This document shows positions 1 through 64,000 of a stretch of 64,000 bases of DNA, piece by piece; positions within the stretch are counted from its first letter, which is position 1, and the number at the start of each line of letters is the position of its first letter. The stretch spans positions 3,616,001 through 3,680,000 of the forward strand of contig CM000152.2 in assembly GCA_000004695.1 (NCBI GenBank). Reading direction: 5' to 3'. Source of the stretch: Dictyostelium discoideum (taxonomy: Eukaryota). A program made the translations under genes and the position numbers. Under the pieces are notes generated by a model that worked only from the letters and a program-made list of their open reading frames with translations, did no database searches and had not been told where the DNA came from.

Positions 1-102
1 CTTTATTACTTCTGGTGTACTTGAATAATTCGATTTATTACATAGCGATTCCATCATACGAATACATAGAGAGTCTATTTGTTTAATTCCTTCTAAATCC
101 AT
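1..102 (-). CDS. Possible 5' exon of a minus-strand gene that continues beyond the window start (MDLEGIKQIDSLCIRMMESLCNKSNYSSTPEVIK...)
   Basis: Reverse-complement ATG (cat at 100-102) opens a frame that runs off the window edge. No recognisable domain. Confidence 0.2.
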   Translation of the reverse strand, partial: MDLEGIKQIDSLCIRMMESLCNKSNYSSTPEVIK

Positions 103-138
103 CTTGAATGTTTTGTAATAATGATTGGTTTTTTTATT

Positions 139-378
139 TTATAAATTGTTTGTGATATGTTTATATAACCGGAATAATTCTTTGTCTTCTTCACGAAATA
201 GTTCTTCGGAATCTTTATAGTGCAGTCTAAAAAAGCCAGTAAATTTACCTGTTTCGTCATCAAGTATTGGTACGTGTTTTATATTCGATTTCAAATATTG
301 AATTTTTAAAATGAAATTATTTATAGTTGCTACAACTTGTCTATGTGATAAATATATCTCGTCTTCTTCTCCTTGCAT
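139..378 (-). CDS. Hypothetical 79-aa protein, divergent from the HicA-like ORF
   Basis: True ATG (cat at 376-378). Uninterrupted 79-codon frame with non-low-complexity composition. No family recognised. Confidence 0.4.
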   Translation of the reverse strand: MQGEEDEIYLSHRQVVATINNFILKIQYLKSNIKHVPILDDETGKFTGFFRLHYKDSEELFREEDKELFRLYKHITNNL

Positions 379-453
379 GTTTTAAAATGATTTATTTGAA
401 TAATAAAATTGATTTAAAGAAATAAAATATATAGAAATGTATATAAAAAAGAA

Positions 454-642
454 ATGAAATATTCAAGAGTTGAAAAAACCCTCAAAGAAAATGGTTGGGT
501 AATGGAACGTATGAAAGGGGGTCACGCACAATTTAGGAATGATAGTGGTGGATCGACTACTGTTCCGTATAATGGTAATAAAGATATACCAATTGGTACA
601 TTAAAAGCCATCGAAAAACAAACTGGTGTGAGTATTATATAG
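454..642 (+). CDS. HicA/YcfA-family (mRNA interferase toxin-like) small protein, 62 aa
   Basis: ATG at 454. The protein MKYSRVEKTLKENGWVMERMKGGHAQFRNDSGGSTTVPYNGNKDIPIGTLKAIEKQTGVSII matches the HicA pattern along its full length: K..E..K.L...GW...R.KGSH..F.......TTVP....KD.P.GTLK.I.KQ.G. Confidence 0.55.
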   Translation: MKYSRVEKTLKENGWVMERMKGGHAQFRNDSGGSTTVPYNGNKDIPIGTLKAIEKQTGVSII

Positions 643-659
643 TTTATTTATTTATTTAT

Positions 660-914
660 TTAAAAACCAATTATTGTGTTGTATACATCACGGATATTAT
701 GATGTTTATGATTAAAGAACATGGGATTTATGGGACCATGTGAAAATATTTCCTCACGTGTTGGCATTGGTCTCATTTCTGGTTCTGTGATAATGTTGTA
801 GTATTGTTTGAGAATACTATATTCTTTATATGTTTTTACTTCATTTGTTTTTAACATTTGAGCTAGTATCATTTGTGTTTGGAGCGCAGATTTTATTTGA
901 TTATGTGTATCCAT
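660..914 (-). CDS. Hypothetical 84-aa protein
   Basis: The track ORF starts on TTG. The first ATG is at 914 (MDTHNQIKSALQ...). No domain recognised. Confidence 0.25.
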   Translation of the reverse strand: MDTHNQIKSALQTQMILAQMLKTNEVKTYKEYSILKQYYNIITEPEMRPMPTREEIFSHGPINPMFFNHKHHNIRDVYNTIIGF

Positions 915-1046
915 TTCGTTGTTATATGTGTATGTTAAAAACAATAATGATTATGATTTTATATTTTTTTCTTTTTGACTTTTAAACTGTTGTATCAGTG
1001 TAGTATTGTGCTGGTTGAACAGCAACCGTTAATTGTTCTGTTGATG

Positions 1047-1481
1047 TCATACCAGCTGGAGGAAGCGAATATAGACGTAAATTAAGTGGTGTCGCTGAGC
1101 CAAGGGAAAGCACTTTGCAATAGCAGATTTACCGGTAGAGTCAACACAAATGAATGAACAATATGCACTGGTAACCCTGGTTGGAATGGTAGTTGATGTC
1201 CAAGTGAACCCGAGCATCTTATCTGCGTATCCACCGGTGTTTGCTGGTAATGTGAGTGTGGAGAAATATATTGTGACTTGACCTTTCGATCTATTGTACG
1301 CGAAAATGGCACTTAAACCTGGAATTGTTGCGATTGGGGTTGTGTTGTTAATTGATGATATCACATGTACAGTCAAAGATATTTGATGGTATGAGAAGTT
1401 ATCGGAACCAAAAACCTTCCCCGATCGATTTATGATTCTTCCATTGTCTTGTAAAATTAAATCTCCAAATATAGATGTCAT
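1047..1481 (-). CDS. Member A of a small paralogous protein family with N-terminus MTSIFGDLILQDNGRII
   Basis: ATG at 1481. 144 aa. The N-terminal 20 residues are near-identical to the ORFs at 2324 and 2907. Body is Ser/Thr-rich and beta-like. Confidence 0.45.
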   Translation of the reverse strand: MTSIFGDLILQDNGRIINRSGKVFGSDNFSYHQISLTVHVISSINNTTPIATIPGLSAIFAYNRSKGQVTIYFSTLTLPANTGGYADKMLGFTWTSTTIPTRVTSAYCSFICVDSTGKSAIAKCFPLAQRHHLIYVYIRFLQLV

Positions 1482-1622
1482 TCTTTTGTTGTGGTAATAT
1501 GTTGTGTTGTTTTATGTGTAATACGTTTTTCCATTTTAGATTTATTTATTTGTGATTAGTAACTTTCTTTTTGTGTTGGAAGACGATTTTACCCTCGGCT
1601 ATGTATTTGTGTTTTTCAGCTA

Positions 1623-2225
1623 CTATTTTTGATCTCTGATACATTTATCGGGCATCATTTTCAACCAATCATACCATTCTAAATCAAACATTGGTCTAAT
1701 GTTGTCATTAATCATAGCACGAACCACTAACCAATTCAGTGTTGACGAACTATATCCTGGATGGCCGTAACGGCTGTTCGTTATGTGGTTGAATTGGAAG
1801 TCAGAGTATGTTCTGTTGTATAGAATTCCATACAAGAATTTCAACCCTTTCGAACGCTTCGATGTATAGTGTCTTTTATTTCTGAACTTTCCAGTTTCAA
1901 TAAATTTCCATATATCTGGTTTGGTGAATTTTTCCAAAACAGATTTAATATGGTCGTAATTTGGGTGATTGTATATTAATAGTACCCTTGTCTTTAAAAC
2001 ATGTGGGGGATGTCTTGATGTTTTACTGCATGTTTTTAAATGATTAATTACACCTTTATCATCTGGTGGTGCAAGAAACACTAGAATCACTCGCTTTGTC
2101 ACTACACTCCTCCAAACTTTCCAAAATAATACTTCTGATGGTGATGAGACTGGTTTTTTATTTGATGTAAAAGATTCCTCTATCTCTCTCTTTCTTTTAT
2201 TTGTGTCTTTGATTGGTTCGTTCAT
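1623..2225 (-). CDS. Hypothetical 200-aa protein, possibly a glycosyltransferase-like fold (unconfirmed)
   Basis: ATG at 2225. Complex composition (W/Y/H-rich, PPDDKG, LEWYDWLKMMPD). No secure family. Confidence 0.45.
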   Translation of the reverse strand: MNEPIKDTNKRKREIEESFTSNKKPVSSPSEVLFWKVWRSVVTKRVILVFLAPPDDKGVINHLKTCSKTSRHPPHVLKTRVLLIYNHPNYDHIKSVLEKFTKPDIWKFIETGKFRNKRHYTSKRSKGLKFLYGILYNRTYSDFQFNHITNSRYGHPGYSSSTLNWLVVRAMINDNIRPMFDLEWYDWLKMMPDKCIRDQK

Positions 2226-2323
2226 TTGGTAATATAATAATAAATGTAAAGAATCGCAATTGTTTGATTAAATAAATCTAAATTTGATATCGAAAACAAA
2301 CAACACATTATCACATTCAAATT

Positions 2324-2740
2324 ATGACATCTATACATTGTAATTTAGTTTTGCAAGACGGTGGTAGGATCATTAGTAAAGACGGCAGTGCGCAAGCACA
2401 GGGGATCGGCAACAGCGAAATCATCCCATTCACAACAGACGCATTCATAACGTCAACTTTTCCTGACAACCCACCAGTTGGAAGTCCAAAGAGAAAGACA
2501 ATTCAGTGTATCGCTTACAAATACAGAAAAGGACCATCGTCATACACTATTAGGGTCTCAATCCCATCTATTTCTTTTCCAATGGGAGACTATGATGGAC
2601 ACTGTTTGGGTTTTATCCAGCCATCGGCATCATTGGGGATCAAAGTGCGTATTACATACTTTGGGTTCTTTCAATTTACAACTGATACTGGCACAGTAAA
2701 AACAACTAAAAACAGTTCAATTATGAACTATGGGGGATGA
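2324..2740 (+). CDS. Member B of the MTSI[FH]xxLxLQDGGRII paralog family
   Basis: ATG at 2324. 138 aa. N-terminus MTSIHCNLVLQDGGRIISKDGS is conserved with A and C. Confidence 0.45.
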   Translation: MTSIHCNLVLQDGGRIISKDGSAQAQGIGNSEIIPFTTDAFITSTFPDNPPVGSPKRKTIQCIAYKYRKGPSSYTIRVSIPSISFPMGDYDGHCLGFIQPSASLGIKVRITYFGFFQFTTDTGTVKTTKNSSIMNYGG

Positions 2741-2906
2741 TAACATTCCGTATTTCCAATCATCTCTACCGATAACATCATCGGTGCCCGTATCATTCGT
2801 GACAAGTAATTCTGATGGTGTTTTTCCATACACTGGAATATAATGGCCCTTTTTCTAAATAAACAAATAAACACTATATTTTATTACCAAGAACCACAAC
2901 AAAAGA

Positions 2907-3353
2907 ATGACATCTATATTTGGAGATTTAATTTTACAAGATGGAGCTAAAATAATTCGTAGGGACGGTTCATCTTTAATTCCATCTAGAACCATCAGAA
3001 ATGCCACCATTAATATTGGAACCATGACCAATACCTCAACACCTGGTAGTTTGATAACTATACAGGCTGAAGCAACATTTATCATAGACGACGATAAGTA
3101 CGTCGAAATGCTCATAGGTATGAAATTTATACCAACTTCAACACACAATGGGAGAGTCATGGTAATCTCTGGCCTTCCATTAGATTTGGTATCAACAAAA
3201 CCACCAAACGGATCATGTATGGTTACAGGTGACGATAACTATGCAATTATTACAATGGCACATTTCGATAGATGGGTAACTGGTGTACCACAAGCACAGT
3301 TAGCATCAACAATTCCATTATCCGGGTTACCTACAACAACCCATCTTCTTTAA
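2907..3353 (+). CDS. Member C of the paralog family (MTSIFGDLILQDGAKIIRRDGS)
   Basis: ATG at 2907. 148 aa. Same N-terminal motif. Confidence 0.5.
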   Translation: MTSIFGDLILQDGAKIIRRDGSSLIPSRTIRNATINIGTMTNTSTPGSLITIQAEATFIIDDDKYVEMLIGMKFIPTSTHNGRVMVISGLPLDLVSTKPPNGSCMVTGDDNYAIITMAHFDRWVTGVPQAQLASTIPLSGLPTTTHLL

Positions 3354-3483
3354 TACAAAAACTTCAGGGTCTTTTATAAATTATAAATAAAAACTATAAT
3401 CATTATTTTTTAAAAAAATAAGAACCATTATGTGATAAAGCGTTATTAAATATATGTTATTATTTATTTTTTTTATTGTATTT

Positions 3484-3738
3484 TTATTTTTGAAAGTAAC
3501 CACCACATAATGTAATTTGTGGTGTGATATCTTTTGACGGTGGTGAACCATCTTCTGGCCATATATTTAATATTGATCTGTAAATGGCCGATGTTTGTAG
3601 ATATGATTCTTGCTTTGCGATATAGTATAAATGTTTAATCCTTAAATTATCTTCTTCATCAGAGGCATTGTTTTCAGAAGCGATGCAAATTCTTATTAGT
3701 TGTCTTTCTATTTTTAATTCCATTCTATCTGATAGCAT
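3484..3738 (-). CDS. Hypothetical 84-aa protein
   Basis: ATG at 3738 (or 3723). Non-repetitive composition. Confidence 0.3.
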   Translation of the reverse strand: MLSDRMELKIERQLIRICIASENNASDEEDNLRIKHLYYIAKQESYLQTSAIYRSILNIWPEDGSPPSKDITPQITLCGGYFQK

Positions 3739-3875
3739 TCTGTCGCTATCAATAGCCTGTTGATCATTGATTTATTTATATGTATTTGTGTTATTTCATC
3801 TGGTGTGTCTATGTTCATTGTTTGTATTTGTTTGATGTTTTCGATAATAAAAAATTTATTTTATTTATTGGTTTT

Positions 3876-4241
3876 TTATTTTTCGACATTTTCGCAATCA
3901 CTGTCTGAATATTCGTATTCTTCGAACCTTGATTCTTCGCCAATATCAGAATCATCACTATCAGGATCGTAAATATAAGAATGTTCTTCGCAAAGTGGAT
4001 CGTTCTTTTTGTTTGAACACCAATTACCATAAAGATCGGCGATATCCACACCTTTTTTTGATTCTTCTTTGAAACTATCATGTATATACTCCAAACACCC
4101 ACTTACACAACACCTCAAAATGTGGTAGTCACAGTTTGAACATTTGAGTGAATATCTTTCCAACGGATGGTCTGATTGTGTGTGGTGTATAAATATCTGT
4201 TGATTTCTACAGTTTTCGCAATAGGTTTTGAAACAGTGCAT
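3876..4241 (-). CDS. Cys-rich, zinc-finger-like protein with acidic C-terminus, 121 aa
   Basis: ATG at 4241. Motifs CxxxxCxxC...CSNCDYHILRCCVSGC...CEEH, followed by a D/E/S-rich tail. Confidence 0.5.
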   Translation of the reverse strand: MHCFKTYCENCRNQQIFIHHTQSDHPLERYSLKCSNCDYHILRCCVSGCLEYIHDSFKEESKKGVDIADLYGNWCSNKKNDPLCEEHSYIYDPDSDDSDIGEESRFEEYEYSDSDCENVEK

Positions 4242-4538
4242 TTTGAATAATGAATAAAGAAATTACAAATAATTTAAATAAACAAATAAAGATGCACGTC
4301 GAATGGTTGGGTGAAACAAAGAGTGATGAAATATTCAATAAAAGAATGGAAATTATCGAAAAACTCCAGCAGTTACTTTTAACTCAAATCGAAATTGGTT
4401 TGAATATCTAAGAAAACGTAGACCTGCTTTGACCTGTACCATCACTATACTATCACTATATTCTCACTGTAGCGATACTGATCTAGTACAGTAAAAAAAC
4501 TGTGGTTTTTATTTATCAATTTTATAAAAATAAAAAGT

Positions 4539-4739
4539 TTATTTATTATTTATTTTTGTTTGTTTTTTTGGTTGAATTATTGGTTGTTTCTTACCACTTC
4601 TTTCAAGTTTTAATGGTTGTGTATTATCTTTTTTTGAAACACGCTTTCTTTTAGTGTAAATTGTTGGTGGAACACCCTTTGGTAATGTTACTTCTTTGTT
4701 TTCAACACCTTCTTCTTCAACCTGTTTATTGTTTTCCAT
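4539..4739 (-). CDS. Small lysine-rich basic protein, ~66 aa (MENNKQVEEEGVENKEV...)
   Basis: Internal ATG at 4739 is preferred over the track start at 4787, which would add a hydrophobic AT-rich leader. Confidence 0.3.
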   Translation of the reverse strand: MENNKQVEEEGVENKEVTLPKGVPPTIYTKRKRVSKKDNTQPLKLERSGKKQPIIQPKKQTKINNK

Positions 4740-4959
4740 TTGTTGTTTTACATATTTAAAAAAAAACAATAATATATATTTAAACATTGTGTATAATTCG
4801 ATTATAATAATAACAATTGTTATTAGAAAATTTAAATAATTTAATGATTTTGATTATTTTTTATTTTTATTTTACTAAAAAACATGATCCAAATAACACA
4901 GCGTTTGTACAGTACCAGCAATGTATTAATACAGTGATAGTACAGTGTTTGTATAGTGT

Positions 4960-5457
4960 TTATAAGGTTGACACAACGCTATCTTCTATCACTTCTTTAA
5001 CAACGGATTTCACTGTGGATGGTAATGTAATAACAGCGGATGATGGCCAGTATCTGTAAATTACGTAACCCAATGCTGAAATTGCGAGAATACCACCAAC
5101 GATTTGAAGATCACCACGTTTATAAAATGGTACTTCACTAACTAAATTTGCTAGTGGTTGTGATGGCGCTATTATCTCTTTGTTTTCTATTTCACCACCA
5201 TCGATTATCACAACCACTGGCTCTTGTTTTACTTGTGGAAGAGTGTCAAGGTCTATTAAATCGATTACTTCGCCGTCACCAGAAACACCTAATAAATCGA
5301 ATGTTGGTGATAATGATTCGGGTATCGGAATGTTAATTTGTTTTTTCGAAAGATTGGATTTTTTCTCTTTTTTATTTGTGATTGTCTTTGCTACCTTGAT
5401 TCTTGTCTTTACCTCTTTTACATTTATATTTTCTGGGTTGATAATAAGTTTTGACAT
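4960..5457 (-). CDS. Hypothetical single-pass membrane protein, 165 aa
   Basis: ATG at 5457. Predicted TM helix LQIVGGILAISALGYVIYRYW near the C-terminus. Confidence 0.4.
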   Translation of the reverse strand: MSKLIINPENINVKEVKTRIKVAKTITNKKEKKSNLSKKQINIPIPESLSPTFDLLGVSGDGEVIDLIDLDTLPQVKQEPVVVIIDGGEIENKEIIAPSQPLANLVSEVPFYKRGDLQIVGGILAISALGYVIYRYWPSSAVITLPSTVKSVVKEVIEDSVVSTL

Positions 5458-5518
5458 TTTTATTTAAATGATTATACTCATTTTATTTATTTGTTTACAA
5501 GTTTGTATTTTGAGATTT

Positions 5519-6345
5519 TTATTTATATTTTTTATCAATAAGTTCTTTGATGGAAAGTGACTCAGAATCATTGATTTCTGGTATTGTGAAATCATAACGA
5601 TTATACTTGAATGCAATGAACTCTTCTTGACTCTTGAATATTACTTTACCACGACTTGCTCTAGAGAATGTTAGATATCTTAACCAACTAACTGGTGCGT
5701 TGTTTTTTGCCAACCAACAATGAAAGTATCGTGTAGATGATAAATAAACCTCCAAAAGAAATGATTCAACACCATCATCGGTACGAGGAAAGAGAACATT
5801 GAACGATCTTAAATTAATAGCAGATCGAGTTTATTTGGGTCATGATAAATTGGTTTTGAAAGCGAGAACACTCTAGCATTAATACCACCAAGATTTGTTA
5901 CATTTTCGGCAGAGTTTTTCGAAACACTAGTTGGTAATGGATCAAAAGCATGTTCCCATATTTCTTCTATTTCAGATTCTCCTTCTGGTTCGGAAATTTG
6001 TAGTGTATCGTTATTATGTTGAGAGTTATCGATTTCATCATCTTCCTCATTGGATTTTATAGGTGATTGGATCGTTGCTGCGCTGGTAGATGTGGCTGTA
6101 GTTGTAGTGGTTTTGGTTGGTGACCGGTAATCGTCGTGTTTCTGTTCGTCTTCTTCTTTATCTTTTGATTGTTGTTGTAAGAGTTCTTTTAGCTGTTGTT
6201 GTTTAAGTTGACGTAGTTGGTTTTGTTGATGATAGTGTTGTTCCATTTCAAGTTGTTTTGATATGTGGTGTTGTTGATTTGGTGGTGGTGAAAGGAATGA
6301 AATTGGTGATGAATAATGTTGGTGTGTTGGAGTCATTATCTCCAT
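5519..6345 (-). CDS. Gln-rich protein whose C-terminal ~78 aa continue in a +1 frame; either frameshifted or mis-spliced
   Basis: Frame 1 (5809-6345) stops at TAA. A second frame (5519-5755) opens at the same point and overlaps it by ~20 nt, and no GT..AG intron fits. Confidence 0.3.
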
Positions 6346-6538
6346 TGGTTGGTATGATTTATCTCTATTGTCTATTATTTCTTTGTAGATTCTATTTTCA
6401 ATTTTAGCTACATTATACTTTTTCTTTAAAACACATCGTGTTTTATTTTTTTTTTTTTCAAATACCAATTTAATTCTAACTTTAAATATAAAAAAACAAT
6501 GATGTTCCTATATTAAGAAACAATGTTATTTATTATTT

Positions 6539-6576
<38 letters not shown>

Positions 6577-6777
6577 AGTGTGTCTTGCATGTTTATATAC
6601 AACATTTTTTTTATTATTTTATTTTAAAAAAAAAAGCGGAACTGAAATATTTGGAAATGGTTTTTCTAAAAATAGAATTTTTTGATCGGCCAAAAATGAA
6701 AAATAATTACATCATTACAATAAAATGGGAAAATAATGAGAAAACAATAGAGATTTGTAAAAATTAATACTAAAATT

Positions 6778-6818
<41 letters not shown>

Positions 6819-7223
6819 TAATCCAAGTGTGGGAAGTTTTATATTATTAAATTTACAGATAATGCAATACCACTCTTTTTTTTTTTTTATTTGGGTGTGA
6901 TAAATAAAAAACAAAAATAAAAATAAAAAAAAAACAAATGGTGGTGATTGATTGTGTGCTGTTTTCTTAAAAAATAAATAAATAAAAAAAAAAATTTAAA
7001 AATAAAAATATACTTTTTGAAATTACATATTGACACAATGATATAAATAATTTTTTTTTTTTCATTATTATTTTTATTTTTTTGTTCACTCAAAAACATC
7101 TCTATTTTATTTTATAAAAGCTACACATTGTAAATCCAAATTTTTATTACCTTTCAAGTAAATATTATTTTTTATTTTAGTTTTAAAAATATATTTTATT
7201 AACCTTTTTTTATCTTTTTTTTC

Positions 7224-7256
<33 letters not shown>

Positions 7257-7267
7257 TCTTATAAAGA

Positions 7268-7624
7268 ATGGAAAACCCATTCAATTCCAATACCCATAAT
7301 AATTATAATTATAATAATTATAATAATAATAATTATAATAATAATAATAATTATTATAATAATAATTATAATAATAATTCAAATAATAATAGAATCTCAA
7401 TTAATGACATTTTAAATGAAGGCACTGCGCCAACAACTAAATCAATTTGCCAAAACCAAATCCATGGTCCTCCATCTAAAATTATTACAAAAGTTTTGGA
7501 TTCTAAACCACCAAGGGAAGTTGTTTCACATGATAATCATTTTAATCAACCAAATAATTTAGATAACTGTTCTTTCCAAATTACAAAAGAGGTAATTAAA
7601 ATATTTAAATCAATAATTAAATAA
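7268..7624 (+). CDS. Probable first exon of a poly-Asn protein (MENPFNSNTHNNYNYNN...ITKE)
   Basis: ATG at 7268. Ends ...ACAAAAGAG|gtaatt. Downstream, 7680-7940 resembles the C-terminal exon of the gene at 63412-63858 but carries an in-frame TGA. Confidence 0.3.
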   Translation: MENPFNSNTHNNYNYNNYNNNNYNNNNNYYNNNYNNNSNNNRISINDILNEGTAPTTKSICQNQIHGPPSKIITKVLDSKPPREVVSHDNHFNQPNNLDNCSFQITKEVIKIFKSIIK

Positions 7625-7679
7625 AAAAAAAAAAAAAAAAAACCTTAAATATAATACTAATTTTGGGTGAATATAACAT

Positions 7680-7704
7680 GATAAAGTCCTATAATAATAA
7701 TTAA

Positions 7705-7739
<35 letters not shown>

Positions 7740-7940
7740 TATTTATATTGATAATGATAATAGTAATAATAATAATTTTAATTGTTATAATTCAATATAT
7801 TTTGAAATCGATAATGATACAACAAATAAAACTGAAATCTGTAATAATTATTATTGAATAAATAATAATTGTGACTTGTGTGTTGGTAGTAAATACTTGC
7901 AAAGATTGTGTTACAAGAAATTAAACATTCCTGTTTCCTA
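7680..7940 (+). pseudogene. Degenerate copy of the C-terminal Cys-motif region of the poly-Asn gene at 63412-63858
   Basis: Translates to ...NNNNFNCYNSIYFEIDNDTTNKTEICNNYY*INNNCDLCVGSKYLQRLCYKKLNIPVS, versus FNCYNSIDFEIDNNDTRNKIEMCNNYYCKNNNCDLCVGSKYLQRLCYKKLNIPVS on the minus strand at 63412. Confidence 0.45.
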
Positions 7941-8060
7941 ACTGCAAGAAAAAAAAACTCTATTTTTACCTGGACTGCTTGGTGAAATTTTTCACTTCCC
8001 ACTTGGCAAAAAAAAAAATCCAAATCAAATCAAATCAAATAAAATCAAATCAAATCAAAT
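7941..8060 (+). repeat. Flank repeat shared, inverted, with 63300-63420. Ends in (CAAAT)n.
   Basis: cattcctgtttcctaac...aaactctatttttacctg...cttggtgaaa.tttttcacttcccacttggcaaaaaaaaaatccaaa.caaatcaaatcaaat is present at both loci. Confidence 0.55.
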
Positions 8061-8184
8061 CAAATAAAATAAAATTAAATCAAATCATTCATTATTAAAT
8101 AAAGTAATAATAAAAATAAAAATAAATAAAAATAAATAAAATATTAATTTACCACAAACAAAATCTTTTTTTTTTTTTTTTTTT

Positions 8185-8330
8185 ATTATTTGTTTGTGTA
8201 TTTGTGAAAAAAAACCAAAGAAGTATAATAAAATCATTTTTTACAACATCATTGATTATTTTATGTATACCAAACAATAACACTATGGGATTTTTAACAC
8301 TTATTTATAAAAACAAATTCGCAGTGAGTT
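8185..8330 (+). repeat. Dispersed repeat fragment. The inverted copy lies at 56040-56200.
   Basis: tgtttgtgtatttgt.aaaa.aaaaccaaagaagt.t.ataaaatcatt.ttaacaacatcattgattatttt...ataccaaa.aataacactatgggattttta is shared by the two loci. Confidence 0.45.
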
Positions 8331-8483
8331 TTCACTCTAAAATGCACTGTTTAAATACCCTAGATTTTTTTTTTTTATTTTTTATAATTATAAAACAATC
8401 TATTTAACCAAAAAAAAACTAATTTTAAATAGTCAAAATTAAATAATAATTTTCTTTTAAGTTTGGCGCCAAATTTTTTTTTT

Positions 8484-8735
8484 TTACATGGTACAGTGTG
8501 ATACACCATCACCTGAATCCATAACGATACCAGTGGTACGACCAGATTCATATAATGATAATACATCTTGAATGGCGACATACATAGCTCGAGTGGTGAA
8601 AGTTTCAAACATAATTTGGGTCATCTTTTCTCTATTTGCTTTTGGATTTAATGGTGCTTCAGTTAAGAGAACTGGACGCTCTTCTGGTACAACACGTAAT
8701 TCGTTGTAGAAAGTATGATTTAATAACAATAACAA
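8484..8735 (-). pseudogene. Actin gene fragment (residues ~88-170)
   Basis: Translation [74 protein letters not shown] is canonical actin. It lacks the N- and C-terminal parts. Confidence 0.7.
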
Positions 8736-9000
8736 TAATAATTATCTACATTTTTAAATCTTCACAAACTATGAACTCATTTCTTTTAATTATTGTTTTT
8801 TTTTTTTTTTTAATTATTGTTTTTGCTAAAATACCAATTACTATTATTATTACTATTACTATTACTATTACTATTACTATTACTATTACTATTACTATTA
8901 CAATTCGATTGGTGTTATAATCTGAAGTTTATTAAATTTCTATTTGAATCCATAACCTATTCTTATTTTGTAACTGATTCAGGTTTGGAACATTATTAAA
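8736..9000 (+). repeat. Flank of the actin fragment, containing (ATTACT)n at 8836-8906. An inverted copy lies at 59480-59790.
   Basis: aactctattttaataatgttccaaac...ataggttatggattcaaatagaaa.ttaataaacttcagattataacaccaat.gaat is present in reverse complement at 59486-59600. Confidence 0.5.
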
Positions 9001-10047
9001 ATAGAGTTTGTGAAGTTAAATAATTTATCGCTGAAGTTGTAGTTCAAATCTGACAACCAAAATTTATATTTTTTTTTAATTTTTTATTAGTTTTTTAACA
9101 TCGATTTAATTTTATTTATTTTTAATATGAATTTAATATAGATAAATAGACCATGATTAGATTGATTCGTTTTATGGTTGTCAAATTTTTTTATTTTGTT
9201 AACGTTGTGATACTTTTTTTTTTTTTTTTTAGGTTTCTTGTTCTTTTTATAAATTTTTTTTTATTTATTTCAATTTCCAGAATTTTATTTTTTCAACAAA
9301 AATAGGATTCACTCCAATAAAATATATTTTTTAAAAATATATATTTCTTAATTCTTACAATTAATAAGTTGAAAAAAAAATTAAAAATTAAAAATTAAAT
9401 CCAAATAAAAACTATTTTTAGAAATAAAAAAAATAAAAATAAAAATTAAATAATTAAGATTAAAAATTAAAAACACAAAAAAAATTTATACTTTTTTTAA
9501 TTTTTCTTTTTTTAATTATTTTAAATAATTTAAAAAATAATTTTGAATGTGACCAACACTTGGTCCCGTTGATGTTGCTGTTTTTGCTATTAATTTTGAT
9601 TTATTTTTTTTATTTTTTTTAAAGTTTATTTAAAATTTCCTCATTTATGTTTATCACTTTTATTTTTTTTTTTTACATATAATTTTTTTTTTCAAGAGAA
9701 GTAATTTATTTTTTTTTTTATATCTAAAAACTAGGAAAAAATATTAAAAAATAAAAATAAAAAAATCTTTTTAATTAAAAATATTTATTCGGTCATTCAT
9801 TTTTCTTTTTTTTTTTTAAAAAAAAAACAATAAATAAATAAAGGAAAAAAAGAAATTTATAAAACTTAAAAAAAAAAAGTAAAAAAGTTTTTTTTGGAAT
9901 TTATTTTTTTTTTTTTATATTTATAATTCAACAACAATAATCAAAATCAACAACATAATGTCTAAATGATCAAATAATTCTCTGGGTGAAGATATGGTCA
10001 ACCAAAATATAAAACAAGTAAAAAAAGTTCAATATAGATGTAAGTTG

Positions 10048-10078
<31 letters not shown>

Positions 10079-10749
10079 GAAAAAATAAAAACAAATAAAA
10101 AATAAATAAAAATAAAAAATAAATAAAATAAAAAAAAAATAAATAAATAAATAAAATAAATAAATAAATAAATAAATAAATAAATTAAAAAATTAATGTA
10201 TGAATTAGTAAATAAATAAATTAATATTTTTACTAATTTTTTTTTTTTTTATTTTCAAATTAGAGAATGATCATTTGGTATTACAGAGAAACTAGAAATC
10301 CAGCGATAGACTTGTTCAAAATCTTTTTTAAGCCAATACAACGCTCAATTAAATTATTATTTTTTAAAATCACATATTCACAACTATACAGTGTCAATAA
10401 TCAAAGCGCTTTGAAAATTTAAAGTACATAACAAAAAAAAAAAAAAAAATTAAACAGTGCAGGAATTGATTTTTCAATTAAATGAAATTAAAAAAAGAAA
10501 AATCTCACTATTTCCACGATTATTGTTTCTATTAATACTATAACCTCATTATTATTATTACCATTTATATTAATATTATTATAATTATTTTTATTATTTT
10601 TTTTTTTTTGTTCACCCCCAATAAATTTATCACAAAATATGTCCTCATTCATTAGTTATTAAAGAAACTAAAAATAAAATAAAACAATAAATATAATTAT
10701 AATAACAAAATAAAATAAAATAAAATAAAATAAAATAAAATAAAATAAA

Positions 10750-11247
10750 ATGTTATTAGAAATTCTCAACAGTTTAGTATCATTTTTTAGTAAGATATTC
10801 TCATTATTTGAAGGTAAAAAAGATATAAGAATAATAATGATTGGACTTGACCGTGTAGGTAATCCAATACTTTTATATAAATTAAAAGTAGGAGATGTTG
10901 TTTCAACCATTCCATCCATTGGATTCAATGTTGAACTATTGAATATAAAAATTTAAATGATAGTTTAGGATGTAGGTGGCCAGTATTAAATTGGCACATT
11001 ACAGAAACACTATAATCATGGTTCAAATGAAATCATCTTTGTAGTGGATAGAACTAATTGTGAAAGAATTAATCAAGTTAATGAAGAAGTTGATAATCTT
11101 TAATTCAAGATGAATTAAAAGGTAAATTCTTTAAATTTAAATTCAATTAAAGATAGAAAATGGTATATTCAACCATGTAGTGCCATTAAATCAAATGATA
11201 TATATGAAGGATTTGATTGGATTGCAAATTCACTCAATAATGAATAA
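10750..11247 (+). pseudogene. ARF (ADP-ribosylation factor) family GTPase pseudogene, copy A
   Basis: [34 protein letters not shown]...VSTIPSIGFNVE...IFVVDRTNCERINQV...NKQD...WYIQPCSAIKS...YEGFDWIANSLNNE, with in-frame stops and deletions. An (AAAAT)n tract precedes the ATG. Confidence 0.55.
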
Positions 11248-11639
11248 ATAAATGAAATAAATTAATAAATAAAAACCTTGTATATTTATATATATATATA
11301 TATATAGTAAAAATAAATAAATAAATAAATAATGTTAAATTAAATTTTTTATTTTATCTTTATTTATTTTATTTTAAGTTTTTTAAGTTTTAATTTTACA
11401 CATATGTGATTTGTGATTTTAAATTCACATTTTCTTTTTATTTTATTTGAAACAGTTTTTTACACCAACTTCTTTTAATTTTTTATGATTTTCTTTTGCA
11501 ATAATCATCCTAACAATATTTTTAAAAAAAAAAAATAAAATAATTGGTTAGTTTATATTTTTTTAATAAAAAAAAAAATAATTTCTTACAATGAGTTGAT
11601 TTTAATTTGATTTCAAAAAAGAGAATAGAAATTTGAAAA

Positions 11640-12700
11640 TATGAAGATGGTTCTACTATTGATAAAAGTGATGGTGATGATTGAGTGAAGAAGCAGGACA
11701 ACTGTGATAAGCAGTCATTGATTCTGTATCATCGATTGCCAATAAAACTTGATGTTGTCTTTTGTTTGATTTACATTCTTTACTTCATCACCATCATCTT
11801 GTTCCATTTCTTGATAATCTAAAACTACTTTTTTTTTATCAAGATTTGTGAGATTTTCTAATTATTCCTTTGTGAATAGTTCTTTTTGATTTAAATCATT
11901 CAATTTATCATCTTCGCCATCTTGTTGTTGATCTTTTTCAAGTTTTCTTTTTCTTTTTCTTTTTCTTTTTCTTTTTCTTTTTCTTTTTCTTTTTCTTTTT
12001 GTTTTTGTTTAAATCGATCTTGTTTAAATTTTGATGTTGATATCTTTTTATTTTCGGTTGTTGTTAAGAAGAACGGTTCTTCCACTCATTACTTGAATCA
12101 CCCATTGATATATATTGATATGGATCAACTTGTTTTTGTTTCTTTGGTGGTCGTTGTGCGCTTGATTGTGGTGGTGGTAGTGGTTGAAATTTAAGAATTT
12201 TTAAGGGAACCTGTTTGTATCATTTTCAGATGGAATTGACTGGGCCATAAAACTATTGTTATCAGCATTATCTAGATTATATTAATCTTTCATGTATTCA
12301 TAAGTGTTGAAAATTTTGATTTACTAGCAGGTGTTTTATCTTTTAACGCCTAATGATTGCCCTGAATCTTTTGGTGTTCATCTTGTTCATTGTAGTTAGT
12401 GATGTTTGATCTTCTTCTGGTTGTTCTTTCTCTGGTTAATCAACTTCTAAATTGACTGAATCAATTTTTGTTGTGGATTTGATCAATTGGTACATTCTTT
12501 GGTGCTTGTAAACTACACCATCAGCTTTTAAGGCTGGTTGATAAGAGATAACCCATTTCCTCAACTCTTGGGATTAATCCATTTACAAAATTACTAATGT
12601 TATAATTCTTCTGAATGATTCAACATTTATTCTTCTGTTAAATCATTCATAATATCAAAATCTTTACGCATCTATTTATATATTTATAGAAAAAAAAAAA
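11640..12700 (-). pseudogene. Degenerate pseudogene (X), inverted copy of the region 29990-31840
   Basis: Reverse-strand translation MRKDFDIMNDLTEE*MLNHSEEL...DNIKFYWQS carries many stops. DNIKFY.QS and the surrounding sequence match 30990-31100 on the plus strand. Confidence 0.3.
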
Positions 12701-13525
12701 TTTATAATTATTAATGTTATATTTGAAAAAAAAAAAAAATTATTAAAAAAATAAAAAAAAACTTACTTTATCATTTAAACCAGTTCTGGAATTGAACAAA
12801 TTGTTTGTTTTACACTTCTCATTTTAACTTCAGATTTAAGTAATGGTTGAGTTAAATCGGCGATTTTGTATATTGGATATTTCTTTTGGTAGTATTCCAA
12901 AAATATAGTTGTACCCTCAATAATATCGGTTACTTTTGAATTTGGACCTTTACATAATATAACGAGTTACAACAACTGGTGTTTAATAAGTTTTACCCAT
13001 TAATGAATATTCCATTGATCTCATAAACTATTTTGATTTTTAAAAAGTATTAAAAAAAAATAAAATAAAATAAAAAGATGAATATGGTTATACAAAAATT
13101 AAAAACTTACAGATTTAATTAAAATATAAAAGAGTTGAAATTATTGATTTATCATTGACTTGTATCATTTATCTCTTGCTATTTACGCTGGTGAGAAATT
13201 GGTTGATTTTGGTTTCTGGAACAGTTGCAATATCTTGGATATCATCATTATCATCTCCAACTAAATCTTTTCTTGAAATTCTTACATCTTGTGGAGCAGC
13301 CGAGGTCTAAACATAAACTGTAAAAAAAAAAAATTGAAATAATAAAAATGAAAATATATATAAACAAATTCTCAATAATAAATAAATAAATAAATAAAAG
13401 CCTTGTATATAGTAAAAAAAAAAAATGAAAAAAAAAAAAAAAAAAAAAAAAAATTTTTTATTTATATAAAAAAAAAACCATATATTTTCACATTTTAAAA
13501 TTTTTTTTGGCGCTTTTTTTTTTCA

Positions 13526-13561
<36 letters not shown>

Positions 13562-13992
13562 AGGTTAATGAAATTTCATGTTCAACACTTTTTAATATAC
13601 CACTAGATAACCAATATAAAATTGAATTAACAATAATAAATCAACGACTGAAAAAAAAAAAATGCAAATGCACTTATACGTTTTAGGTTGTAGTTTGCTT
13701 ATATGCAAAGTCAGTAAAATTTATCAGTGTTCTTTATTTAGTATAAAAGTTGTAATTAATAATTAATAATTAATAATTAATAATATATATATATATATTA
13801 TAATATATTAATCAATTTCATTCAACCAAACCAAAACAATCGCCCAAAGAGGTGGTAATGGTCCTCATTCATTAGTTATTAAAGAAATAAAAAATAAAAT
13901 AATAAAATAAAACAAATAAATATAATTAAAATAATAACAAAATAATAAAATAAAAAGCAATAAAATAAAATAAAATAAATTAAAAATAAAAT

Positions 13993-14493
13993 TTTATCAG
14001 AATTTTCAACAGTTTAGCATCATTTTTCTGTAAGATATTCTCATTAGTTGAAGGTAAACCAATACTTTTATATAAATACAAAATAGGTGATGTTGTTTCA
14101 ACCATTCCAACCATTGGATTCAATGTTGAACTATTGAATATTAAAATTTATCGATGACAGTTTGGGATGTAGGTAGTGAGTATTAAATTGACACATTATA
14201 GAAACACTATTACCATGGTTCAAATGCAATCATCTTTGTAGTGGATAGTACTGATCGTGAAAGAATTAGCCAAGTTAAAGAAGAAATTGATAATCTTTTA
14301 ACTCAAGATGAAATAAAAGGTATACAAATATTAATATTTGCAAATAAACAAGATATGGATAATGCAATGAATACTGCAGAAATGTGAACTCTGTAAATTT
14401 AAATTCAATTAAGGATAGGGATCAACCATGCAGTGCCATTAAATCACCACACGGTATATATGAAGGATTTGATTGGGTACCCAATAATTAATA
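13993..14493 (+). pseudogene. ARF-family GTPase pseudogene, copy B (N-terminal P-loop region deleted)
   Basis: Same gene as 10750 and 27332. Retains [66 protein letters not shown] and YEGFDW. Contains stops. Followed at 14625-14668 by the conserved flank ttttacacatatgtgatttgtgattttaaatttacat. Confidence 0.5.
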
Positions 14494-14671
14494 AATAAAT
14501 GAAATAAACAAAATAAATAAATAAAAGCCTTGTATATATAGTAAAAATAAAATAAAGATATAATAAAAAATTTTAATTTAACATTTATTTATTTATTTAT
14601 TTATTTTATTTTTAGTTAAGTTTTAATTTTACACATATGTGATTTGTGATTTTAAATTTACATTTTTTTTT

Positions 14672-17406
14672 TTAAAATTTTTTACCTATAAATTTTTTCA
14701 CACGAAAAGGTATTTTAAAGTAATAGGCAAGAGCACCGATAGCAAGAGCACCACCAACACTACCAATTGTAGAACCTATTATTAAACCATTTGATGGTTT
14801 GGATGATTTAGTTTCAACATCTCTTTGACTAACGTTTGGTGATGGAGATAATTTAATTTCTTCAATTGTGACATTATATTGAAATGATGTTGAGTTAAAT
14901 AGGAGATATAATACTCCTGATGTATTTTTCACACTTGAACCGGAATGGCATGATAAACAATCAGTATTACTATTTGTAATATTAGTTTCACTTGAATCAC
15001 TATCATCAAGTATTTCATTTGGTGATAAACTACATTCTAAATTACATGAAAGAGGAACAGTTTCTGATGAAACTGTTAAGCTTGCATTGAGAATATCTGT
15101 AAAACTATAACCACGAATTATTGCTAAAATACCTTTTTCAATTTTATTTTCAATGGTTGGAATTTCTGAAATCATTGGTTTTATATAGGTCAATGTTGTA
15201 CTTGGTCCTGAACGAACTCCAATGAATGTTGTAACAAAGAGTGAACTCTCTCTACTTTCATCTCTAACTATTAATATCTTTTCATCTTGAGCAAATACTG
15301 TGGTATTTTTATTATTTGATTTTACATTAACTTTGAATTCTTTGTCACTTGTCAATAAATTCTTACCAGAAACTGTGATAAGACCTCCACAAGCAAGTGT
15401 TTTATTATCTTTATTTGTTATACGATAAATGACAGGAGGTAATGTTAAATAAAATAATGAATCCATATAATTACCATCTACAGTAATATTAATTGGGCCA
15501 TTTTCATATGAATCCAATATTTTAATAGTTAATTGATGATCTTCTAATTCTTGAATTTCTGATGAAATGTCACTACCATTTAAATAAACTTTAATTAATG
15601 ATGTTGAATTACCAAAATTATTACCGTGTAATTCAATATTAGTTCCATCATCAGAAATTGTACGATTCTCAACTTCTGGTGGTGCATATGAGAATTGATC
15701 ACTGACTGTCTCTGAGTTTAATTTGAATATAAATTGTTTATTAATACCAGTACCGTATGGTGTTGGACATGTTGTTTCATAGTAACTAGAATTTGATGAT
15801 GGTATTGAACATGGTGAGGCTGATGATGAATCACCAACAGTAATACTTGGTGCTGATGAACTAATTGTACAATCCATATAATATATTTCAATATTTAATA
15901 TTCCATTTGATACTGTTGGTCTATTAATTACATTTACTGATAATGATGCTGAAATTGAAAGTGTTTTTGCGGTAATACCAGAACGAGTGAAATTAATATT
16001 AAATGATCTACATCTTAAATGAGGTAATTCAAATGTTACACTCTTTTCATCAGATGATGATACATTAAATTGGCTAATGTTTGTATTTTTAATTCCATCA
16101 CCATATAATTGAATGGATGATTCGTTATTTGTACCAAGATTTGTACCAATTAATGTAACGATACCATTAGAATATGATCCACTTGATAATGTCGGAATAT
16201 TATATGTAAATGATACACCATTAGGACTTGTTGAATCACAACCACCGAAATTAACGTTAACTGGTAAGTTTTTACCACCCAATTCATTTGCATCCAATTT
16301 ACATTCCAATTCAGTTGTTGTTGATTTAATAAATTTACATACTTTATCACCAATTGTAATTGATGGTGTCAATGATGAATTTAAAGTTGAAGATAATTTT
16401 TCACCTTTAATTGTAACAATACCATCTAAATGATTTGATACTGATGATATTGATGTTATTATTGCTGGGAAACAATGAATATAATTCTTTTCTATTGAGA
16501 CCTCATCTACGGTAATATTAACAGACATTGGACCGGGATCAACTCTATTATAGTTATTCACTTGAATTTGTTTATGATTTACTGAAATGATAAAATTGGG
16601 TTGGTCAATACCATCAAAAGAAACCTTAACCAAGTCTTTATCTGTAAAGAAGTTATCACCATTAATTGTTATTATTTGTTTTGATGAGTCTGAGACAGAG
16701 CTTGATATTATAGGCGATTCGTATGAAAATGGTACAGGATTATCCCCAGTTTCATCATAGTACAACCTAAATTTTCCGGATCCTGGTGGAAATGTTACAG
16801 TAATATTATTACAGTCAAAAGATGGATCAGAGAAATTACCTTTAACAACAAAAGGTTTATTTACATCAATGGAATTAATAAGGAAATTAGGACCACCAAA
16901 TAATCTTAAATATGAGCCAGTAATGACTATATCTTCACCAGATGTTTTTGGTTTTTTACTATATTTCAAATTGTATACTTTTGGATAATATACTAAACCC
17001 GAAGCATCAAATGTACAATCCTCAACAGTATTTGATTTATCTCTAACACATACCTTACTGTCTATACTACCCCATAATCTTGAGAATGGTTCATCTGAAT
17101 GGAATAAACAATGTCTCTCTCCATCAACTAGAGAACAATTGAAATAATTTGGTGCCATTTCAGTTCTGGGTTCTTTTTCGTTTTTATACAAAATTAAACG
17201 GGTAGAATATGGGAGATTACTATTAAAAATTAATGTAAATGATTTATCATCATATATTGCATCTAATAAAAAAAATTAATTACATAAACAAATTATTATA
17301 AAGAATTAAAAATTTAATGATACTTACCTATTGGTGTTGGAGGATTCATTGAATATCCTGATATAAAGAACAAAAATAAAATCAGTAATATTATTTTCTT
17401 TTCCAT
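14672..17406 (-). CDS. tgrC1: IPT/TIG-repeat single-pass membrane glycoprotein of the tiger (Tgr) family. Short cytoplasmic tail, so TgrC1-like. Two exons, 889 aa.
   Basis: Exon 1 is 17406..17328 (ATG, then signal peptide [26 protein letters not shown], phase 1). Donor is GTAAGT and the intron is 17327..17263 (65 bp). Exon 2 is 17262..14672, in phase. Many NxS/T sites and repeated ~90-aa beta-rich modules with ITG.NLG motifs. C-terminal [25 protein letters not shown] followed by a 14-aa tail. Head-to-head with the paralog at 17930. The paralog number is tentative. Confidence 0.6.
16113..16433 (+). other. Antisense ORF inside tgrC1 exon 2, not a gene
   Basis: Fully embedded opposite a well-supported CDS. 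Confidence 0.1.
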
Positions 17407-17597
17407 TTTTATCAATGATTTTTTTTATTTTGAATTTGGCTTTTTAATAATTTTTATAAAAGAAAATTAAAAAAGAGAAATTTAATTATTTTAGGAAAAT
17501 TTAATTTTTATTAAATAGATAAAAAAAGATTAAAAAAAAAATTAATTTATAATAAATGTAGAAAAAAAAAATAAAAAAATAAAAAAATAAAAAAATA

Positions 17598-17628
<31 letters not shown>

Positions 17629-17929
17629 TAAATAAATATATAAATTAAAAAAACAAAATAAAATAAAAAAATAAATAATAATAATGAAAAAAAACCATAA
17701 AATTCTAAAAATAGAGGCTATCTGGTGAATGAGCTTGAGTGTGGTATTTCATTTATTTGAAAAGGGGTATTTTTTTTTTTGTTAAACCCCTTTTTCTAAA
17801 AATAAAAAAAAAATTTTATTTGGTAGGGGCAAATCATTTTTTTTTTTTATTATTAATAAAAATAAATTTTTTTTTATTTTTTTTATTTTTATTATTGTTT
17901 AAATTTATAATGCTACAAGTTTTACAAAA
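17407..17929. promoter_or_regulatory. Shared divergent promoter between the tgrC1-like and tgrB1-like genes. Contains a conserved ~110-bp block (17700-17810) with an 8-bp palindrome AAAAGGGG...CCCCTTTT.
   Basis: A 523-bp AT-rich intergenic lies between two divergent ATGs. The only GC-containing block, ctaaaaatagaggctatctggtgaatgagcttgagtgtggtatttc...aaaaggggtattttttttttgttaaacccctttttctaaaa, recurs at 24750-24850, upstream of the second tgrB-like copy. Confidence 0.5.
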
Positions 17930-20441
17930 ATGAAAGTAATATATATTTATTTGTTATTATTATTAGTTTGTAAATTTTTATTTGTTAAATCAAGTTGCTC
18001 TTTAAAAGTTGGAAAAATAGAATGTACAAAAGAATTAGAAACGTTTTTATTATATAATGAAACAGTTGTCAATGTAAAAATGGATACAAATGGAGTAAAA
18101 TATTATTTTAATGCACTCGAGTTTCCTTACAAGAATCTGTTATGCGATTTAAATATTGATATTAAATTCACACCAGAAATCCCATCATTCCCAAATATAC
18201 CTACAACAGGTGGAGACTTCGGGTTCACCTTCAACTTTCCTTGCGACTATAGGCGAAGAGTCAAACGAATAGAAATAGAAAGAACTATATTATCTCTCAG
18301 TTTTGATACAAGCAAAAATCAGTTCGTTACTTACTTGAATCCAGGGTGTGGTCCTTTCAATATTAGTAGTAGTGGGATTCAGATTTTGAGTACAACTTAT
18401 GAAACTGGTGCCATACCCAATGTACCAATTCTCGATGATGATAAAGGTATTTTAACTATTCAAGGTAGTAATCTCTACAATACATCAATTAAAATTTATT
18501 CAAATAACATTCTTAAAGACACCAACCCTAGTGGTGCACTAGATGCTTCCCATTCTTCTGTCACATTCTCCGCTGAAGAATTTTTAACCCCAAATAATTG
18601 GACAATTGAAGTCTCAATATGTGGCTCATTTTATAAGAGCTATTCCTTCCCATATTTTCCAAAGCTCGATAAAATGGAGGGGGTACTTAATGATAATGGT
18701 GGTAATATGGTATTTACTGGAAAGCATTTAAGACCAAAACACAATGTTACTGGTACTTTTGGTAATAAAACTATTGAGTGTCTCACATCCAATTCTTCAA
18801 AAAGCATAACATGTACCATTCCAAGTCGTAAAAACTATGGTTTTCTTGGTTATGATATTCCTGTAACAATTACTGTAAGTAGGATACAATATATATATTA
18901 TAAATACATATTGTTATCATATAACATTACTAATTATTTTTTAAATAATATTTTATTAATAGATTGACGGTGAATATAAATCAAATACAATTAAAATATC
19001 TTATGATCTTCCATTGATTCAAAGTGTTTCACAAAGGGGTAATTCACAGATTTTCGATGTGACCGGTGTGTATTTTTCTGGTGTTAAGAATATGACTGTA
19101 ATTACTGGTAAAAACATGAAAACTGATATTATCCAAAAGAAAACTGCAACATTGGAAGAACCTGGATTTTTTATTGAAAGTAATTATACCATTTTTATAT
19201 TCCTACCAAATAATACTCAACCTGGTTTTATGAACCTTGTTGTTGGTGACGGTGGTAGTGAAACATTTACATCTCCAAGATATAATTTCAAGATCACTCC
19301 AACTATTACTGCTGGCCAAACCTTCAACTCAACTACAAGTGGTAATGATTTAGAAATTAAAGGCATCTTTATGAGAACTGTTGATTCTGATGGTAGAGAT
19401 GTTCCACTAACAGTCAATAGTGGGTCTGGTGGTCTTGTTTGCAATCCATTAAAAGATGGTGATGGTTTATTATTCACCTGTGTTCTAGGACCTGGTTTCG
19501 GTTCAAGCCATACAATGAACGTTTACTATAATCTTATACCCATTGGATCATTTACCGTTAGCTACAATCCTCCATACCTTGGCACAAGTGAACAAGAAAA
19601 AGATGGGACCATTAAAATGAATGGTAAGGACTTAGGGGAATCTGTTAAGGATTCAATTATGACCGTTGTTTATTCTGATGGTAATACAGTAAATGGAACC
19701 GTAATTAAAAGTAGTCATACTTCTCTTATATTTAGGTATCCTATAGGCAATAGAAACACTGCAAGCTATATATTCCAACTTGGTGATCAAAAGAGTAATA
19801 AGGCAGGTCCATTCACTTTGAAACCTATTATTGAAAACACTGATCCTGCTGTACCATGTGGCGGTGGAGTGGTTACTATCAATGGTCATTACTTTTTTAA
19901 CTATACCAAAGATACCACAACTATTACCATTGGTAAAGTACCATGTAATATTTCTTCAATTAGTGAAACAACCATTGAATGTGTAATTGTACCAAATCTT
20001 AGATCTCTTTCTCCATACTACACATCTGGCACTAAACCATTAGTAATCAGTAGCTCAAATCCTGGTACTGAAAAGGTCTACCAATTGACACCTGCAGGTC
20101 TAAACTATAAGTTTGCACCACCAACCATTACAAATACATCTGCAATTGATCAAACCGCTTTAATTACTATATATGGTACATCATTTGGTGATGCAAATCT
20201 TGAAATTCTAATCAATGATAAACCATGTACACAACCTGAAATTAACATTCACACCTATTCTAGTTTAACCTGTAATGTAACCAACTATGATGAAATGAAA
20301 ATATATAACTACTCTAATACTAAATTCAATATTAGTATCTCTGTTGATGGTCAGTACTTTATTGCTGATATTTTCCAATTTAAATGTAAGTTACATACAA
20401 TCATATCATTCTCTATCTTATTATTTATTACTATTGCTGTA

Positions 20442-20479
<38 letters not shown>

Positions 20480-20846
20480 TTATTATATTACTGTATATTA
20501 TAAAGATGAATCAGGAATTATTTATAGTGAAAACAAATCAACAGGATTTCCAAATGAGATGTATCTCGGTTTTGTTGTTTTTGTAATATTTATAGCATTA
20601 ATTTCATTTGCCGCTAAAAATCAGATTGAAAAATATTTTGAAGAGAGAAAATCCAGAAAAGCATTTAGATCACTTGATAATTTACGTCTAAAACTTCGTC
20701 AGAAACATGCTACTGAAATCGCCAAACATTACACATTTGGTGAACAAAGTGCTCCAAAGCCAGATAAAAGTACCTTCTATGATATAAGAAAGAAATTATC
20801 TAGACTTCCACTCATCAGACGTTGTTTCAAAGAACATACTGATTAA
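17930..20846 (+). CDS. tgrB1: IPT/TIG-repeat single-pass membrane glycoprotein of the tiger (Tgr) family with a ~76-aa cytoplasmic tail, so TgrB1-like. Three exons, 902 aa.
   Basis: Exon 1 is 17930..18874 (signal peptide MKVIYIYLLLLLVCKFLFVKSS, phase 0) and its donor is GTAAGT. Exon 2 is 18963..20385 (phase 0 in, phase 1 out) and its donor is GTAAGT. Exon 3 is 20506..20846 and encodes TM YLGFVVFVIFIALISFAA plus a basic tail ending ...RRCFKEHTD*. All phases check. N-glycosylation sites and IPT-like modules are present. The paralog number is tentative. Confidence 0.6.
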
Positions 20847-21020
20847 ATAATAAACCAGCAGTAATAAATAATTTCATCCAAATCCAATAATATCCAATTT
20901 TAATTTAATTCAAAATCAAACCAATATGTAATCTATATCTTCTTTCCATCTCTTTTATACTATTATAATTTTACTTCATTCATAATATATTTAAATAAAT
21001 AAATAAATAAAAAAAAAAAA

Positions 21021-21063
<43 letters not shown>

Positions 21064-21269
21064 AAATAGTTACTTAATTATTTTGTGTTGCATTGTTGAA
21101 AACATTGAAAAAACATTCAATTTCCTCAACTTTCATTCTACAATAGTTTCATACTATTTAATATATAAAATTATTGGGTGCAGGATAAGTTTATCAATTT
21201 ATTTATATATTTGTTCTGTTTTTGGCAGAAATAAAAATAAAAATAATGTGAGCGAAAATATGAAAATTT

Positions 21270-21300
<31 letters not shown>

Positions 21301-21719
21301 ATTTGGCACAGAAAAATAGAAGACTCAAAAATAATAAAAAAAAAATATTCAATATTATAATAAATTTATTTGAATAAAAAAAACGTTATTAATTTTTTTT
21401 TATTATTTTTCATTTATTTTTTTTAATCTTGGTCAAAAAAAAAAAGCATTTGGTGATCCATGGAACAATTTTTGCAAAATCAAAAAAAAAAAAAAATAAA
21501 AATATAAAAAAAGATATTTATTTTAAAAAAAAAATATCCAACAAAAAAACAAAAATTGTAATTTTTTTTTTTATTTTTTTTGATATACTATTGTTATGGG
21601 TAAAAATATTGTGTTTATTTGTTTTTTTTTTTTTTTTTTTTTTTTTTGATATACTATGGGTAAAAATTTGAAAAGGTACACTGTTTTTTACTATGTTTTT
21701 TATAACTTTTTTTTTTTTT

Positions 21720-21960
21720 CACCCATTTTTTTTTATATGTTATTAATGTTTTTTGACTTTTTTTTTTTTTCCCATCACACTGTTTGATAATGTTTGTTTT
21801 ATTTGGTAGTGTTTTTATTTTTTTCACTTAATTTATTTAGTTATGTTTGTAATATTTGTTTTTTCCCATCACACTGTTTGATAATGTTTGTTTTATTTGA
21901 TAGTGTTTTTATTTTTTTCACTTAATTTATTTAGTTATGTTTGTAATATTTGTTTTTTTT
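21720..21960. repeat. Tandem duplication of a ~110-bp unit, 2 copies
   Basis: cccatcacactgtttgataatgtttgttttatttg.tagtgtttttatttttttcacttaatttatttagttatgtttgtaatatttgtttttt occurs twice in tandem. Confidence 0.6.
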
Positions 21961-22435
21961 TTTCTCAAACTATTAATAATTATACTAATAACCATTACAA
22001 AATAAACTATGAAAGTTAACAATTTTTTTTTTTTTTATCAATTTGTTCGCTTTCTCAATGCATTTTGAGCTTGCAGAGATATAATTTATGAAAAAAAAAA
22101 AATAGAATTTTCAATGGGCTCAAAAATAATATTTTCCAGTGTGACCAGAACATATATCTTTTTTCTTTTTTTTTTTTTTTTTGTCATCTCATTTTCCAAC
22201 TCACCACTGTTTAATTTAAAAATAAATTTATTTTTAAAAAAAAAAAATAAAAATAAAATAAAAAATAAAAATAAAATAAAAAAATGAATAATTGAAAAAA
22301 AAAAAAAATAAAATGAAAAATGAATAATTGAAAAAAAAAAAAAATAAAAACCCCATTCAATTTTTTTTTTCTCTTTTTATATTTATTATATTACCTCTCT
22401 TTAAATCTATAATTAAATAATAGATTTACAAAAAT

Positions 22436-22828
22436 ATGAATGCAGAATTATTTCAATTTCCAAATAATAAAAAAAATTTAAAAAGAGCTCATGATGACAG
22501 TGATGAAGCCTTTTTCAATAAAAAGAATGATAATAGTTTAAAAGAATTCAGAACTGATGTTGTTTTTCAAGATTTTCAAGTAAACAATTATAATTATAAT
22601 TTTAATCAAACTCAACAAAACTTTTATTCAATGGGTAGCATCCAAAGCCACACACCAAGTATTGTAGTTCCAAATCCATCAATTTCAAAGCCTCCACAAC
22701 TAATAAATCAAAATAATATTAACATTCAATCATCAATTCCAAATATTAATATAACTAGTAATATTAACCAAAACAATTTAAACGTTTTAAATAGAAACCC
22801 AAAAAATTGTTTAAATCATTTTTTTTGA
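22436..22828 (+). CDS. Hypothetical Asn/Gln-rich 130-aa protein
   Basis: ATG at 22436. Moderately complex N-terminus (MNAELFQFPNNKKNLKRAHDDSDEAFF...). No domain recognised. Confidence 0.3.
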   Translation: MNAELFQFPNNKKNLKRAHDDSDEAFFNKKNDNSLKEFRTDVVFQDFQVNNYNYNFNQTQQNFYSMGSIQSHTPSIVVPNPSISKPPQLINQNNINIQSSIPNINITSNINQNNLNVLNRNPKNCLNHFF

Positions 22829-23181
22829 AAATAAAAAAAAATTAAAAAATTAAAAATTAAAAAATAAAATAAAATAAATTTAATTAATAAATCAGAGTCT
22901 AAACATTTTTTTAATTAATTATTTAAAATTAATAAATTAAATGAAGAAAATAAAATAAATTAATTCTATTTTATTTTAATTATTAAAGTAATAATTAATT
23001 AATAATTAAAAATATTATATTACAATTTTTTCAATCTTTTTACAATTTTTAAAATTTTCTTTATTTTTTATTTTTTATATATAATTATAGATGTTATGAA
23101 ACAATAAAATAATTATTTTTATTTTTTTTTATTTTTTTTTTTTAAAAATTAAAATAATTGAATGAATGTGTTTGTGGTAAG

Positions 23182-23214
<33 letters not shown>

Positions 23215-23261
23215 ATAATTTATCAGATATACCTGGGTCAACATTACAACCAACAGTTCTA

Positions 23262-23700
23262 TCAATTAAAAATGCCATGTTGTGTGCAAAAAAAAAAAAA
23301 AAGTATTAATATTAAATATCTATAAATATTATTAAAATTTAAAATGATTATAATAATTAGCAGATTTTTTAAATCGAAATAAAGGTGACCCATTTGGAAA
23401 GTGAAGAATTGAAATAAATCAGCAGCCATTTGATGTTCATCCAATAATACGTGGTAATGAGTTGGATTAATTGAAGCTTTGAAGGCAACTCTGGGAAACC
23501 AAAAAGAAATCATACCAGCGGCATATCTATTGATGTTATTTCCCAAGATTTTCTAATACGGTTTGAGATCTAACTATTTTGGTAGTTGAATCACTTAATA
23601 ACATGGTACCGACTTCTGTTGAGCACTGAAACCTTTCCAAACTTCTAAAAAGTGTTTTGAAATTCTCTTTTACCAACTGGTGTTTAATAATTTTTACCCA
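23262..23700 (-). pseudogene. Gene fragment (X') paralogous to 12900-13300. Translation GNNINRYAAGMISFWFPRVAFKASINPTHYHVLLDEHQMAADLF, of unknown family.
   Basis: 23640-24100 aligns with 12940-13300 (for example ggtgtttaata.ttttacccattaatgaatat.c.attgatctcataaactatttt). Frames are broken upstream. Confidence 0.3.
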
Positions 23701-24749
23701 TTAATGAATATCCTATTGATCTCATAAACTATTTTAATTTTTAAAAAATATTATAAAAAAAAGATTAATATGAAAAAAAAAAAAATGGAATAAAATAAAA
23801 TAATATAAAAAAATTAAAAACTTACAGATTTAGTTAAAATATTAACGAGTTGAGAGTTATTTGATTTATCATTAATTTGTATCTTTTATCTCTTGCTACT
23901 TGTGGTGGACCAAAATCAATTCAAAATCAACCAATTTCTTAACAGTGCGAATAAGACAAAAAGTATTTTCCAATACTTTCTCGAACCATGCAATATCTTG
24001 GATATCATCACTGTCATCTCTAAACCTTTTCTTGAAATTCTTAAAGCATCCTGTGATTAAGGTGAAAATAAAAAAAATAAAAAGGAAAAATAAAATTTTT
24101 TTTTTTTTTTTTTTTTTTCGACAAACGGAGCGCCAAAAATACAAAATGATTTGAAAAATAAAAATGTAATCATTCTAATTATATTTAAAAAAAAAAAAAA
24201 TTGGGTTAAAACAAAGGAACGGAATATATTTCTGATTAATTTTGTTTTAATATTTATAAACTGTTATAAAAAAAAAAATAAAAAAAATAAAAATAAACTT
24301 TTCTTTTTTTTTTCTTGTTATTTTAAAATAAAAGAAATTGCTAGAGTATAAAAATAATAGAAAGGTGTTTTAAATCATTATAAAACAAGAATATATAAAA
24401 ACAAATAAAAATGATAGGACTACAGTCATTCATTAGTTTTATAATTTAATAATAAACAATCATTTATTTATTTGTTTAATAATTTATTTATTTAAATAGT
24501 ACAGCTTATTCACAAATACCCAAACATCGATAATCTTAATCTACAATAATAATTATTAGAATAAAATAATTTAATAAATGATCAAACTGTTAGTCAATTA
24601 CCATCACCACCACCACCACCACCAACTCGTGATTCCAACACTATCTCACCAAACTCAACCATCTATTCTAACTTAACCATAAAACACCAGAAAAAAAAAA
24701 AATTTTAACAAATAAATTGAAAAAAAAAAAAAAAAAAAAATTATAATGA

Positions 24750-24850
24750 AATTCTAAAAATTGAGGCTATCTGGTGAATTGGCTTGGGTGTGGTGTATAA
24801 TTTATATGAAAGGTGTGTTTTTTTTTGTTGAACCCCTATTTCTAAAATAG
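24750..24850. promoter_or_regulatory. Second copy of the conserved tgrB upstream block
   Basis: ctaaaaattgaggctatctggtgaattggcttgggtgtggtgtat...gaaaggtgtgtttttttttgttgaacccctatttctaaaa. The palindrome arm is degenerate (GGTGTG where the first copy has GGGGTA). Confidence 0.45.
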
Positions 24851-24962
24851 AAATGCTTTTTTTTTTGTAAATAATATTTTTTTTTTTTTTTTTTATTTTA
24901 ACCTCAAATTAATTTTTTTTTTTTTATTATCGTTTTTATTTTAATATTATAATTTTAACAAA

Positions 24963-26043
24963 ATGAAAGTTTTATATATTTATATATTGTTATTGGTTTG
25001 TAAATTTTTATTTGTGAAATCAAGTTGCTCTTTAAAATATGAAAAAATAGAATGTACAAATGAATTTGAAACATTTGAATTATATAATGGTACTGTTGTC
25101 AATGTAAAAATGGATACAGTTGGAGGGAGATATTATTTTAATCCACTAAAGTTTCCTTACAAGAATTTGCTATGCGATTTAAATATTTTAATTAAATTCA
25201 CACCAGAAATCCCATCATTCCCAAATATACCCACAACAGGTGGAGAATTCGGGTTCACCTTCAACTTTCCTTGCACCTATAAGCGAACAGTCAAAGAAAT
25301 AGGAACAGAAAGAACTTTATTATCTCTCAGTTTTGATACAAGCAAAAATCAGTTCGTTACTTACTTGGATCCAGGGTGTGGTGCTTTAAATTTGTTTTTT
25401 GAAAATATCCAGATTTTGAATTCAACTTTTGAAACTGGTGCCATACCCAATGTACCAATTCTCGATGATGATAAAGGTATTTTAACTATTCAAGGTCGTA
25501 ATCTCTACAACACTTCAATTAAAATTTATTCAACTAACATTCTGAAAGACACCAACCCTATTGGTGCACTAGATACTTCCCATTCTTCTGTCACATTCTC
25601 CGCTGAAGAATTTTTAACTCCAAATAATTGGACAATTGAAGTCTCAATATGTGGCTCATTTTATAAAAGCTATTCCTACCCATATTTACCGGTGCTCATC
25701 AAAATGGAGGGGGCACTTAATGATAATGGTTGTAATATGGTATTTACTGGAAAGCATTTAAGACCAAAACACAATGTTACTGGTACTTTTGGTAATAAAA
25801 CTATTGAGTGTCTCACAACCAATTCTTCAAAAAGCATAACATGTACCATTCCAAGTCTTAAAAGTTATGGTTCTCTTGGTTATGATATTCCTGTAACAAT
25901 TACTGTAAGTAGGATACAATATATATTATAAATACATATTGTTATCATATAACCAATTACTAATTATTTTTTAAATAATATTTTATTTAGATTGATGGAG
26001 AATACAAATCAAATACAATTAAAATATCATATGATATTCCAAG
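24963..26043 (+). pseudogene. Truncated tgrB-like copy: exon 1 plus the first 53 nt of exon 2 only
   Basis: Exon 1 (24963..25904) is ~90% identical at the protein level to tgrB1-like exon 1 (MKVLYIYILLLVCKFLFVKSSCSLK...PVTITVSRIQY), with a GTAAGT donor. Exon 2 starts at 25991 (IDGEYKSNTIKISYDIP) and homology ends at 26043. Confidence 0.6.
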
Positions 26044-26224
26044 GTATACTTTTAAAATAAAAAAATAAAGAAATATAATACTCTTTTTTTTTTTTTAATT
26101 ATTACTTTATTTTTAAAATTTCTACTTTTTTTTTTTTTTTTTTTTATTAAAATCTTTACGTTAATAATTTAAAAAAAAAAATTATAAAAAATAAATAAAT
26201 AAATAAATATTATTATTTATTTAT

Positions 26225-26460
26225 TTATTTTTTATAATTTAAATCCGTTTGAACATAGGGTCAGCATAAACCCCACTACCACACCCTCACTGCTGGAGAG
26301 GAGATGGTAGGAGGCGTTATGGTCTATATGATTACTCAGTAAAATAAGCAGGTATTCTACGTTTTATGGTGTATAATCGAATAGACTGATGTCGATGATC
26401 AAGTGACCTTGATTATGTTCGAAGCCACGTAACACAATATCATGGTCTGCCACAAAATCA
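26225..26460. other. Isolated GC-rich (~45% GC) island in AT-rich intergenic DNA. Candidate ncRNA or mobile-element remnant, unassigned.
   Basis: ccgtttgaacatagggtcagcataaaccccactaccacaccctcactgctggagaggagatggtaggaggcgttatggtc...gatgatcaagtgaccttgattatgttcgaagccacgtaac. No long ORF in any frame. Flanked by (A)n/(T)n. Confidence 0.3.
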
Positions 26461-26829
26461 ACAAAAACAATAACAAATAATTATAAAATTTGATTTGATT
26501 AATAATAAATTTTAAAAAAAAAAAAAAAAAATTTTTACACTTCAACCAAATCTAATTTTATAAAAAATAAAATAAATTCAATTATTTTTAATAAGAATTT
26601 AGTATAGATAAATATACACAAAATGATATTAAAATTTAAAAAAAAAAAATGAATGTAATCATTCTATTTTTTTATTAATTTTTTTTTTTTTTATTTATAT
26701 CGATATAAACAATTTTGAAAACAAAGGAATGGAATATGGTTCTGATTAATTTTTTTTGTTTTAATATTAATTTTTTATTCATAAAAAAAAAAAAAAATAA
26801 AAAAAAAATAAAGATAAAAATAAACTTTT

Positions 26830-26874
<45 letters not shown>

Positions 26875-27331
26875 GAAAATCTAAAAATATTAAATAAAAT
26901 ATTATTTAATAAATAAAAAATAATAAAATAACAAAATAATAAAAAAATGTAATAATAAATAATAATAAAAAAAAAAATTTTAATATTAATAATAATAAAA
27001 AAATAAATTGATTTGTTTTAACTTTTTTTTTTGGTGGCATTTTTATTTTTTAAGTGCATTCACCACGTGCACAACCAAATAGTCAACAATCACTAACAAT
27101 TTATAACATGTTGGTTCTTGTAGGTGAAAAAAACTGGAAAAAAAAGATACAAAAATGAAGAAAAAAAATAAATTTTAAATCATTCAAAAAATAAAACAAA
27201 TAAATAAATATAAATAAATAAAAATAAATTAAACAAATTTATAAATAAATTCATTTAATAAATATAATTAAAGTAACAAAATAAAATAAAATAAAATAAA
27301 ATAAAATAAAAATAAAATAAAATAAAATAAA

Positions 27332-27893
<562 letters not shown>

Positions 27894-28105
27894 ATAATAA
27901 AAAAAAAGTTCATATATTTTTATTATTATTTTTTATGTGTTTGTTTATTTATTTACTTATTTATTTTATCATTTAATTAATTATTTATTAGTCCGTTTGC
28001 TTATTAGTTTATTTATTTATTTTTTTATTTATTTTTTTATTTATTTATTTTAAAAGTTTTAATTTTATAAAATGTGATTTTAAATTTACATTTTCTTTTA
28101 ATTTT

Positions 28106-28228
28106 TTAAAAGTTTTTTCTTAAATATTTTTTTGCGCGACTTATTATTCTAAAAATAAAGAAACAACCAATGATAGAACAACTAGAAGCAATACCAATAA
28201 ATACAAAAGCTGCAGTTAAACCAGCTGA

Positions 28229-28260
<32 letters not shown>

Positions 28261-29240
28261 CTTCTTCTTCTTCTTCTTCTTCTTCTTCTTCTTCTTCTTC
28301 TTCTTCTTCTTCTTCTTCTTCTTTGCCAATAATATATTGTGTTAATGATATACCCTTAAGACTTATTGAATTACAACCACCGAAATTAACGTCAGGTGAT
28401 ACTATTTCACAAAATTCATTTACATCTAATTGACATTTCAATTGAGTTGTTTTTGAATTTATAAATGTACATTGTCTATCACAAATTGTAATAGATGGGA
28501 TAAATGATGAATTTAAAGTCGAAGATAATCTAGAACCATTAATTGTTATAATACCACCTAAATCATTTGGAAATAATGATACTGAATTTACTATTGCTGG
28601 GAAACAATAGGTATAATTCTTTTCATTTGAGACACCATTTACAGTAATACTAACAGATATTAGACCAGGATCAACTATATCATAGTTATACACTTGAATT
28701 AGTTTATGTTTTACTGAAATAACAAAATCAGGTTGATTAATACCATCAAATAAAACCGTAACCAGCTTTTTATTTGTATGGAAGTTATCACCACTAATTA
28801 CTATATCTTTTGATGGGTGTAAATAAATACTTGATATTTTAGGTGATCCATATTAAAATGGTAAAGGATAATACCCGTCTTGGTAAAGGACTACCCGAAA
28901 TTCTCGAGAATGGTTCATCTGCATAGAATAAACAATATCTCTTATTATATATATAGATGACAATCAAAATAATTTGGTACCATTTCATATCTGGGTGTTG
29001 TTTCGTTTTCATACAAAATGAAACGGGTAAAATATGGGGAATCACCGTTAAAAATTAATATAAATGATGTTATATCATATTCTACTTCTAATATAAAAAA
29101 TTAATTAATTTCATAAACACATTATTTTAATAAATAATTAAAAAATGATACTTACCAATTGGATTTGAAAAATCCATTGAATACCTTGATTTAAAAATTG
29201 AGAATAAAAATAAAATCAGTAATGAAATTTTCTTTTCCAT
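28106..29240 (-). pseudogene. Internally deleted, frameshifted tgrC-like copy with a (GAA)n poly-Glu insertion before the TM
   Basis: Exon 1 mimic at 29240..29155 (MEKKISLLILFLFSIFKSRYSMDFSNPIG|gtaagt). Exon 2 is broken by stops. The ORF 28106-28693 joins a mid-protein segment (NGVSNEKNYTYCFPAIVNSVS...VNFGGCNSISL) directly to a run of ~30 Glu ((CTT)n on the plus strand at 28231-28322) and a TM plus short tail. Confidence 0.55.
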
Positions 29241-29989
29241 TTTTATTAATAATTATTAAAAAAAGAAAATTAAATTAGAGAAATAATAATTAATATTGAG
29301 TAATTAATTAATTTTTTTTTTTTTTAAAAAAATAATAACAGCATGGGTTGGTAAAAAACTGTGTGAGATTAGTTGGCATGTGGAAAAAAAAAATATATAA
29401 TAATAAAACACAAAGAATTTCAAAAAAAAAATAAAAATATATAAAAAATAATAAATGTATGAAATAAAAAAAATGTTTTTTTTTTTTTTTTTTTTTAATG
29501 ATTAATTTTTTATTATTAATTTATTTACCTTATATATTTTATTAGTTATAAATACAAAAAGTATTTTTTAAAAATTATAATAATATTCATTTTAATAATA
29601 ACAATTTTTTTTTTTTTTTTTAATTTATTATTATTGTCATTTTCATTTTCTTTATTTTCATTATTATTATGATTTATTATAATAAATCATAGAAATAATG
29701 TAAATAGAGATATTCAAAATGACAACAATAATAAAAACGTTTTTCACACCAAAAAGAATTAAATTTTTTTTTTTTCTTTTTTTTTTTTTCTTTTTTTTTT
29801 TTTCTTTTTTTTTCAAAAACCTTCAAATTTTTTTTTTTTTTTTCATTTTCCATCATCTTTATAATTAATAATAAATGTAATTTTTCTTTAAAAATAATTC
29901 ATTTTTTATTTTTATTTTTTTTATTTTATTTTTTAAACCGTACATTTTATTAACTGTTATTAATTAATTATAAATTACTATCATATGGA

Positions 29990-31840
29990 CAAAGGCCAAC
30001 AACAAAAAGATTAACCACCTTCAAGATGTTGAAAAAGTGAATGAAGAAGAAAATAAAGTTTATAGTATCAGCATCACCAAAATTATATACATCAAAACCC
30101 ATATCACCTACTAGTAGTGGTAAAACTTCAACATGTTGGTAGAATATTTAGCAAGGCACTAAGATAGAGCCAGATCTGGATTATTTCAATTGTTTTATTC
30201 AAGTAGTTATCTTTTTTTTTTTTTTTTTGTGAAAATTTTAAATCAAAGATCAGGTGATATGGAATTCGATCAATTATCATGGTATCAGCATCAAATCCTA
30301 TAGAAACACTATCAATTCGCGTCCACCATCATCTATCGTTTAATGACCTATCCTGCAACTGATCCGGATTGGCAAATATTTTAACTGGTTTAGAATTATT
30401 CTACGTAAATCTTTAGAATGGTAATCACCAAAAGATCCAGAGCAACCATTAGGCGATAAAGACAAAACAATTGGTAGTAAATCAAATGTTTCAAAACTGA
30501 TGAAGAGATGAAAGATGAATCTAAGGTAATGCTGATGACAATAGTGGTATGACTTGGCCAACTCCATCTAAAAATAATACAGACATGTGCTCTTAACATC
30601 TTAAATTTCAACCACTACCACCACCACAATCAAGGGTATAACTCTGACTCTCAGTGGATATTCCACAAAATAAAGCTCAAGATGGTCGAGTAGAACAAGA
30701 AGAGGATCAAATGGATATCGATAATGAAGAAGAAGATGATATGGCTGTTGATCATAAACAAGAAATTAAACATCAAGATGATTCTAAACAACTCAATGAA
30801 AATAAAAAGATATCAATTTAAAACAAGATCAACATAAACAACATAAGGAAAAAGAAAAAGAAAAATTGGAAAAGATCAATAAGATGGTGAAGATGATAAA
30901 TTGGATGGTTTAAATCAAAAAGAACAATTCACAGAGGAACAATTAAAAAATTTCACAAATACTGAAAAGAAGATCTGGACAATTGGGACTTATTCTTGAA
31001 CCAACTTTGGCAACTAAATTACAAGGAGATTATAAACCAAAACCAACCAAGAGACAATATCAAGTTTTATTGACAATCATCGATAATACTTAATCAATGG
31101 CTTCCTATCACTGTGGTTTTGCATTAGAAGCTATGATACTATGATTTCAATGTAGTTGGTCAGTTAGGTATTGTTAGATTTGGAAAGATGATATTCAATT
31201 GGCGTTCATTCGATCAAGTTTTCTGATCAAACGCAGTGTCCTGCCTGAAATCACACAATTTAAACTCCAACAAACTAAAACCAATATGGTTAACTTCCTC
31301 TCCAAAACCCTTCAAGTCATGGATATGAATAAACGATCAAGTTTAGGTGAACTATGCATTGGTTTTCATTGTTTTTGATGGCTGAAGTTTTAGTGATCCA
31401 GAAACTACAAAGAAATATCAAAGATCAGGTTTAAATTTATTACGATCAATCATTCATAATAGATTCAAATCTAAAGGACATGAAAGAGATTAGAGGTTAC
31501 CAATAGTTAGCTTTTTAATTAGAAAAAATTGGGTATTGTATGATCAATTATTGTCAATACTAATCTCATCAATCAACACCTCAACTCATTAAATTCAGAT
31601 GGTCCAAAGAAGATAGATCTAAAAAAGATAAAGCAGCAGGGACTACAACAGCAACAACACCAACACCAACACCAACACCAACAGCGACAACAACACCAAC
31701 ACCAACAGCGACAACAACACCAACACCAACACCAACACCAACACCAACACCAACACCAACACCAACACCAACACCAACACCAACACCAACACCAACACCA
31801 ACACCAACACCAACAGCTGATAAACCCATTTCATTCTAAA
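29990..31840 (+). pseudogene. Degenerate pseudogene ending in an (ACACCA)n Thr-Pro repeat; inverted partner of 11640-12700
   Basis: Multiple stops in every frame, yet long stretches are alignable to X. It ends ...(TPTPTP)n TADKPISF*. The (ACACCA)n run is at 31622-31806. Confidence 0.3.
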
Positions 31841-32371
31841 GTTATATGCTAATGGTTATAAAACTATATCCACAATAACAATTATCATCTGAAATACTAG
31901 GAAAATCAAGAATGAACAAAAATTACAACAACCACCATTACAAGAACTAAAAGAATAAACCACAATATTAGTAATAGTTATAGTATTAGTTATAGTATTA
32001 GTAATATTAGTAATAGATAGTAATAGTATTGCTAATACCAATACTAATAGTAATAATAGTAATATTAATTGTGCAGAGTAAAAGTAGTAAGATTAATCAA
32101 ACAGTTTATCCATATAATTTAAATTGTTTTTTCTTTCATTTTTCTCAACAAATTATTATAATAAAAAAAAAAAATTAAACAAAAAATAAAAATAAATATA
32201 AAAATCAAAAAGTTATTTTAGTGTTAATTTTTAATAATTTTAACAGAAATTTTATTTTAGAGAAAAAATTAATTTTAAAAATAAAATTAATAAATGTTAT
32301 TCATTATTATTAAAAAAATAAAAAATTCATTACATAGCTAAAAAAAAAAAAAAAAAAAGAAATAAACAAAA

Positions 32372-32751
32372 ATGACAGGTAAAATTTCAGTTGTATTTAG
32401 AGTATCACCATGGGATGAAGAAACTGATATTAAAAAAGTTGAGGAAAGAGTTAGAAGTATTAGCAAAGAAGGATTGCACTGGGGTGACAGCAAAAATGAA
32501 TCAGTCTTTGGAGATATCAAAGTATTGAAAATCCTTGCAGTTATTGAACCATCAGTATCAGTTGATGAGATCGAACAAGAAATCTCTGATTTTGATGACT
32601 TGGTTCAAGTAATTATCTTTTTTTATTTATTTCCAATATAATTTTTTCTAATTTTAATTAATATTTTTTTTTTTTTTTTTTTTTATTTTTATTTTTATTT
32701 TATTCCCTACTCCAACAGAGCGTTCAATGCGAAAATATGTCTTTGATCTGA
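32372..32751 (+). CDS. EF-1beta/delta guanine-nucleotide-exchange domain-only protein, ~89 aa, probably 2 exons
   Basis: Exon 1 is 32372..32608: MTGKISVVFRVSPWDEETDIKKVEERVRSISKEGLHWGDSKNESVFGDIKVLKILAVIEPSVSVDEIEQEISDFDDLVQ. It matches the EF1B C-terminal domain pattern (PWDDETD..KLEE.VRSI..GL.WG.SK....GI.KL.I..V.ED.KV..D..EE.I..FE..VQS). The putative donor is GTAATT and the intron is 110 bp. Exon 2 is 32719..32751 (SVQCENMSLI*). The exon 2 call is weak. Confidence 0.45.
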
Positions 32752-32860
32752 CTTTTTAAGATATTAAAAATAAAATCTAGCCCCTTTTTTTGCTTTCCAA
32801 AAAAAAAAAAAAAAAAAAAAAAAGTTTAAAAAAAAAGAGAACTGTATTTTATTTATTTTT

Positions 32861-40137
<7,277 letters not shown>

Positions 40138-40674
40138 CTTTTTTTTATATTTGATTTTATTTTTTTTTTTTTTATTTTTAATATGTTTGAATTTGAGATA
40201 TTATTCGATTTGTGTGAGAAAAGAAATCTTAAAAATATCTTTTTTTTTTTTTTTTTTTTTTTTCGATATATATAAAATAAAATAAGATAAACGTGATAAA
40301 TAAAAATAAAACCAATGAAAATGAATTATTGATGTGATATTTATTTAATATATTATTTACAAATGTTTAAAGTATATTTTATATATTATGTGTGTGTTGT
40401 TTCTATTATTAAAAAAAAAAAAGAAAAAAAAAAAAAAAAGATAAAAAAAAGTAGTTATCGTTATTTCTATTTATATATCTTTTAGTTTGATTATATTACA
40501 TAAATTGAAATAGGTTTTTTTTTTTTACTTTTTTTGTTTTAAAGAATATAATAATAAAACAAAAAATATTGTGAAAAAAAAAAATAAGAAATAAAAATAG
40601 TGTGTAAAAAAAAAACTATCTCTTTTTTTTTTTTTTGGTTTTGTTTTATTTGATGTGCCTGTTGGTGAGGAATG

Positions 40675-40735
<61 letters not shown>

Positions 40736-41512
40736 AAAAACCTTTTTTTTTTCTTTTTTTTTTTTTTTTTATATAGTTGATTTTTTTTTTTTTTTCTTAA
40801 TTATTTACTTTATTTTTATTTATTTTACTTTATTTTATTTTATTTTAATTTATTTCCAACAAATATATTTATTTAATTAGTTTTCATCCAAAAAAAGAAA
40901 TGATGAACTTTTTTTTTTTTTTTTTTTTTTTTTTCATGATGATTATTATTATTAAATATAATAAAAATAAAAAAATAATAAGAAATAATAAAAATAAAAA
41001 TAAAATAATTCTTAATTTAAATTAATTGTTTTTTTTTTTTGTTTTTTTAATTTTATTTTATTTTATTTAGTTTTTTTTTTTTTTTTGGAGTAACCACTTA
41101 TTAAAAACTGTAATTAAAAATTCTTTTTTTTTAGTTCCAAAAAAAAAAAAAACAAAAAAAAGAAACCATTTATAACTCTCCTAAAAACCATGAGATATAT
41201 TGACGGTATAAATATAATACTATACTAATCGCTATTTTTAGTACTATTTTAAAAAATATGGAATAATAACCTTCTAGAAGTCATTACCTATTATTATTTA
41301 TCTTTTTTTTTTTTTTTTTATAGAAAAAAAAAGGATATATATTCTTTTTTTTTTTTTTTTATAGAATATATATTATTGTTATTGATTATTATTTTTATTA
41401 TTATTTTGATTAATTATATTATTATTCTTTATTATTTATTATTGTTATTTTTTTATTATTATTATTACTATCTATTTTTAATTATTATTATTATTATTAT
41501 TATTATTAAATA

Positions 41513-41925
41513 TTAAACTATTGTACATCTTGATGGTTCAACAGTTTGTTGATCTTTTTGAAGGTGTCCAATGAAATATTGGTCATTTAAAATTTGTAAC
41601 ATTTTTGAAGAATGAAATTGAACATTTTCTGTTCCATCTTTACCTGCGAATCTTAATAATGCATTCTTACCACCAGGATGGTGATTAATATATTTCGTAA
41701 TATCATAAACCTTATTATGTATGATCATCCAACAACTATCAAAACTATTATGCGTTGCTATTTCCTCTAAAGAGAACCAATTATTTTGATTTATTGGATC
41801 ATTTAATTTACCAGGTTTATATTTTGATATTATAGGTGTTATTATTTTTTCTTTTTCTTTTTCTATTATTTTTGTTGTATCTATTATTCTTTTAACTTGT
41901 GGTTGTTGCTGTTTCTTTTCATCAC

Positions 41926-41956
<31 letters not shown>

Positions 41957-42445
41957 TTTATTATTTTTATTATTATTATTATCATTATTGTTACTATTAA
42001 CATTTGTATTATTATTTAAAGTTAAATAGATTGGTTGTATATTTGAATTTGTTTCTTTATTAAATTTTTCATGAGAAGAATCGCAAAAAGGTAGGTTTGA
42101 GGATTGTTGACAAACACATACTAATGTCGTTGTTGTTTTGCCATTACTCATACTTTCTAATAACTGTTTAGTTTGTGGTAATTGTTCATTCGATAAATAT
42201 TGCAAACTATTTGATATATTATTTAAACACTCTGACAATGGTTGATCTTTTGATACCTTTTGCTCAATTATAATCTTTCTGTCACCATTATTATTATTAT
42301 TAATGCCACTATTATTACTACTATATTCTTTTTTACTACTACAGTGTGCTGGAATTCGCCCTTTACCTTTATTTGAGCTGCAACAGCATGAATCACATGA
42401 CTGTCTTTTCCTTATCGATTTTGGAGGTGAATTTACTGGTATCAT
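41513..42445 (-). CDS. Cytochrome b5 heme-binding-domain protein with a Cys-rich N-terminal region and a poly-Asn linker, 310 aa
   Basis: ATG at 42445. The C-terminal domain LEEIATHNSFDSCWMIIHNKVYDITKYINHHPGGKNALLRFAGKDGTENVQFHS carries the b5 HPGG signature. N-terminus: CDSCCCSSNKGKGRIPAHC...VCVCQQSSNLPFCDSSHEKF. Confidence 0.65.
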
Positions 42446-42449
42446 TTTA

Positions 42450-42487
<38 letters not shown>

Positions 42488-43107
42488 TATAAATTATTGT
42501 TATTATCGTTTTATGTGTTGTTTTTTCTTTGGGGAAAAATTTTAATTAATAAATTGTTTTTTTTTTTTTTTTTTTTTCTTTTTCTTTTTCTTTTTTTTTC
42601 TTGATAAACTGGTTTTTTGTCTTTAAATTTTTTAAAATTTATTTTTTTATTTTATTTTTATTTTTTATTTTATTTTTTATTTTTTTATTTTTTTTTTGTT
42701 TAACTGATTAGTTATTATTTTATTTTTATTTTATTTTTTATTTTTTTGTTTTTTTTTTATATTTTCCTAAGAAAAAAAACCTTTTTCTAATTAGTTATTA
42801 TTATATGTACATGTATTGAGTATATTAAAATGTTTTTTTTTTTTTTTTTTTTGGAAAATTTTAAATTTCTTGGGGGGGAAAAAAAAAAAAAAAAAAAAAA
42901 AATTTNAAATTTTTAAAAAAAAAAAAACCCTTTAAAAAAGGGGGNTTTTTTAAATTTTTTTAAAACTGTAAAAAAGAAAAAATTTTTTTTTTTTGGTTAA
43001 AAAAAAACAATTCCAAAAAAGGCNNGNAATTTGCTTTTTTAAATTTCTTTTTTTTTTTTTTTAATTATATTTTAAAATTTTTTTTTTAATTTGTGATTAA
43101 AAAAATA

Positions 43108-43160
<53 letters not shown>

Positions 43161-44552
43161 AAAAAAAAAAAAAAAAAAACCAAAAAAAAAAAAAAAAAAA
43201 ATCGAAAATTTTTTTTTTTAATTTTTTTATTTCCGGAAATATTGTGGGAGAGTGATCTGGAATTAATAAAAATTAATTTCTTTTTTTATTTTGAACCCAT
43301 TTATATAAATGTTTAATATTATCCGATGATCTATTTATAATAATTAAAAATAAAAAAAAAAAAAAAAAAAAAGAAAACAAATGGAAATAAATGGAAAAAA
43401 AGAAAAACTACACAAAAAAAAAAAAACACAATGAATATGACACCAAAAAACNATTTCTATAAATATAATTAATTAATAATTGAAATTAATATGTTAGTAA
43501 AGTTATTATTATTATTATTATTATTATTATAGAAAATATTTTTAAATAAAAAAATAATATATTATTTTTTTATTTTCAAAACAAAAAAAAAAAAAAGAAA
43601 AATAAATCAAATGAATATTTCATATTAAATGAATTTGTAAATAAAGTTTAATTATTTCTCTTCTTTTTTAATACATTTAATTTTTTTTTTTTTCTTTTTA
43701 TTTAGTATAAAAAATTTAATTTAAAATAATTAATTCAAAAGTGTTAAAGGTGAGAATTTATATTTTAATTATTATTAATTTTTTTTTTTTTTATATGGAT
43801 TGCAAAAAAAAAGATCTGGGTTAAAAAAAAAAAAAAAAAAAGGGTCTAACGAACAAATAAATAATATTTTTATATTTCATTTCAAAAATAAATTATTTAA
43901 GAAAGGTTTTTTATTGAGGCATTATTTTTATTATTTAGAAGATTGTTTGTGTGAGGTATGTTACTTTTTTTTTTTAGTTTTTTTTTTTTTTAAAATCTTT
44001 TTTTTTATTTTTTATTTTTTATTTTTTTTTTTTTTTTGGTTTTTGCCAACTTTTTTTTTTTTTCCCATTCTTTTTATTTATATATTTTTGTTGGTTGTAA
44101 GTAAAAAAATAGATATAAAAAAAATATTAGATTACTAATCGTTTTCTTTTTTTTATTTTTTTTATTTATATAGCTCACTTATTTTCTTTAAAAGGATTAT
44201 AATGAGAATTGGAAGGGTGGGAGGGGGTTATATTACCTTTTTTTTATGAAGATTACTTTGTTATACCTTTTCTTTCAATGGTAACTATTGATAAAAATAA
44301 TAATAATAAAATAATAAAATTAAAATTAAAATTAAAATATATTAATTTTTTTTTTTTTTTTTTTTAATTTTAAAGATTAATTTATGGTAGAGAAAACTTC
44401 CTAAGAGCAACAAAGGTTTCTGATTGGATAAACTTTAATTTACGGCAATGGTACTTTAAAGTTTCCAAAAAGATTGATCCAAAGGTACGGCAATGGTGCT
44501 ATTGGAACAAAAATATATAACCAGCAACAAAAAAAAAAAATAAAAATAAAAA

Positions 44553-44590
<38 letters not shown>

Positions 44591-45074
44591 ATTTCTTTTT
44601 TGTTTGTTTTATTACTATTCATTTTTTTTTTTTTTTTTATAATCAAAAACTTTAATTATTTATTATTCATTTTTTGTAAAGGTTGGTCTGATTTGAATGT
44701 TTATCAAATCAACAAATAATCAGAGTTCCTTTTTTTAAACCAATTTTTTTTTTTTCAATTCAATAAAAAAAAAAAAAAAAACACATCCAAATAAAAGAAA
44801 AAAAAAAATCACTAACTAACCAAATATATAAAAAGAAAATTACAACACAATCAAACTATTAAAAATGAAATTATTAATTATTTTATTAATTTTAAAAATT
44901 ACTATTAAAAAAACAATAATTTTCATATATAAATATATTACAGTATTAATAATTATATTAAATAAACATTTTATTGATTTTCCAATAATTATTCTATGAA
45001 ATATTATCAAAAAAAAAAAAAAAAAAATTAGTAAATTATTTAATTTTTTAATTTTAAATAAATGATTTACTTAC

Positions 45075-45646
45075 CGATAAAATCAAGAACACCATAAAAA
45101 TTATGTAAATGTTTATCAACTGGTTGATAAATTATCAAATTAAATGGACCACCATCTATATCACAAACTGGGCATATCCAAAGTCCTGTATGACATGAAG
45201 TAGTAATGTAAGCCTTTGGTTATTGAAATTTTTTTTTTTTTTTTTTTTTTAATATTAGTTAAATTAATTTTAGATTTATTTTTAAAATAAAATTAAATAT
45301 TTGAAAAAATACATACCATTAGATCAAAGCACTGATTATGCTGACAAAAAATTGTTTTGGCTGGAATAACTATTGGTTCATGGGTTAACGGACATATTGA
45401 TGACTCTGAGTCATATTGATTTTCATTTTCCACATCATCATTCACTTGACTAATGTGATTTCCTCCTTGATGAAATTCATCATTGCCATTGGTGTCTTCA
45501 AAATCATCTTCACTAATTTCATCATCTGAGTTACCATCACCAAAATTGTCATCATTATAATTGGATGGGGAATTCCTTGAAATAATATGCTTTAAAAAAT
45601 TAGAAGCGGTTTTTATTTATATCTATTTTTAAAATATACCTACCAT
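45075..45646 (-). CDS. Mini SP-RING (PIAS/Siz/Nse2-type SUMO-ligase zinc finger) protein, ~139 aa, 3 exons
   Basis: Exon 1 is ATG only (45646..45644), donor GTAGGT. Exon 2 is 45589..45317 (HIISRNSP...SICPLTHEPIVIPAKTIFCQHNQCFDLM), donor GTATGT. Exon 3 is 45213..45075 (AYITTSCHTGLWICPVCDIDGGPFNLIIYQPVDKHLHNFYGVLDFI, phase 1 out). This matches the SP-RING consensus CPL....I..P.R...C.H.QCFD......W.CPVCD...P...L..D. A terminal exon after the GTAAGT at 45074 adds 1 codon (E, then stop), per the 139-aa count. Confidence 0.5.
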
Positions 45647-46631
45647 TTTATAATTTAATGTAACTTTTTTTTGAAAAAAAAAAAAATAAAAAATAAAAAA
45701 TTAATATTAATTAAAAATAAAAAATAAAAAATAATTTACTATTATACTTTTTTATATTAAAAAACAGATGGAATGTGAAAAAAAATATTAATTATTTAAA
45801 TAATTAAAATAAAAATTACACAAAAAATAATTGTCAAACCAATATTTTTTTTTTTTTTTTTTATAAATACAAAAAATTAAAATCACAGTTTTTTGTGATT
45901 TTACCCCAAAAACCTTTAATTGACATTGTGGGTGTGTGTTTATATTAATTGAATAAATAATTATATTATTTTTAATTATTTATTATTATTATTATTATTA
46001 TTTATTAAATTATACTACATAAGTAATGTGTTTTTTTTTTTGCTAATGATGTGTTCGTAGTGTGGTCGTACAAACATATTAAAAAAAAAGGAAAATTGAA
46101 ATATTATTCATATTAAAAAAACAAAAAAAAAACTTTTTACTTTCCCCATCTTTTTAAAATTAGGATTCATACCCCAGCATGTTGAATATATTCATTATTA
46201 AAAAAAAAAGATAGAAAATAAGAGGTACCAAAAATAAAAACTAATAATAAACATATTTCAAACAATGTAATATTGATTTTTGAATAAATTTTTTGAATTT
46301 AATTATTTCTTTTTTAGTTTTCACTCTTTATTGCGTGGGTTTTACATGTAGGAATTAAACAGTCTTAATACTTATAATGATCTATATGCTTTAACACACC
46401 AACAAACCAAGATGGCCATCTTATCTATTTGATTATTTTGGTTATTCGAATTATTATGATGATGGTGATATTGTTGCACTATATTTAATTCAAACAATCA
46501 AAATGCTAAGAATCACTCTTTGTTTACTGTGGTATTGTTTTCATAGCTTTTTGGTATTGTAAAAAAGAAAATTAAAAAACAAATAAAAAAAAAAAAAATT
46601 ATAAATTACTTTTTTGGGTTAATGTTTCCAT

Positions 46632-46675
<44 letters not shown>

Positions 46676-46859
46676 AAACAAAAAAAAAACCAAACTAAAA
46701 CATTTTTTAAAAGATGCCTAGCGTCAATGAGTTTTTTATTTTTTTTTTAATTGTTTGGCATACTTGTGAATGTGTGGGAATTGGTTTTGAGCATTTGCAT
46801 CTTGTGATTTATTTGAATTTAAATCTCCAAAATGTCAGATTTTATCTAATGAAATTGAT

Positions 46860-46975
46860 TAATCATTTGATCATTGAGAAATCTTCTTTGCATTTATTGA
46901 TTTCTACAATTCACTCTTTTATTGATATTCTTCTATCCGGTATTTTAATGCTTAGAAGAAATCAATAAATGCAAA
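46860..46975. repeat. Perfect 26-bp inverted repeat (hairpin) with ~60-nt spacer
   Basis: aatcttctttgcatttattgatttct ... agaaatcaataaatgcaaagaagatt. Confidence 0.6.
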
Positions 46976-47214
46976 GAAGATTATGATCCGAGTAGGTATG
47001 GTCGTGCTTGAAATTTTAGACTGGTTCCTATAGTTTCCATCTATTGTCTTTATCTATAAAATCATATTAAAAAATAAATGAATAAAATATATAAAAAAAA
47101 AAAAAAAAAGAATTAATATTAAATAATATTAAAAAAAAAAAAATAAAAATAATTAAACAACTAATTTTCTAATTTAATATCAAGATGATATATATTATGT
47201 TCTGATAATCTTGA

Positions 47215-47390
47215 TATTGTTAAATACTTGAGAAACAGAATTTATCATTTGGGGAGCCAGATTGAAGAGAGGTCGAAATTTATTTGAAAAATTTCACATT
47301 ATTTAATCAAATAAATTTCGACCTATTGTTAAACCATAGCACCACAAATGGTAAATTCTGTGTCTCAGGTACATAACCATTACCAAGAAT
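47215..47390. repeat. Long nested imperfect palindrome with a perfect 17-bp core IR
   Basis: gagaaacagaatttatcatttgg...ggtcgaaatttatttga[19 nt]tcaaataaatttcgacc...ccacaaatggtaaattctgtgtctc. Confidence 0.55.
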
Positions 47391-47779
47391 ATCACATTTT
47401 CAGACAGCAATCGAAAGTTCTAATTTTAATTTTTAAACACTAATTAATTTTCACCTTGTAAAGATTGATGAACTGAAACTTCTATATATGTTTGAAAATA
47501 CATTCACCAATAGTTGAGAGATCTGATAGGTTGGTCAATTATTGCAACCATTTCAAAATATTATCTTGCATTTTGATTAAGTTCAAATTTAATTTTATAT
47601 AATCTTCTAAAAATATTAAAAAAAAAAAGAAATATTCACTTTTAGAAGTAATTACACACCCATTCAACCAAGTTTACTTTTTCTATTATAATTTTGAAAA
47701 GCAGTAAATTACAAGAAAATAAAAAAAAAAATTATTTTTAAAATTTTTTTTTTTTTTATTTTATTTTAATTGGTATTTT

Positions 47780-48370
47780 TTTTTAAAAAAATTGTTTTAT
47801 TATTTTTAGTGTTTTACTCACCAAGATTTGATCTCACTAGATAAAAAAAAAAAAAAAATAATAAAAATAATAAAAAAAAAAAAAAAAAAAAATGTGGGTA
47901 TAAAAAAAAAATAATAAAAATAATAAAAAAAATAATAAAAAAAAAAAAAAAAATTAAATAGCTTTCTATAAAAAACTTTTTTAATTTTTTTTGAATTAGA
48001 TGTTAATCACAAAGTAAAAAAAAAAAATAAATTATTTTTATTTTTTTGTAATTAAAAAAACCCAAAAAAGTGTAATATGAAAAATAGTATTCCAATATGA
48101 TGAAACATTGCTATGGTGGCAAACTTTGATATTGAAAATCACACAACAAAATATCATTTTACAATAAATTAATTGATTGGGCTAAATACCAAAAAAAAAA
48201 AATGAAAATAATAAAATAATAAAAAAAAAAAAAAAAAAAAAATAATAAAAATAATAATAAAAAAAATAATAAAAATAATAATAAAAAAAAAAAAAATTTT
48301 AAATAGCTTTCTATAAAAAATTTCCTTAAACTTTTTTTTTTTTTTAGAATTAGATGTTAATCAAAAATTA
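47780..48370. repeat. Tandem duplication of a ~300-bp AT-rich unit
   Basis: ...(a)n ataataaaaataataaaa...aaattaaatagctttctataaaaaa.tt...gaattagatgttaatca.aaa is present twice (47800-48020 and 48140-48380). Confidence 0.5.
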
Positions 48371-49276
48371 AATTAACTACAAAATATTATTATTTAAATT
48401 CTCAACAAATAAAAAAAAAAATTTAAAAAATTATAAAAAATAAAAAAAAAATAAAAAAATATTTAATATAAGATATTATTAATTTTAAATTATCTTGTTA
48501 ATAAATGAATTAAAACTCTAAAAATTAATAATTATCTAATATTAAATATTATAGGACTAAATTAGGCTCGGATAAACCATTTTGTAGATAATATCATCTA
48601 TTTTTATTTTATTTTTTTAAAAAGATATAATTTCCAACACTAATTTTTTATTTTAATTTCAGATTTTAAATGTAATAGCTCAACAAGAAAATGTACTACT
48701 GGCATGTCCGTTGATATTTCAAAAATTTACACTGCCGAATATGGGCATTTGAAAGCTAAATTGGATACAATAGGTGGTCTTTATTGTGACTCGAAAGATG
48801 TTACAATAATGAAGGTGTACGTGCTTGTTCCATTAACTATAGTTTTAAACATTCAAGTCCTATGATTGATAAAATTTCAATTGAAAAGTTCATCAAACAA
48901 ATATAAAATCAACTAATCATAAACAATTTGAAATTACATTCAAGAATATTCAAAATCTATATTGTTTCTCATGGACTCGAATCAAAATAAATTCAAATTT
49001 GATAATATAAACCAATAACATTATAAAATTAATAGTGGACCAAGATTAAAATGATTCAATTACAATATTTGGTAAAAGGCTGTTATTGAATTTTTTAATT
49101 GTGAAGATGCTCATTTACCATTTATTGTAATTAAACCACATTTAAACTTGGTACACTGTTTTCTTTAATTGTAATGGTATTAATTTGTAATTTGAATTTG
49201 TTTGAACAAATTAAGTTCAAATCAAAATAAAGATTGATGAAATAAAATTTTTTTTTTAAATAACATTTATTTGTTT

Positions 49277-49307
<31 letters not shown>

Positions 49308-50159
49308 TTATTATTAATATTATGATTATTTACATTCTTGAAACTTCTTTAATTGCTTCATGACAAAGTAATTTCTGAACATTTAATCTTTTCTAATGAT
49401 TCTTTGCATCTTGTTTACCTTTACCAAGTGAAACACCTAAATAACTACTTTAATAATAACAATTTTTGGTTTGCTTTTGGTCACTAAAGACAAATTACAG
49501 AATTTCTTTTTCGATTTAGTACATTAACAAAAAATGAATTTGAGTCTATTCCAAATCAAAAATTAAAATTATACTTTTCAAATTAAATGACAATAATATT
49601 TTTTATAAAAAAAAAGTAAAATTAAAGAAATTTATGTTTTAATTTAATAAAATTAACAATGAATTAAAATTTTTTATTTATTCATGAAGTGATTTGAGAC
49701 CATGGTTGATCTGTAGATGTGATGGTGATTGTGTTGTTTTTATGTTTATCCTGTGGTGATGTTTGAGTTTGTTCTACTAACCCTAACTTTTTTATTTTAA
49801 ATAAAAAACAAATAAAGTCTATTAAATTATTATTTTTATTTGTTTATTGATTGCTATTTATGTGTTTATTATTATCTTTTTTTTTATCTTTTTTTTTTTC
49901 ATTTTTTTTTTTTTCAAGACAATAAATAAATGAATAATAAATAAATAAATAATTAAATAAATAAATTTTTTTTATTTATCGATTTTTCCATGAATGATTT
50001 GAAAATAATCACAAAATTATGTTATCTATCAGATGGTGCAATTGCAGTATAGTAATTGGTTGGTTGTGTTGTTGTTGCTGTTGGTATTCTCGTTGGTTGT
50101 TTCTTTTATTTTGAAATAACAACTTGTGTGAAAAACTGTTTCAAATAAAATAAAAAGAA

Positions 50160-50260
50160 AATGTGAATTATTTGTGATTTTAAATTCACATGTGTAAAAT
50201 TAAAACTTAAAAAACTTAAAATAAAATAAATAAAGATAAAACAAAAAATTTAATTTAATA
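50160..50260 (-). repeat. Orphan inverted copy of the ARF-pseudogene 3' flank motif
   Basis: aaatgtgaatt.tttgtgattttaaattcacatgtgtaaaattaaaacttaaaaaacttaaaataaaataaataaagataaaa is the reverse complement of 11345-11440. Confidence 0.5.
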
Positions 50261-50725
50261 TTATTTATTTATTTTTTATTTTTACTACATTTATTAATTT
50301 TATTTATTTCTTTTTTATTTGCAAAATAAAATAGATATTGTTGTTATTATGACTAAAAAAAAAAAAAAATTACAAAAATAAAATAAAATAAAATTACAAA
50401 AATAAAATAAGTTTAATCCTATCCCTCAACTTTTATTAAATAAACAATTTTTCTTTTTTTTTTTTTTTTTGTTAGCGGACTAAGTACTTTGTTTAGGGTG
50501 CTGCACTCAAAATATACTATTCGAAAACAGCAAAAAAAAAAAGTTTACTCTTATGATATAATTAAGTTTTTTTATTTTTAATACACCTATCCAAACTGCT
50601 TTTTTTCTTTTTACTGTAAATTAAAAATAAAAAAAAAATGAACAGGTTGGATGGGATGAATCAATTTATAAAATTGCAATAAAAATTTAAATCTATGGTA
50701 ATAACAATTTAGATACTGGATTACA

Positions 50726-52204
50726 CTATGGCTTGAATGAAGATTTTGATTTAATCCTGTCAATGAAAAATTCTTGAATGATTTTAGTTTTTTCTTTCAT
50801 TATTTTTTGAAGTGTTTCTGTATTATCTTCGATTTCTTTAAATTTATTGTGAGGGTGTTTGGACCTAATAATTAATCAATAGTTAGTAAATTAAAATAAT
50901 AATAATAATAAAAATAATAAATAAAGAATAATACCATGGATTGTCTATAAAAATGGCAGGTTTATCTTTAATATTATCTATCATTTCATTTCTAACTTGA
51001 TTTATTTGATTTTTTTTATCACTGAATGTTATTATAGTTGATAAACATTCTAAAGTATCATTTAAAAGTGTTGAAAATAAATTTGATTGTTCTTTTATTT
51101 TTCCTATTAATTCGGCATTAAAAACTAAACTAACACTATCAATTCTTTCAAGTTTATTTACAGCCACTGATGATAGGATGGATTTGATATGTTGTCGACC
51201 ATCTTTATCTAAATCTTTTGAATCTATAAAACCTGGTGTATCTATAATTGTAATTCCAAACATCCATGTATTTTCAGAATGATATTCAATATCATATCGA
51301 CAAACACTTTTAGTTTTACTTTTACCAACACCTATAATATCATCCTTATTTTCCAAATTTGTTGCGCGTAATTGTTTTGGATCATCATTAATTTGACCTG
51401 TTATAATATTAAGAAATAATTCAATCATTGTTGTTTTACCAACACCTGTCATACCTAATAAAATAAAATTGAAACGTTGATGATCATCATCAAATGATGA
51501 AAATAAAACTAAATTTCTATAAAAATCTTTAAATGAATCATCTTCAATTAAATCCACATTTACGAAATATTTAAAAACAAATTCATCAGATTCTTTTGAA
51601 AAGTTACTAAATTGTAAACTATTTGAAATTTTAATTTTATTTAATCGTTCTTTCCATTCACCTAAACTTTTTAAATCTAAAATTTTACATTCACTTTTAT
51701 CTTTATAAATAATAGTTGAAGGGAAACTAACTTCATCATTATCCCATTTACCATCGATTGATATTAATTGATCTATATTACCATCACGATATGTTAATTT
51801 ACCATTACCATGACGTTTACCATCTAAACATAATCCTTCATATTTTGAAGCATCTTTATATTTATAAATTCCTTTATAAATTGGTTTATTATTAACAGTT
51901 GGACCAATCCATCTACCTTTATCAGTTTCTGTAAATGTTGAACCAATAATTTGTTGAGAACTTAATTTTAATTGAAAAATTGTTGCTTCTGTATATGGAA
52001 TGTTTTTACTATAATTTTTATCATTATTATTAAAATCATTGATAAATGAATATAATATAATATGATATAATATAATATAATATAATATACTTACTTTAAA
52101 ATATTTTTCATTGAACTTTGAATGAATTTAGTTAAAGAATCTTGAACATTTTTTAAAAATTTAATTTGTTCATCAACTCCTTTTGATAATTCATTTAAAT
52201 AAAT

Positions 52205-52236
<32 letters not shown>

Positions 52237-53518
52237 GATCTTTATTATTATCATTTAAAAATTTATTAAATGATTGTAATTGAATAATCATTTGTTCTAT
52301 CTCCCAATAGAATGAACCAATTGATGATATTTTATTTTTATACTGATTTAAATACATTGAACTATTAGATAAGATTGTTGTTACTCTTTGTGGTATTGGT
52401 GAAATTTCAATTCTAATTGGTACTAATTTATTTGGATCAACTTTAAATGAATCTATGATTTTAATTGCATCATCAAAACTTTGAATATTATTTTGATTAT
52501 CAATTGGTTCACAACCACCCCAAACAATTGATGATGTTGAATTTATTCTTGAAAATGATGAACTATCACTTTCCTCAATATGATATTTAACAGAGATTTT
52601 AAATAATCCAAAATTAACACCTGCTTCAAATTCACCTTTTAATTTTTTCATTGTCGAATGGTCACTAAAAAATACATATTTTACATAAATATACATTAAT
52701 TAACCACCTGTTGTATTATTACTATTATTATTAATAATTATTATTAAATACATACGAAGAATCTAATGTAATTTTAACATCTATAAATGAACCATATTCA
52801 ATTTTACTAATATAATATAGGCCATATTTTGATCTGAGTGAATCAATATCTTTTTCATTTATAATATCATTAGATGGTTTTGCATGATAGTCTAATTCAA
52901 CGATTTTATCAACAACTCTTCTTGAATATAAAAATGTCATTGTTTCATTATTTGTAATATTGGTTTCCATATAACTACCCATAACCTTTCCATAAAGAAG
53001 TCCAAATGATAACCCAATTTCTATATTGTATTTAAATATAAAAATTTATAATTAATATAGGTGTAAATAAACCATAACTAACTCATCTTCTCCTCTCCCC
53101 CTCACATTAAAAATTAAATATAATTAAACATACCTCCACCAACATTTAATGCTGATTTTAATGATTCACAACTTCTAATTAATGTAAAGTTATTTGAATC
53201 TGTTTTAGGAAATGTTGAATTGATATTCCTATTTTTATGGATTAGAAAATAAATTAATATATTTTTTTTTTTTTTTATTTTGAACTAATAAAAAAAAAAA
53301 GAAAATTGTGAAAATGATAAAAATAAATACTCTTTTCACAAACGATAATAATAAATACTCTTTTTCACAAATGATAAAAATAAATACTCTTTTTCACAAA
53401 TGAATACAGTGTTTTTGATAGCATTCCCACCATTTTCGTCAATACTGAAACCTCTTCCTAAATCATTTTCTAAAAGTGATGAATTTGTTCCTGATGGTAT
53501 TGGTAAAACCAATGACAT
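50726..53518 (-). CDS. Multi-domain protein: unknown ~330-aa N-terminal domain, then MORN repeats, then an AIG1/GIMAP-like (TRAFAC) GTPase domain. 6 exons.
   Basis: Phase-checked exons on the minus strand: E2 53228..53134, E3 53020..52756, E4 52664..52095, E5 52008..50935, E6 50864..50726 (stop). Donors are GTATGT or GTAAGT except E5, which is TG|GTATTA and weaker. E1 starts at ATG 53518 (MSLVLPIPSGTNSSLLENDLGRGFSIDENGGNAIKNTVFI) and its 3' end is unresolved. MORN repeat: YKGIYKYKDASKYEGLCLDGKRHGNGKLTYRDGN. GTPase P-loop LLGMTGVGKTT and G3 IIDTPGF. C-terminus: helix SKHPHNKFKEIEDNTETLQKIMKEKTKIIQEFFIDRIKSKSSFKP*. The track ORFs 52731-52982, 52091-52696 and 50883-51557 are parts of this one gene. 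Confidence 0.6.
53290..53395. repeat. Three tandem copies of a ~30-bp unit inside intron 1 of the MORN-GTPase gene
   Basis: Plus-strand unit: cacaaa[c/t]gataa(t/a)aataaatactcttttt. Confidence 0.5.
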
Positions 53519-54257
53519 TGCAATAAAAAAAAAAAAATTAAATAAATAAAAGTAAAAATTATTATATTATTACAATTAAATAAAAAAAAAAAAAGAAAAA
53601 TTGTATTTTAAGTCTTTTTTTAATTATGAATAATAAAATGAAAAAAAAAAAAAAAAAAATAAAATAAAATTAAAAAAAAATAAAAAAGAAAAAAAAAAAG
53701 TGGAGATATTCTTTGAATCAAAAGATATTTTTAAAAAAAAAAAAAAAAGATGATCTCAGATCGTTTTTTGATCTATTCTCTGATTCACTGCTTTAATATT
53801 TATTTTTTTAAAAAAATAATTACAAAATTTTTTTTTTCATAATTTGCATTCCATAGAATAAATATGTATGTAATTGTAAGAATAACTTATCCATTTATTT
53901 TATAATGAGAAGAAATATAAAAAAAAAGAGAAAAAAAAATAATTGTGGTTTTCACATTGTTTTGTTGGGAATAATTAGATTATGATCTGTTTTTCAACAA
54001 GTAAACAACTGATACCTATAACTTGTACAAGTTGATTGTATTGTTATACATGTGGTGAATGCATTCTTTTTTTTTTTAAAAAAAATAAAATGACACAATA
54101 AAAAAAGGGGAAGTTTTTTTTTTTTTTTTTTAATTTTTTATTTTTATTTTTTTTTTTTTTATTTTTTTACTTTCCACCACTTTAATGCGCCCATCAAAAA
54201 TTACACTTGCAGATTTTTAATAAATAGAGGTTTTAAATAATGATTTGTTTGATTTGG

Positions 54258-55617
54258 TTAATTTTTTTTAAAATTGAAACCTTTGAAAAGGTATCTTTTA
54301 ATTGGTTTTTTGTTGTTTGTTTTTTTAGCAGAAACTGTTTTTTTAACATTTTCTCTTTCAAAAAAATAACTGGAATCATATTCATTTTCTATTTTTGGCT
54401 TGAATGTCAAAGATTCTGGAGAATAAATTTTACTCCAATTTACTCCATTAAAGAATGGATGTCTTTTAACTTCATCAGCACCATTTGCACCTAATCTCTT
54501 TAATGGATCTACTTGTAATAATTTTTGAATTAAATCAATTGCAACTTCAGAAAAATAAGATGGAAAATTTATTTCATTTGTATAGTTAGTGATTTTTTCA
54601 AAAATCATATTTTGATTATCACCAACGAATGGGGTTTCACCACTTAACAATTCAAAAATGATGATACCCAATGCCCACCAGTCAATAGTTTTACCATATC
54701 CACGTTTATTAATTACTTCTGGAGACATGTAGTAAGGTGTTCCCAAACATTTGTTATTTTTTTTATTTCCATTTTTAATACTATTACCGGTGAAACCAAC
54801 TTCAGAAAAACCAAAATCAACAATTTTGATAATTCCGTTTTTATCAAAAATTAAATTTTCAACTTTTAAATCTCTATGAATGATACCACAACTATGAATA
54901 AATTCTAAACCATTAACAATTTGAGCAATAATATTTTTAGCTTCACGTTCTTCTAAAGTATTAAGTGAGTGCAATAATGAAGCACAATCACCACCATGTA
55001 AAAACTCCATAACCATATAAAGTTTTTTTTTTGTTTGAAAACATTCAAATAATTTTACAATTGACTGGTTTTGGTATTGAACTAATATATTTCTTTCAAC
55101 CATCAATTCTTTAACCATATGTTTTCCAATTGTATCACGTTTGTTAATTGATTTGATGGCAAAGAATTTATTTGATTTGGTAATGGCTAAAAATACTTGA
55201 CCATATCCACCTTTGCTAATTGGTTTAATAAAATAATAACCTCTAGTTTTAAACAAAATATTATGTGAAGATGAAATTCTTGCAGTTGAAAGTGGTGATT
55301 CAATTGGAGAGGATGGATTACTACGATTATCTAATGTTTCAGAATCACCTGGTTGATTAATTTTATTTAAATTATTATTATTTAAATTTAATTTAGGAAT
55401 AAAATTATTACTTAATAATAAAAGTTTTAAAAATTTTATTAAAAAAAAAAAATTAATAATATTAATAAATAATTATTTTATTTATTTAAAAAATAAAAAT
55501 AAAAAAAAAAAAAAAGAAAAAAAATTAAACTTACTTTGAAACTTTATCTTTTGGATTTTCGATCATAGTTTCATTGGTATTAATTTCTTGTGGATTTCTA
55601 TTATTTATTGTTTCCAT
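54258..55617 (-). CDS. Ser/Thr protein kinase (AGC-like, with C-terminal FxxF-type motif FKGFNF), 411 aa, 2 exons
   Basis: Exon 1 is 55617..55535 ([27 protein letters not shown], phase 2), donor GTAAGT. The 124-bp intron is 55534..55411. Exon 2 is 55410..54258. Kinase motifs: [45 protein letters not shown]. The track ORF start at 55256 is TTG, not ATG. Confidence 0.75.
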
Positions 55618-55978
55618 TTTTATTTTTTAATTATTATCTGATTAGAATTTTGATGAAAATGAAAATGTTTATTTTTTTATTTTTTTTTATTTATAGGCAA
55701 TTTATTTGTTTTTTTTTTATTACTTTTTTATGAAAAAAATATAAATTAAATTAAATTAAATTAAATTAAATTATATGTTTTGTTTGTAAAATAATGAATT
55801 AAAAACTGTTTGATGGTAGTATGATTTTAATAACAATAGCATTCCAAGAATGAGAAATAAAGCACACTTATTTCTACACACTAAAAAAAAAAAATTAAAA
55901 AAATAAATCAAAATAAATATTTCTTATGAAATAAATTTGTAAAATTATAACTGCAAATTATGTTTAAATAACAATTAT

Positions 55979-56035
<57 letters not shown>

Positions 56036-56862
56036 CTTTTCCATTTTTTTCTATTATGATGAAGTTGGAATTTGTTTATATAAGGGTAAAAATCCCATAG
56101 TGTTATTTTTGGTATATCGAAAATAATCAATGATGTTGTTAACAATGATTTTATAAAACTTCTTTGGTTTTGTTTTACAAATACACAAGCAAATAATAAA
56201 AACAAAAAAAAAAAAAAAAAAAAAAAAAACAAAACAAAAAAAAAAAAATGATTTTGTAAGTGGGTAATTAGTATTTATTTATATTTATTTATTTATTTTG
56301 TTTTTTTTTTAAAAAAATTAAATAGAAAAATAAGTTTAATGTAAGTGAATGTAGTATTTTTGGGAGATTGGATCACAAATGATGTTATAAAATACAAAAA
56401 AAAGATCGGTTATAGAAATGTTTGGATTTATTTCATTCAATTTTTTTAATATTATTCAATTAATTTTATAATTGTGTATGAAGAAATGTTTTTTTTTTTA
56501 TCTGTGCATTTTTTTTTTTCCTTTTTTTTCCTTTTTTTTTTAGTTTATAAATTAAAAAAATTAAAATATAATGGTAGATGGTAGTATTTTTTTAAAAAAA
56601 TAAATAAAAAATATTTTTCCAGGTCCTAAAAATAGTTGAATGTGTTAATGTGGGAAATTTGTTTTTTTTTTTTTTTTTTTGAACTTAACCCTAATTTATC
56701 AAATAATAACAAAAAAAAAATAATCATTTCTATTTTTTTTAATTTAATTATTTTTTGTGTATTTTTTTATTTTCTCTATATAAATCAATGTGATAAAGTA
56801 AATGGTTAAAATTAAATAAACACATCATGTGGGAAATAAAAAAAATAATTTAAATTATTATT

Positions 56863-56916
<54 letters not shown>

Positions 56917-57047
56917 TTATTAATATTATTATTATTTTTTACATGTTACTGATTAAAAAAGAAATTATACACTAAAAATTAAAATTAATTAACTTATTTT
57001 TAATAATTTTATTTATAATTTTTTTTTCTTTTTTTTTTTTTTTTTAA

Positions 57048-57079
<32 letters not shown>

Positions 57080-57589
57080 AATAATATAGTATATTAAAAA
57101 ATGTATGTTATAATTAATTTTTACTATTTACAAAAAAAAATAATATTAAATATTTTTTTTTTTTATTTTTTTTTCCTATTCTTGTGATATAAACTTGTCA
57201 AAATCTTTGAATTTGAATACCCAAACCAAAATTTATTCAAACCTTATTAAATGGTCATTTTAAAAAATTATTTATTTAAATTAAAATAAAATAAAGAAAT
57301 TAATAAATAGTAAATTACAATTGATTTTTTTTTTTTTTTTATTTTAAAAAGAGAATTACTAATTATAATATTTTTCTTACCTAATTAACCTTTAAAAGGG
57401 TTTAATTGGCCTCAAACTCTAGTTCCAAGTGAATAAACTAAAGATACCCAGTCATTCATAATTAATGATCTGTTCACCCTATCAATTAAAGTTGAGAGTT
57501 TAAAACTATACATCTTCTTTTTAATTATAATTTTAATTATTGTGCCATCAATTTATTTATATATAATTCTATATTGTGGCTGTATTATT

Positions 57590-57900
57590 TTTTATGTCCA
57601 CATAAAAAATGAAAATACACAAGAGAATGGATACAGTTGTTGTAGAATTTTAAAAAATGAAAAGACAAAAAATAAAAATACCATACAAATTAGATGTATA
57701 GAAGTGGGTGTGGTGGTGGTAAGTGTGGGTGTAGTGGCGGTAAGTGTGGGTTTTTATAATTTAGTAACATAAAAAAAAAAAAAATGTGGTGGTAATAGTG
57801 AGAATTTTTTTTTTTTCTTTCGAAAATGAAACGACACAAGAGAATGAATACAATTTTAGTTTTTTTTTGTTTAAAAAATGAAAAGACACAACACATTTGG
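57590..57900. repeat. Two ~75-bp direct repeats flanking a G/T-rich 45-bp block
   Basis: aaaatgaaaatacacaagagaatggatacag...ttaaaaaatgaaaagacaaaaaat and cgaaaatgaaacgacacaagagaatgaatacaatt...ttaaaaaatgaaaagacacaacac. The spacer is gggtgtggtggtggtaagtgtgggtgtagtggcggtaagtgtggg. Confidence 0.45.
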
Positions 57901-58093
57901 TGCGTATGGAATGTGTGTTTTTTTAAAAAATAATTTTTACCATTTTTATTTATTTTTTTTATTTTTTTATTTTTTTATTTTATATTAATAAATAAAGTTG
58001 AGTTAATTTTAATTAATTACCATTCTAAAAACTATAGGAAATTTTAAAGAGTTAAAGAAAATATGCTTAACAATTTAAAAAATTACAAATGAT

Positions 58094-58133
<40 letters not shown>

Positions 58134-58485
58134 AAATTGTTTTTATTTAAAAATTAGAATAAAAAAAAAAATATCTTGGAATGATATCAAATCTGATTTC
58201 GAAATTTTTTTTTTTTTTTTTTTTTTATTTTTTTATTTTTTTTTTATTTTTTTTTTTTTTATTTTATTAAATTTTCATTTTTTTCATTTTTTTTTTTCCC
58301 ATACCACTTTTTCTTTATTTTTTTTTTTACAAGAGAATTTTTAATTTCATCATCAACAATAACCAGATCATCACCGCCACCAACACACCATCATTTCAAT
58401 CATTGGAAAATGGAGATAAAGTAATTTTATTGATGACATCAATTTCAGAAGAAGATAAAAAAGAAAACAAAATATAAAACAACTA

Positions 58486-58519
58486 AAAAAATGGGTACCA
58501 AATCATTTAGAGGTAAGTT

Positions 58520-58559
<40 letters not shown>

Positions 58560-58810
58560 AAAAAATATAAATAAATATTATCTATAGAAATAATTAATTT
58601 TTACTAATATTTTTTTTTTTTTTTTTTTTTTTTTCTTAAAGATTTAATTTTATTTTAGAATTACAGAAGCATTAAGAGCAAGTGGTTAGGTTTGTGCTGC
58701 CATTGATTCTGTTATTCGTTCTGGGTACACTCGTGCTTTTATGCCATTCGTCCACCTGCTCACAATGCTGGTCATTATTGTAGCCTACTGGCTGCTTTTT
58801 TGGAAGTAGT
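58486..58810 (+). CDS. Possible small tail-anchored membrane protein. The exon structure is unresolved.
   Basis: ATGGGTACCAAATCATTTAGAG|gtaagt (MGTKSFR) at 58486. GC-richer downstream block: ...EALRASG, then an in-frame TAG, then VCAAIDSVIRSGYTRAFMPFVHLLTMLVIIVAYWLLFWK*. A consistent splice path that avoids the TAG was not found. Confidence 0.2.
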
Positions 58811-59479
58811 TCAAATAGTAGTATTCAAACCGATCATCAACAAATTAATCACAATAATATAATACTAATAATAGTAATAATGGTAATAATAATATATTAT
58901 AATAATATAATTTTAATATTTATTTTTTTATTTTTATTATTATTATTAAAAAAAAAAAATAATAAAAAATAATAAAGTTATGTCCAAAGATTAGTAAAGG
59001 ATTAAATTGTTACTTTGGAGAATGTCATATAGTTGATAATAAAACCATTGTTTTAGTATTTGGTTGATCAAATGTAATAATATTTCCACGAAAGCTTCAG
59101 TGGTGGAAGCAATATGAGTTGTAGCAGCTTCGGTGGCAGAACATTCAATGGTGAAACATCAACAAATCAAACAGATGTCGACAGTGAATACAATTTCAAT
59201 CATTTATTATTATATCAATTTGTTGTAATTTAGGATTATTCAACGCAACAGTTTCAAATTAACACAACCAATTTATAGAACTGATTTCAATCCAGTTTTG
59301 TATCAACTCTCGATATTTAGATTCATTCAATACTGCAAAACGAAGTGATGATTCACTACCAGGTCGACTCAACAGGTTAATTCTGTTTCAAATTAACATA
59401 ATCAAATCCAACAACAGCAACAACAACTACAGGAAATACAACAGCAACAACAACTTCAGCAACAATTTATTATTTAACT

Positions 59480-60298
<819 letters not shown>

Positions 60299-60593
60299 AA
60301 ATAAATTATCTAAATTTAGAATATATATATAAATAATAATAATAATTCTTTTTTAAATCTGAAAATTAATATTACTTTCTTTTTAATTAAAATTACCTTT
60401 TTTTATTAATTTTAAACAAATTAAAACTATAATCAATATTAAAATAAAAAAAAGTAATATTGAAACTCAACAAAATTAAAGTAATAAAATATAAAATTAA
60501 AATGAAAGAGATATGATTTATTTTTTTATTATTTTTTTCATTTATTTTTAAAGATTAATAATTACATTTGGTTGAATTATTATTTATAAATAA

Positions 60594-61598
60594 TTACAAT
60601 TTTCTAAACTCTTTAGCATCATTTCTTTCTTCTAATTCCAACATATCAAGTATTTCTTGAGGTAATGGTACTGATTGTGCTTCTTCATAAATATGAGGTA
60701 ATTGTAGTGGTGCTTGTGGTTGAAGGCTTTTTATTGTTGATGTTTTTGTGGTTGTTGTTGTTGTTGTTAGTGGTCTTGGTGATGATGATGATGATGATGA
60801 TGATGATGGTTCATCAGAGTTTGGGTAATATGGTGTTGGTGAATATGGTTCAAAACTATTTGAATTCGATGTTTGTTGTTGTTGTTGTAATGGAGGTGGA
60901 TAATATTGACTATAAGATGTTGGTGGTGCTGATGGTTTTGGTGAATTTGGTTCAAAACGATTTGAATTTGATGTTTGTTGTTGTTGTTGTTGTGATGAAG
61001 GTGGATAATATTGTGAATTGTCAGCAATAGTTAAGGTTGGTTCAACTTCTGTTTCACTATTTGAAATTCTTTGAATTGTTGTTGGGAATGATATTTTTAT
61101 ATAATATTTATAGTAATTATTAACAAGTTCACGTTCAAATTTCCATACAATTCCTCTTGGGCCATAATGTCTATTTACCTCTATTAAGAACGTTTTTATA
61201 TTATTCTTATATATTGCAGCTGAAATACAAAATGAGCATGATAATAAAATAGTTCCAATTATTGAAAGCATTGATCCAAGTATAATCAATGCAAGACTAA
61301 TTTTTCTTTTTTCTTCAGATTCTTTGGTTACCATTATATATTCTTCATAATTTTCATCAAGTTTCCAAGTATTATCAAATTTCAAAACTGAACCTGCAAC
61401 AACCATTCCTAAACCACCAAACAAAATTATAATAAAAAAAAAAAATTTATAATTGAATGAATTAAATGTGTTTAATTTTTTAATAATTAATAAATATTCT
61501 CTTTTATTTATTACTCCTTCTAATCTAGTTTGATATTCTTCAATGAATTTATTATTTGTTTTTGCCACCCCTGTCTGAGATATTCTGATTTGTTCCAT
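60594..61598 (-). CDS. Hypothetical two-TM membrane protein with a Pro/Tyr/Gln-rich tail (YYPP and PPxY-like repeats), 334 aa
   Basis: ATG at 61598. TM helices FFFFIIILFGGLGMVVAGSVL and ISLALIILGSMLSIIGTILLS. Tail with repeated SQYYPP...QQQQQTSNSNxFEP units. Confidence 0.5.
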   Translation of the reverse strand: MEQIRISQTGVAKTNNKFIEEYQTRLEGVINKREYLLIIKKLNTFNSFNYKFFFFIIILFGGLGMVVAGSVLKFDNTWKLDENYEEYIMVTKESEEKRKISLALIILGSMLSIIGTILLSCSFCISAAIYKNNIKTFLIEVNRHYGPRGIVWKFERELVNNYYKYYIKISFPTTIQRISNSETEVEPTLTIADNSQYYPPSSQQQQQQTSNSNRFEPNSPKPSAPPTSYSQYYPPPLQQQQQTSNSNSFEPYSPTPYYPNSDEPSSSSSSSSSPRPLTTTTTTTKTSTIKSLQPQAPLQLPHIYEEAQSVPLPQEILDMLELEERNDAKEFRKL

Positions 61599-63299
61599 TA
61601 CAATTTTTTTTTTTTTTTTTTTTTTAGATAAACAATATCTCCTCTTTTTTTTTATTGTTATTTAAATTCAGAACATTTTGTTTTTTGTTGGTGTTTTTTT
61701 TGTTTTTAATAAAAAAAAAAAAAATTAAGAAAAAAAAAAAGAAAAAAAAAAAACAGAAAAAAAATAGTCCCCAAAACTCAAGACTGGTCTGAAAGTCAAC
61801 TTTTTTTTATTTTGTTGTCATTTGATTCATTTCTTTGAATACAATTTTTTTTTTCCTTCCAAAAAAAAAAATAAAAAAAAAAAAAAAAAAAATAAAAAAA
61901 AAAATAAAAAAATAAAAAATTAATTCAAATCAGGAGTGACAGATATTTTTTTTTTACGATATTTTTAAATTCGAACTATTAAATTTTTAGTTTTTCAATA
62001 AAATTTAATCACCATGTTCGCAAATTTTTTATTTTTTTTATTTATTTATTTTTTAAGGTTTGGGTTAGAAATTAATTTGGGAAAAGGAATTTAAAGAGAA
62101 TTCTGTAGAATTTAATGAATGGGTACGTTTGTATTTGTGCTGTCTGAGTATAAAATCAATGTATTCGTATTAGTCTTTCTGTCGTGTATCTTTCATCGCC
62201 AAAAACGTGATAATACTATGGTTGAACAGTTTGATTTGATAAATGTAAATTTGAAACCTGTCTGTATAAACATGGTTGAATTCACATCTGATAAATCGAC
62301 TTTTAAACCACATGGAAATGACTTGGACCCAATGGATAGAGATTTCCTCCAACGGTAAATCTTTGAAACTCCAACTATGATTAACATTAAAAAATTGAGC
62401 ATCTTAAAATATACTACTACTACTACACTACTACTACAACTATATCTATATTTTCTCTAATTATACCACTACCAATACTATTTCCATCAATTGAATTAAA
62501 ATTTGTTTGTGTGCTTGGGACTACACTATATTAGTTTGATTGCTTTACCCAATCATTTTTCCAGAGTCAACATTGACCTCCATGAGTTTTGTGAGGGCTA
62601 AAATCGTTCTCTTGATATTATGAGAGAAATTTTGAAGATGAAGTTATAATAGAGTTTACTAATGCGTTTAATATCTGTGTTTGAGATTGGGGTTAGTTTG
62701 AGGTGAGAGGATTGTAGTTTTACCAAATATATTGTTAAAGTAGTTGAATTTGTTTAGTGTGGTGATGGAAATGTAAATGATTATATTGTTGATTGAGGTG
62801 GAATCTGTTGAGTTTGAGACAACTGCAGAATTGGTCCATTGGTTTTTTTATTTTATTTTTTTAAATGTTTTATTTTTTACAAAGGTTGTAATTAATATAT
62901 TTAAAATGTTATTATTTGTTATTATTATTAGACAAAAGAAAAAATTTTAAAAAAAAAAAAAAAAAGTTTTAAAATATAAAAAAAAAAAAAAAATTTGGCT
63001 CCAAACTTAAAAGAAAATTACTATTTAATTTTGACTATTTAAAATTAGTTTTTGTTTTGTTAAATAGATTGTTTTATAATTATAAAAAAAAAAAAAAATA
63101 ATTTTAGTGTATTTTTATTTTTTGCTCTGCTCGTGTATTTGTAAAAAATTCGGCAGTCTAAAATTCACGAGCAAATAATAAAAAAAAAAAATAATAAACG
63201 TAAACAATTATTAATAAAAAAAAAAAAAAAAAAAAAAGATTTTGTTTGTGGTAAATTAATATTTTTTTATTTTTTTTATTATTATATTTTTATTATTAT

Positions 63300-63411
63300 T
63301 ATTTATTTAATGAATGATTTGATTTGATTTGGTTTGGATTTTTTTTTGCCAAGTGGGAAGTGAAAAATTTTTCACCAAGCAGGGAAAAATAGAGTTTTTT
63401 TTTCCATGAAG
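63300..63411 (-). repeat. Inverted copy of the flank at 7941-8060
   Basis: See 7941-8060. Confidence 0.55.
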
Positions 63412-63635
63412 TTAGGAAACAGGAATGTTTAATTTCTTGTAACACAATCTTTGCAAGTATTTACTACCAACACACAAGTCACAATTATTATTTTTACAAT
63501 AATAATTATTACACATTTCAATTTTATTTCTTGTATCATTATTATCGATTTCAAAATCGATTGAATTATAACAATTAAAATTATTATTATTATTATTATC
63601 ATTATCAATATCAATATCATTATTATTATTATTAA

Positions 63636-63688
<53 letters not shown>

Positions 63689-63707
63689 TTAGTATTATTA
63701 TTATTAC

Positions 63708-63768
<61 letters not shown>

Positions 63769-63774
63769 ATTATA

Positions 63775-63834
<60 letters not shown>

Positions 63835-63858
63835 ATTATTATTATTGGACTTTATCAT
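63412..63858 (-). CDS. Poly-Asn protein with a C-terminal Cys motif (FNCYNS...CNNYYCKNNNCDLCVGSKYLQRLCYKKLNIPVS). The terminal exon or whole gene may extend beyond the window.
   Basis: First ATG at 63858 (MIKSNNNNYNNNN...). The C-terminal 55 aa are conserved with the degenerate copy at 7680-7940. Confidence 0.4.
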
Positions 63859-63898
63859 GTTCGTATATTTACCCAAAAATTAGTATTTTATATTTAAG

Positions 63899-63934
<36 letters not shown>

Positions 63935-64000
63935 ATTGATTTAAATATTTTAATTACCTCTTTTGTAATTTGGAAAGAACAGTTATCTAAATTATTTGGT

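Follow-up and report, generated by a model that had tools for sequence, protein, structure and literature searches.

A solitary hicA-type gene of apparent bacterial origin on chromosome 3 of Dictyostelium discoideum

A short open reading frame (ORF) of Dictyostelium discoideum chromosome 3 encodes a bona fide, full-length protein of the HicA family, with a match to the family that is far beyond chance. The stretch of DNA analysed, called here the window, comprises 64,000 nucleotides (contig CM000152.2, positions 3,616,001 to 3,680,000), and the hicA-type ORF lies at positions 454-642 of its plus strand, as a single exon that codes for 62 amino acids from an ATG start to a TAG stop at 640-642. 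An exact sequence match identified it as DDB_G0280655 (XP_641106.1, UniProt accession no. Q54V25) from chromosome 3 of D. discoideum AX4. Because UniProt and UniRef give to exactly this protein the name "Addiction module toxin, HicA family", its HicA identity is already known. In the literature searched, no article naming DDB_G0280655 was found, nor anything relevant on HicA together with Dictyostelium. The acquisition of the gene from bacteria by horizontal transfer is well supported by comparison with its relatives. By sequence, hicA is solitary at the Dictyostelium locus, with hicB not co-retained. The best joint explanation, which we consider rather probable, is that of a solitary hicA gained by horizontal gene transfer (HGT) whose product, if translated, would be an RNase limited by its expression or by attenuation.

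We investigated the membership of the DDB_G0280655 protein in the HicA family. Comparison with the Pfam profile HicA_toxin (PF07927) gave a score of 63.6 bits (E 1.8e-17) for a gathering cut-off of 27, with residues 4-59 of the protein matching positions 2-58 of the 58 positions of the profile; the initial sequence-only reading of the window, which had placed a 62-aa ORF at 454-642 and found it HicA-like along its whole length, is thus confirmed. The protein also matched PHROG 353 (phrog_353), a phage "toxin" family, with 66.3 bits, and four solved HicA-family chains of the PDB were matched by sequence, with E values of 1.5e-08 for 9svk and of about 2-3e-07 for the B. pseudomallei HicA 4c26/6g26. 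With a profile trained on 160 relatives, corresponding to half of the family and from which DDB_G0280655 had been left out, the protein exhibited a score of 95.6 bits compared to a median of 97.5 bits for 161 held-out bacterial members, that is the 45th percentile of the family. Ten of the 12 columns conserved at ≥85% in the family are kept. Judged from these scores, DDB_G0280655 does not give the impression of a pseudogene in decay, nor would a young insertion do so.

The relatives of the protein were then collected from several databases. HMMER, run exhaustively on 1.84 billion representative sequences, led to 356 matches at E ≤ 1e-3, the closest relative being 59-61% identical to DDB_G0280655 and the others at or below about 57%. 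A profile search in a collection of 5.8 billion sequences led to 2,205 HicA proteins, and among the best 120 of these 2,205 matches DDB_G0280655 was the sole protein sourced from a eukaryote. The scan of GTDB genomes showed relatives with at most 57% identity, among them proteins from Sutterella, Myxococcales, Desulfobacterales and Rhizobium, and Lachnospiraceae were also among the named bacterial sources of matches. Many phage contigs of IMG/VR gave matches, partial and of at most 54% identity, and the relatives from JGI metagenomes were at most 53% identical. A word-indexed protein search found only DDB_G0280655 itself, and no ortholog was found in other eukaryotes, Amoebozoa included, in the protein collections searched, where short ORFs are often left unannotated. 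Because all relatives that were found come from prokaryotes, phages or metagenomes, with 61% identity for the best of them, horizontal acquisition, which had been proposed from the letters of the window, appears as the only reasonable origin.

The nearest proteins by identity, by score and by a shared rare residue, Tyr39, are the metagenomic proteins P0006, P0172, P0171, P0173 and P0177. Tyr39 is held in common with the P0006 group, and two further rare residues, Asn40 and Ala25, are held in common with other members. A subfamily in which hicB and hicA are divergent (P0006, P0171, P0173, P0177 and P0178; loci L002, L243-L245, L247, L248, L250 and L251) comprises the relatives that rank closest in identity (50-61%) and in HMMER score. 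It shares with DDB_G0280655 the N-terminal motif M-x-Y-x-x-[IV]-E-K-x-L-x-x-NGW, the rare Tyr39, a Dictyostelium-like codon usage and the presence of a gene divergent upstream of hicA. The NJ phylogeny does not robustly place DDB_G0280655 inside this subfamily: in the tree built on 62 columns with 200 bootstraps, its best pairing was recovered in 47 of 200 replicates, so that the donor is assigned solely by the identity ranking and the rare Tyr39. In the divergent subfamily, the neighbours of hicA are restriction-modification and conjugation genes. The most plausible donor is a bacterium with AT-rich DNA in which hicA was part of a mobile or defence island.

The codon usage of hicA is host-like, as had been noted at first reading. 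The ORF exhibited a GC3 of 0.226 and a CAI of 0.59 when measured against the window's own long ORFs, within the range of 0.56-0.75 obtained for host ORFs and compared to 0.28 ± 0.04 for random synonymous recoding. On the same scale, the closest bacterial hicA (locus L002) showed a GC3 of 0.17 and a CAI of 0.61, and most contigs of the closest relatives have a GC content of 29-35%. Because the nearest bacterial relatives are equally AT-rich, codon usage says nothing on the age of the transfer, and the host-like codons could have been present on arrival. The proposal that the acquisition was ancient is not borne out, given this AT-richness of the closest bacterial hicA and the lack of a eukaryotic ortholog in the protein collections.

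The comparison with other transfers to the same amoeba bears on the age and the status of the gene. The 16 curated candidates for HGT from bacteria to Dictyostelium (list of Eichinger 2005, revised by Sucgang 2011; PMC3188802 Table 2) all have orthologs in D. purpureum (PMC3188802). Like them, DDB_G0280655 is nested within the diversity of bacteria and carries a bacterial Pfam domain that plants, animals and fungi lack. It is absent from the list of 16 and, unlike the curated candidates, it has no ortholog in the protein collections searched. Because no ortholog was found in another amoeba, hicA could be a recent neutral insertion, namely a passenger or relic from a bacterium whose ORF is intact merely because it is young, and which is unexpressed or functionless. 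We hold this reading to be possible, if somewhat doubtful. Beside the missing ortholog, it is favoured by the bacterial relatives that are already host-like in their codons, by the absence of an intron, the gene being one uninterrupted frame identical to the annotated protein, and by the annotation of a second assembly (GCA_054883475.1), which calls no gene at the ORF position and seems to call nothing below about 100 aa. It is also favoured by 13 residues of the protein that are rare in the family, S23G and H40N included, and by surroundings made of tiny orphan ORFs with doubtful gene models. At a genome GC content of about 22%, however, an unconstrained ORF is expected to gain stop codons quickly. 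Moreover, nothing is left of the Shine-Dalgarno site and of hicB, and even the flank of 75 bp is entirely of the amoeba type, which speaks for a substantial residence time, and meanwhile the protein has kept its family-typical score, its 10 of 12 conserved columns and the residues Gly22 and His24.

The structure of the protein was predicted with AF2, using 16 family sequences, which led to a model with a pLDDT of 94.4 and a pTM of 0.77. The predicted elements are a helix (residues 3-12), three strands (16-21, 24-28 and 34-38) and a second helix (47-57), in an alpha-beta-beta-beta-alpha order that is dsRBD-like. In a Foldseek comparison of this model with the PDB, the best six matches were all HicA toxins (TM 0.70-0.87), and the superposition on 6g26 gave a TM of 0.82-0.84 with an rmsd of 1.1 Å. 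As far as the model goes, DDB_G0280655 has the dsRBD-like HicA fold. Both Gly22 and His24, conserved in 327 and 332 of 334 non-redundant relatives, respectively, are present, and His24 aligns exactly with the residue mutated (H24A) in 4c26, a construct of B. pseudomallei HicA (BpHicA); together with the fold match to HicA structures, this agrees with the catalytic-region histidine pointed out in the sequence-only reading. Mutagenesis of BpHicA showed that G22C and H24A abolish toxicity and that S23A, G14C and P41A do not (PMC3969222), and the equivalent histidine is essential for the RNase activity of S. pneumoniae HicA (PMC6159526).

Two well-conserved positions deviate in DDB_G0280655, with the replacements S23G and H40N. 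A glycine at position 23 is found in only 6 of the 334 relatives, and the T. thermophilus protein TTHA1913 (1whz) reads KGGH; because of this motif and of the tolerance of BpHicA to S23A, the replacement S23G is probably harmless. Position 40 is a histidine in 288 of 334 relatives (86%) and an asparagine, as in DDB_G0280655, in 12 of 334. In BpHicA, His40 was described as near His24 in space (PMC3969222), and for this reason H40N may by analogy weaken catalysis. The protein is basic, with a pI of 9.7 and a net charge of +4 compared to a family median of +7, a charge of +3 or less being found in only 3% of the family members. These features could correspond to a catalytically dead RNA-binding protein, which would have kept the fold and lost the nuclease through H40N, S23G and the reduced charge, and which the amoeba would use or tolerate as a small binder of RNA. 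The predominance of histidine at position 40, its vicinity to His24 and the low charge speak for such a loss, and lost toxicity would explain survival without an antitoxin. We regard it nevertheless as unlikely, since the two experimentally required residues, Gly22 and His24, are intact, S23A keeps the toxicity of BpHicA, and Asn40 and Gly23 are also carried by bacterial members, the KGGH of TTHA1913 among them.

Taken as a whole, DDB_G0280655 shares with the bacterial HicA toxins of known structure (4C26/6G26, S. pneumoniae 5YRZ, Y. pestis HicA3 4P78 and 1WHZ) a length of about 60 aa, the dsRBD-like predicted fold (TM 0.8, rmsd 1.1-1.6 Å), the G-x-H turn formed by Gly22 and His24 between beta1 and beta2, the basic character and the family-typical score. 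Unlike them, it is encoded on the chromosome of a eukaryote, where its flanks and its start context are of the eukaryotic type and HicB is missing, and it is distinguished from most of them by S23G, H40N and a lower net charge.

In the explanation that we favour, hicA would have entered the D. discoideum lineage from a bacterium, hicB not being kept along, and would now stand on chromosome 3 as a gene of one exon, with AT-rich intergenic DNA of the amoeba on both sides. If translated, the protein would bind RNA via its basic dsRBD-like surface and, by extension from the HicA family, would act as a ribosome-independent endoribonuclease that cuts mRNA using His24. The characterised HicA toxins perform a ribosome-independent cleavage of mRNA (review PMC11594946). 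As HicB is not there to block the active site, the activity would be limited by a low or conditional expression or by a partial attenuation, for which H40N and the net charge of +4 are the candidate changes. Because RelE, MazF and Kid, RNases from the toxin-antitoxin (TA) systems of bacteria, show activity and cause harm in yeast as well as human cells (PMC4773802), some control of this kind would be needed for a HicA that nothing neutralises.

A comparable situation is found in the same amoeba. The Dictyostelium proteins TirB, TirC and TirD are toxic bacterial TIR immune effectors that were gained by HGT and are tolerated without their operon partners (PMC13142454). Like TirBCD, hicA would code for a potentially self-toxic bacterial effector without operon or bacterial regulator, in an amoeba-like locus of low GC content. 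TirBCD have orthologs across the Dictyostelia, introns and documented expression patterns, and their NADase activity and toxicity were demonstrated (PMC13142454). Among the features on which the domestication of TirBCD was recognised, hicA exhibits a consistent chromosomal locus in the D. discoideum assemblies and a host-like composition, and it has gained no spliceosomal intron. It would be a further step to see in DDB_G0280655 a domesticated stand-alone effector, for a conditional decay of mRNA under stress, in bacterial infection or in altruistic cell death, kept in check by an amoeba-born partner such as DDB_G0280653, and we give little credence to it. If this were true, no functional toxin of a type II TA system would have been co-opted by a eukaryote before. 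Transfers of bacterial conflict effectors are a studied route to eukaryotic immunity and cell-death modules, of which TirBCD are the example in this amoeba, and an intact type II TA toxin without antitoxin in a tractable eukaryote would offer a clean test of how a self-toxic RNase is tolerated or re-purposed. Since the gene is already listed in UniProt and NCBI, appears confined to one species as far as checked and has so far given no sign of use, it counts for now as a curiosity that merits a modest experiment, and not as a discovery.

The surroundings of hicA were compared in the bacterial and viral relatives. Among 80 bacterial and 80 viral relatives, 77 and 78, respectively, have an ORF in the hicB position, downstream of hicA and on the same strand; these ORFs have about 130-145 aa and start just after hicA, and 38 of 40 sampled partners corresponded to PF15919 HicB, mostly with an RHH or HTH domain at the end. 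No such ORF follows hicA in Dictyostelium. The nearest bacterial subfamily showed another arrangement: hicB is not located 3' of hicA, and a gene coding for 131 aa is divergent, 276-332 bp upstream, as observed in seven loci (L002, L243/L244, L245, L247, L248, L250 and L251). The comparison of the 131-aa protein with the canonical HicB profile by hhalign gave a probability of 98.3% (E 1.2e-14, 129 columns), with an alignment that takes in both the N-terminal HicB fold and the C-terminal RHH; against Pfam, the protein mostly stays below the thresholds. This divergent hicB-hicA architecture of the nearest relatives is a minor extra observation for TA biology. The 131-aa antitoxin with HicB fold and RHH, and a strong Shine-Dalgarno site, set the divergent subfamily apart from the Dictyostelium locus, where the gene divergent from hicA is unrelated to this antitoxin.

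In the window, hicA has two close neighbours. The first is a 79-aa ORF on the minus strand (139-378), which is exon 1 of the annotated gene DDB_G0280653 and is separated from the ATG of hicA by exactly 75 bp; its divergent position and its spacing are as originally described. It occupies the position that hicB has in the donor-type bacterial subfamily, and its divergent geometry has a real bacterial precedent, because the nearest subfamily encodes hicB divergently upstream. The annotated model of DDB_G0280653, in which 70 residues of the 79-aa ORF are spliced to an exon of 10 aa located 1.4 kb away, is suspicious, and the sole database relative of the 79-aa ORF is the D. discoideum model P0170. 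The second neighbour is a convergent ORF of 94 aa, also on the minus strand (660-944), with 84 aa from its first ATG; the exact 84-aa sequence is annotated as the hypothetical protein DDB_G0280657.

Ten flanking ORFs were searched against Pfam, NCBIfam, PHROGs and PADLOC, and no match was obtained save for hicA itself. Against a HicB profile of 40 sequences, hhalign gave a probability of 0.05% for the 79-aa ORF and of 0.08% for the 94-aa ORF, and when the 79-aa ORF was compared by BLASTP with the HicB encoded divergently in the nearest bacterial subfamily, the E value was 0.38 over 7 residues. A six-frame HMM search of the 64 kb showed neither a hicB remnant (best score 7.6 bits, E 0.45) nor a second hicA copy, and the HicB profile of the nearest subfamily found nothing in the six frames of the 6 kb around hicA. 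The AF2 model of the 79-aa ORF, made from the single sequence, had a pLDDT of 55, too poor for a fold search, and a helix-strand-strand-helix order. Both neighbours were therefore rejected as HicB partners, the 94-aa ORF on its hhalign probability and the lack of a family match, and the 79-aa ORF, which had been put forward as a partner to be tested, on the lack of similarity to canonical or divergent HicB by hhalign, BLASTP and profile searches. Among the features of a HicAB system, the Dictyostelium locus thus shows no adjacent cognate HicB, and no antitoxin to bind a shared promoter, no RHH or HTH protein being encoded next to hicA according to Pfam and NCBIfam; an amoeba intergenic region of 10.7% GC stands in place of the promoter and the Shine-Dalgarno site of the bacteria.

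It may be asked whether DDB_G0280653 or DDB_G0280657 inhibits or regulates HicA as a protein that is not homologous to HicB and arose in the amoeba, so that a TA pair would have been re-invented. The geometry of DDB_G0280653 mirrors that of the nearest bacterial subfamily, and the common promoter region of 75 bp would permit co-regulation. Such a pair is very improbable in our estimation, since neither neighbour resembles any HicB profile or matches any of the four family collections. In addition, the poorly predicted 79-aa protein has an order of elements different from that of the HicB N-domain, the annotated splice of DDB_G0280653 is doubtful, and divergent neighbours at 75 bp are ordinary in a gene-dense genome.

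The solitary hicA is surrounded by typical Dictyostelium DNA, in agreement with what the sequence-only reading had stated on its flanks. The divergent intergenic region between hicA and DDB_G0280653 (379-453, 75 bp, no strand assigned) has a GC content of 10.7% and is presumed to hold the eukaryotic promoter and the 5' leader of hicA, shared with DDB_G0280653. The start context of hicA is A-rich (aaaaaagaaATG) and without a Shine-Dalgarno site, compared to aaaGGAGGaaaatgtATG, with a strong Shine-Dalgarno site, for the corresponding context in the closest bacterial relative. Directly after the stop codon, a (TTTA)n/T-rich tract was read on the plus strand (643-662, tttatttatttatttatttaaaaacc), for which a role in 3'-end formation or polyadenylation is presumed, and the downstream flank (643-700) has a GC content of 17%. 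In the independent D. discoideum assembly GCA_054883475.1 (CM142509.1), the ORF is 100% identical, and the identity is 99.8% over the window's first 12 kb, which surround the ORF. A bacterial contaminant or a faulty assembly of the AX4 reference, to which a family otherwise prokaryotic or phage-borne and a gene without intron could have pointed, is effectively refuted, as anticipated from the window, because the ORF lies inside a chromosome of 6.36 Mb and is found unchanged in the independent assembly of 6.43 Mb, between flanks of 11-17% GC, with an A-rich start context devoid of a Shine-Dalgarno site, host-like codons and no bacterial neighbours.

The scans of the 64-kb window for tRNA genes and Rfam families found nothing. 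The repeat analysis, carried out over 20.6 kb, showed neither terminal repeats nor a transposase adjoining hicA, and the hypothesis of a mobile element was rejected for this reason. The repeats of these 20.6 kb are mainly AT low-complexity sequences, with one direct repeat spaced by 18 kb and copies of a V4-upstream element, and hicA sits on chromosome 3 within a cluster of very small orphan genes whose annotated models are questionable.

In the bacterial HicA subfamily nearest to the protein encoded by the amoeba hicA (DDB_G0280655), we found that hicA and its partner gene are divergent and not operonic. The partner gene starts 276-332 bp upstream of the bacterial hicA, in the opposite orientation, and codes for a conserved 131-aa protein with a HicB-fold and RHH. 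Comparison of this protein with the HicB profile gave 98.3% (hhalign), and in most cases it fell below Pfam thresholds. The divergent pairs were located in the bacterial contigs L002 (3-140(-) and 435-629(+)), L243 (5305-5700(-) and 6001-6192(+)), L245 (5273-5668(-) and 6001-6192(+)), L247 (29-424(-) and 724-918(+)) and L250 (1368-1763(-) and 2040-2234(+)), with L248 and L251 belonging to the same divergent subfamily. These contigs have a GC content of 29-45%, and the neighbouring genes code for restriction-modification proteins (Mrr_cat, Eco57I, EcoRI methylase) as well as SLFN_AlbA_2, relaxase and DUF932 proteins.

The database proteins P0010 and P0174 represent a second group of near HicA relatives (43% identity), whose members, of 85-99 aa, exhibit an extension at the C-terminus. 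In the corresponding bacterial loci, L246 (6001-6645) and L249 (3001-4483), the gene located 3' of the extended HicA on the same strand codes, in place of HicB, for an HTH_3 protein of 82 aa or a protein of 216 aa, and these loci, which adjoin AIPR, restriction-enzyme and PIF1-helicase genes, may contain alternative antitoxins. The HicA query also matched P0038, a long, repeat-rich, adhesin-like bacterial protein of 1569 aa, with 45 bits; the six matching stretches are all within tandem repeats, and the match is probably spurious or compositional and does not correspond to a HicA domain.

In the second D. discoideum assembly (GCA_054883475.1, CM142509.1), hicA, DDB_G0280653 and DDB_G0280657 are all uncalled by the newer annotation at 11200-13600 of L001, the stretch of this assembly containing the locus, despite identical DNA. 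The smallest product called across this 20-kb stretch is 102 aa, therefore short genes may be omitted systematically by the newer annotation. The annotated model of DDB_G0280653, of 80 aa, comprises codons 1-70 of the 79-aa ORF (window 139-378(-); L001 11848-12057) and a 10-codon exon (L001 13494-13523) 1.4 kb distant, immediately upstream of the V4-like gene DDB_G0280543. This model looks doubtful, because its intron is unusually long for Dictyostelium. An additional unannotated 66-aa ORF was present between the two exons (L001 12124-12324; partly window 1-102(-)).

Three small paralogous genes, DDB_G0280659 (window 1047-1481(-)), DDB_G0280663 (2324-2740(+)) and DDB_G0280665 (2907-3353(+)), adjoin hicA. 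The proteins, of 144, 138 and 148 aa, respectively, share 25-29% mutual identity and a common N-terminus, MTSI[FH]..L[IV]LQDG..II, and showed no match in Pfam, PHROG or PADLOC. Compared with the long host ORFs of the window (GC3 0.11-0.23), the three genes have a higher GC3 (0.27-0.38) and a lower CAI (0.41-0.54).

A direct repeat of ~360-440 bp, with copies 18.2 kb apart, encloses hicA, the V4-like gene and all of the clustered small orphan genes. The first copy (L001 1399-1757) corresponds to window 10409-10848 and the second (L001 19588-19931) is located outside the window, ~7.5 kb to the left of its start, with an identity of 81-99% by segment and 92% over 440 bp (BLAST); neither a transposase nor terminal inverted repeats were seen for this repeat. 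We observed also, ~180 bp upstream of DDB_G0280543, an element of ~80-130 nt that is not of low complexity (copies at L001 12504-12633, 13301-13430 and 20323-20402). Of its two further copies, one is inverted (92%), lies at a distance of 667 nt and faces towards hicA, and the other is direct (99%) and lies at a distance of 7 kb; the element may be a promoter element common to the V4 family.

Follow-up and report, generated by a model that had tools for sequence, protein, structure and literature searches.

In all probability (about 0.8 by our estimate), the window, that is, the whole stretch of 64,000 nucleotides analyzed here, carries near its two ends the arms of an inverted segmental duplication, now decayed, that took place within tgrBC, a hypervariable allorecognition locus on chromosome 3 of Dictyostelium discoideum AX4. 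One arm is the parental copy and the other, some 50 kb away, a derived copy that has since eroded.

Genomic setting

The window, 99.7-99.8% identical to AX2 CM142509.1, lies within the tgrBC locus on chromosome 3 of D. discoideum AX4. DDB_G0280675, DDB_G0280677 and DDB_G0280721 were identified by exact look-up. The gene tgrB1, which is DDB_G0280689 (PMC9073555), has DDB_G0280677 of the left arm on one side and DDB_G0280721 of the right arm on the other. TIG-domain Tgr ORFs (14.7-28.7 kb) and the CHD helicase gene chdB (32.9-39.7 kb) also sit between the arms, which thus bracket the tgr/CHD region as had been proposed. The actin gene act7 is at chr3:3684122-3685252. From the gene numbering we infer that the right arm is near the marker DDB_G0280717, at or just past the edge of the defined locus.

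In its main text, a recent report (PNAS 2025, PMC12745789) describes the tgrBC locus as a "hypermutable hotspot" for rearrangement, where duplications and inversions within the locus, as well as fragments of genes, are rampant. The same main text reports no transposable element (TE) enrichment, no extra-locus matches larger than a gene for the variable sequence, and no rearrangement between AX2 and AX4.

Homology between the two ends of the window

The window was compared with itself by BLAST with DUST masking on, and the following inverted blocks were obtained:

7549-7791 with 64000-63745: 87.5% identity, E 7e-85
7593-8190 with 63760-63213: 80.4% identity, E 1e-157
8353-8485 with 63114-62982: 93.2% identity, E 3e-51
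8489-8740 with 60074-59825 (actin fragment): 94.0% identity, E 2e-105
8895-9044 with 59602-59446: 89.2% identity, E 3e-51

The homology between the arms thus consists of five to six blocks that are collinear in reverse-complement order and comprise at least 1 kb of non-repetitive sequence. With masking on, identity in the unique blocks is 88-96%, with E values down to 1e-105. Because the masked blocks match in unique sequence, including actin coding sequence, the similarity extends beyond the (AAT)n and (CAAAT)n repeats; the inverted segmental duplication put forward in the preliminary description is genuine. All the elements named there (the poly-Asn/Cys gene, the actin fragment and their flanks) were found in the order and orientation given. 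Its arm sizes of ~1.3 kb and ~4.4 kb were too small, the real sizes being 2.6 kb for the left arm and 5.7 kb for the right arm. The left arm is indeed a shortened right arm, the "compression" being chiefly one 2.9-kb deletion.

The right arm overruns the window, and 7.4 kb of additional sequence was taken from the 99.7%-identical AX2 assembly. Past the window end, left-arm positions 6468-7391 match about 65149-64231 with 88% identity (95-96% in the unique parts). Over all alignable columns there were 2124 matches, 286 mismatches and 554 gap columns; ungapped identity was 91.1% over 6468-8485 and 78.3% over 8489-9047, the latter including an unalignable flank. The unique blocks are 93-96% identical, and the arms overall 80-96% in a patchy manner. 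Between 6700 and 7945 the two arms are 95-96% identical to each other against 86-94% to other strains, which, like the actin characters described below, points to sister copies within the AX4 lineage. The longest exact matches between the arms are 84, 84, 78 and 75 bp. A segmental duplication is conventionally required to show at least 90% identity. The present one is, to judge from its sequence, old and eroded and stands around that threshold.

We considered whether the similarity could reflect chance, low complexity or an assembly artefact. The region is 77% A+T and rich in (AAT)n, and an unmasked self-BLAST gives thousands of spurious matches. However, the masked blocks have E values of 1e-51 to 1e-157 in unique sequence, actin coding sequence among them, and in the independent AX2 long-read assembly both arms recur about 53.1 kb apart, as in AX4, and in unchanged orientation. 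This reproduction excludes an assembly artefact and leaves the explanation as a whole with a negligible probability.

Organization of the right arm

The right arm contains the following features, together with an actin pseudogene described below:

59446..64000, unstranded: right arm, parental copy, in-window part; continues to about 65170 (5.7 kb in total)
60594..61598, minus strand: DDB_G0280721, 334 aa, "transmembrane protein", intact (exact look-up)
61599..62981, unstranded: right-arm-specific non-coding stretch with no left-arm counterpart, lost there
63412..63849, minus strand: exon 2 of the right poly-Asn/Cys gene, intact, stop codon included (ORF)
63850-63957, minus strand: intron of the right poly-Asn/Cys gene
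63958..64000, minus strand: 3' end of exon 1; the remaining exon and the promoter lie past the window end

DDB_G0280721 is present in the right arm only and sits inside the segment deleted from the left arm; its orthologues in other strains are 81-85% identical, and distant relatives carry Pfam PF10256. The adjacent stretch 61599-62981 is orthologous in two divergent strains (L002 and L003) as far as 62263. The right poly-Asn/Cys gene is intact and encodes 276 aa in the reconstructed AX2 gene model. Its C-terminal Cys motif had no relatives among 1.84 billion representatives and no Pfam match. A zf-MIZ pseudogene sought by tblastx in the inner flank of the right arm gave no matches.

Such content also bears on whether the arms derive from a mobile element or, as the preliminary description asked, match a known "complex repeat" of Dictyostelium. 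The transposon types compared were DIRS-1, Skipper, TRE5/TRE3, DDT, Tdd and thug. Related modules (an ERF4-like gene, actin, zf-MIZ and a poly-Asn-like gene) recur in the locus of other strains, as copies of an element might. Against this, no reverse transcriptase, integrase, tyrosine recombinase or transposase domain was found in the arm ORFs, in which Pfam finds Actin only, and the annotated arm genes are likewise free of TE domains. TRE elements target tRNA genes, and there are none in the 64-kb window. No terminal repeats were noted in alignments reaching the arm ends, no Rfam matches were obtained, and the content is host genes from the locus plus their flanks. In addition, both TE enrichment and an extra-locus source are absent from the main-text account of PMC12745789. 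A mobile origin is thus very unlikely, and no known complex repeat was recognized in either arm.

Polarity of the duplication and organization of the left arm

Between 50.9 kb and act7, L002 and L003 are collinear with AX4 across the right arm and share its flanks on either side. Since these flanks are shared, the actin homology of the right arm spans the left deletion point and the right-arm genes are intact, the data show the right arm to be the parental copy. The left arm comprises:

6445..9047, unstranded: left arm, full extent (2.6 kb), derived copy; breakpoints 6445 and 9045-9047
6445..7267, plus strand: duplicated poly-Asn/Cys upstream/promoter region; over 6700-7267 it matches the right arm at 95-96% identity
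7268..7592, plus strand: exon 1 of the left poly-Asn/Cys gene (DDB_G0280677); ORF, protein look-ups ACTFIT_011101 and DDB_G0280677
7687..7941, plus strand: exon 2 remnant, dead, translated in the splice frame of the right copy
7942..8165, unstranded: 3' flank with expanded (CAAAT)n; ~82% identical to right 63411-63219, with a 45-bp left microsatellite expansion
8166..8320, unstranded: 155-bp piece missing at the collinear right-arm position; 87% identical to 56216-56068
8353..8485, unstranded: unique block, 93.2% identical to right 63114-62982, ending at the deletion junction
8489..8719, minus strand: left actin fragment, pseudogene, about codons 89-165 (Pfam Actin, E 1e-26)
8720..8894, unstranded: T-rich flank and (ATTACT)n; identity to the L002 and L003 right-arm orthologues about 90%
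8895..9047, unstranded: inner unique flank, 89% identical to right 59602-59446

The left-arm breakpoints agree whether they are defined against the AX4/AX2 right arm or against its orthologues in L002 and L003. About 90 bp lie between the end of the upstream region and the start of DDB_G0280675, its divergent neighbour, and blocks of this region remain conserved even in distant paralogues (L006 and L007). A search for ncRNA in the highly conserved upstream block of 450 bp gave no Rfam matches at E<=1. The sole match of this type elsewhere, mir-3533, lies inside act7; it is below threshold and actin-derived.

The unique part of left exon 1 is 96.4% identical to the right copy and keeps an 18-bp segment (encoding HDNHFN) that the right copy lacks. 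Left exon 2 has a shortened poly-Asn tract and two in-frame stops, TAA at 7702-7704 and TGA at 7855-7857, the second of which removes a Cys of the C-terminal motif. Both nonsense codons are private to the left copy, the right copy and the L002 and L003 orthologues being open there, and both public annotations of DDB_G0280677 end at the intron. Because of these private stops and the truncated annotations, the data show that the left gene copy is a pseudogene, as read from its coding frame, and that the left arm is the derived one.

The 2.9-kb deletion of the left arm corresponds to right 60075-62981, and its junction (left 8485/8489) carries the 4-nt filler ACAT. Two other segments of the left arm stand apart. 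In L008 and L009 the 155-bp piece at 8166-8320 is contiguous with the arm flank; the right arms of AX4, of L002 and of L003 do not have it. To account for it one would need two losses that happened independently, or else a patch that was inserted or came in by conversion. A micro-inversion relating 8166-8352 to 63090-63230 was tried and rejected, the alignment score of 36 not being significant against a shuffle maximum of 39. The segment 8720-8894 is unalignable to the AX4 right arm; because of its ~90% identity to L002 and L003, the left arm keeps the older state here.

Origin of the actin fragments

59845..60505, plus strand: right actin pseudogene (Pfam Actin); BLAST to act7 95% and 85% in two segments

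This pseudogene corresponds to act7 codons about 89-194, followed by a ~400-bp internal deletion, the 3' end and ~200 bp of act7 3' flank, and it contains a frameshift and a stop. It is longer than the left fragment, and its actin homology runs on across the left-arm deletion point. The left fragment is 94% identical to the right one and 95.7% identical to act7. All four fragments examined (AX4 left and right, L002 and L003) have the same 5' truncation, the same Asn to Thr change and the same internal-deletion junction, indicating that the actin fragment predates the strain split. Two further characters, a 2-bp deletion and a CCA to CGA change (Pro to Arg), are common to both AX4 fragments and absent in L002 and L003, which suggests that the inverted copy arose in the AX4 haplotype lineage.

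Actin was co-duplicated, in the same order, with the ~200 bp of 3' flank from act7 and with part of the gene that neighbours it upstream (58457-58881, matching 66487-66946), and no poly(A) was found at the end of the actin fragment. This argues against a processed (retro-)pseudogene origin, and the actin fragments probably derive at the DNA level from the act7 neighbourhood. This case leans mainly on the upstream fragment, since the act7 3' flank alone could be UTR.

A catalogue exists of short D. discoideum actin pseudogenes of 41-135 aa, numbered act34_ps to act39_ps (Joseph et al. 2008, PMC2441452). Both pieces described here resemble them in being short partial actin domains, and they lie beside act7 on chromosome 3. 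Whereas the catalogue gives no origin, here they prove to be a single act7-derived fragment, later re-duplicated as a passenger of a larger segment. Two of the short actin pseudogenes of chromosome 3 are thus explained as sequence carried along when the act7 neighbourhood underwent nested duplications.

Proposed history of the arms

The history that we propose has three steps. An older, partial DNA-level duplication of the act7 region would have left the 5'-truncated, internally deleted actin fragment beside DDB_G0280721. Later, in the AX4 haplotype lineage, an inverted copy of a ~5.7-kb segment would have been placed beside DDB_G0280675, ~50 kb from the original; this segment contained the poly-Asn/Cys gene and promoter along with DDB_G0280721 and the actin fragment with its flank. 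The new left copy would then have decayed through an end-joining-type deletion of 2.9 kb, two nonsense mutations and microsatellite growth, while the right copy may have acquired smaller changes of its own, namely an 18-bp coding deletion and the replacement of 59602-59825. The copying itself presumably took place by error-prone double-strand-break repair or template switching, as already proposed for the locus.

The lineage specificity, the timing of the copying and the empty-site state are deduced from sequence comparison and should be read as probable. Exact look-ups with the 165-aa flank ORF and with the protein of the left poly-Asn/Cys gene returned AX2 matches only, and a poly-Asn-trimmed query and DDB_G0280675 each brought up a single match when searched for homologues. 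At 6468-6700, at 8721-8894 and in the HDNHFN codons the left arm is closer to other strains than to the AX4 right arm, a mosaic likeness for which the right arm must have changed later. A "recent sister" signal could also come from gene conversion between the arms. As a candidate left arm in the two divergent strains we considered L006 and L007, a second ERF4-like/actin module of the same strains; we rejected it, as it is only 68-78% identical and contains an actin of full length together with a poly-Asn-like paralogue of 695 aa.

The arms and inversion of the intervening segment

The preliminary description suggested that the arms could mediate inversion of the segment between them. If they were active substrates of non-allelic homologous recombination (NAHR) flipping the ~50-kb tgrB1/C1-chdB segment, an inversion polymorphism among strains would be expected. 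The arms are inverted and bracket the segment, one block of 1.25 kb is 95-96% identical, and the locus undergoes inversions according to the main text of PMC12745789. Nevertheless the arms match at 80-96% in patches interrupted by many indels and by the 2.9-kb deletion, and their longest perfect tract is 84 bp, against the hundreds of base pairs of uninterrupted identity taken as the criterion. AX2 is oriented as AX4, and the inner and outer neighbours of the right arm are AX4-like in the two divergent strains. A flipped interval was found neither in AX4 and AX2 nor at the right-arm junctions of L002 and L003, the four genomes or junctions compared. Moreover the left-arm genes are dead, so that an inversion would provide no selectable switch. 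We regard this activity as quite improbable, and the suggestion is not supported by the strains compared.

Inverted low-copy repeats known to mediate NAHR inversions, such as the human int22h at F8 and the breakpoint duplications of Drosophila, are likewise inverted unique copies tens of kb apart, on either side of an interval that contains genes. Those repeats are long and nearly identical (at least 97-99%), and their recombinant isomers have been observed. In contrast, the arms described here are 2.6 and 5.7 kb long, match at 80-96% and share no perfect tract beyond 84 bp, and the assemblies examined showed no recombinant isomer.

Alternatively, the arms could be the footprint of a single inversion by staggered breaks, in which the sequence between the nicks was duplicated in inverted orientation at both ends. 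The geometry would agree with this, since a single interval of a break-prone locus has an inverted copy precisely at each end. But such an event predicts one ancestral neighbour for each copy, whereas the right arm keeps both its neighbours (the kinase side and the act7 side) in L002 and L003. These strains also lack the AX4-specific characters common to both arms and hence appear to be in the pre-duplication state. A staggered-break origin is accordingly unlikely.

In a broader form, the arms would mark, or occasionally mediate, a ~50-kb inversion of tgrB1/tgrC1-chdB, or would seed recurrent hotspot breaks by folding back. Were such an inversion to occur, recombination would be suppressed across the allorecognition pair and matching tgrB1-tgrC1 alleles would be held together in a supergene-like manner. 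We consider it improbable, and it is excluded for AX2 and for the right-arm junction of the two strains; in the wider population, or as rare somatic isomers, it keeps a small probability. Under the decayed-duplication reading that we favour, the arms are now passive relics, at best very weak recombination substrates.

Relationship to known rearrangements of the locus

The duplication resembles the hotspot rearrangements described in the main text of PMC12745789. It lies in the same locus, on AX4 chromosome 3 between wacA, chdB and DDB_G0280717, and shares with them a local origin, shuffled neighbour genes, partial fragments, breakpoints within and between genes and the absence of TE. Here the donor, the right arm, is 50 kb away, and among the duplicated sequences are a piece of actin and a poly-Asn gene in truncated form. 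The published account is at the scale of the locus and names tgrB/C, gta and arr duplicates; the arm pair, its polarity and its relative date are not mentioned in its main text. What we describe is a new instance of the published phenomenon, an ordinary example that introduces no new kind of element or mechanism.

It nonetheless provides a fully dissected and relatively dated case of an allorecognition locus shuffling itself, in which a cassette of host genes was apparently copied in inverted orientation 50 kb off, after which one copy died and the parental copy drifted too. The practical consequence is small, the arms complicating read mapping and synteny calls near tgrB1/C1. The defined breakpoints at 6445, 8485/8489 and 9047 could serve for reading repair signatures in the hotspot.

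Inverted duplication of unique sequence

Self-comparison of the window with low-complexity masking on led to the identification of five collinear inverted blocks linking ~7.5-9.0 kb with 59.4-64.0 kb (E 3e-51 to 1e-157).

Collinear inverted blocks shared by the two arms (window positions).
Block 1: left 7549-7791, right 64000-63745, 87.5% identity
Block 2: left 7593-8190, right 63760-63213, 80.4% identity
Block 3: left 8353-8485, right 63114-62982, 93.2% identity
Block 4: left 8489-8740, right 60074-59825, 94.0% identity, actin coding sequence
Block 5: left 8895-9044, right 59602-59446, 89.2% identity

Since these matches fall in unique sequence, the similarity is not restricted to simple repeats, and the inverted duplication proposed in the preliminary description holds: all the elements that it listed for both arms were found, in the order and orientation claimed. 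The right arm continues beyond the window end, as seen with 7.4 kb of the AX2 locus (L001) appended; positions above 64000 refer to this extension. There, ~65149-64231 matches left 6468-7391, which corresponds to exon 1 of the poly-Asn/Cys gene and ~800 bp upstream. The left-arm breakpoints, 6445 and 9045-9047, were set by alignment to the orthologous right arms of two divergent D. discoideum strains (L002 and L003); the left arm thus measures 2.6 kb and the right arm ~5.7 kb. The alignable columns of both arms comprise 2124 matches, 286 mismatches and 554 gap columns. Both arms are present at the same spacing (~53.1 kb) in an independent AX2 assembly, which excludes an assembly artefact.

The arms belong to the tgrBC locus

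DDB_G0280721 of D. discoideum AX4 accounts for the 334-aa ORF at 60594-61598, DDB_G0280675 for the ORF to the left of the left arm, and DDB_G0280677 for the left-arm poly-Asn gene. The interval between the arms contains Tgr ORFs with TIG domains, two of which form a divergent pair at 14.7-20.4 kb, and a CHD helicase; by gene numbering, tgrB1 (DDB_G0280689) also falls between the two arm genes. Together these data situate the arms in the published tgrBC locus, for which wacA, chdB and DDB_G0280717 are markers (PMC12745789), with the right arm at its right edge. The window is 99.7-99.8% identical to CM142509.1 (GCA_054883475.1), evidently the AX2-214 genome of the same study, in which AX2 and AX4 are 99.5% identical in the tgrBC locus with no rearrangement (PMC12745789).

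The collinear inverted blocks and the Tgr and CHD ORFs between them bear out that the arms are inverted and enclose tgrB1/C1-chdB, the arrangement from which it had been proposed that recombination between the arms could flip this interval. Such flipping is however unlikely. The longest perfect arm-to-arm matches are only 84, 84, 78 and 75 bp in arms broken by many indels, the interval has the same orientation in AX2 as in AX4, and the right-arm junctions are unaltered in L002 and L003. These observations count against the arms as efficient substrates for recombination.

The right arm is the parental copy

In L002 and L003 the right arm is collinear with AX4 on both sides, inwards as far as the kinase and AAA_23 genes (50.9-59.0 kb) and outwards, except for one 3.8-kb indel, as far as act7. 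This identifies the right arm as parental and orthologous, and the left arm as a derived, dead paralogue. A staggered-break inversion is unlikely to have produced both arms, because this model predicts one ancestral neighbour per copy whereas the right arm retains both, and the strains in which it does so appear to predate the duplication.

A single 2.9-kb deletion from the left arm explains most of the difference in arm size. Its junction is at left 8485/8489, where 4 nt of filler separate the block that matches right 62982 from actin sequence corresponding to right 60074. Since the right-arm actin homology runs on unbroken across this point, the left arm is the deleted derivative, and not the right arm an insertion derivative. 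The deletion removed the remainder of the actin pseudogene, DDB_G0280721 and 1.4 kb of non-coding DNA, and its junction, with short filler and microhomology of at most 1 nt, looks like end joining.

The right-arm poly-Asn/Cys gene is intact (276 aa, two exons). In the splice frame of this copy, left exon 2 contains TAA at 7702-7704 and TGA at 7855-7857, the latter removing one cysteine of the C-terminal C-x4-C-x4-C-x2-C motif; the L002 and L003 orthologues are open at both positions. The left-copy gene models in both public annotations read into the intron and then stop. The motif ('...CNNYYCKNNNCDLCVGS...') lies at 63412-63600 on the minus strand, with a left remnant at 7760-7941, and is kept both in the orthologues and in paralogues of 695 aa. 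Neither Pfam nor a search of 1.84 billion representative proteins (E<=1e-3) returned anything related to it, so that this is a lineage-restricted orphan family.

The best-conserved part of the arms is ~450 bp upstream of the poly-Asn/Cys gene (6815-7270; right ~64350-64830 in the AX2 extension), 95-96% identical arm to arm and 92-95% identical to other strains. Discrete conserved upstream blocks persist in distant paralogues from the tgrBC locus of other strains (L006 16080-16680; L007 15860-16450), where the coding sequence is otherwise unalignable. Dictyostelium intergenic DNA is A+T-rich and seldom so well conserved, which suggests that a promoter, 5' leader or small exon has been preserved here.

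A partial act7 duplication preceded the inverted duplication

Just past the window end lies a full-length actin gene whose position and strand fit those of act7 (chr3:3684122-3685252, Watson; PMC2441452). The right-arm actin fragment matches act7 in two segments separated by a ~400-bp internal deletion: codons ~89-194 (95% identity), and the 3' end with ~200 bp of 3' flank (85% identity). Short actin pseudogenes have been catalogued previously (PMC2441452). Inside the inner flank of the right arm, 58457-58881 matches 66487-66946 and is a degenerate copy of the gene upstream of act7, including the mini first exon MGTKSFR and its splice donor (ATGGGTACCAAATCATTTAGAG/GTAAGT). Together with similarity downstream of the mini exon, the presence of this copy at the corresponding place indicates that the right-arm inner flank and actin pseudogene arose by an older direct duplication, at the DNA level, of the upstream gene together with act7. 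Copies of the mini exon occur at 58457-58881, at ~66487-66946 and 70003-70115 in the AX2 extension and, more weakly, at 10000-10064; MGTKSFR looks like an N-myristoylation start.

We aligned the AX4-left, AX4-right, L002 and L003 fragments with functional actins. All four are truncated at the same point at the 5' end and have in common an Asn->Thr change and the junction of the internal deletion; the partial duplication of act7 is thus the older event, before the strains split. A 2-bp deletion and a CCA->CGA (Pro->Arg) change occur in both AX4 fragments and in neither of the others. Moreover, identity between the arms at 6700-7945 is 95-96%, versus 86-94% to L002 and L003. Both observations would place the inverted duplication in the AX4 haplotype lineage after its separation from the L002 and L003 haplotypes.

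The history of the arms is nevertheless a mosaic. The left arm retains the state of the other strains in three places (6468-6700, 8721-8894 and the 18-bp coding indel HDNHFN); there it is the right arm that has changed since. A 155-bp left-arm piece (8166-8320) has no collinear counterpart in any of the three right arms (AX4, L002, L003). It is 87% identical to 56216-56068, 3.2 kb inside the inner boundary of the right arm, and in other strains, within paralogous modules, it adjoins the arm flank (L008 17249-17458, L009 19109-19344). An insertion or conversion patch, a template switch or a loss in parallel could each account for it.

Origin of the left arm

We considered the arms as a known Dictyostelium complex repeat or mobile element and found no support for this reading: no ORF of either arm has transposon domains, the 64-kb window contains no tRNA genes and an Rfam search of the arms gave no matches. 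No terminal repeats are visible in alignments reaching the arm ends. In other strains the tgrBC locus has modules akin to the arms but far more divergent; they hold an ERF4-like paralogue, a full-length actin, zf-MIZ and a poly-Asn-like gene of 695 aa that shares the C-terminal motif and conserved promoter block. They fit the published picture of a locus shuffled repeatedly and locally, which shows neither enrichment of TEs nor an outside source (PMC12745789).

The most economical account is that a break beside DDB_G0280675 was repaired by templated inverted insertion of the ~5.7-kb local cassette, copied perhaps by ectopic synthesis-dependent repair or template switching, with ordinary pseudogene decay thereafter. 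This is the kind of event put forward for the locus, which is proposed to undergo repeated local double-strand breaks with non-homologous repair (PMC12745789). The tgrBC hotspot has been described previously (PMC12745789). The arm pair is a further, well-resolved case of this published phenomenon and not a new kind of feature. What we add is this specific pair with exact breakpoints and parental/derived polarity, a putative nested history (act7 partial duplication, inverted re-duplication, decay) and the evidence against efficient recombination between the arms.

Other paralogous sequences in the locus

Paralogous blocks make a patchwork of the inter-arm interval. They cover Arf-like genes and Tgr genes with TIG domains, in keeping with the published duplications of tgrB/C and arr in this locus.

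Paralogous blocks between the arms (window positions).
10641-11439, 13861-14672 and 27222-28132: three-copy block, 73-75% identity
17647-19013 and 24692-26041: pair, 87% identity
16196-17653 and 28331-29472: pair, 73-80% identity
11698-12376 and 31117-30426: inverted pair, 70% identity

The zf-MIZ gene adjoining act7 (AX2 extension ~70249-71407) has a direct-orientation paralogue in the interval (44977-45937, 73-77% identical). Between the right arm and act7, the 3.8-kb insertion of the divergent strains contains a ~517-aa gene (L002 3427-5055, L003 2278-3909, own coordinates) absent from AX4 and AX2, a further presence/absence variant at the locus edge. Finally, paralogous genes arranged head to head share, at the 5' ends of their coding sequences (MTSIFGDLILQDG...), a perfect 49-bp inverted match (1447-1495 vs 2893-2941); a third, diverged copy starts at ~2325 (2293-2373). 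The restriction of perfect identity to the 5' ends suggests local gene conversion.

What the first reader, a model, noticed from the sequence alone, without database searches (positions are those of the whole stretch)
17700..17810. Conserved GC-containing promoter block with an AAAAGGGG/CCCCTTTT palindrome upstream of both tgrB copies
In otherwise >90% AT intergenic DNA, a ~110-bp block lies ~130-230 bp upstream of the tgrB-like ATG. It reads ...GAGGCTATCTGGTGAATGAGCTTGAGTGTGGTAT...AAAAGGGGTATTTTTTTTTTGTTAAACCCCTTTT... It is conserved upstream of the truncated second copy (24750-24850), where the palindrome arm has decayed. It is a strong candidate for the cis-element that drives co-regulated divergent tgrB1/tgrC1 expression.
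Basis: seen in the sequence. Interest (0 to 1): 0.5.

Follow-up and report, generated by a model that had tools for sequence, protein, structure and literature searches.

The report
Conserved tgrB1–tgrC1 shared-promoter control module
A ~110-bp island of complex, G/C-containing DNA in the 523-bp promoter shared by the Dictyostelium self-recognition genes tgrB1 and tgrC1 is real and is kept, in the same order and orientation, next to tgrB-type genes in other strains and two sister species, so it is most likely an ordinary, so far undissected, transcription-factor binding module.

Summary
The window is the D. discoideum tgrB1/tgrC1 (lagC) locus. Positions 17697-17805 are a 27% G+C island in an intergenic region that is otherwise 8% G+C, and a second copy lies at 24746-24850 upstream of the truncated tgrB copy.

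Between the two window copies the block has diverged at least as much as synonymous sites (16/104 vs 21/204). That similarity only reflects the age of the duplication.

Better evidence comes from 12 related loci.
- Among intact tgrB–tgrC pairs the block is much more conserved than synonymous sites (3/107 vs 35/200, p=9e-5) and than the next 100 nt.
- A three-part signature, CTAAAAATAG, then a TGTG box, then (A/T)GGGGT about 45-58 nt on, recurs facing tgrB in the pairs of D. citrinum and D. firmibasis and in a diverged paralogous pair.
- This signature occurs nowhere else in 246 kb.

The AAAAGGGG/CCCCTTTT palindrome is real, but as a structure it is not convincingly conserved.

Best reading: an upstream activating module. 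The candidate factors, MADS/Mef2-type and GBF-type, are unproven. It is a new member of a known kind and of modest interest.

The parts
17697..17805 (+). The conserved block, read towards tgrB1. It is 27% G+C in an intergenic region that is otherwise 8% G+C.
   Evidence: nhmmer hit 17687-17845
17705..17714 (+). E1: CTAAAAATAG, with flanks AAATTCTAAAAATAGAGG. It is the most deeply conserved element and an exact match to the Mef2-type MADS-box consensus CTA(A/T)4TAG.
   Evidence: Nine of the ten positions are invariant across the 8 aligned lineages, including D. firmibasis and D. citrinum; the leading C is A in L004. 21-nt exact match with the diverged pair L006, 0/200 shuffles. Consensus from PMC3640940. 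Pattern count in the window: 7 vs 2.5 expected.
17718..17723 (-). GATA-like site (AGATAG on the minus strand) inside GGCTATCTGGTGAAT.
   Evidence: Kept in W1, L001, L010, L004, W2 and L003, but changed to GATG in both L005 copies and absent from the other species. A weak candidate.
17740..17745 (+). E2: TGTGGT, a GT-rich G-box/CA-element-like box.
   Evidence: GTGGT is invariant in all 8 tgrB1-type copies. The equivalent is TGTGTG in L006, D. firmibasis and D. citrinum. It matches only 6 of 7 positions of the GBF consensus KGKGKGK in this copy.
17751..17769 (+). E3: ATTTATTTGAAAAGGGGTA. It holds the 5' palindrome arm AAAAGGGG (17760-17767). The cross-species core is TTTGA(A/T)(A)GGGGT.
   Evidence: The spacing from E1 to GAAAGGGGT is 54/54/54/53/41 nt in W1, L001, L010, L006 and L009.
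17770..17786 (+). T11 run plus GTTAAA. This is the spacer (loop) between the two palindrome arms.
   Evidence: The spacer is 19-21 nt in tgrB1-type copies, about 70 nt in L006/L009 and about 85 nt in D. citrinum.
17787..17794 (+). 3' palindrome arm CCCCTTTT, which reads AAAAGGGG on the minus strand.
   Evidence: CCCC is kept in 7 of 8 tgrB1-type copies and is CTCC in L001. It is present as ACCCC in L006, L009 and D. citrinum, and absent in D. firmibasis.
17796..17805 (+). A second MADS/TATA-like box, CTAAAAATAA.
   Evidence: It is only patchily conserved.
17821..17835 (+). A further small G/C-containing patch, GGTAGGGGCAAATCA. It corresponds to GAAGGGCAAA(T/C)AAT in other copies.
   Evidence: It is deleted in the window's second copy.
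24746..24850 (+). Second copy of the block, upstream of the truncated tgrB copy (ATG 24963). The palindrome is broken and E1 is degraded to CTAAAAATTG.
   Evidence: It evolves at about the synonymous rate.
17930..20447 (+). tgrB1 coding region, read as two ORFs (17930-18967 and 19014-20447) with a short intron in between. It is the gene the block faces.
14672..17406 (-). tgrC1 (lagC), the divergent partner. Its ATG is at 17406-17404.
   Evidence: 99% identity to LagC AAF72532.1.

Best explanation
**What it is.** The block is a compact upstream regulatory module of the tgrB1/tgrC1 bidirectional promoter. It is a cluster of short binding sites for sequence-specific transcription factors, embedded in low-complexity A/T spacer DNA.

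**Conserved core, in order, reading towards tgrB.**
- E1: AAATTCTAAAAATAG(A/G)G.
- E2: a GT-rich TGTG(G/T) box 16-37 nt further on.
- E3: TTTGA(A/T)(A)GGGGT about 45-58 nt from E1. In most lineages a second copy of E3 lies in inverted orientation (ACCCC...) at a variable distance.

**Proposed mechanism (inferred, not shown).** Developmental activators bind these sites in the aggregate and switch on transcription. Transcription starts from the poly-T-marked core promoter about 80 bp downstream for tgrB1. It probably also starts from the core promoter about 180 bp away on the other side for tgrC1.

**Candidate factors.**
- A MADS-box protein of the Mef2 type for E1.
- The G-box binding factor GBF for E2 and E3; lagC/tgrC1 is reported to depend on GBF.

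**Shown vs inferred.** The conservation, order and orientation of the elements are shown here. Which factors bind, and the direction and timing of the effect, are inferred.
For: 1. **Island of conservation among intact pairs.** AX4 vs L001, L010 and L004 is 95/89/87% identical over the block. The next 100 nt are 67/47/47% identical.
2. **Below the synonymous rate of the adjacent, highly polymorphic tgrB1.** AX4 vs L001 is 3/107 against 35/200 (p=9e-5). L001 vs L004 is 12/106 against 47/202 (p=0.014).
3. **Constraint is relaxed in the truncated or partner-less tgrB2-type copies.** W1-W2 is 16/104 against 21/204. W2-L003 is 10/101 against 21/205. These are also the copies in which E1 and the palindrome decay.
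4. **Cross-species footprint.** Nine of the ten positions of CTAAAAATAG are invariant in all 8 aligned lineages, including D. firmibasis and D. citrinum, whose TgrC1 is only 57-61% identical. The leading C is A in L004.
5. **Specificity.** The E1+E2+E3 signature occurs 6 times in 245,755 nt on both strands. Every occurrence is in a tgrB–tgrC intergenic region and faces tgrB.
6. **Deep match.** AX4 shares a 21-nt exact match with the diverged paralogous pair L006 (0/200 shuffles).
7. **Link to the gene's 5' end.** A 5'-truncated tgrB copy (L002) that lacks the gene start also lacks the block.
8. **Position.** The block lies upstream of the predicted core promoters. These are predicted from TATA-like boxes plus sense-strand poly-T tracts, following the architecture in PMC3371697.
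9. **Literature.** The 524-bp region holds the coordinately regulated promoters. lagC expression depends on GBF, whose response element is (T/G)G(T/G)G(T/G)G(T/G). The Mef2 consensus is CTA(A/T)4TAG, and tgrC5 is Mef2A-dependent with such a site.
Against: - No expression, transcription-start or binding data were available, so function is inferred from conservation alone.
- The strict GBF 7-mer is absent from the AX4 tgrB1 block (best match 6/7), although it is present in the degraded second copy.
- E1 is A/T-rich, and the consensus occurs 7 times in the window (2.5 expected), so a single match means little without the conservation.
- tgrB1 and tgrC1 were not among the genes listed as Mef2A-dependent in the passages of PMC3640940 that were read.
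- The GtaC ChIP-seq supplements held do not mention tgrB1 or tgrC1.
- One intact-pair comparison is not significantly below the synonymous rate (W1-L004, p=0.2).
- Synonymous divergence at tgrB1 may be inflated by balancing selection, which would exaggerate the contrast.
- Part of the apparent 'island' arises because A/T homopolymer flanks change by slippage.
Confidence: 0.68

Rival explanations
1. The block is a bidirectional core promoter, not an enhancer. The two TATA-like boxes CTAAAAATAG (17705) and CTAAAAATAA (17796) would bind TBP and launch transcription outwards. The left box would serve tgrC1 and the right box tgrB1, with the G/C core between them.
For: - Both boxes match a loose TATA pattern, TAAAAATA.
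- A poly-A run (poly-T in the tgrC1 sense) lies directly left of E1 at 17687-17694. A poly-T run at 17837-17848 lies about 35 nt right of the second box.
- This fits the poly-T/TATA/transcription-start layout of PMC3371697.
Against: - Neither box matches TATAAA(A/T)(A/T).
- The second box is not conserved in L010, L004 or D. firmibasis.
- E1 is conserved with specific flanks (AAATTC...AGAGG), which TBP would not require.
- It would give tgrC1 a 5' UTR of about 280 nt.
- Better TATA/poly-T candidates lie closer to both ATGs.
Confidence: 0.1
2. The block is transcribed, as a long tgrB1 5' UTR, an upstream transcript or a small non-coding RNA. The AAAAGGGG/CCCCTTTT arms would then form a functional RNA hairpin, or a DNA cruciform.
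For: - The hairpin is predicted in W1, L001, L010, L004 and L003, at -9.6 to -12.2 kcal/mol with z about -2.
- It is lost in the degraded copies W2, L005a and L005b.
- D. citrinum has an 11-nt perfect inverted repeat, TTTGATGGGGT/ACCCCATCAAA. Three of its arm positions are changed on both sides relative to D. discoideum.
Against: - There is no Rfam match; the best is 15.8 bits against a threshold of 87.
- Pair counts are no better than with the 3' partner slid by +1: 69% vs 72% paired, covariation 0.143 vs 0.178.
- The loop varies from 19 to about 85 nt.
- D. firmibasis has no C-rich arm at all.
- The z-scores are modest.
- The DUSE-like ACCATAA upstream in AX4 is not conserved in any other copy.
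- The 18-codon ORF starting at 17729 is not conserved (reading of alignment A2).
Confidence: 0.08
3. There is no function. The block is a neutral relic that travels with tgrB duplications. It only looks conserved because complex sequence can be aligned, while the A/T flanks scramble by slippage.
For: - The two window copies differ as much as synonymous sites do.
- Homology between them starts at about the 5' edge of the block.
- The W1-L004 comparison is not significantly below the synonymous rate.
Against: - The rate is far below synonymous between AX4 and L001 (p=9e-5).
- Elements are retained in the same order and spacing in pairs whose proteins are only 52-61% identical, where neutral intergenic DNA should be unrecognisable.
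- Decay is seen specifically in the truncated copies.
Confidence: 0.1
4. The block is a fragment of a dispersed repeat or mobile element, with the palindrome arms as terminal repeats. It would be unrelated to tgr regulation.
For: One partial copy (the 5' half only) sits at a rearrangement junction away from any tgrB start, in strain GCA_054859355.1 (L003 10706-10781).
Against: - All other copies lie 120-400 bp upstream of a tgrB-type ATG.
- No further copy was found in 246 kb of dictyostelid sequence.
- There are only two copies in the 64-kb window.
- The whole genome could not be searched.
Confidence: 0.03

Closest known systems
GBF-responsive G-box / CA-rich elements of post-aggregative Dictyostelium genes. 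The closest case is the paired G-rich boxes in the shared promoters of divergent sigN genes (PMC2257962).
   Same: - Short G/GT-rich boxes sit in an A/T-rich promoter and are shared by two divergently transcribed, co-expressed developmental genes.
- lagC (=tgrC1) is reported as GBF-dependent.
- The G-rich elements come in pairs, one inverted.
   Different: - The strict consensus (T/G)G(T/G)G(T/G)G(T/G) is not present in the AX4 tgrB1 block.
- There is no sequence homology to the sigN promoters.
- There are no binding or mutational data.
Mef2-type MADS-box site CTA(A/T)4TAG, as reported in the promoter of the Mef2A-dependent tgr family member tgrC5 (PMC3640940).
   Same: E1 is an exact consensus match. 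It is the best-conserved element across three species and is found in a tgr-family promoter.
   Different: - tgrB1 and tgrC1 were not among the genes listed as mis-expressed in mef2A mutants in the passages read.
- The site is A/T-rich and could instead be TATA-like or bound by another factor.
Generic Dictyostelium promoter layout: poly-T-demarcated transcription start, TATA box about 29 bp upstream, and activator elements further upstream in A/T tracts (PMC3371697).
   Same: The block lies upstream of TATA-like/poly-T candidates for both genes and is flanked by poly-A and poly-T tracts.
   Different: The transcription start sites of tgrB1 and tgrC1 were predicted here, not read from data.
Dictyostelium Class I non-coding RNA genes (DUSE upstream element plus a stem joining the two ends of the RNA).
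   Same: A short G/C-containing unit in A/T-rich intergenic DNA that can form a terminal stem, with a DUSE-like ACCATAA upstream in AX4.
   Different: - There is no Rfam hit.
- The DUSE-like motif is not conserved.
- No conserved Class I motif was seen. That judgement rests on my recollection of the motif, not on a test.

Membership tests
GBF-responsive G-box element | One or, usually, two copies of (T/G)G(T/G)G(T/G)G(T/G) | tested here: inconclusive
   There is no 7/7 match in 17697-17805; the best is AGTGTGG at 6/7. There are three 7/7 matches in the second copy, at 24785-24818. TGTGTGT is present in D. firmibasis and TGTGTG in L006 and D. citrinum.
GBF-responsive G-box element | The target gene needs GBF for expression | not tested
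   Literature only. PMC2257962, citing Iranfar et al. 2006, states that lagC expression is GBF-dependent.
GBF-responsive G-box element | GBF binds the sequence in vitro or in vivo | not testable with these tools
   Needs EMSA or ChIP.
Mef2-type MADS-box binding site | Sequence CTA(A/T)4TAG | tested here: met
   CTAAAAATAG at 17705-17714. Consensus from PMC3640940.
Mef2-type MADS-box binding site | The site is conserved in orthologous promoters | tested here: met
   Exact in AX4, L001, L010, L005a, L006, L009, D. firmibasis and D. citrinum. One mismatch in L004, W2 and L005b.
Mef2-type MADS-box binding site | Expression depends on Mef2A or SrfA, and the protein binds | not testable with these tools
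   The passages read from PMC3640940 list tgrF1 and tgrC5, but not tgrB1 or tgrC1.
Known non-coding RNA family (Rfam, incl. Dictyostelium RNAs) | Covariance-model match at or near the gathering score | tested here: not met
   Best hits are 15-21 bits against thresholds of 44-100, all to unrelated bacterial or miRNA families.
Conserved RNA/DNA hairpin | Pairing maintained by compensatory changes beyond controls | tested here: inconclusive
   69% of cells are paired and 5 pairs have changes on both sides (8-14 of 500 shuffles reach this). However, the control with the partner slid by +1 scores as high or higher. The arm is absent in D. firmibasis.
Dispersed repeat / mobile element | Many copies at loci unrelated to tgr genes | tested here: not met
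   In 246 kb held, all full copies are upstream of tgrB-type genes, plus one partial copy at a rearrangement. A whole-genome search was not possible.
Dictyostelium core promoter | TATAAA(A/T)(A/T) about 29 bp upstream of a start site at the 3' end of a sense poly-T tract | tested here: not met
   There is no TATAAAWW inside the block. Better candidates are at 17857 plus poly-T 17867-17884 for tgrB1, and 17551-17544 on the minus strand plus poly-A 17532-17541 for tgrC1.

The most novel reading that the evidence does not exclude
The inverted pair of TTTGA(A/T)(A)GGGGT elements may be a structural device rather than two independent binding sites. Its arms appear to change together between D. discoideum (GAAAAGGGG/CCCCTTTTC) and D. 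citrinum (TTTGATGGGGT/ACCCCATCAAA). One form would be a cruciform or hairpin; another would be a site for a dimeric factor. Either could couple the two divergent promoters so that the TgrC1 ligand and TgrB1 receptor are produced together, with purifying selection holding it constant while the coding regions beside it diversify.
Probability: 0.1. Interest if true: 0.6.

Novelty: new member of a known kind. Interest (0 to 1): 0.35.

Why it matters
tgrB1 and tgrC1 encode the receptor and ligand of the Dictyostelium kin-recognition ('greenbeard') system. They must be expressed together at the switch to multicellular life. The literature read here treats their 524-bp shared promoter as a black box.

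This work gives a defined module of about 110 bp with three cross-species conserved elements. That offers concrete targets for promoter dissection and names candidate regulators to test.

It also shows strongly constrained regulatory DNA lying about 130 bp from one of the most polymorphic coding regions in the genome. The finding is useful to specialists but not surprising. G/C-containing islands in Dictyostelium promoters are expected to be regulatory.

Tried and rejected
- **Rfam scan of 17300-18000 at E<=10.** Only sub-threshold matches to unrelated families.
- **The repeat finder over the whole window.** The output was swamped by A/T low complexity and was uninformative. It was replaced by blastn and nhmmer scripts.
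- **Metagenome scan with TGTGGTRTWTMATTTATWTGAA.** Seven hits, all unrelated contexts at 26-38% G+C and none dictyostelid. These are chance matches.
- **GtaC ChIP-seq supplements (PMC4506546).** Searched for tgrB1, tgrC1 and their gene IDs; no occurrence. The GATA-like CTATCT is also not conserved outside D. discoideum tgrB1-type copies.
- **Literature searches for a dissection of the tgrB1/tgrC1 or lagC promoter, or for GBF half-site rules.** Nothing was found in the searchable library.
- **Class I RNA / DUSE idea.** The DUSE-like ACCATAA is specific to AX4.
- **Small-ORF idea.** The ATG at 17729 opens 18 codons, but the ATG and the frame are not conserved.
- **blastn of whole intergenic regions.** The alignments run into poly-A and do not delimit the block.
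- **The window's own TgrB1 protein.** The protein search did not return it; the top hit is the 84% identical tgrB2-type product. TgrB1 alleles of at least 90% identity from other strains could therefore not be fetched.

Full report
**1. Where we are.**
The window is A/T-rich amoebozoan DNA. The + strand ORF starting at 17930 and the − strand gene whose ATG is at 17406-17404 are divergent and 523 bp apart. The − strand product is 99% identical to LagC/TgrC1 of Dictyostelium discoideum. The + strand product finds only tgrB-type proteins. A published tgrB1 primer, AAATGGATACAAATGGAG, matches at 18079.

**2. The observation.**
- The quoted sequence is at 17713-17795, and the block as a whole is best delimited as 17697-17805.
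- It holds 29 G/C in 107 nt (27%). The other 416 nt of the intergenic region hold 33 (7.9%).
- A second copy lies at 24746-24850, upstream of a shorter tgrB-type ORF starting at 24963.
- The 17-mer GAGGCTATCTGGTGAAT occurs twice in 64 kb with up to three mismatches allowed, against 0.02 expected.
- The 8-nt arms AAAAGGGG (17760-17767) and CCCCTTTT (17787-17794) are there. A G/C-containing inverted repeat of this size arose in 5 of 2000 shuffles of the intergenic region.
- In the second copy the arms read GAAAGGTG and CCCCTATT and no longer pair.

All factual statements in the finding hold.

**3. What the second copy does and does not show.**
The two copies are the 5' end of a 1.36-kb duplication, 17652-19013 vs 24707-26041, 87.9% identical. 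Recognisable homology begins at about the left edge of the block. I compared the block with synonymous sites of the first 318 codons.
- AX4 copy 1 vs copy 2: block 16/104 differences, synonymous 21/204.
- Copy 2 vs its orthologue in another strain (L003): block 10/101, synonymous 21/205.

Upstream of the truncated gene, the block drifts at about the neutral rate. It is not evidence of function.

**4. Related loci.**
Protein searches with the two TgrB1 ORFs and with TgrC1 and twelve look-ups gave 12 dictyostelid loci, about 182 kb in all. A profile of the block (nhmmer) finds it in these places:
- Upstream of tgrB-type genes in L001 and L004. These are two intact tgrC/tgrB pairs of D. discoideum GCA_054859385.1.
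- In L010, an intact pair in 'D. cf. discoideum'.
- In L003 and twice in L005. These are tgrB2-type copies without a divergent partner.

It lies 120-280 bp upstream of the ATG in every case. A tgrB copy that is truncated at nucleotide 56 of the coding region (L002) has no block. One partial copy, the 5' half only, sits at a rearrangement junction in L003.

**5. Constraint among intact pairs.**
- Against AX4, the block is 95% (L001), 89% (L010) and 87% (L004) identical. The following 100 nt are 67%, 47% and 47% identical.
- AX4 vs L001: 3/107 in the block against 35/200 synonymous differences (Fisher p=9e-5).
- L001 vs L004: 12/106 against 47/202 (p=0.014).
- AX4 vs L004: 13/106 against 38/204 (p=0.2).
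- In L010 the first 296 nt of tgrB coding sequence are only 76% identical to AX4.

The block is thus better conserved than the neighbouring, notoriously polymorphic gene. Two caveats apply. Balancing selection may inflate synonymous divergence there, and homopolymer slippage lowers the identity of the flanks.

**6. Deep conservation.**
- The diverged paralogous pairs L006, L009 and L008 have TgrB-type products 52-71% identical to AX4. The orthologous pairs of D. firmibasis (L018) and D. citrinum (L019) have TgrC1 57% and 61% identical.
- All of these keep recognisable pieces of the block, in the same order and facing tgrB.
- AX4 and L006 share a 21-nt exact match, ATAAAATTCTAAAAATAGAGG (0/200 shuffles).
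- In an alignment of eight lineages, nine of the ten positions of CTAAAAATAG are invariant; the leading C is A in L004.
- The composite signature is CTA(A/T)4TAG, then a TGTG-type box within 70 nt, then (A/T)GGGGT within 90 nt. It occurs six times on either strand of 245,755 nt. Every occurrence is in a tgrB–tgrC intergenic region and faces tgrB. L009 has the first and third elements only.
- The E1-to-GAAAGGGGT spacing is 54, 54, 54, 53 and 41 nt in AX4, L001, L010, L006 and L009.

At these protein divergences, unconstrained A/T-rich intergenic DNA should not be alignable. This is the strongest evidence for function.

**7. The palindrome.**
- As RNA, the hairpin is predicted at -9.6 to -12.2 kcal/mol (z about -2) in AX4, L001, L010, L004 and L003. 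It is lost in W2 and both L005 copies.
- D. citrinum has an 11-nt perfect inverted repeat, TTTGATGGGGT ... ACCCCATCAAA, about 85 nt apart. Several arm positions differ from D. discoideum on both sides.
- On ten arm pairs, 69% of cells pair and five pairs show double changes; 8-14 of 500 shuffles reach these values. Sliding the 3' partner by one column does as well or better (72% paired).
- The spacer ranges from 19 to about 85 nt. D. firmibasis has no C-rich arm at all. Instead it has four tandem copies of a unit holding TTTGAAAGGGTTATTTCAAAA.

The simplest reading is two copies of one sequence motif in opposite orientation, not a selected hairpin. A structural role is not excluded.

**8. What it is not.**
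- No Rfam family matches.
- The DUSE-like ACCATAA left of the block is AX4-specific, and the 18-codon ORF at 17729 is not conserved.
- The block contains no TATAAA(A/T)(A/T).
- Following the Dictyostelium promoter layout of PMC3371697, the best core-promoter candidates are these. For tgrB1: TAAAAATA at 17857 with poly-T at 17867-17884. For tgrC1: TATAAATT on the − strand at 17551-17544 with poly-A at 17532-17541.
- This puts the block about 80-190 bp and about 175-285 bp upstream of the two predicted starts. These starts are predictions, not data.

**9. Which factors?**
- **E1 and Mef2.** E1 is an exact Mef2-type MADS-box consensus, CTA(A/T)4TAG. Another tgr gene, tgrC5, is Mef2A-dependent and carries such a site (PMC3640940). 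MADS-box motifs become accessible at the multicellular transition (PMC8094536). However, the consensus occurs 7 times in the window (2.5 expected), and tgrB1 and tgrC1 are not listed as Mef2A targets in the passages read.
- **GBF.** lagC is reported to need GBF, whose response element is (T/G)G(T/G)G(T/G)G(T/G) (PMC2257962). The GT- and G-rich boxes resemble this, but the AX4 block has no 7/7 match.
- **GATA.** The GATA-like CTATCT is not conserved beyond the closest copies. The GtaC ChIP supplements do not mention these genes.

Factor identity therefore remains a lead, not a result.

**10. Verdict.**
The block is real and under purifying selection where the gene pair is intact. It is specific to tgrB/tgrC-type intergenic regions in the sequence available. 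It is best explained as an upstream regulatory module of the shared promoter (confidence about 0.7). The conclusion is probably right, but the argument from the second copy is wrong and the emphasis on the palindrome is not borne out. I found no published dissection of this promoter. As a kind of object it is ordinary for Dictyostelium: a new member of a known kind, with interest about 0.35.

Noticed in passing
window 27436-29254 (− strand) and 10854-11439: There are further tgrC1-like fragments. 28331-28876 and 28890-29254 are about 80% identical to the tgrC1 5' part. 27436-27907 and 10854-11439 are 79-89% identical to the region 3' of tgrC1. The fragment at 29254 keeps a tgrC1-like start (…TTTTCCATTTTTATTAA) but has no block upstream of it.
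   Followed up: partly
window 24590-24700; L003 5560-5660; L005 5540-5620: Directly upstream of the second block copy lies a CCA-repeat, coding-like fragment (ACCATCACCACCACC…AACTCGTGATTCCAACACTATCTCACC). It is conserved in two other strains, so the tgrB2-type duplication was inserted into or next to another sequence before these strains diverged.
   Followed up: no
L003 10706-10781: An isolated 5' half of the block (AAATTCAAAAATAGAGG…GATGAATGAGCTTTGTTGGTGGTGTTTCATTT) sits at a junction where homology to window 30871-31227 stops abruptly. It is a strain-specific rearrangement and is not next to a tgrB start.
   Followed up: partly
L018 7660-7800 (D. firmibasis, − strand): The tgrB–tgrC intergenic region holds four tandem copies of a ~37-nt unit containing the palindromic TTTGAAAGGGTTATTTCAAAA. 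D. citrinum has one related copy (TTTTGAAAGGTTGTTCAAAAAT). This may be an amplified version of element E3.
   Followed up: no
loci L001, L004, L008 and proteins P0015-P0019, P0029-P0033 (assembly GCA_054859385.1): This single D. discoideum assembly carries many tgrB- and tgrC-type genes, including at least two intact-looking divergent pairs with the block and a 120-kb contig with several more. That is far more copies than the AX4 window shows. It may be real copy-number variation or an assembly of mixed haplotypes.
   Followed up: no
L010 8001-8320, L005 1633-2110: Some tgrB-type reading frames in the new assemblies hit early stops (codon 107 in L010, codon 158 in L005a). These are either pseudogenes or homopolymer indel errors in the assemblies. 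It affects how 'intact' the L010 pair really is.
   Followed up: no
window 17930-18967: The protein search did not return the window's own TgrB1, although AX4 proteins are in the database. The best hit was the 84% identical 339-aa DDB_G0280693 product, apparently the truncated second copy.
   Followed up: no
window about 42871-42936: An N sits inside a G7/A-run/C3 low-complexity stretch (TGGGGGGGAAAA…TTTNAAATTT…CCC). It is probably an unresolved spot in the reference assembly.
   Followed up: no
L019 1-1047 (D. citrinum): A GATA-type zinc-finger gene (PF00320) lies about 3.6 kb beyond the 3' end of the tgrB-type gene of the tgrB/tgrC pair, and about 6.6 kb from the shared intergenic region. 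There is no evidence of any link to the GATA-like site in the block.
   Followed up: no

Follow-up and report, generated by a model that had tools for sequence, protein, structure and literature searches.

Canonical MACPF proteins (perforin, C6-C9, MPEG1/perforin-2, Plu-MACPF, TgPLP1, and pleurotolysin B; Pfam PF01823) are secreted or lumenal, and stonustoxin (SNTX) has no signal peptide. SNTX is an alpha/beta heterodimeric venom cytolysin whose MACPF domain is followed by FAT-like, thioredoxin-like, and PRYSPRY domains (PDB 4wvm), and a review of fish cytolysins describes it as pore-forming (PMC8704401). Two other groups bear on the gene described here: proteins with MORN repeats, such as MORN1, junctophilins, and radial-spoke proteins; and the AIG1/Toc GTPases (GIMAPs and Toc33/34/159; PF04548), with the septins.

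In the window that we analysed, which is a 64,000-nucleotide stretch of the Dictyostelium discoideum genome, the gene DDB_G0280711 encodes a protein with a predicted MACPF/CDC-like domain, a helical linker, MORN repeats, a GTPase domain, and a C-terminal amphipathic helix (Table 1). Unlike SNTX, this protein lacks the FAT-like, thioredoxin-like, and PRYSPRY domains, and its C-terminal part is made up of the linker, MORN, GTPase, and helix instead. It differs from canonical MACPF proteins in that it has a degenerate signature, no match to PF01823 (at E ≤ 1), no secretion signal, and different ancillary domains (MORN and GTPase). It has the repeat sequence and the beta-hairpin array in common with MORN1, junctophilins, and radial-spoke proteins, but only about 3 repeats, which lie between the pore-forming-type domain and the GTPase. 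And it differs from AIG1/Toc proteins and septins in having no match to PF04548, an insert between G1 and G2, and [ST]FxD at G4, where those families usually have another motif.

Two mollusc proteins, from Haliotis (XP_071114325) and Potamilus (KAK3597702), have a similar N-terminal MACPF-like domain (E of about 1e-5 to 4e-4 with our family profile), and as in the Dictyostelium protein, a coiled region and then a GTPase of the AIG1/Toc/septin group come after it. They differ in that the GTPase is a true AIG1 (E = 4e-36 and 4e-49), a Hint module is added, and there are no MORN repeats; they are likewise uncharacterised. The full architecture (MACPF-like, MORN, GTPase) is found throughout the Dictyostelia, for instance in D. 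purpureum, Cavenderia, and Synstelium, and in Pelomyxa. A protein from the red alga Porphyridium has a MACPF-like domain and a G domain, and proteins from one dinoflagellate and from metagenomes combine MACPF-like domains with MORN arrays. Some paralogs have C-terminal legume-lectin domains, and other relatives have C-type, H-type, or ricin-type lectin domains. These combinations show that the stonustoxin-like MACPF branch is widespread in protists and that it has repeatedly acquired ancillary modules, namely GTPases, MORN repeats, and lectins. In the literature that we searched, we found no paper describing MACPF/perforin-like proteins in Dictyostelium, no mention of DDB_G0280711 or its AX4 paralog, nothing relevant on AIG1 or MORN combined with MACPF, and no earlier description of the MACPF, MORN, and GTPase combination.

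Table 1. Positions of the gene and its predicted features within the window.
Feature	Residues	Position	Strand	Comment
Whole gene, ATG to TAG	1-757	50726..53518	-	Six exons, 757 aa; D. discoideum DDB_G0280711, full-length model KAM9949906.1
Exon 1, 131 nt		53388..53518	-	Phase-2 donor GA|gt; conserved start MSLVLPIP; DLGRGF motif
Exon 2, 95 nt		53134..53228	-	
Exon 3, 265 nt		52756..53020	-	AX4 reference model lacks exons 1-3
Exon 4, 570 nt		52095..52664	-	Contains polyQ tract (CAA repeat, 52205-52237)
Exon 5, 1074 nt		50935..52008	-	Encodes MORN repeats and most of the GTPase
Exon 6, 139 nt		50726..50864	-	Encodes C-terminal helix; TAG stop
29-bp tandem repeat, 3.2 copies		53312..53403	.	Spans exon 1 donor; donor sequence duplicated
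Predicted MACPF/CDC-like (stonustoxin-like) domain	1-258	52382..53518	-	Spans introns 1-3
TMH1-equivalent helical cluster	61-100	52947..53179	-	Spans intron 2; helices between central strands
Degenerate MACPF signature, YGLYYISKIEYGS	141-153	52788..52826	-	G142 and G152 invariant in broad family
TMH2-equivalent helical cluster	164-204	52544..52757	-	Spans intron 3; KGEFEAGVNFGLFKISVKYHIEE has hydrophobic/polar alternation
Helical, coiled-coil-like linker with polyQ	259-375	51945..52381	-	Spans intron 4
MORN repeat region	380-462	51684..51932	-	About 3 repeats, one canonical (YEGLCLDGKRHGNGKLTYRDGN)
Predicted GTPase domain	527-715	50855..51491	-	Spans intron 5
G1 / P-loop, GMTGVGKT	539-546	51432..51455	-	Second G and K invariant, final T at least 90% conserved
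G3, DTPG	610-613	51231..51242	-	Invariant
G4-like, TFSD	681-684	51018..51029	-	Beta-strand end; family consensus [ST]-F-x-D
C-terminal amphipathic helix	727-750	50750..50821	-	Conserved SKSSFKP tail after helix

The original prediction saw no recognisable family in the N-terminal part of the protein. Direct searches of Pfam and of PDB sequences gave no match for residues 1-340, and neither did a search of PDB with a narrow, Dictyostelium-only profile. Matches to stonustoxin and other MACPF proteins emerged only once distant relatives, from an exhaustive profile search, were added to the profile. All of the PDB sequences that matched this broadened profile were MACPF/CDC proteins, including the alpha and beta subunits of stonustoxin (E = 6.8e-6 and 1.2e-5). 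And 8 of 60 distant relatives matched Pfam's MACPF model at E ≤ 1e-3 (best E = 3.3e-6). The Dictyostelium protein does not match that model itself, and its link to MACPF is transitive, through profiles.

For structure prediction and for the representative-sequence search, we used the ortholog P0001, which is 97% identical, as a proxy. The N-terminal domain (pLDDT 76, pTM 0.74) was predicted to have the MACPF/CDC fold, that is, a central bent and twisted antiparallel beta-sheet with two helical clusters (TMH1 and TMH2) at its flanks. Around TMH1 and in some stretches of the GTPase, the pLDDT falls to only 40-70. Among MACPF/CDC proteins, stonustoxin is the nearest relative both by sequence and by structure, with a sequence identity of only about 13%. 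As in the stonustoxin branch, the MACPF domain is N-terminal and there is no signal peptide; we found no transmembrane segment in the sequence either. The superfamily's signature, Y/W-G-T/S-H-F/Y-x6-G-G, appears in the protein as Y141-G-L-Y-Y-x6-G152-S: Y141, G142, G152, and the spacing are retained, while T-H has become L-Y and G-G has become G-S. More distant relatives have YGT[HK]F-x6-YGAQL, with G-A where the superfamily has G-G. Given the broadened profile, the predicted fold, and the beta-type amphipathic periodicity of the two helical clusters, we assign residues 1-258 to a divergent MACPF/CDC pore-forming-type domain of the stonustoxin-like branch. Of the pore-forming folds that had been suggested for this region, MACPF/CDC was predicted, and the N-terminal fold of gasdermins was not.

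The GTPase had been described as AIG1/GIMAP-like. GMTGVGKT (G1), SKTKSV (with the switch-I/G2 threonine), and IIDTPGF (G3) are invariant or nearly so across the family, but these motifs are not specific to AIG1, because septins and Era-like GTPases have them too. Between G1 and G2, there is an insert of 25-30 residues. TFSD may have a role in guanine specificity. The structural nearest neighbours of the G domain are AIG1/Toc proteins. However, the protein does not match Pfam's AIG1 model at E ≤ 1, and an alignment of the family profile to a true AIG1 protein with hhalign (probability 64%, E = 6.6e-5, 84 columns) covers G1-G3 only. There are also weak profile matches to septins and Toc; those to the septins Cdc3 (E = 8.8e-4) and Cdc10 (E = 2.3e-3) again span G1-G3 only, and the Pfam septin model (PF00735) has a sub-threshold match in the Pelomyxa homolog. 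There was no match to the IRG (p47)/IIGP-type G domain. The original interpretation is supported only in part, and the sequence does not support bona fide membership in AIG1 or IRG. We class the domain as a probable GTPase of the septin/Toc/AIG1-clade (GIMAP-like) type, within which sequence alone cannot assign it to AIG1.

In the model, the linker has helices at residues 261-304, 309-340, and 356-370. The MORN region has tandem repeats of the YxGxWxxGxxxGxG type that form a predicted beta-hairpin array; the Pfam model for MORN (PF02493) scores 18.9 bits, which is under its gathering threshold of 22.5. The C-terminal helix has an alpha moment of 1.88 (the mean is 0.75, SD 0.38) and appears at residues 722-745 of the P0001 model.

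We propose, and see an even chance, that the gene product is a cytosolic, modular pore-forming-type protein that forms pores on intracellular membranes under the control of its GTPase and MORN repeats. We infer membrane binding, control by GTP, pore formation, and a biological role as follows. The protein would be carried to its target membrane by its MORN repeats and its amphipathic C-terminal helix, a task that may fall to lectin domains in paralogs. Dimers or oligomers that depend on GTP are known from septins, Toc GTPases, and GIMAPs. If we extrapolate from these, the G domain would dimerise or oligomerise with GTP and raise the local concentration of MACPF domains. The MACPF domains would then form a prepore, and the TMH1 and TMH2 clusters would open out into amphipathic beta-hairpins that pierce the membrane. 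The likeliest target would be an intracellular membrane, for example around a phagosome or a vacuole with a pathogen, or else, in a death or defence response, the cell's own membrane. A narrower version, which we put forward tentatively and would not bet on, is a GTP-gated intracellular perforin, in which a septin/Toc/GIMAP-type GTPase licenses a cytosolic MACPF pore on pathogen vacuoles or on the cell's own membranes.

The original idea of a candidate cell-autonomous defence module agrees with this domain logic. On the other hand, raised polymorphism might be expected of a gene for conflict or immunity, and its absence counts against that reading. Between strains, the protein sequence of this gene differs by 3-4%, and we saw no elevated polymorphism relative to the flanking genes: the between-strain identity is 97% for the gene, 91% for the flanking kinase, and 86% for the flanking membrane protein. 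We rejected conflict-type hyper-polymorphism, as both neighbours diverge more and the gene's dN/dS is 0.18.

The identification of the MACPF-MORN-GTPase combination leads to a genetically testable hypothesis, that an intracellular pore of the perforin type is under the control of a nucleotide switch. Dictyostelium is a professional phagocyte in which Mycobacterium and Legionella vacuoles are already being studied. If the reading as a GTP-gated perforin is true, then one polypeptide would unite roles that animals divide between immunity GTPases (IRG, GBP, and GIMAP) and pore-formers (perforin-2 and gasdermins). Amoebae, molluscs, and a red alga all pair this MACPF-like domain with GTPases, which would then suggest a eukaryotic module for immunity or cell death that is either ancient or was assembled repeatedly. 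The recruitment of ancillary modules by the stonustoxin-like branch bears on the origin and regulation of pore-forming immune effectors.

We also considered that the MACPF fold might be non-lytic, and might mediate protein or membrane interactions but make no pores. Such interactions could serve trafficking, tethering, adhesion, or developmental signalling, with the GTPase as a membrane-remodelling or scaffold component. This seems unlikely. Both TMH regions, at about 40 residues each, have the length of hairpins, and both retain strong alternation of hydrophobic and polar residues. In nine-residue windows, the beta-type (180-degree) hydrophobic moment is 2.0-2.6 at residues 70-83 of TMH1 and 2.5-3.0 at residues 171-194 of TMH2, or 2-3.5 SD over the protein's mean of 0.85 (SD 0.61). 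As a sequence property, these regions would be capable of forming amphipathic transmembrane beta-hairpins. Without membrane insertion, this pattern need not be conserved, so it speaks against a non-lytic role. Furthermore, stonustoxin, the closest protein by both sequence and structure, is a cytolysin (PMC8704401).

That stonustoxin is a venom cytolysin (PMC8704401) could instead suggest that the Dictyostelium protein is an exported toxin, which is released by unconventional secretion or by lysis and acts against prey bacteria, competitors, or predators, with MORN repeats and lectin domains recognising the target. The legume-type lectin domains of the paralogs suggest glycan targets, and the C-type, H-type, and ricin-type lectins of other relatives fit this explanation as well. 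However, the product of DDB_G0280711 has no lectin domain itself, and the proteins that typically have MORN repeats are cytosolic and associated with membranes. Also, the GTPase requires cytosolic GTP, which argues for intracellular action. We doubt that the protein is exported, and we favour a pore-forming-type protein that acts within the cell.

The reference model for strain AX4 (589 amino acids) begins at an internal methionine in exon 4 and leaves out exons 1-3, which might suggest that the exons come from separate genes or that the gene is a decaying pseudogene. This is very improbable. The six exons, whose introns are all GT..AG, join into a coding sequence of 2274 nt that encodes 757 amino acids and ends with TAG; the start, the stop, and the size of about 760 residues are as first proposed. 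The product is identical (100% residue match) to an independent annotation from NCBI, KAM9949906.1 (ACTFIT_011131, D. discoideum), and contains the peptides that were quoted in the original prediction (SFGLLYGKVMGSYMETN, KGEFEAGVNFGLFKISVKYH, GMTGVGKTT, and DTPG). Another strain has the same six exons, with all splice sites kept and lengths that are equal except for the polyQ-bearing exon 4, and the translation is exactly the annotated protein P0001. Paralogs such as DDB_G0280583 align colinearly with every one of the exons, and the full colinear N-terminus is present in paralogs (including DDB_G0280583 in AX4) and in orthologs from at least 4 species. A single predicted MACPF fold is split across the exons, with its first half in exons 1-3 and its second half in exon 4. 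Relative to the other strain, the whole gene has a dN/dS of 0.18, and exons 1-3 have 0.10, which implies that the joined reading frame is under coding constraint and did not arise by chance. Values for the MACPF, MORN, and GTPase regions are about 0.10-0.15, and the linker is relaxed (0.86, from small counts). Comparative evidence, on which the junctions rest, thus confirms that exons 1-6 form one gene. We rejected alternative exon 1 donors in the copies of the 29-bp repeat because they are out of frame; the in-frame donor is in the first copy only. Within the window, we found no extra copies of the gene and no remnants of a C-terminal extension.

Finally, although the top Pfam match is to AAA_23 (E = 1.6e-6, just above its cutoff), it is extremely improbable that the protein contains an ABC ATPase of the Rad50/SbcC type, which is what its name in UniProt (Q54UZ4) implies, instead of the septin/Toc/AIG1-clade GTPase. 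Database labels for this gene are either "hypothetical" or, misleadingly, "Rad50/SbcC-type AAA", and the AX4 reference model halves the pore-forming-type domain.

Splicing the exons on the minus strand of 50500–53800 gives a coding sequence of 2274 nt, which encodes 757 amino acids and ends with a TAG stop. This reproduces the coordinates (50726–53518) and the protein size of the original prediction, which had also joined several ORFs into a single six-exon gene. All of the introns are GT..AG, the window is very AT-rich (about 20–25% GC), and the gene is present once within it. The spliced protein is identical, end to end, to KAM9949906.1 (NCBI; ACTFIT_011131 from D. discoideum), which was annotated independently on a contig of 6.43 Mb. 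Furthermore, the locus is syntenic in a second D. discoideum assembly, with six exons, the same splice sites, and exon lengths that differ only by 15 nt, within the polyQ tract, and the joined coding sequence translates exactly to the protein annotated there. So, the several ORFs are indeed one gene.

Features in and around the MACPF-like gene
Feature	Position	Strand	Description
Exon 1	53518–53388	minus	
Exon 2	53228–53134	minus	
Exon 3	53020–52756	minus	
Exon 4	52664–52095	minus	
Exon 5	52008–50935	minus	
Exon 6	50864–50726	minus	
Tandem repeat	53312–53403		29 bp, 3.2 copies, 92% matches
Upstream kinase ORF	54258–55256	minus	Pfam Pkinase, 1.4e-69
CDGSH/cytochrome b5-like ORF	41513–42445	minus	310 aa
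ORF with hydrophobic segments	60594–61598	minus	334 aa

We compared the two strains by the method of Nei and Gojobori. Overall, dN/dS was 0.18 (29 synonymous and 22 non-synonymous differences). By part, exons 1–3 gave 0.10, as did the GTPase with the C-terminus; the MORN region gave 0.12, the N-terminal domain 0.15, and the helical linker 0.86, the last from small counts. Each exon also aligns colinearly with paralogs. Given the identical annotation, the conserved exons and splice sites, the low dN/dS, and the colinear paralogs, sequence comparison indicates that the joined ORF is a real and constrained coding sequence. Mis-joined genes or a pseudogene are effectively excluded.

The AX4 reference model (DDB_G0280711 = XP_641137 = UniProt Q54UZ4, 589 aa) begins at an internal methionine in exon 4 and lacks exons 1–3 (52756–53518), or the first 168 amino acids, so the MACPF-like domain is halved. 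UniProt's name for it, "Rad50/SbcC-type AAA domain-containing protein", stems from a marginal match to AAA_23 and is probably a misnomer: the G motifs and structural neighbours contradict it, and a Rad50-type ATPase is effectively excluded. The tandem repeat lies across the junction of exon 1 with intron 1 and contains duplicates of the donor sequence (GAAAAAGA/GTATTTAT). As the 29-bp unit is not divisible by three, the reading frame is preserved only at the first donor, and the repeat could give rise to cryptic, frame-breaking splice variants.

The N-terminus had been described as lacking a recognisable family, and direct searches with amino acids 1–340 found no match in Pfam or among PDB sequences, but profile searches show that the domain belongs to MACPF/CDC. 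We searched 1.84 billion representative proteins with a profile built from Dictyostelium N-termini; 141 of them matched at E ≤ 1e-3, and 67 still matched at E ≤ 1e-10. Pfam's MACPF model matches 8 of 60 distant relatives (best 3.3e-6). Almost all of the distant relatives contain YGT[HK]F-x6-YGAQL, in which G-A replaces the final G-G of the MACPF signature; our protein has YGLYYISKIEYGS at this position, and its G142 and G152 are invariant throughout the broad alignment. When compared to PDB sequences, the broad profile matched MACPF/CDC chains exclusively: stonustoxin alpha (6.8e-6) and beta (1.2e-5), a MAC/perforin protein (4.9e-4), and, with weaker E-values, Aeg-L, GNIP1Aa, two cholesterol-dependent-cytolysin-type proteins, astrotactin-2, Plu-MACPF, TgPLP1, and perforin-1.

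A MACPF fold was among those that the original prediction had proposed to test for in this domain, and structure prediction agrees with the profile matches. We ran AlphaFold2 on amino acids 1–300 of the ortholog from another strain (97% identical), using the broad alignment as input (pLDDT 76, pTM 0.74). The model has long central strands (101–118 and 144–163) with helical clusters on the flanks (about 64–93 and 166–198). The figures listed for MACPF/CDC proteins with this model are 11.0 for MPEG1 and TgPLP1, 10.6 for GNIP1Aa, 10.5 for Mpf2Ba1, 10.3 for C8 alpha, 10.1 for Plu-MACPF, 9.9 for pneumolysin, and 9.5 for C9. Each cluster has about 40 residues, with 180-degree (beta) hydrophobic moments of 2.0–3.0, versus a protein mean of 0.85 (SD 0.61); KGEFEAGVNFGLFKISVKYHIEE is an example. 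This periodicity is as would be expected of TMH1/TMH2 segments, which refold into hairpins that span the membrane (PMC8704401 summarises this mechanism for stonustoxin), and a non-lytic role for the domain is a less likely reading. The protein has no signal peptide or transmembrane segment, and its hydrophobicity over 19 residues peaks at the P-loop strand. An exported toxin like stonustoxin is another less likely reading.

The G domain has G1 (GMTGVGKT), an invariant switch-I threonine (SKTKSV), an invariant G3 (DTPG), and a G4-like motif (conserved [ST]-F-x-D) that closes a beta-strand. It had been called AIG1/GIMAP-like. We assign it to the TRAFAC GTPases of the septin/Toc/AIG1 assemblage, but not to AIG1 itself, because it does not match Pfam's AIG1 and because hhalign against a bona fide AIG1 protein aligned G1–G3 alone (64% probability). 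Assignment to IRG has no support. The predicted C-terminal helix was found at amino acids 727–750 and is strongly amphipathic, with a moment about 3 SD higher than the mean.

To arrive at the membrane, MACPF/CDC proteins depend on an ancillary domain, and they must oligomerise to form a pore. Septins, Toc GTPases, and GIMAPs undergo nucleotide-dependent dimerisation or oligomerisation. Here, the ancillary modules would be the MORN repeats, the amphipathic helix, and a GTPase from a dimerising or oligomerising clade. The most economical reading of this architecture is that the protein may be a cytosolic pore-former, with GTP gating its assembly on a target membrane. It might act on pathogen vacuoles, on damaged endomembranes, or on membranes of the cell itself. 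Dictyostelium, a phagocyte amenable to genetics, allows this idea to be tested directly. The original prediction also proposed a defence module. Among strains, the protein diverges by 3–4%, and flanking genes by 9–14%. Since the flanking genes differ more and dN/dS is low, the strain comparison gives no signature of diversifying selection, which would count against a role in defence.

The individual domain types are all known. In the literature searched, which lacks subscription journals, we found neither the combination of MACPF-like, MORN, and GTPase domains, nor a paper that gives the gene identifiers, nor one on a MACPF protein of Dictyostelium; a comparative-genomics survey might mention it. 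We found the full architecture in D. purpureum (F0ZUZ2), Cavenderia fasciculata (F4Q2V0 and F4PUN5), Synstelium polycarpum, and the archamoeba Pelomyxa schiedti. Given these species, it is at least as old as Dictyostelia, and is probably older within Amoebozoa. Beyond Amoebozoa, the MACPF-like domain is found with a G domain in Porphyridium (a red alga), with arrays of MORN repeats in metagenomic proteins and a dinoflagellate, and with various lectin domains. The mollusc proteins XP_071114325 (Haliotis cracherodii) and KAK3597702 (Potamilus streckersoni) share the stonustoxin-like MACPF-type domain, but unlike our protein, they have a bona fide AIG1 GTPase (4e-36 and 4e-49) and, at the C-terminus, a Hint module (hedgehog/intein-type autoprocessing), an architecture suggesting that a pore-former/GTPase unit is freed by self-cleavage. 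So, recruitment of GTPase, MORN, or lectin domains recurs in this MACPF branch.

Searches with the whole protein found Dictyostelium proteins only: orthologs in other D. discoideum strains (96–97% identity) and D. citrinum (82–84%), and several longer paralogs at 50–60% identity, including DDB_G0280583 of AX4 (965 aa). Some paralogs contain two MORN blocks or two MORN+GTPase units, and some have a legume-type lectin domain at the C-terminus. It is at this end that the paralogs diversify: a D. dimigraforme protein (P0003, 1145 aa) has the MORN+GTPase unit twice, proteins of the DDB_G0280583 type (such as P0007) have a further C-terminal region after the second MORN block, and the lectin domain ends four paralogs (P0009, P0011, P0013, and P0014). 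Some strains have shortened versions (476–863 aa).

The kinase neighbour is syntenic in the other strain. Because the product annotated there has 402 amino acids, the gene is probably longer than the kinase ORF, which would be one of its exons. The CDGSH-type iron-sulfur zinc finger (5e-7) of the ORF at 41513–42445 is separated by a poly-N tract from a cytochrome b5-like haem-binding domain (3e-21) at the C-terminus. The ORF at 60594–61598 has apparent hydrophobic segments, a Q/S/P-rich tail, and no Pfam match, and is only 86% identical to its other-strain ortholog. An assembly labelled as D. discoideum (GCA_054859385.1, JBTAPF010000020.1) is only about 72–90% identical in DNA to the window's strain over a syntenic 20 kb (43954–63968), with neighbouring proteins 86–91% identical, and is therefore a rather divergent lineage.
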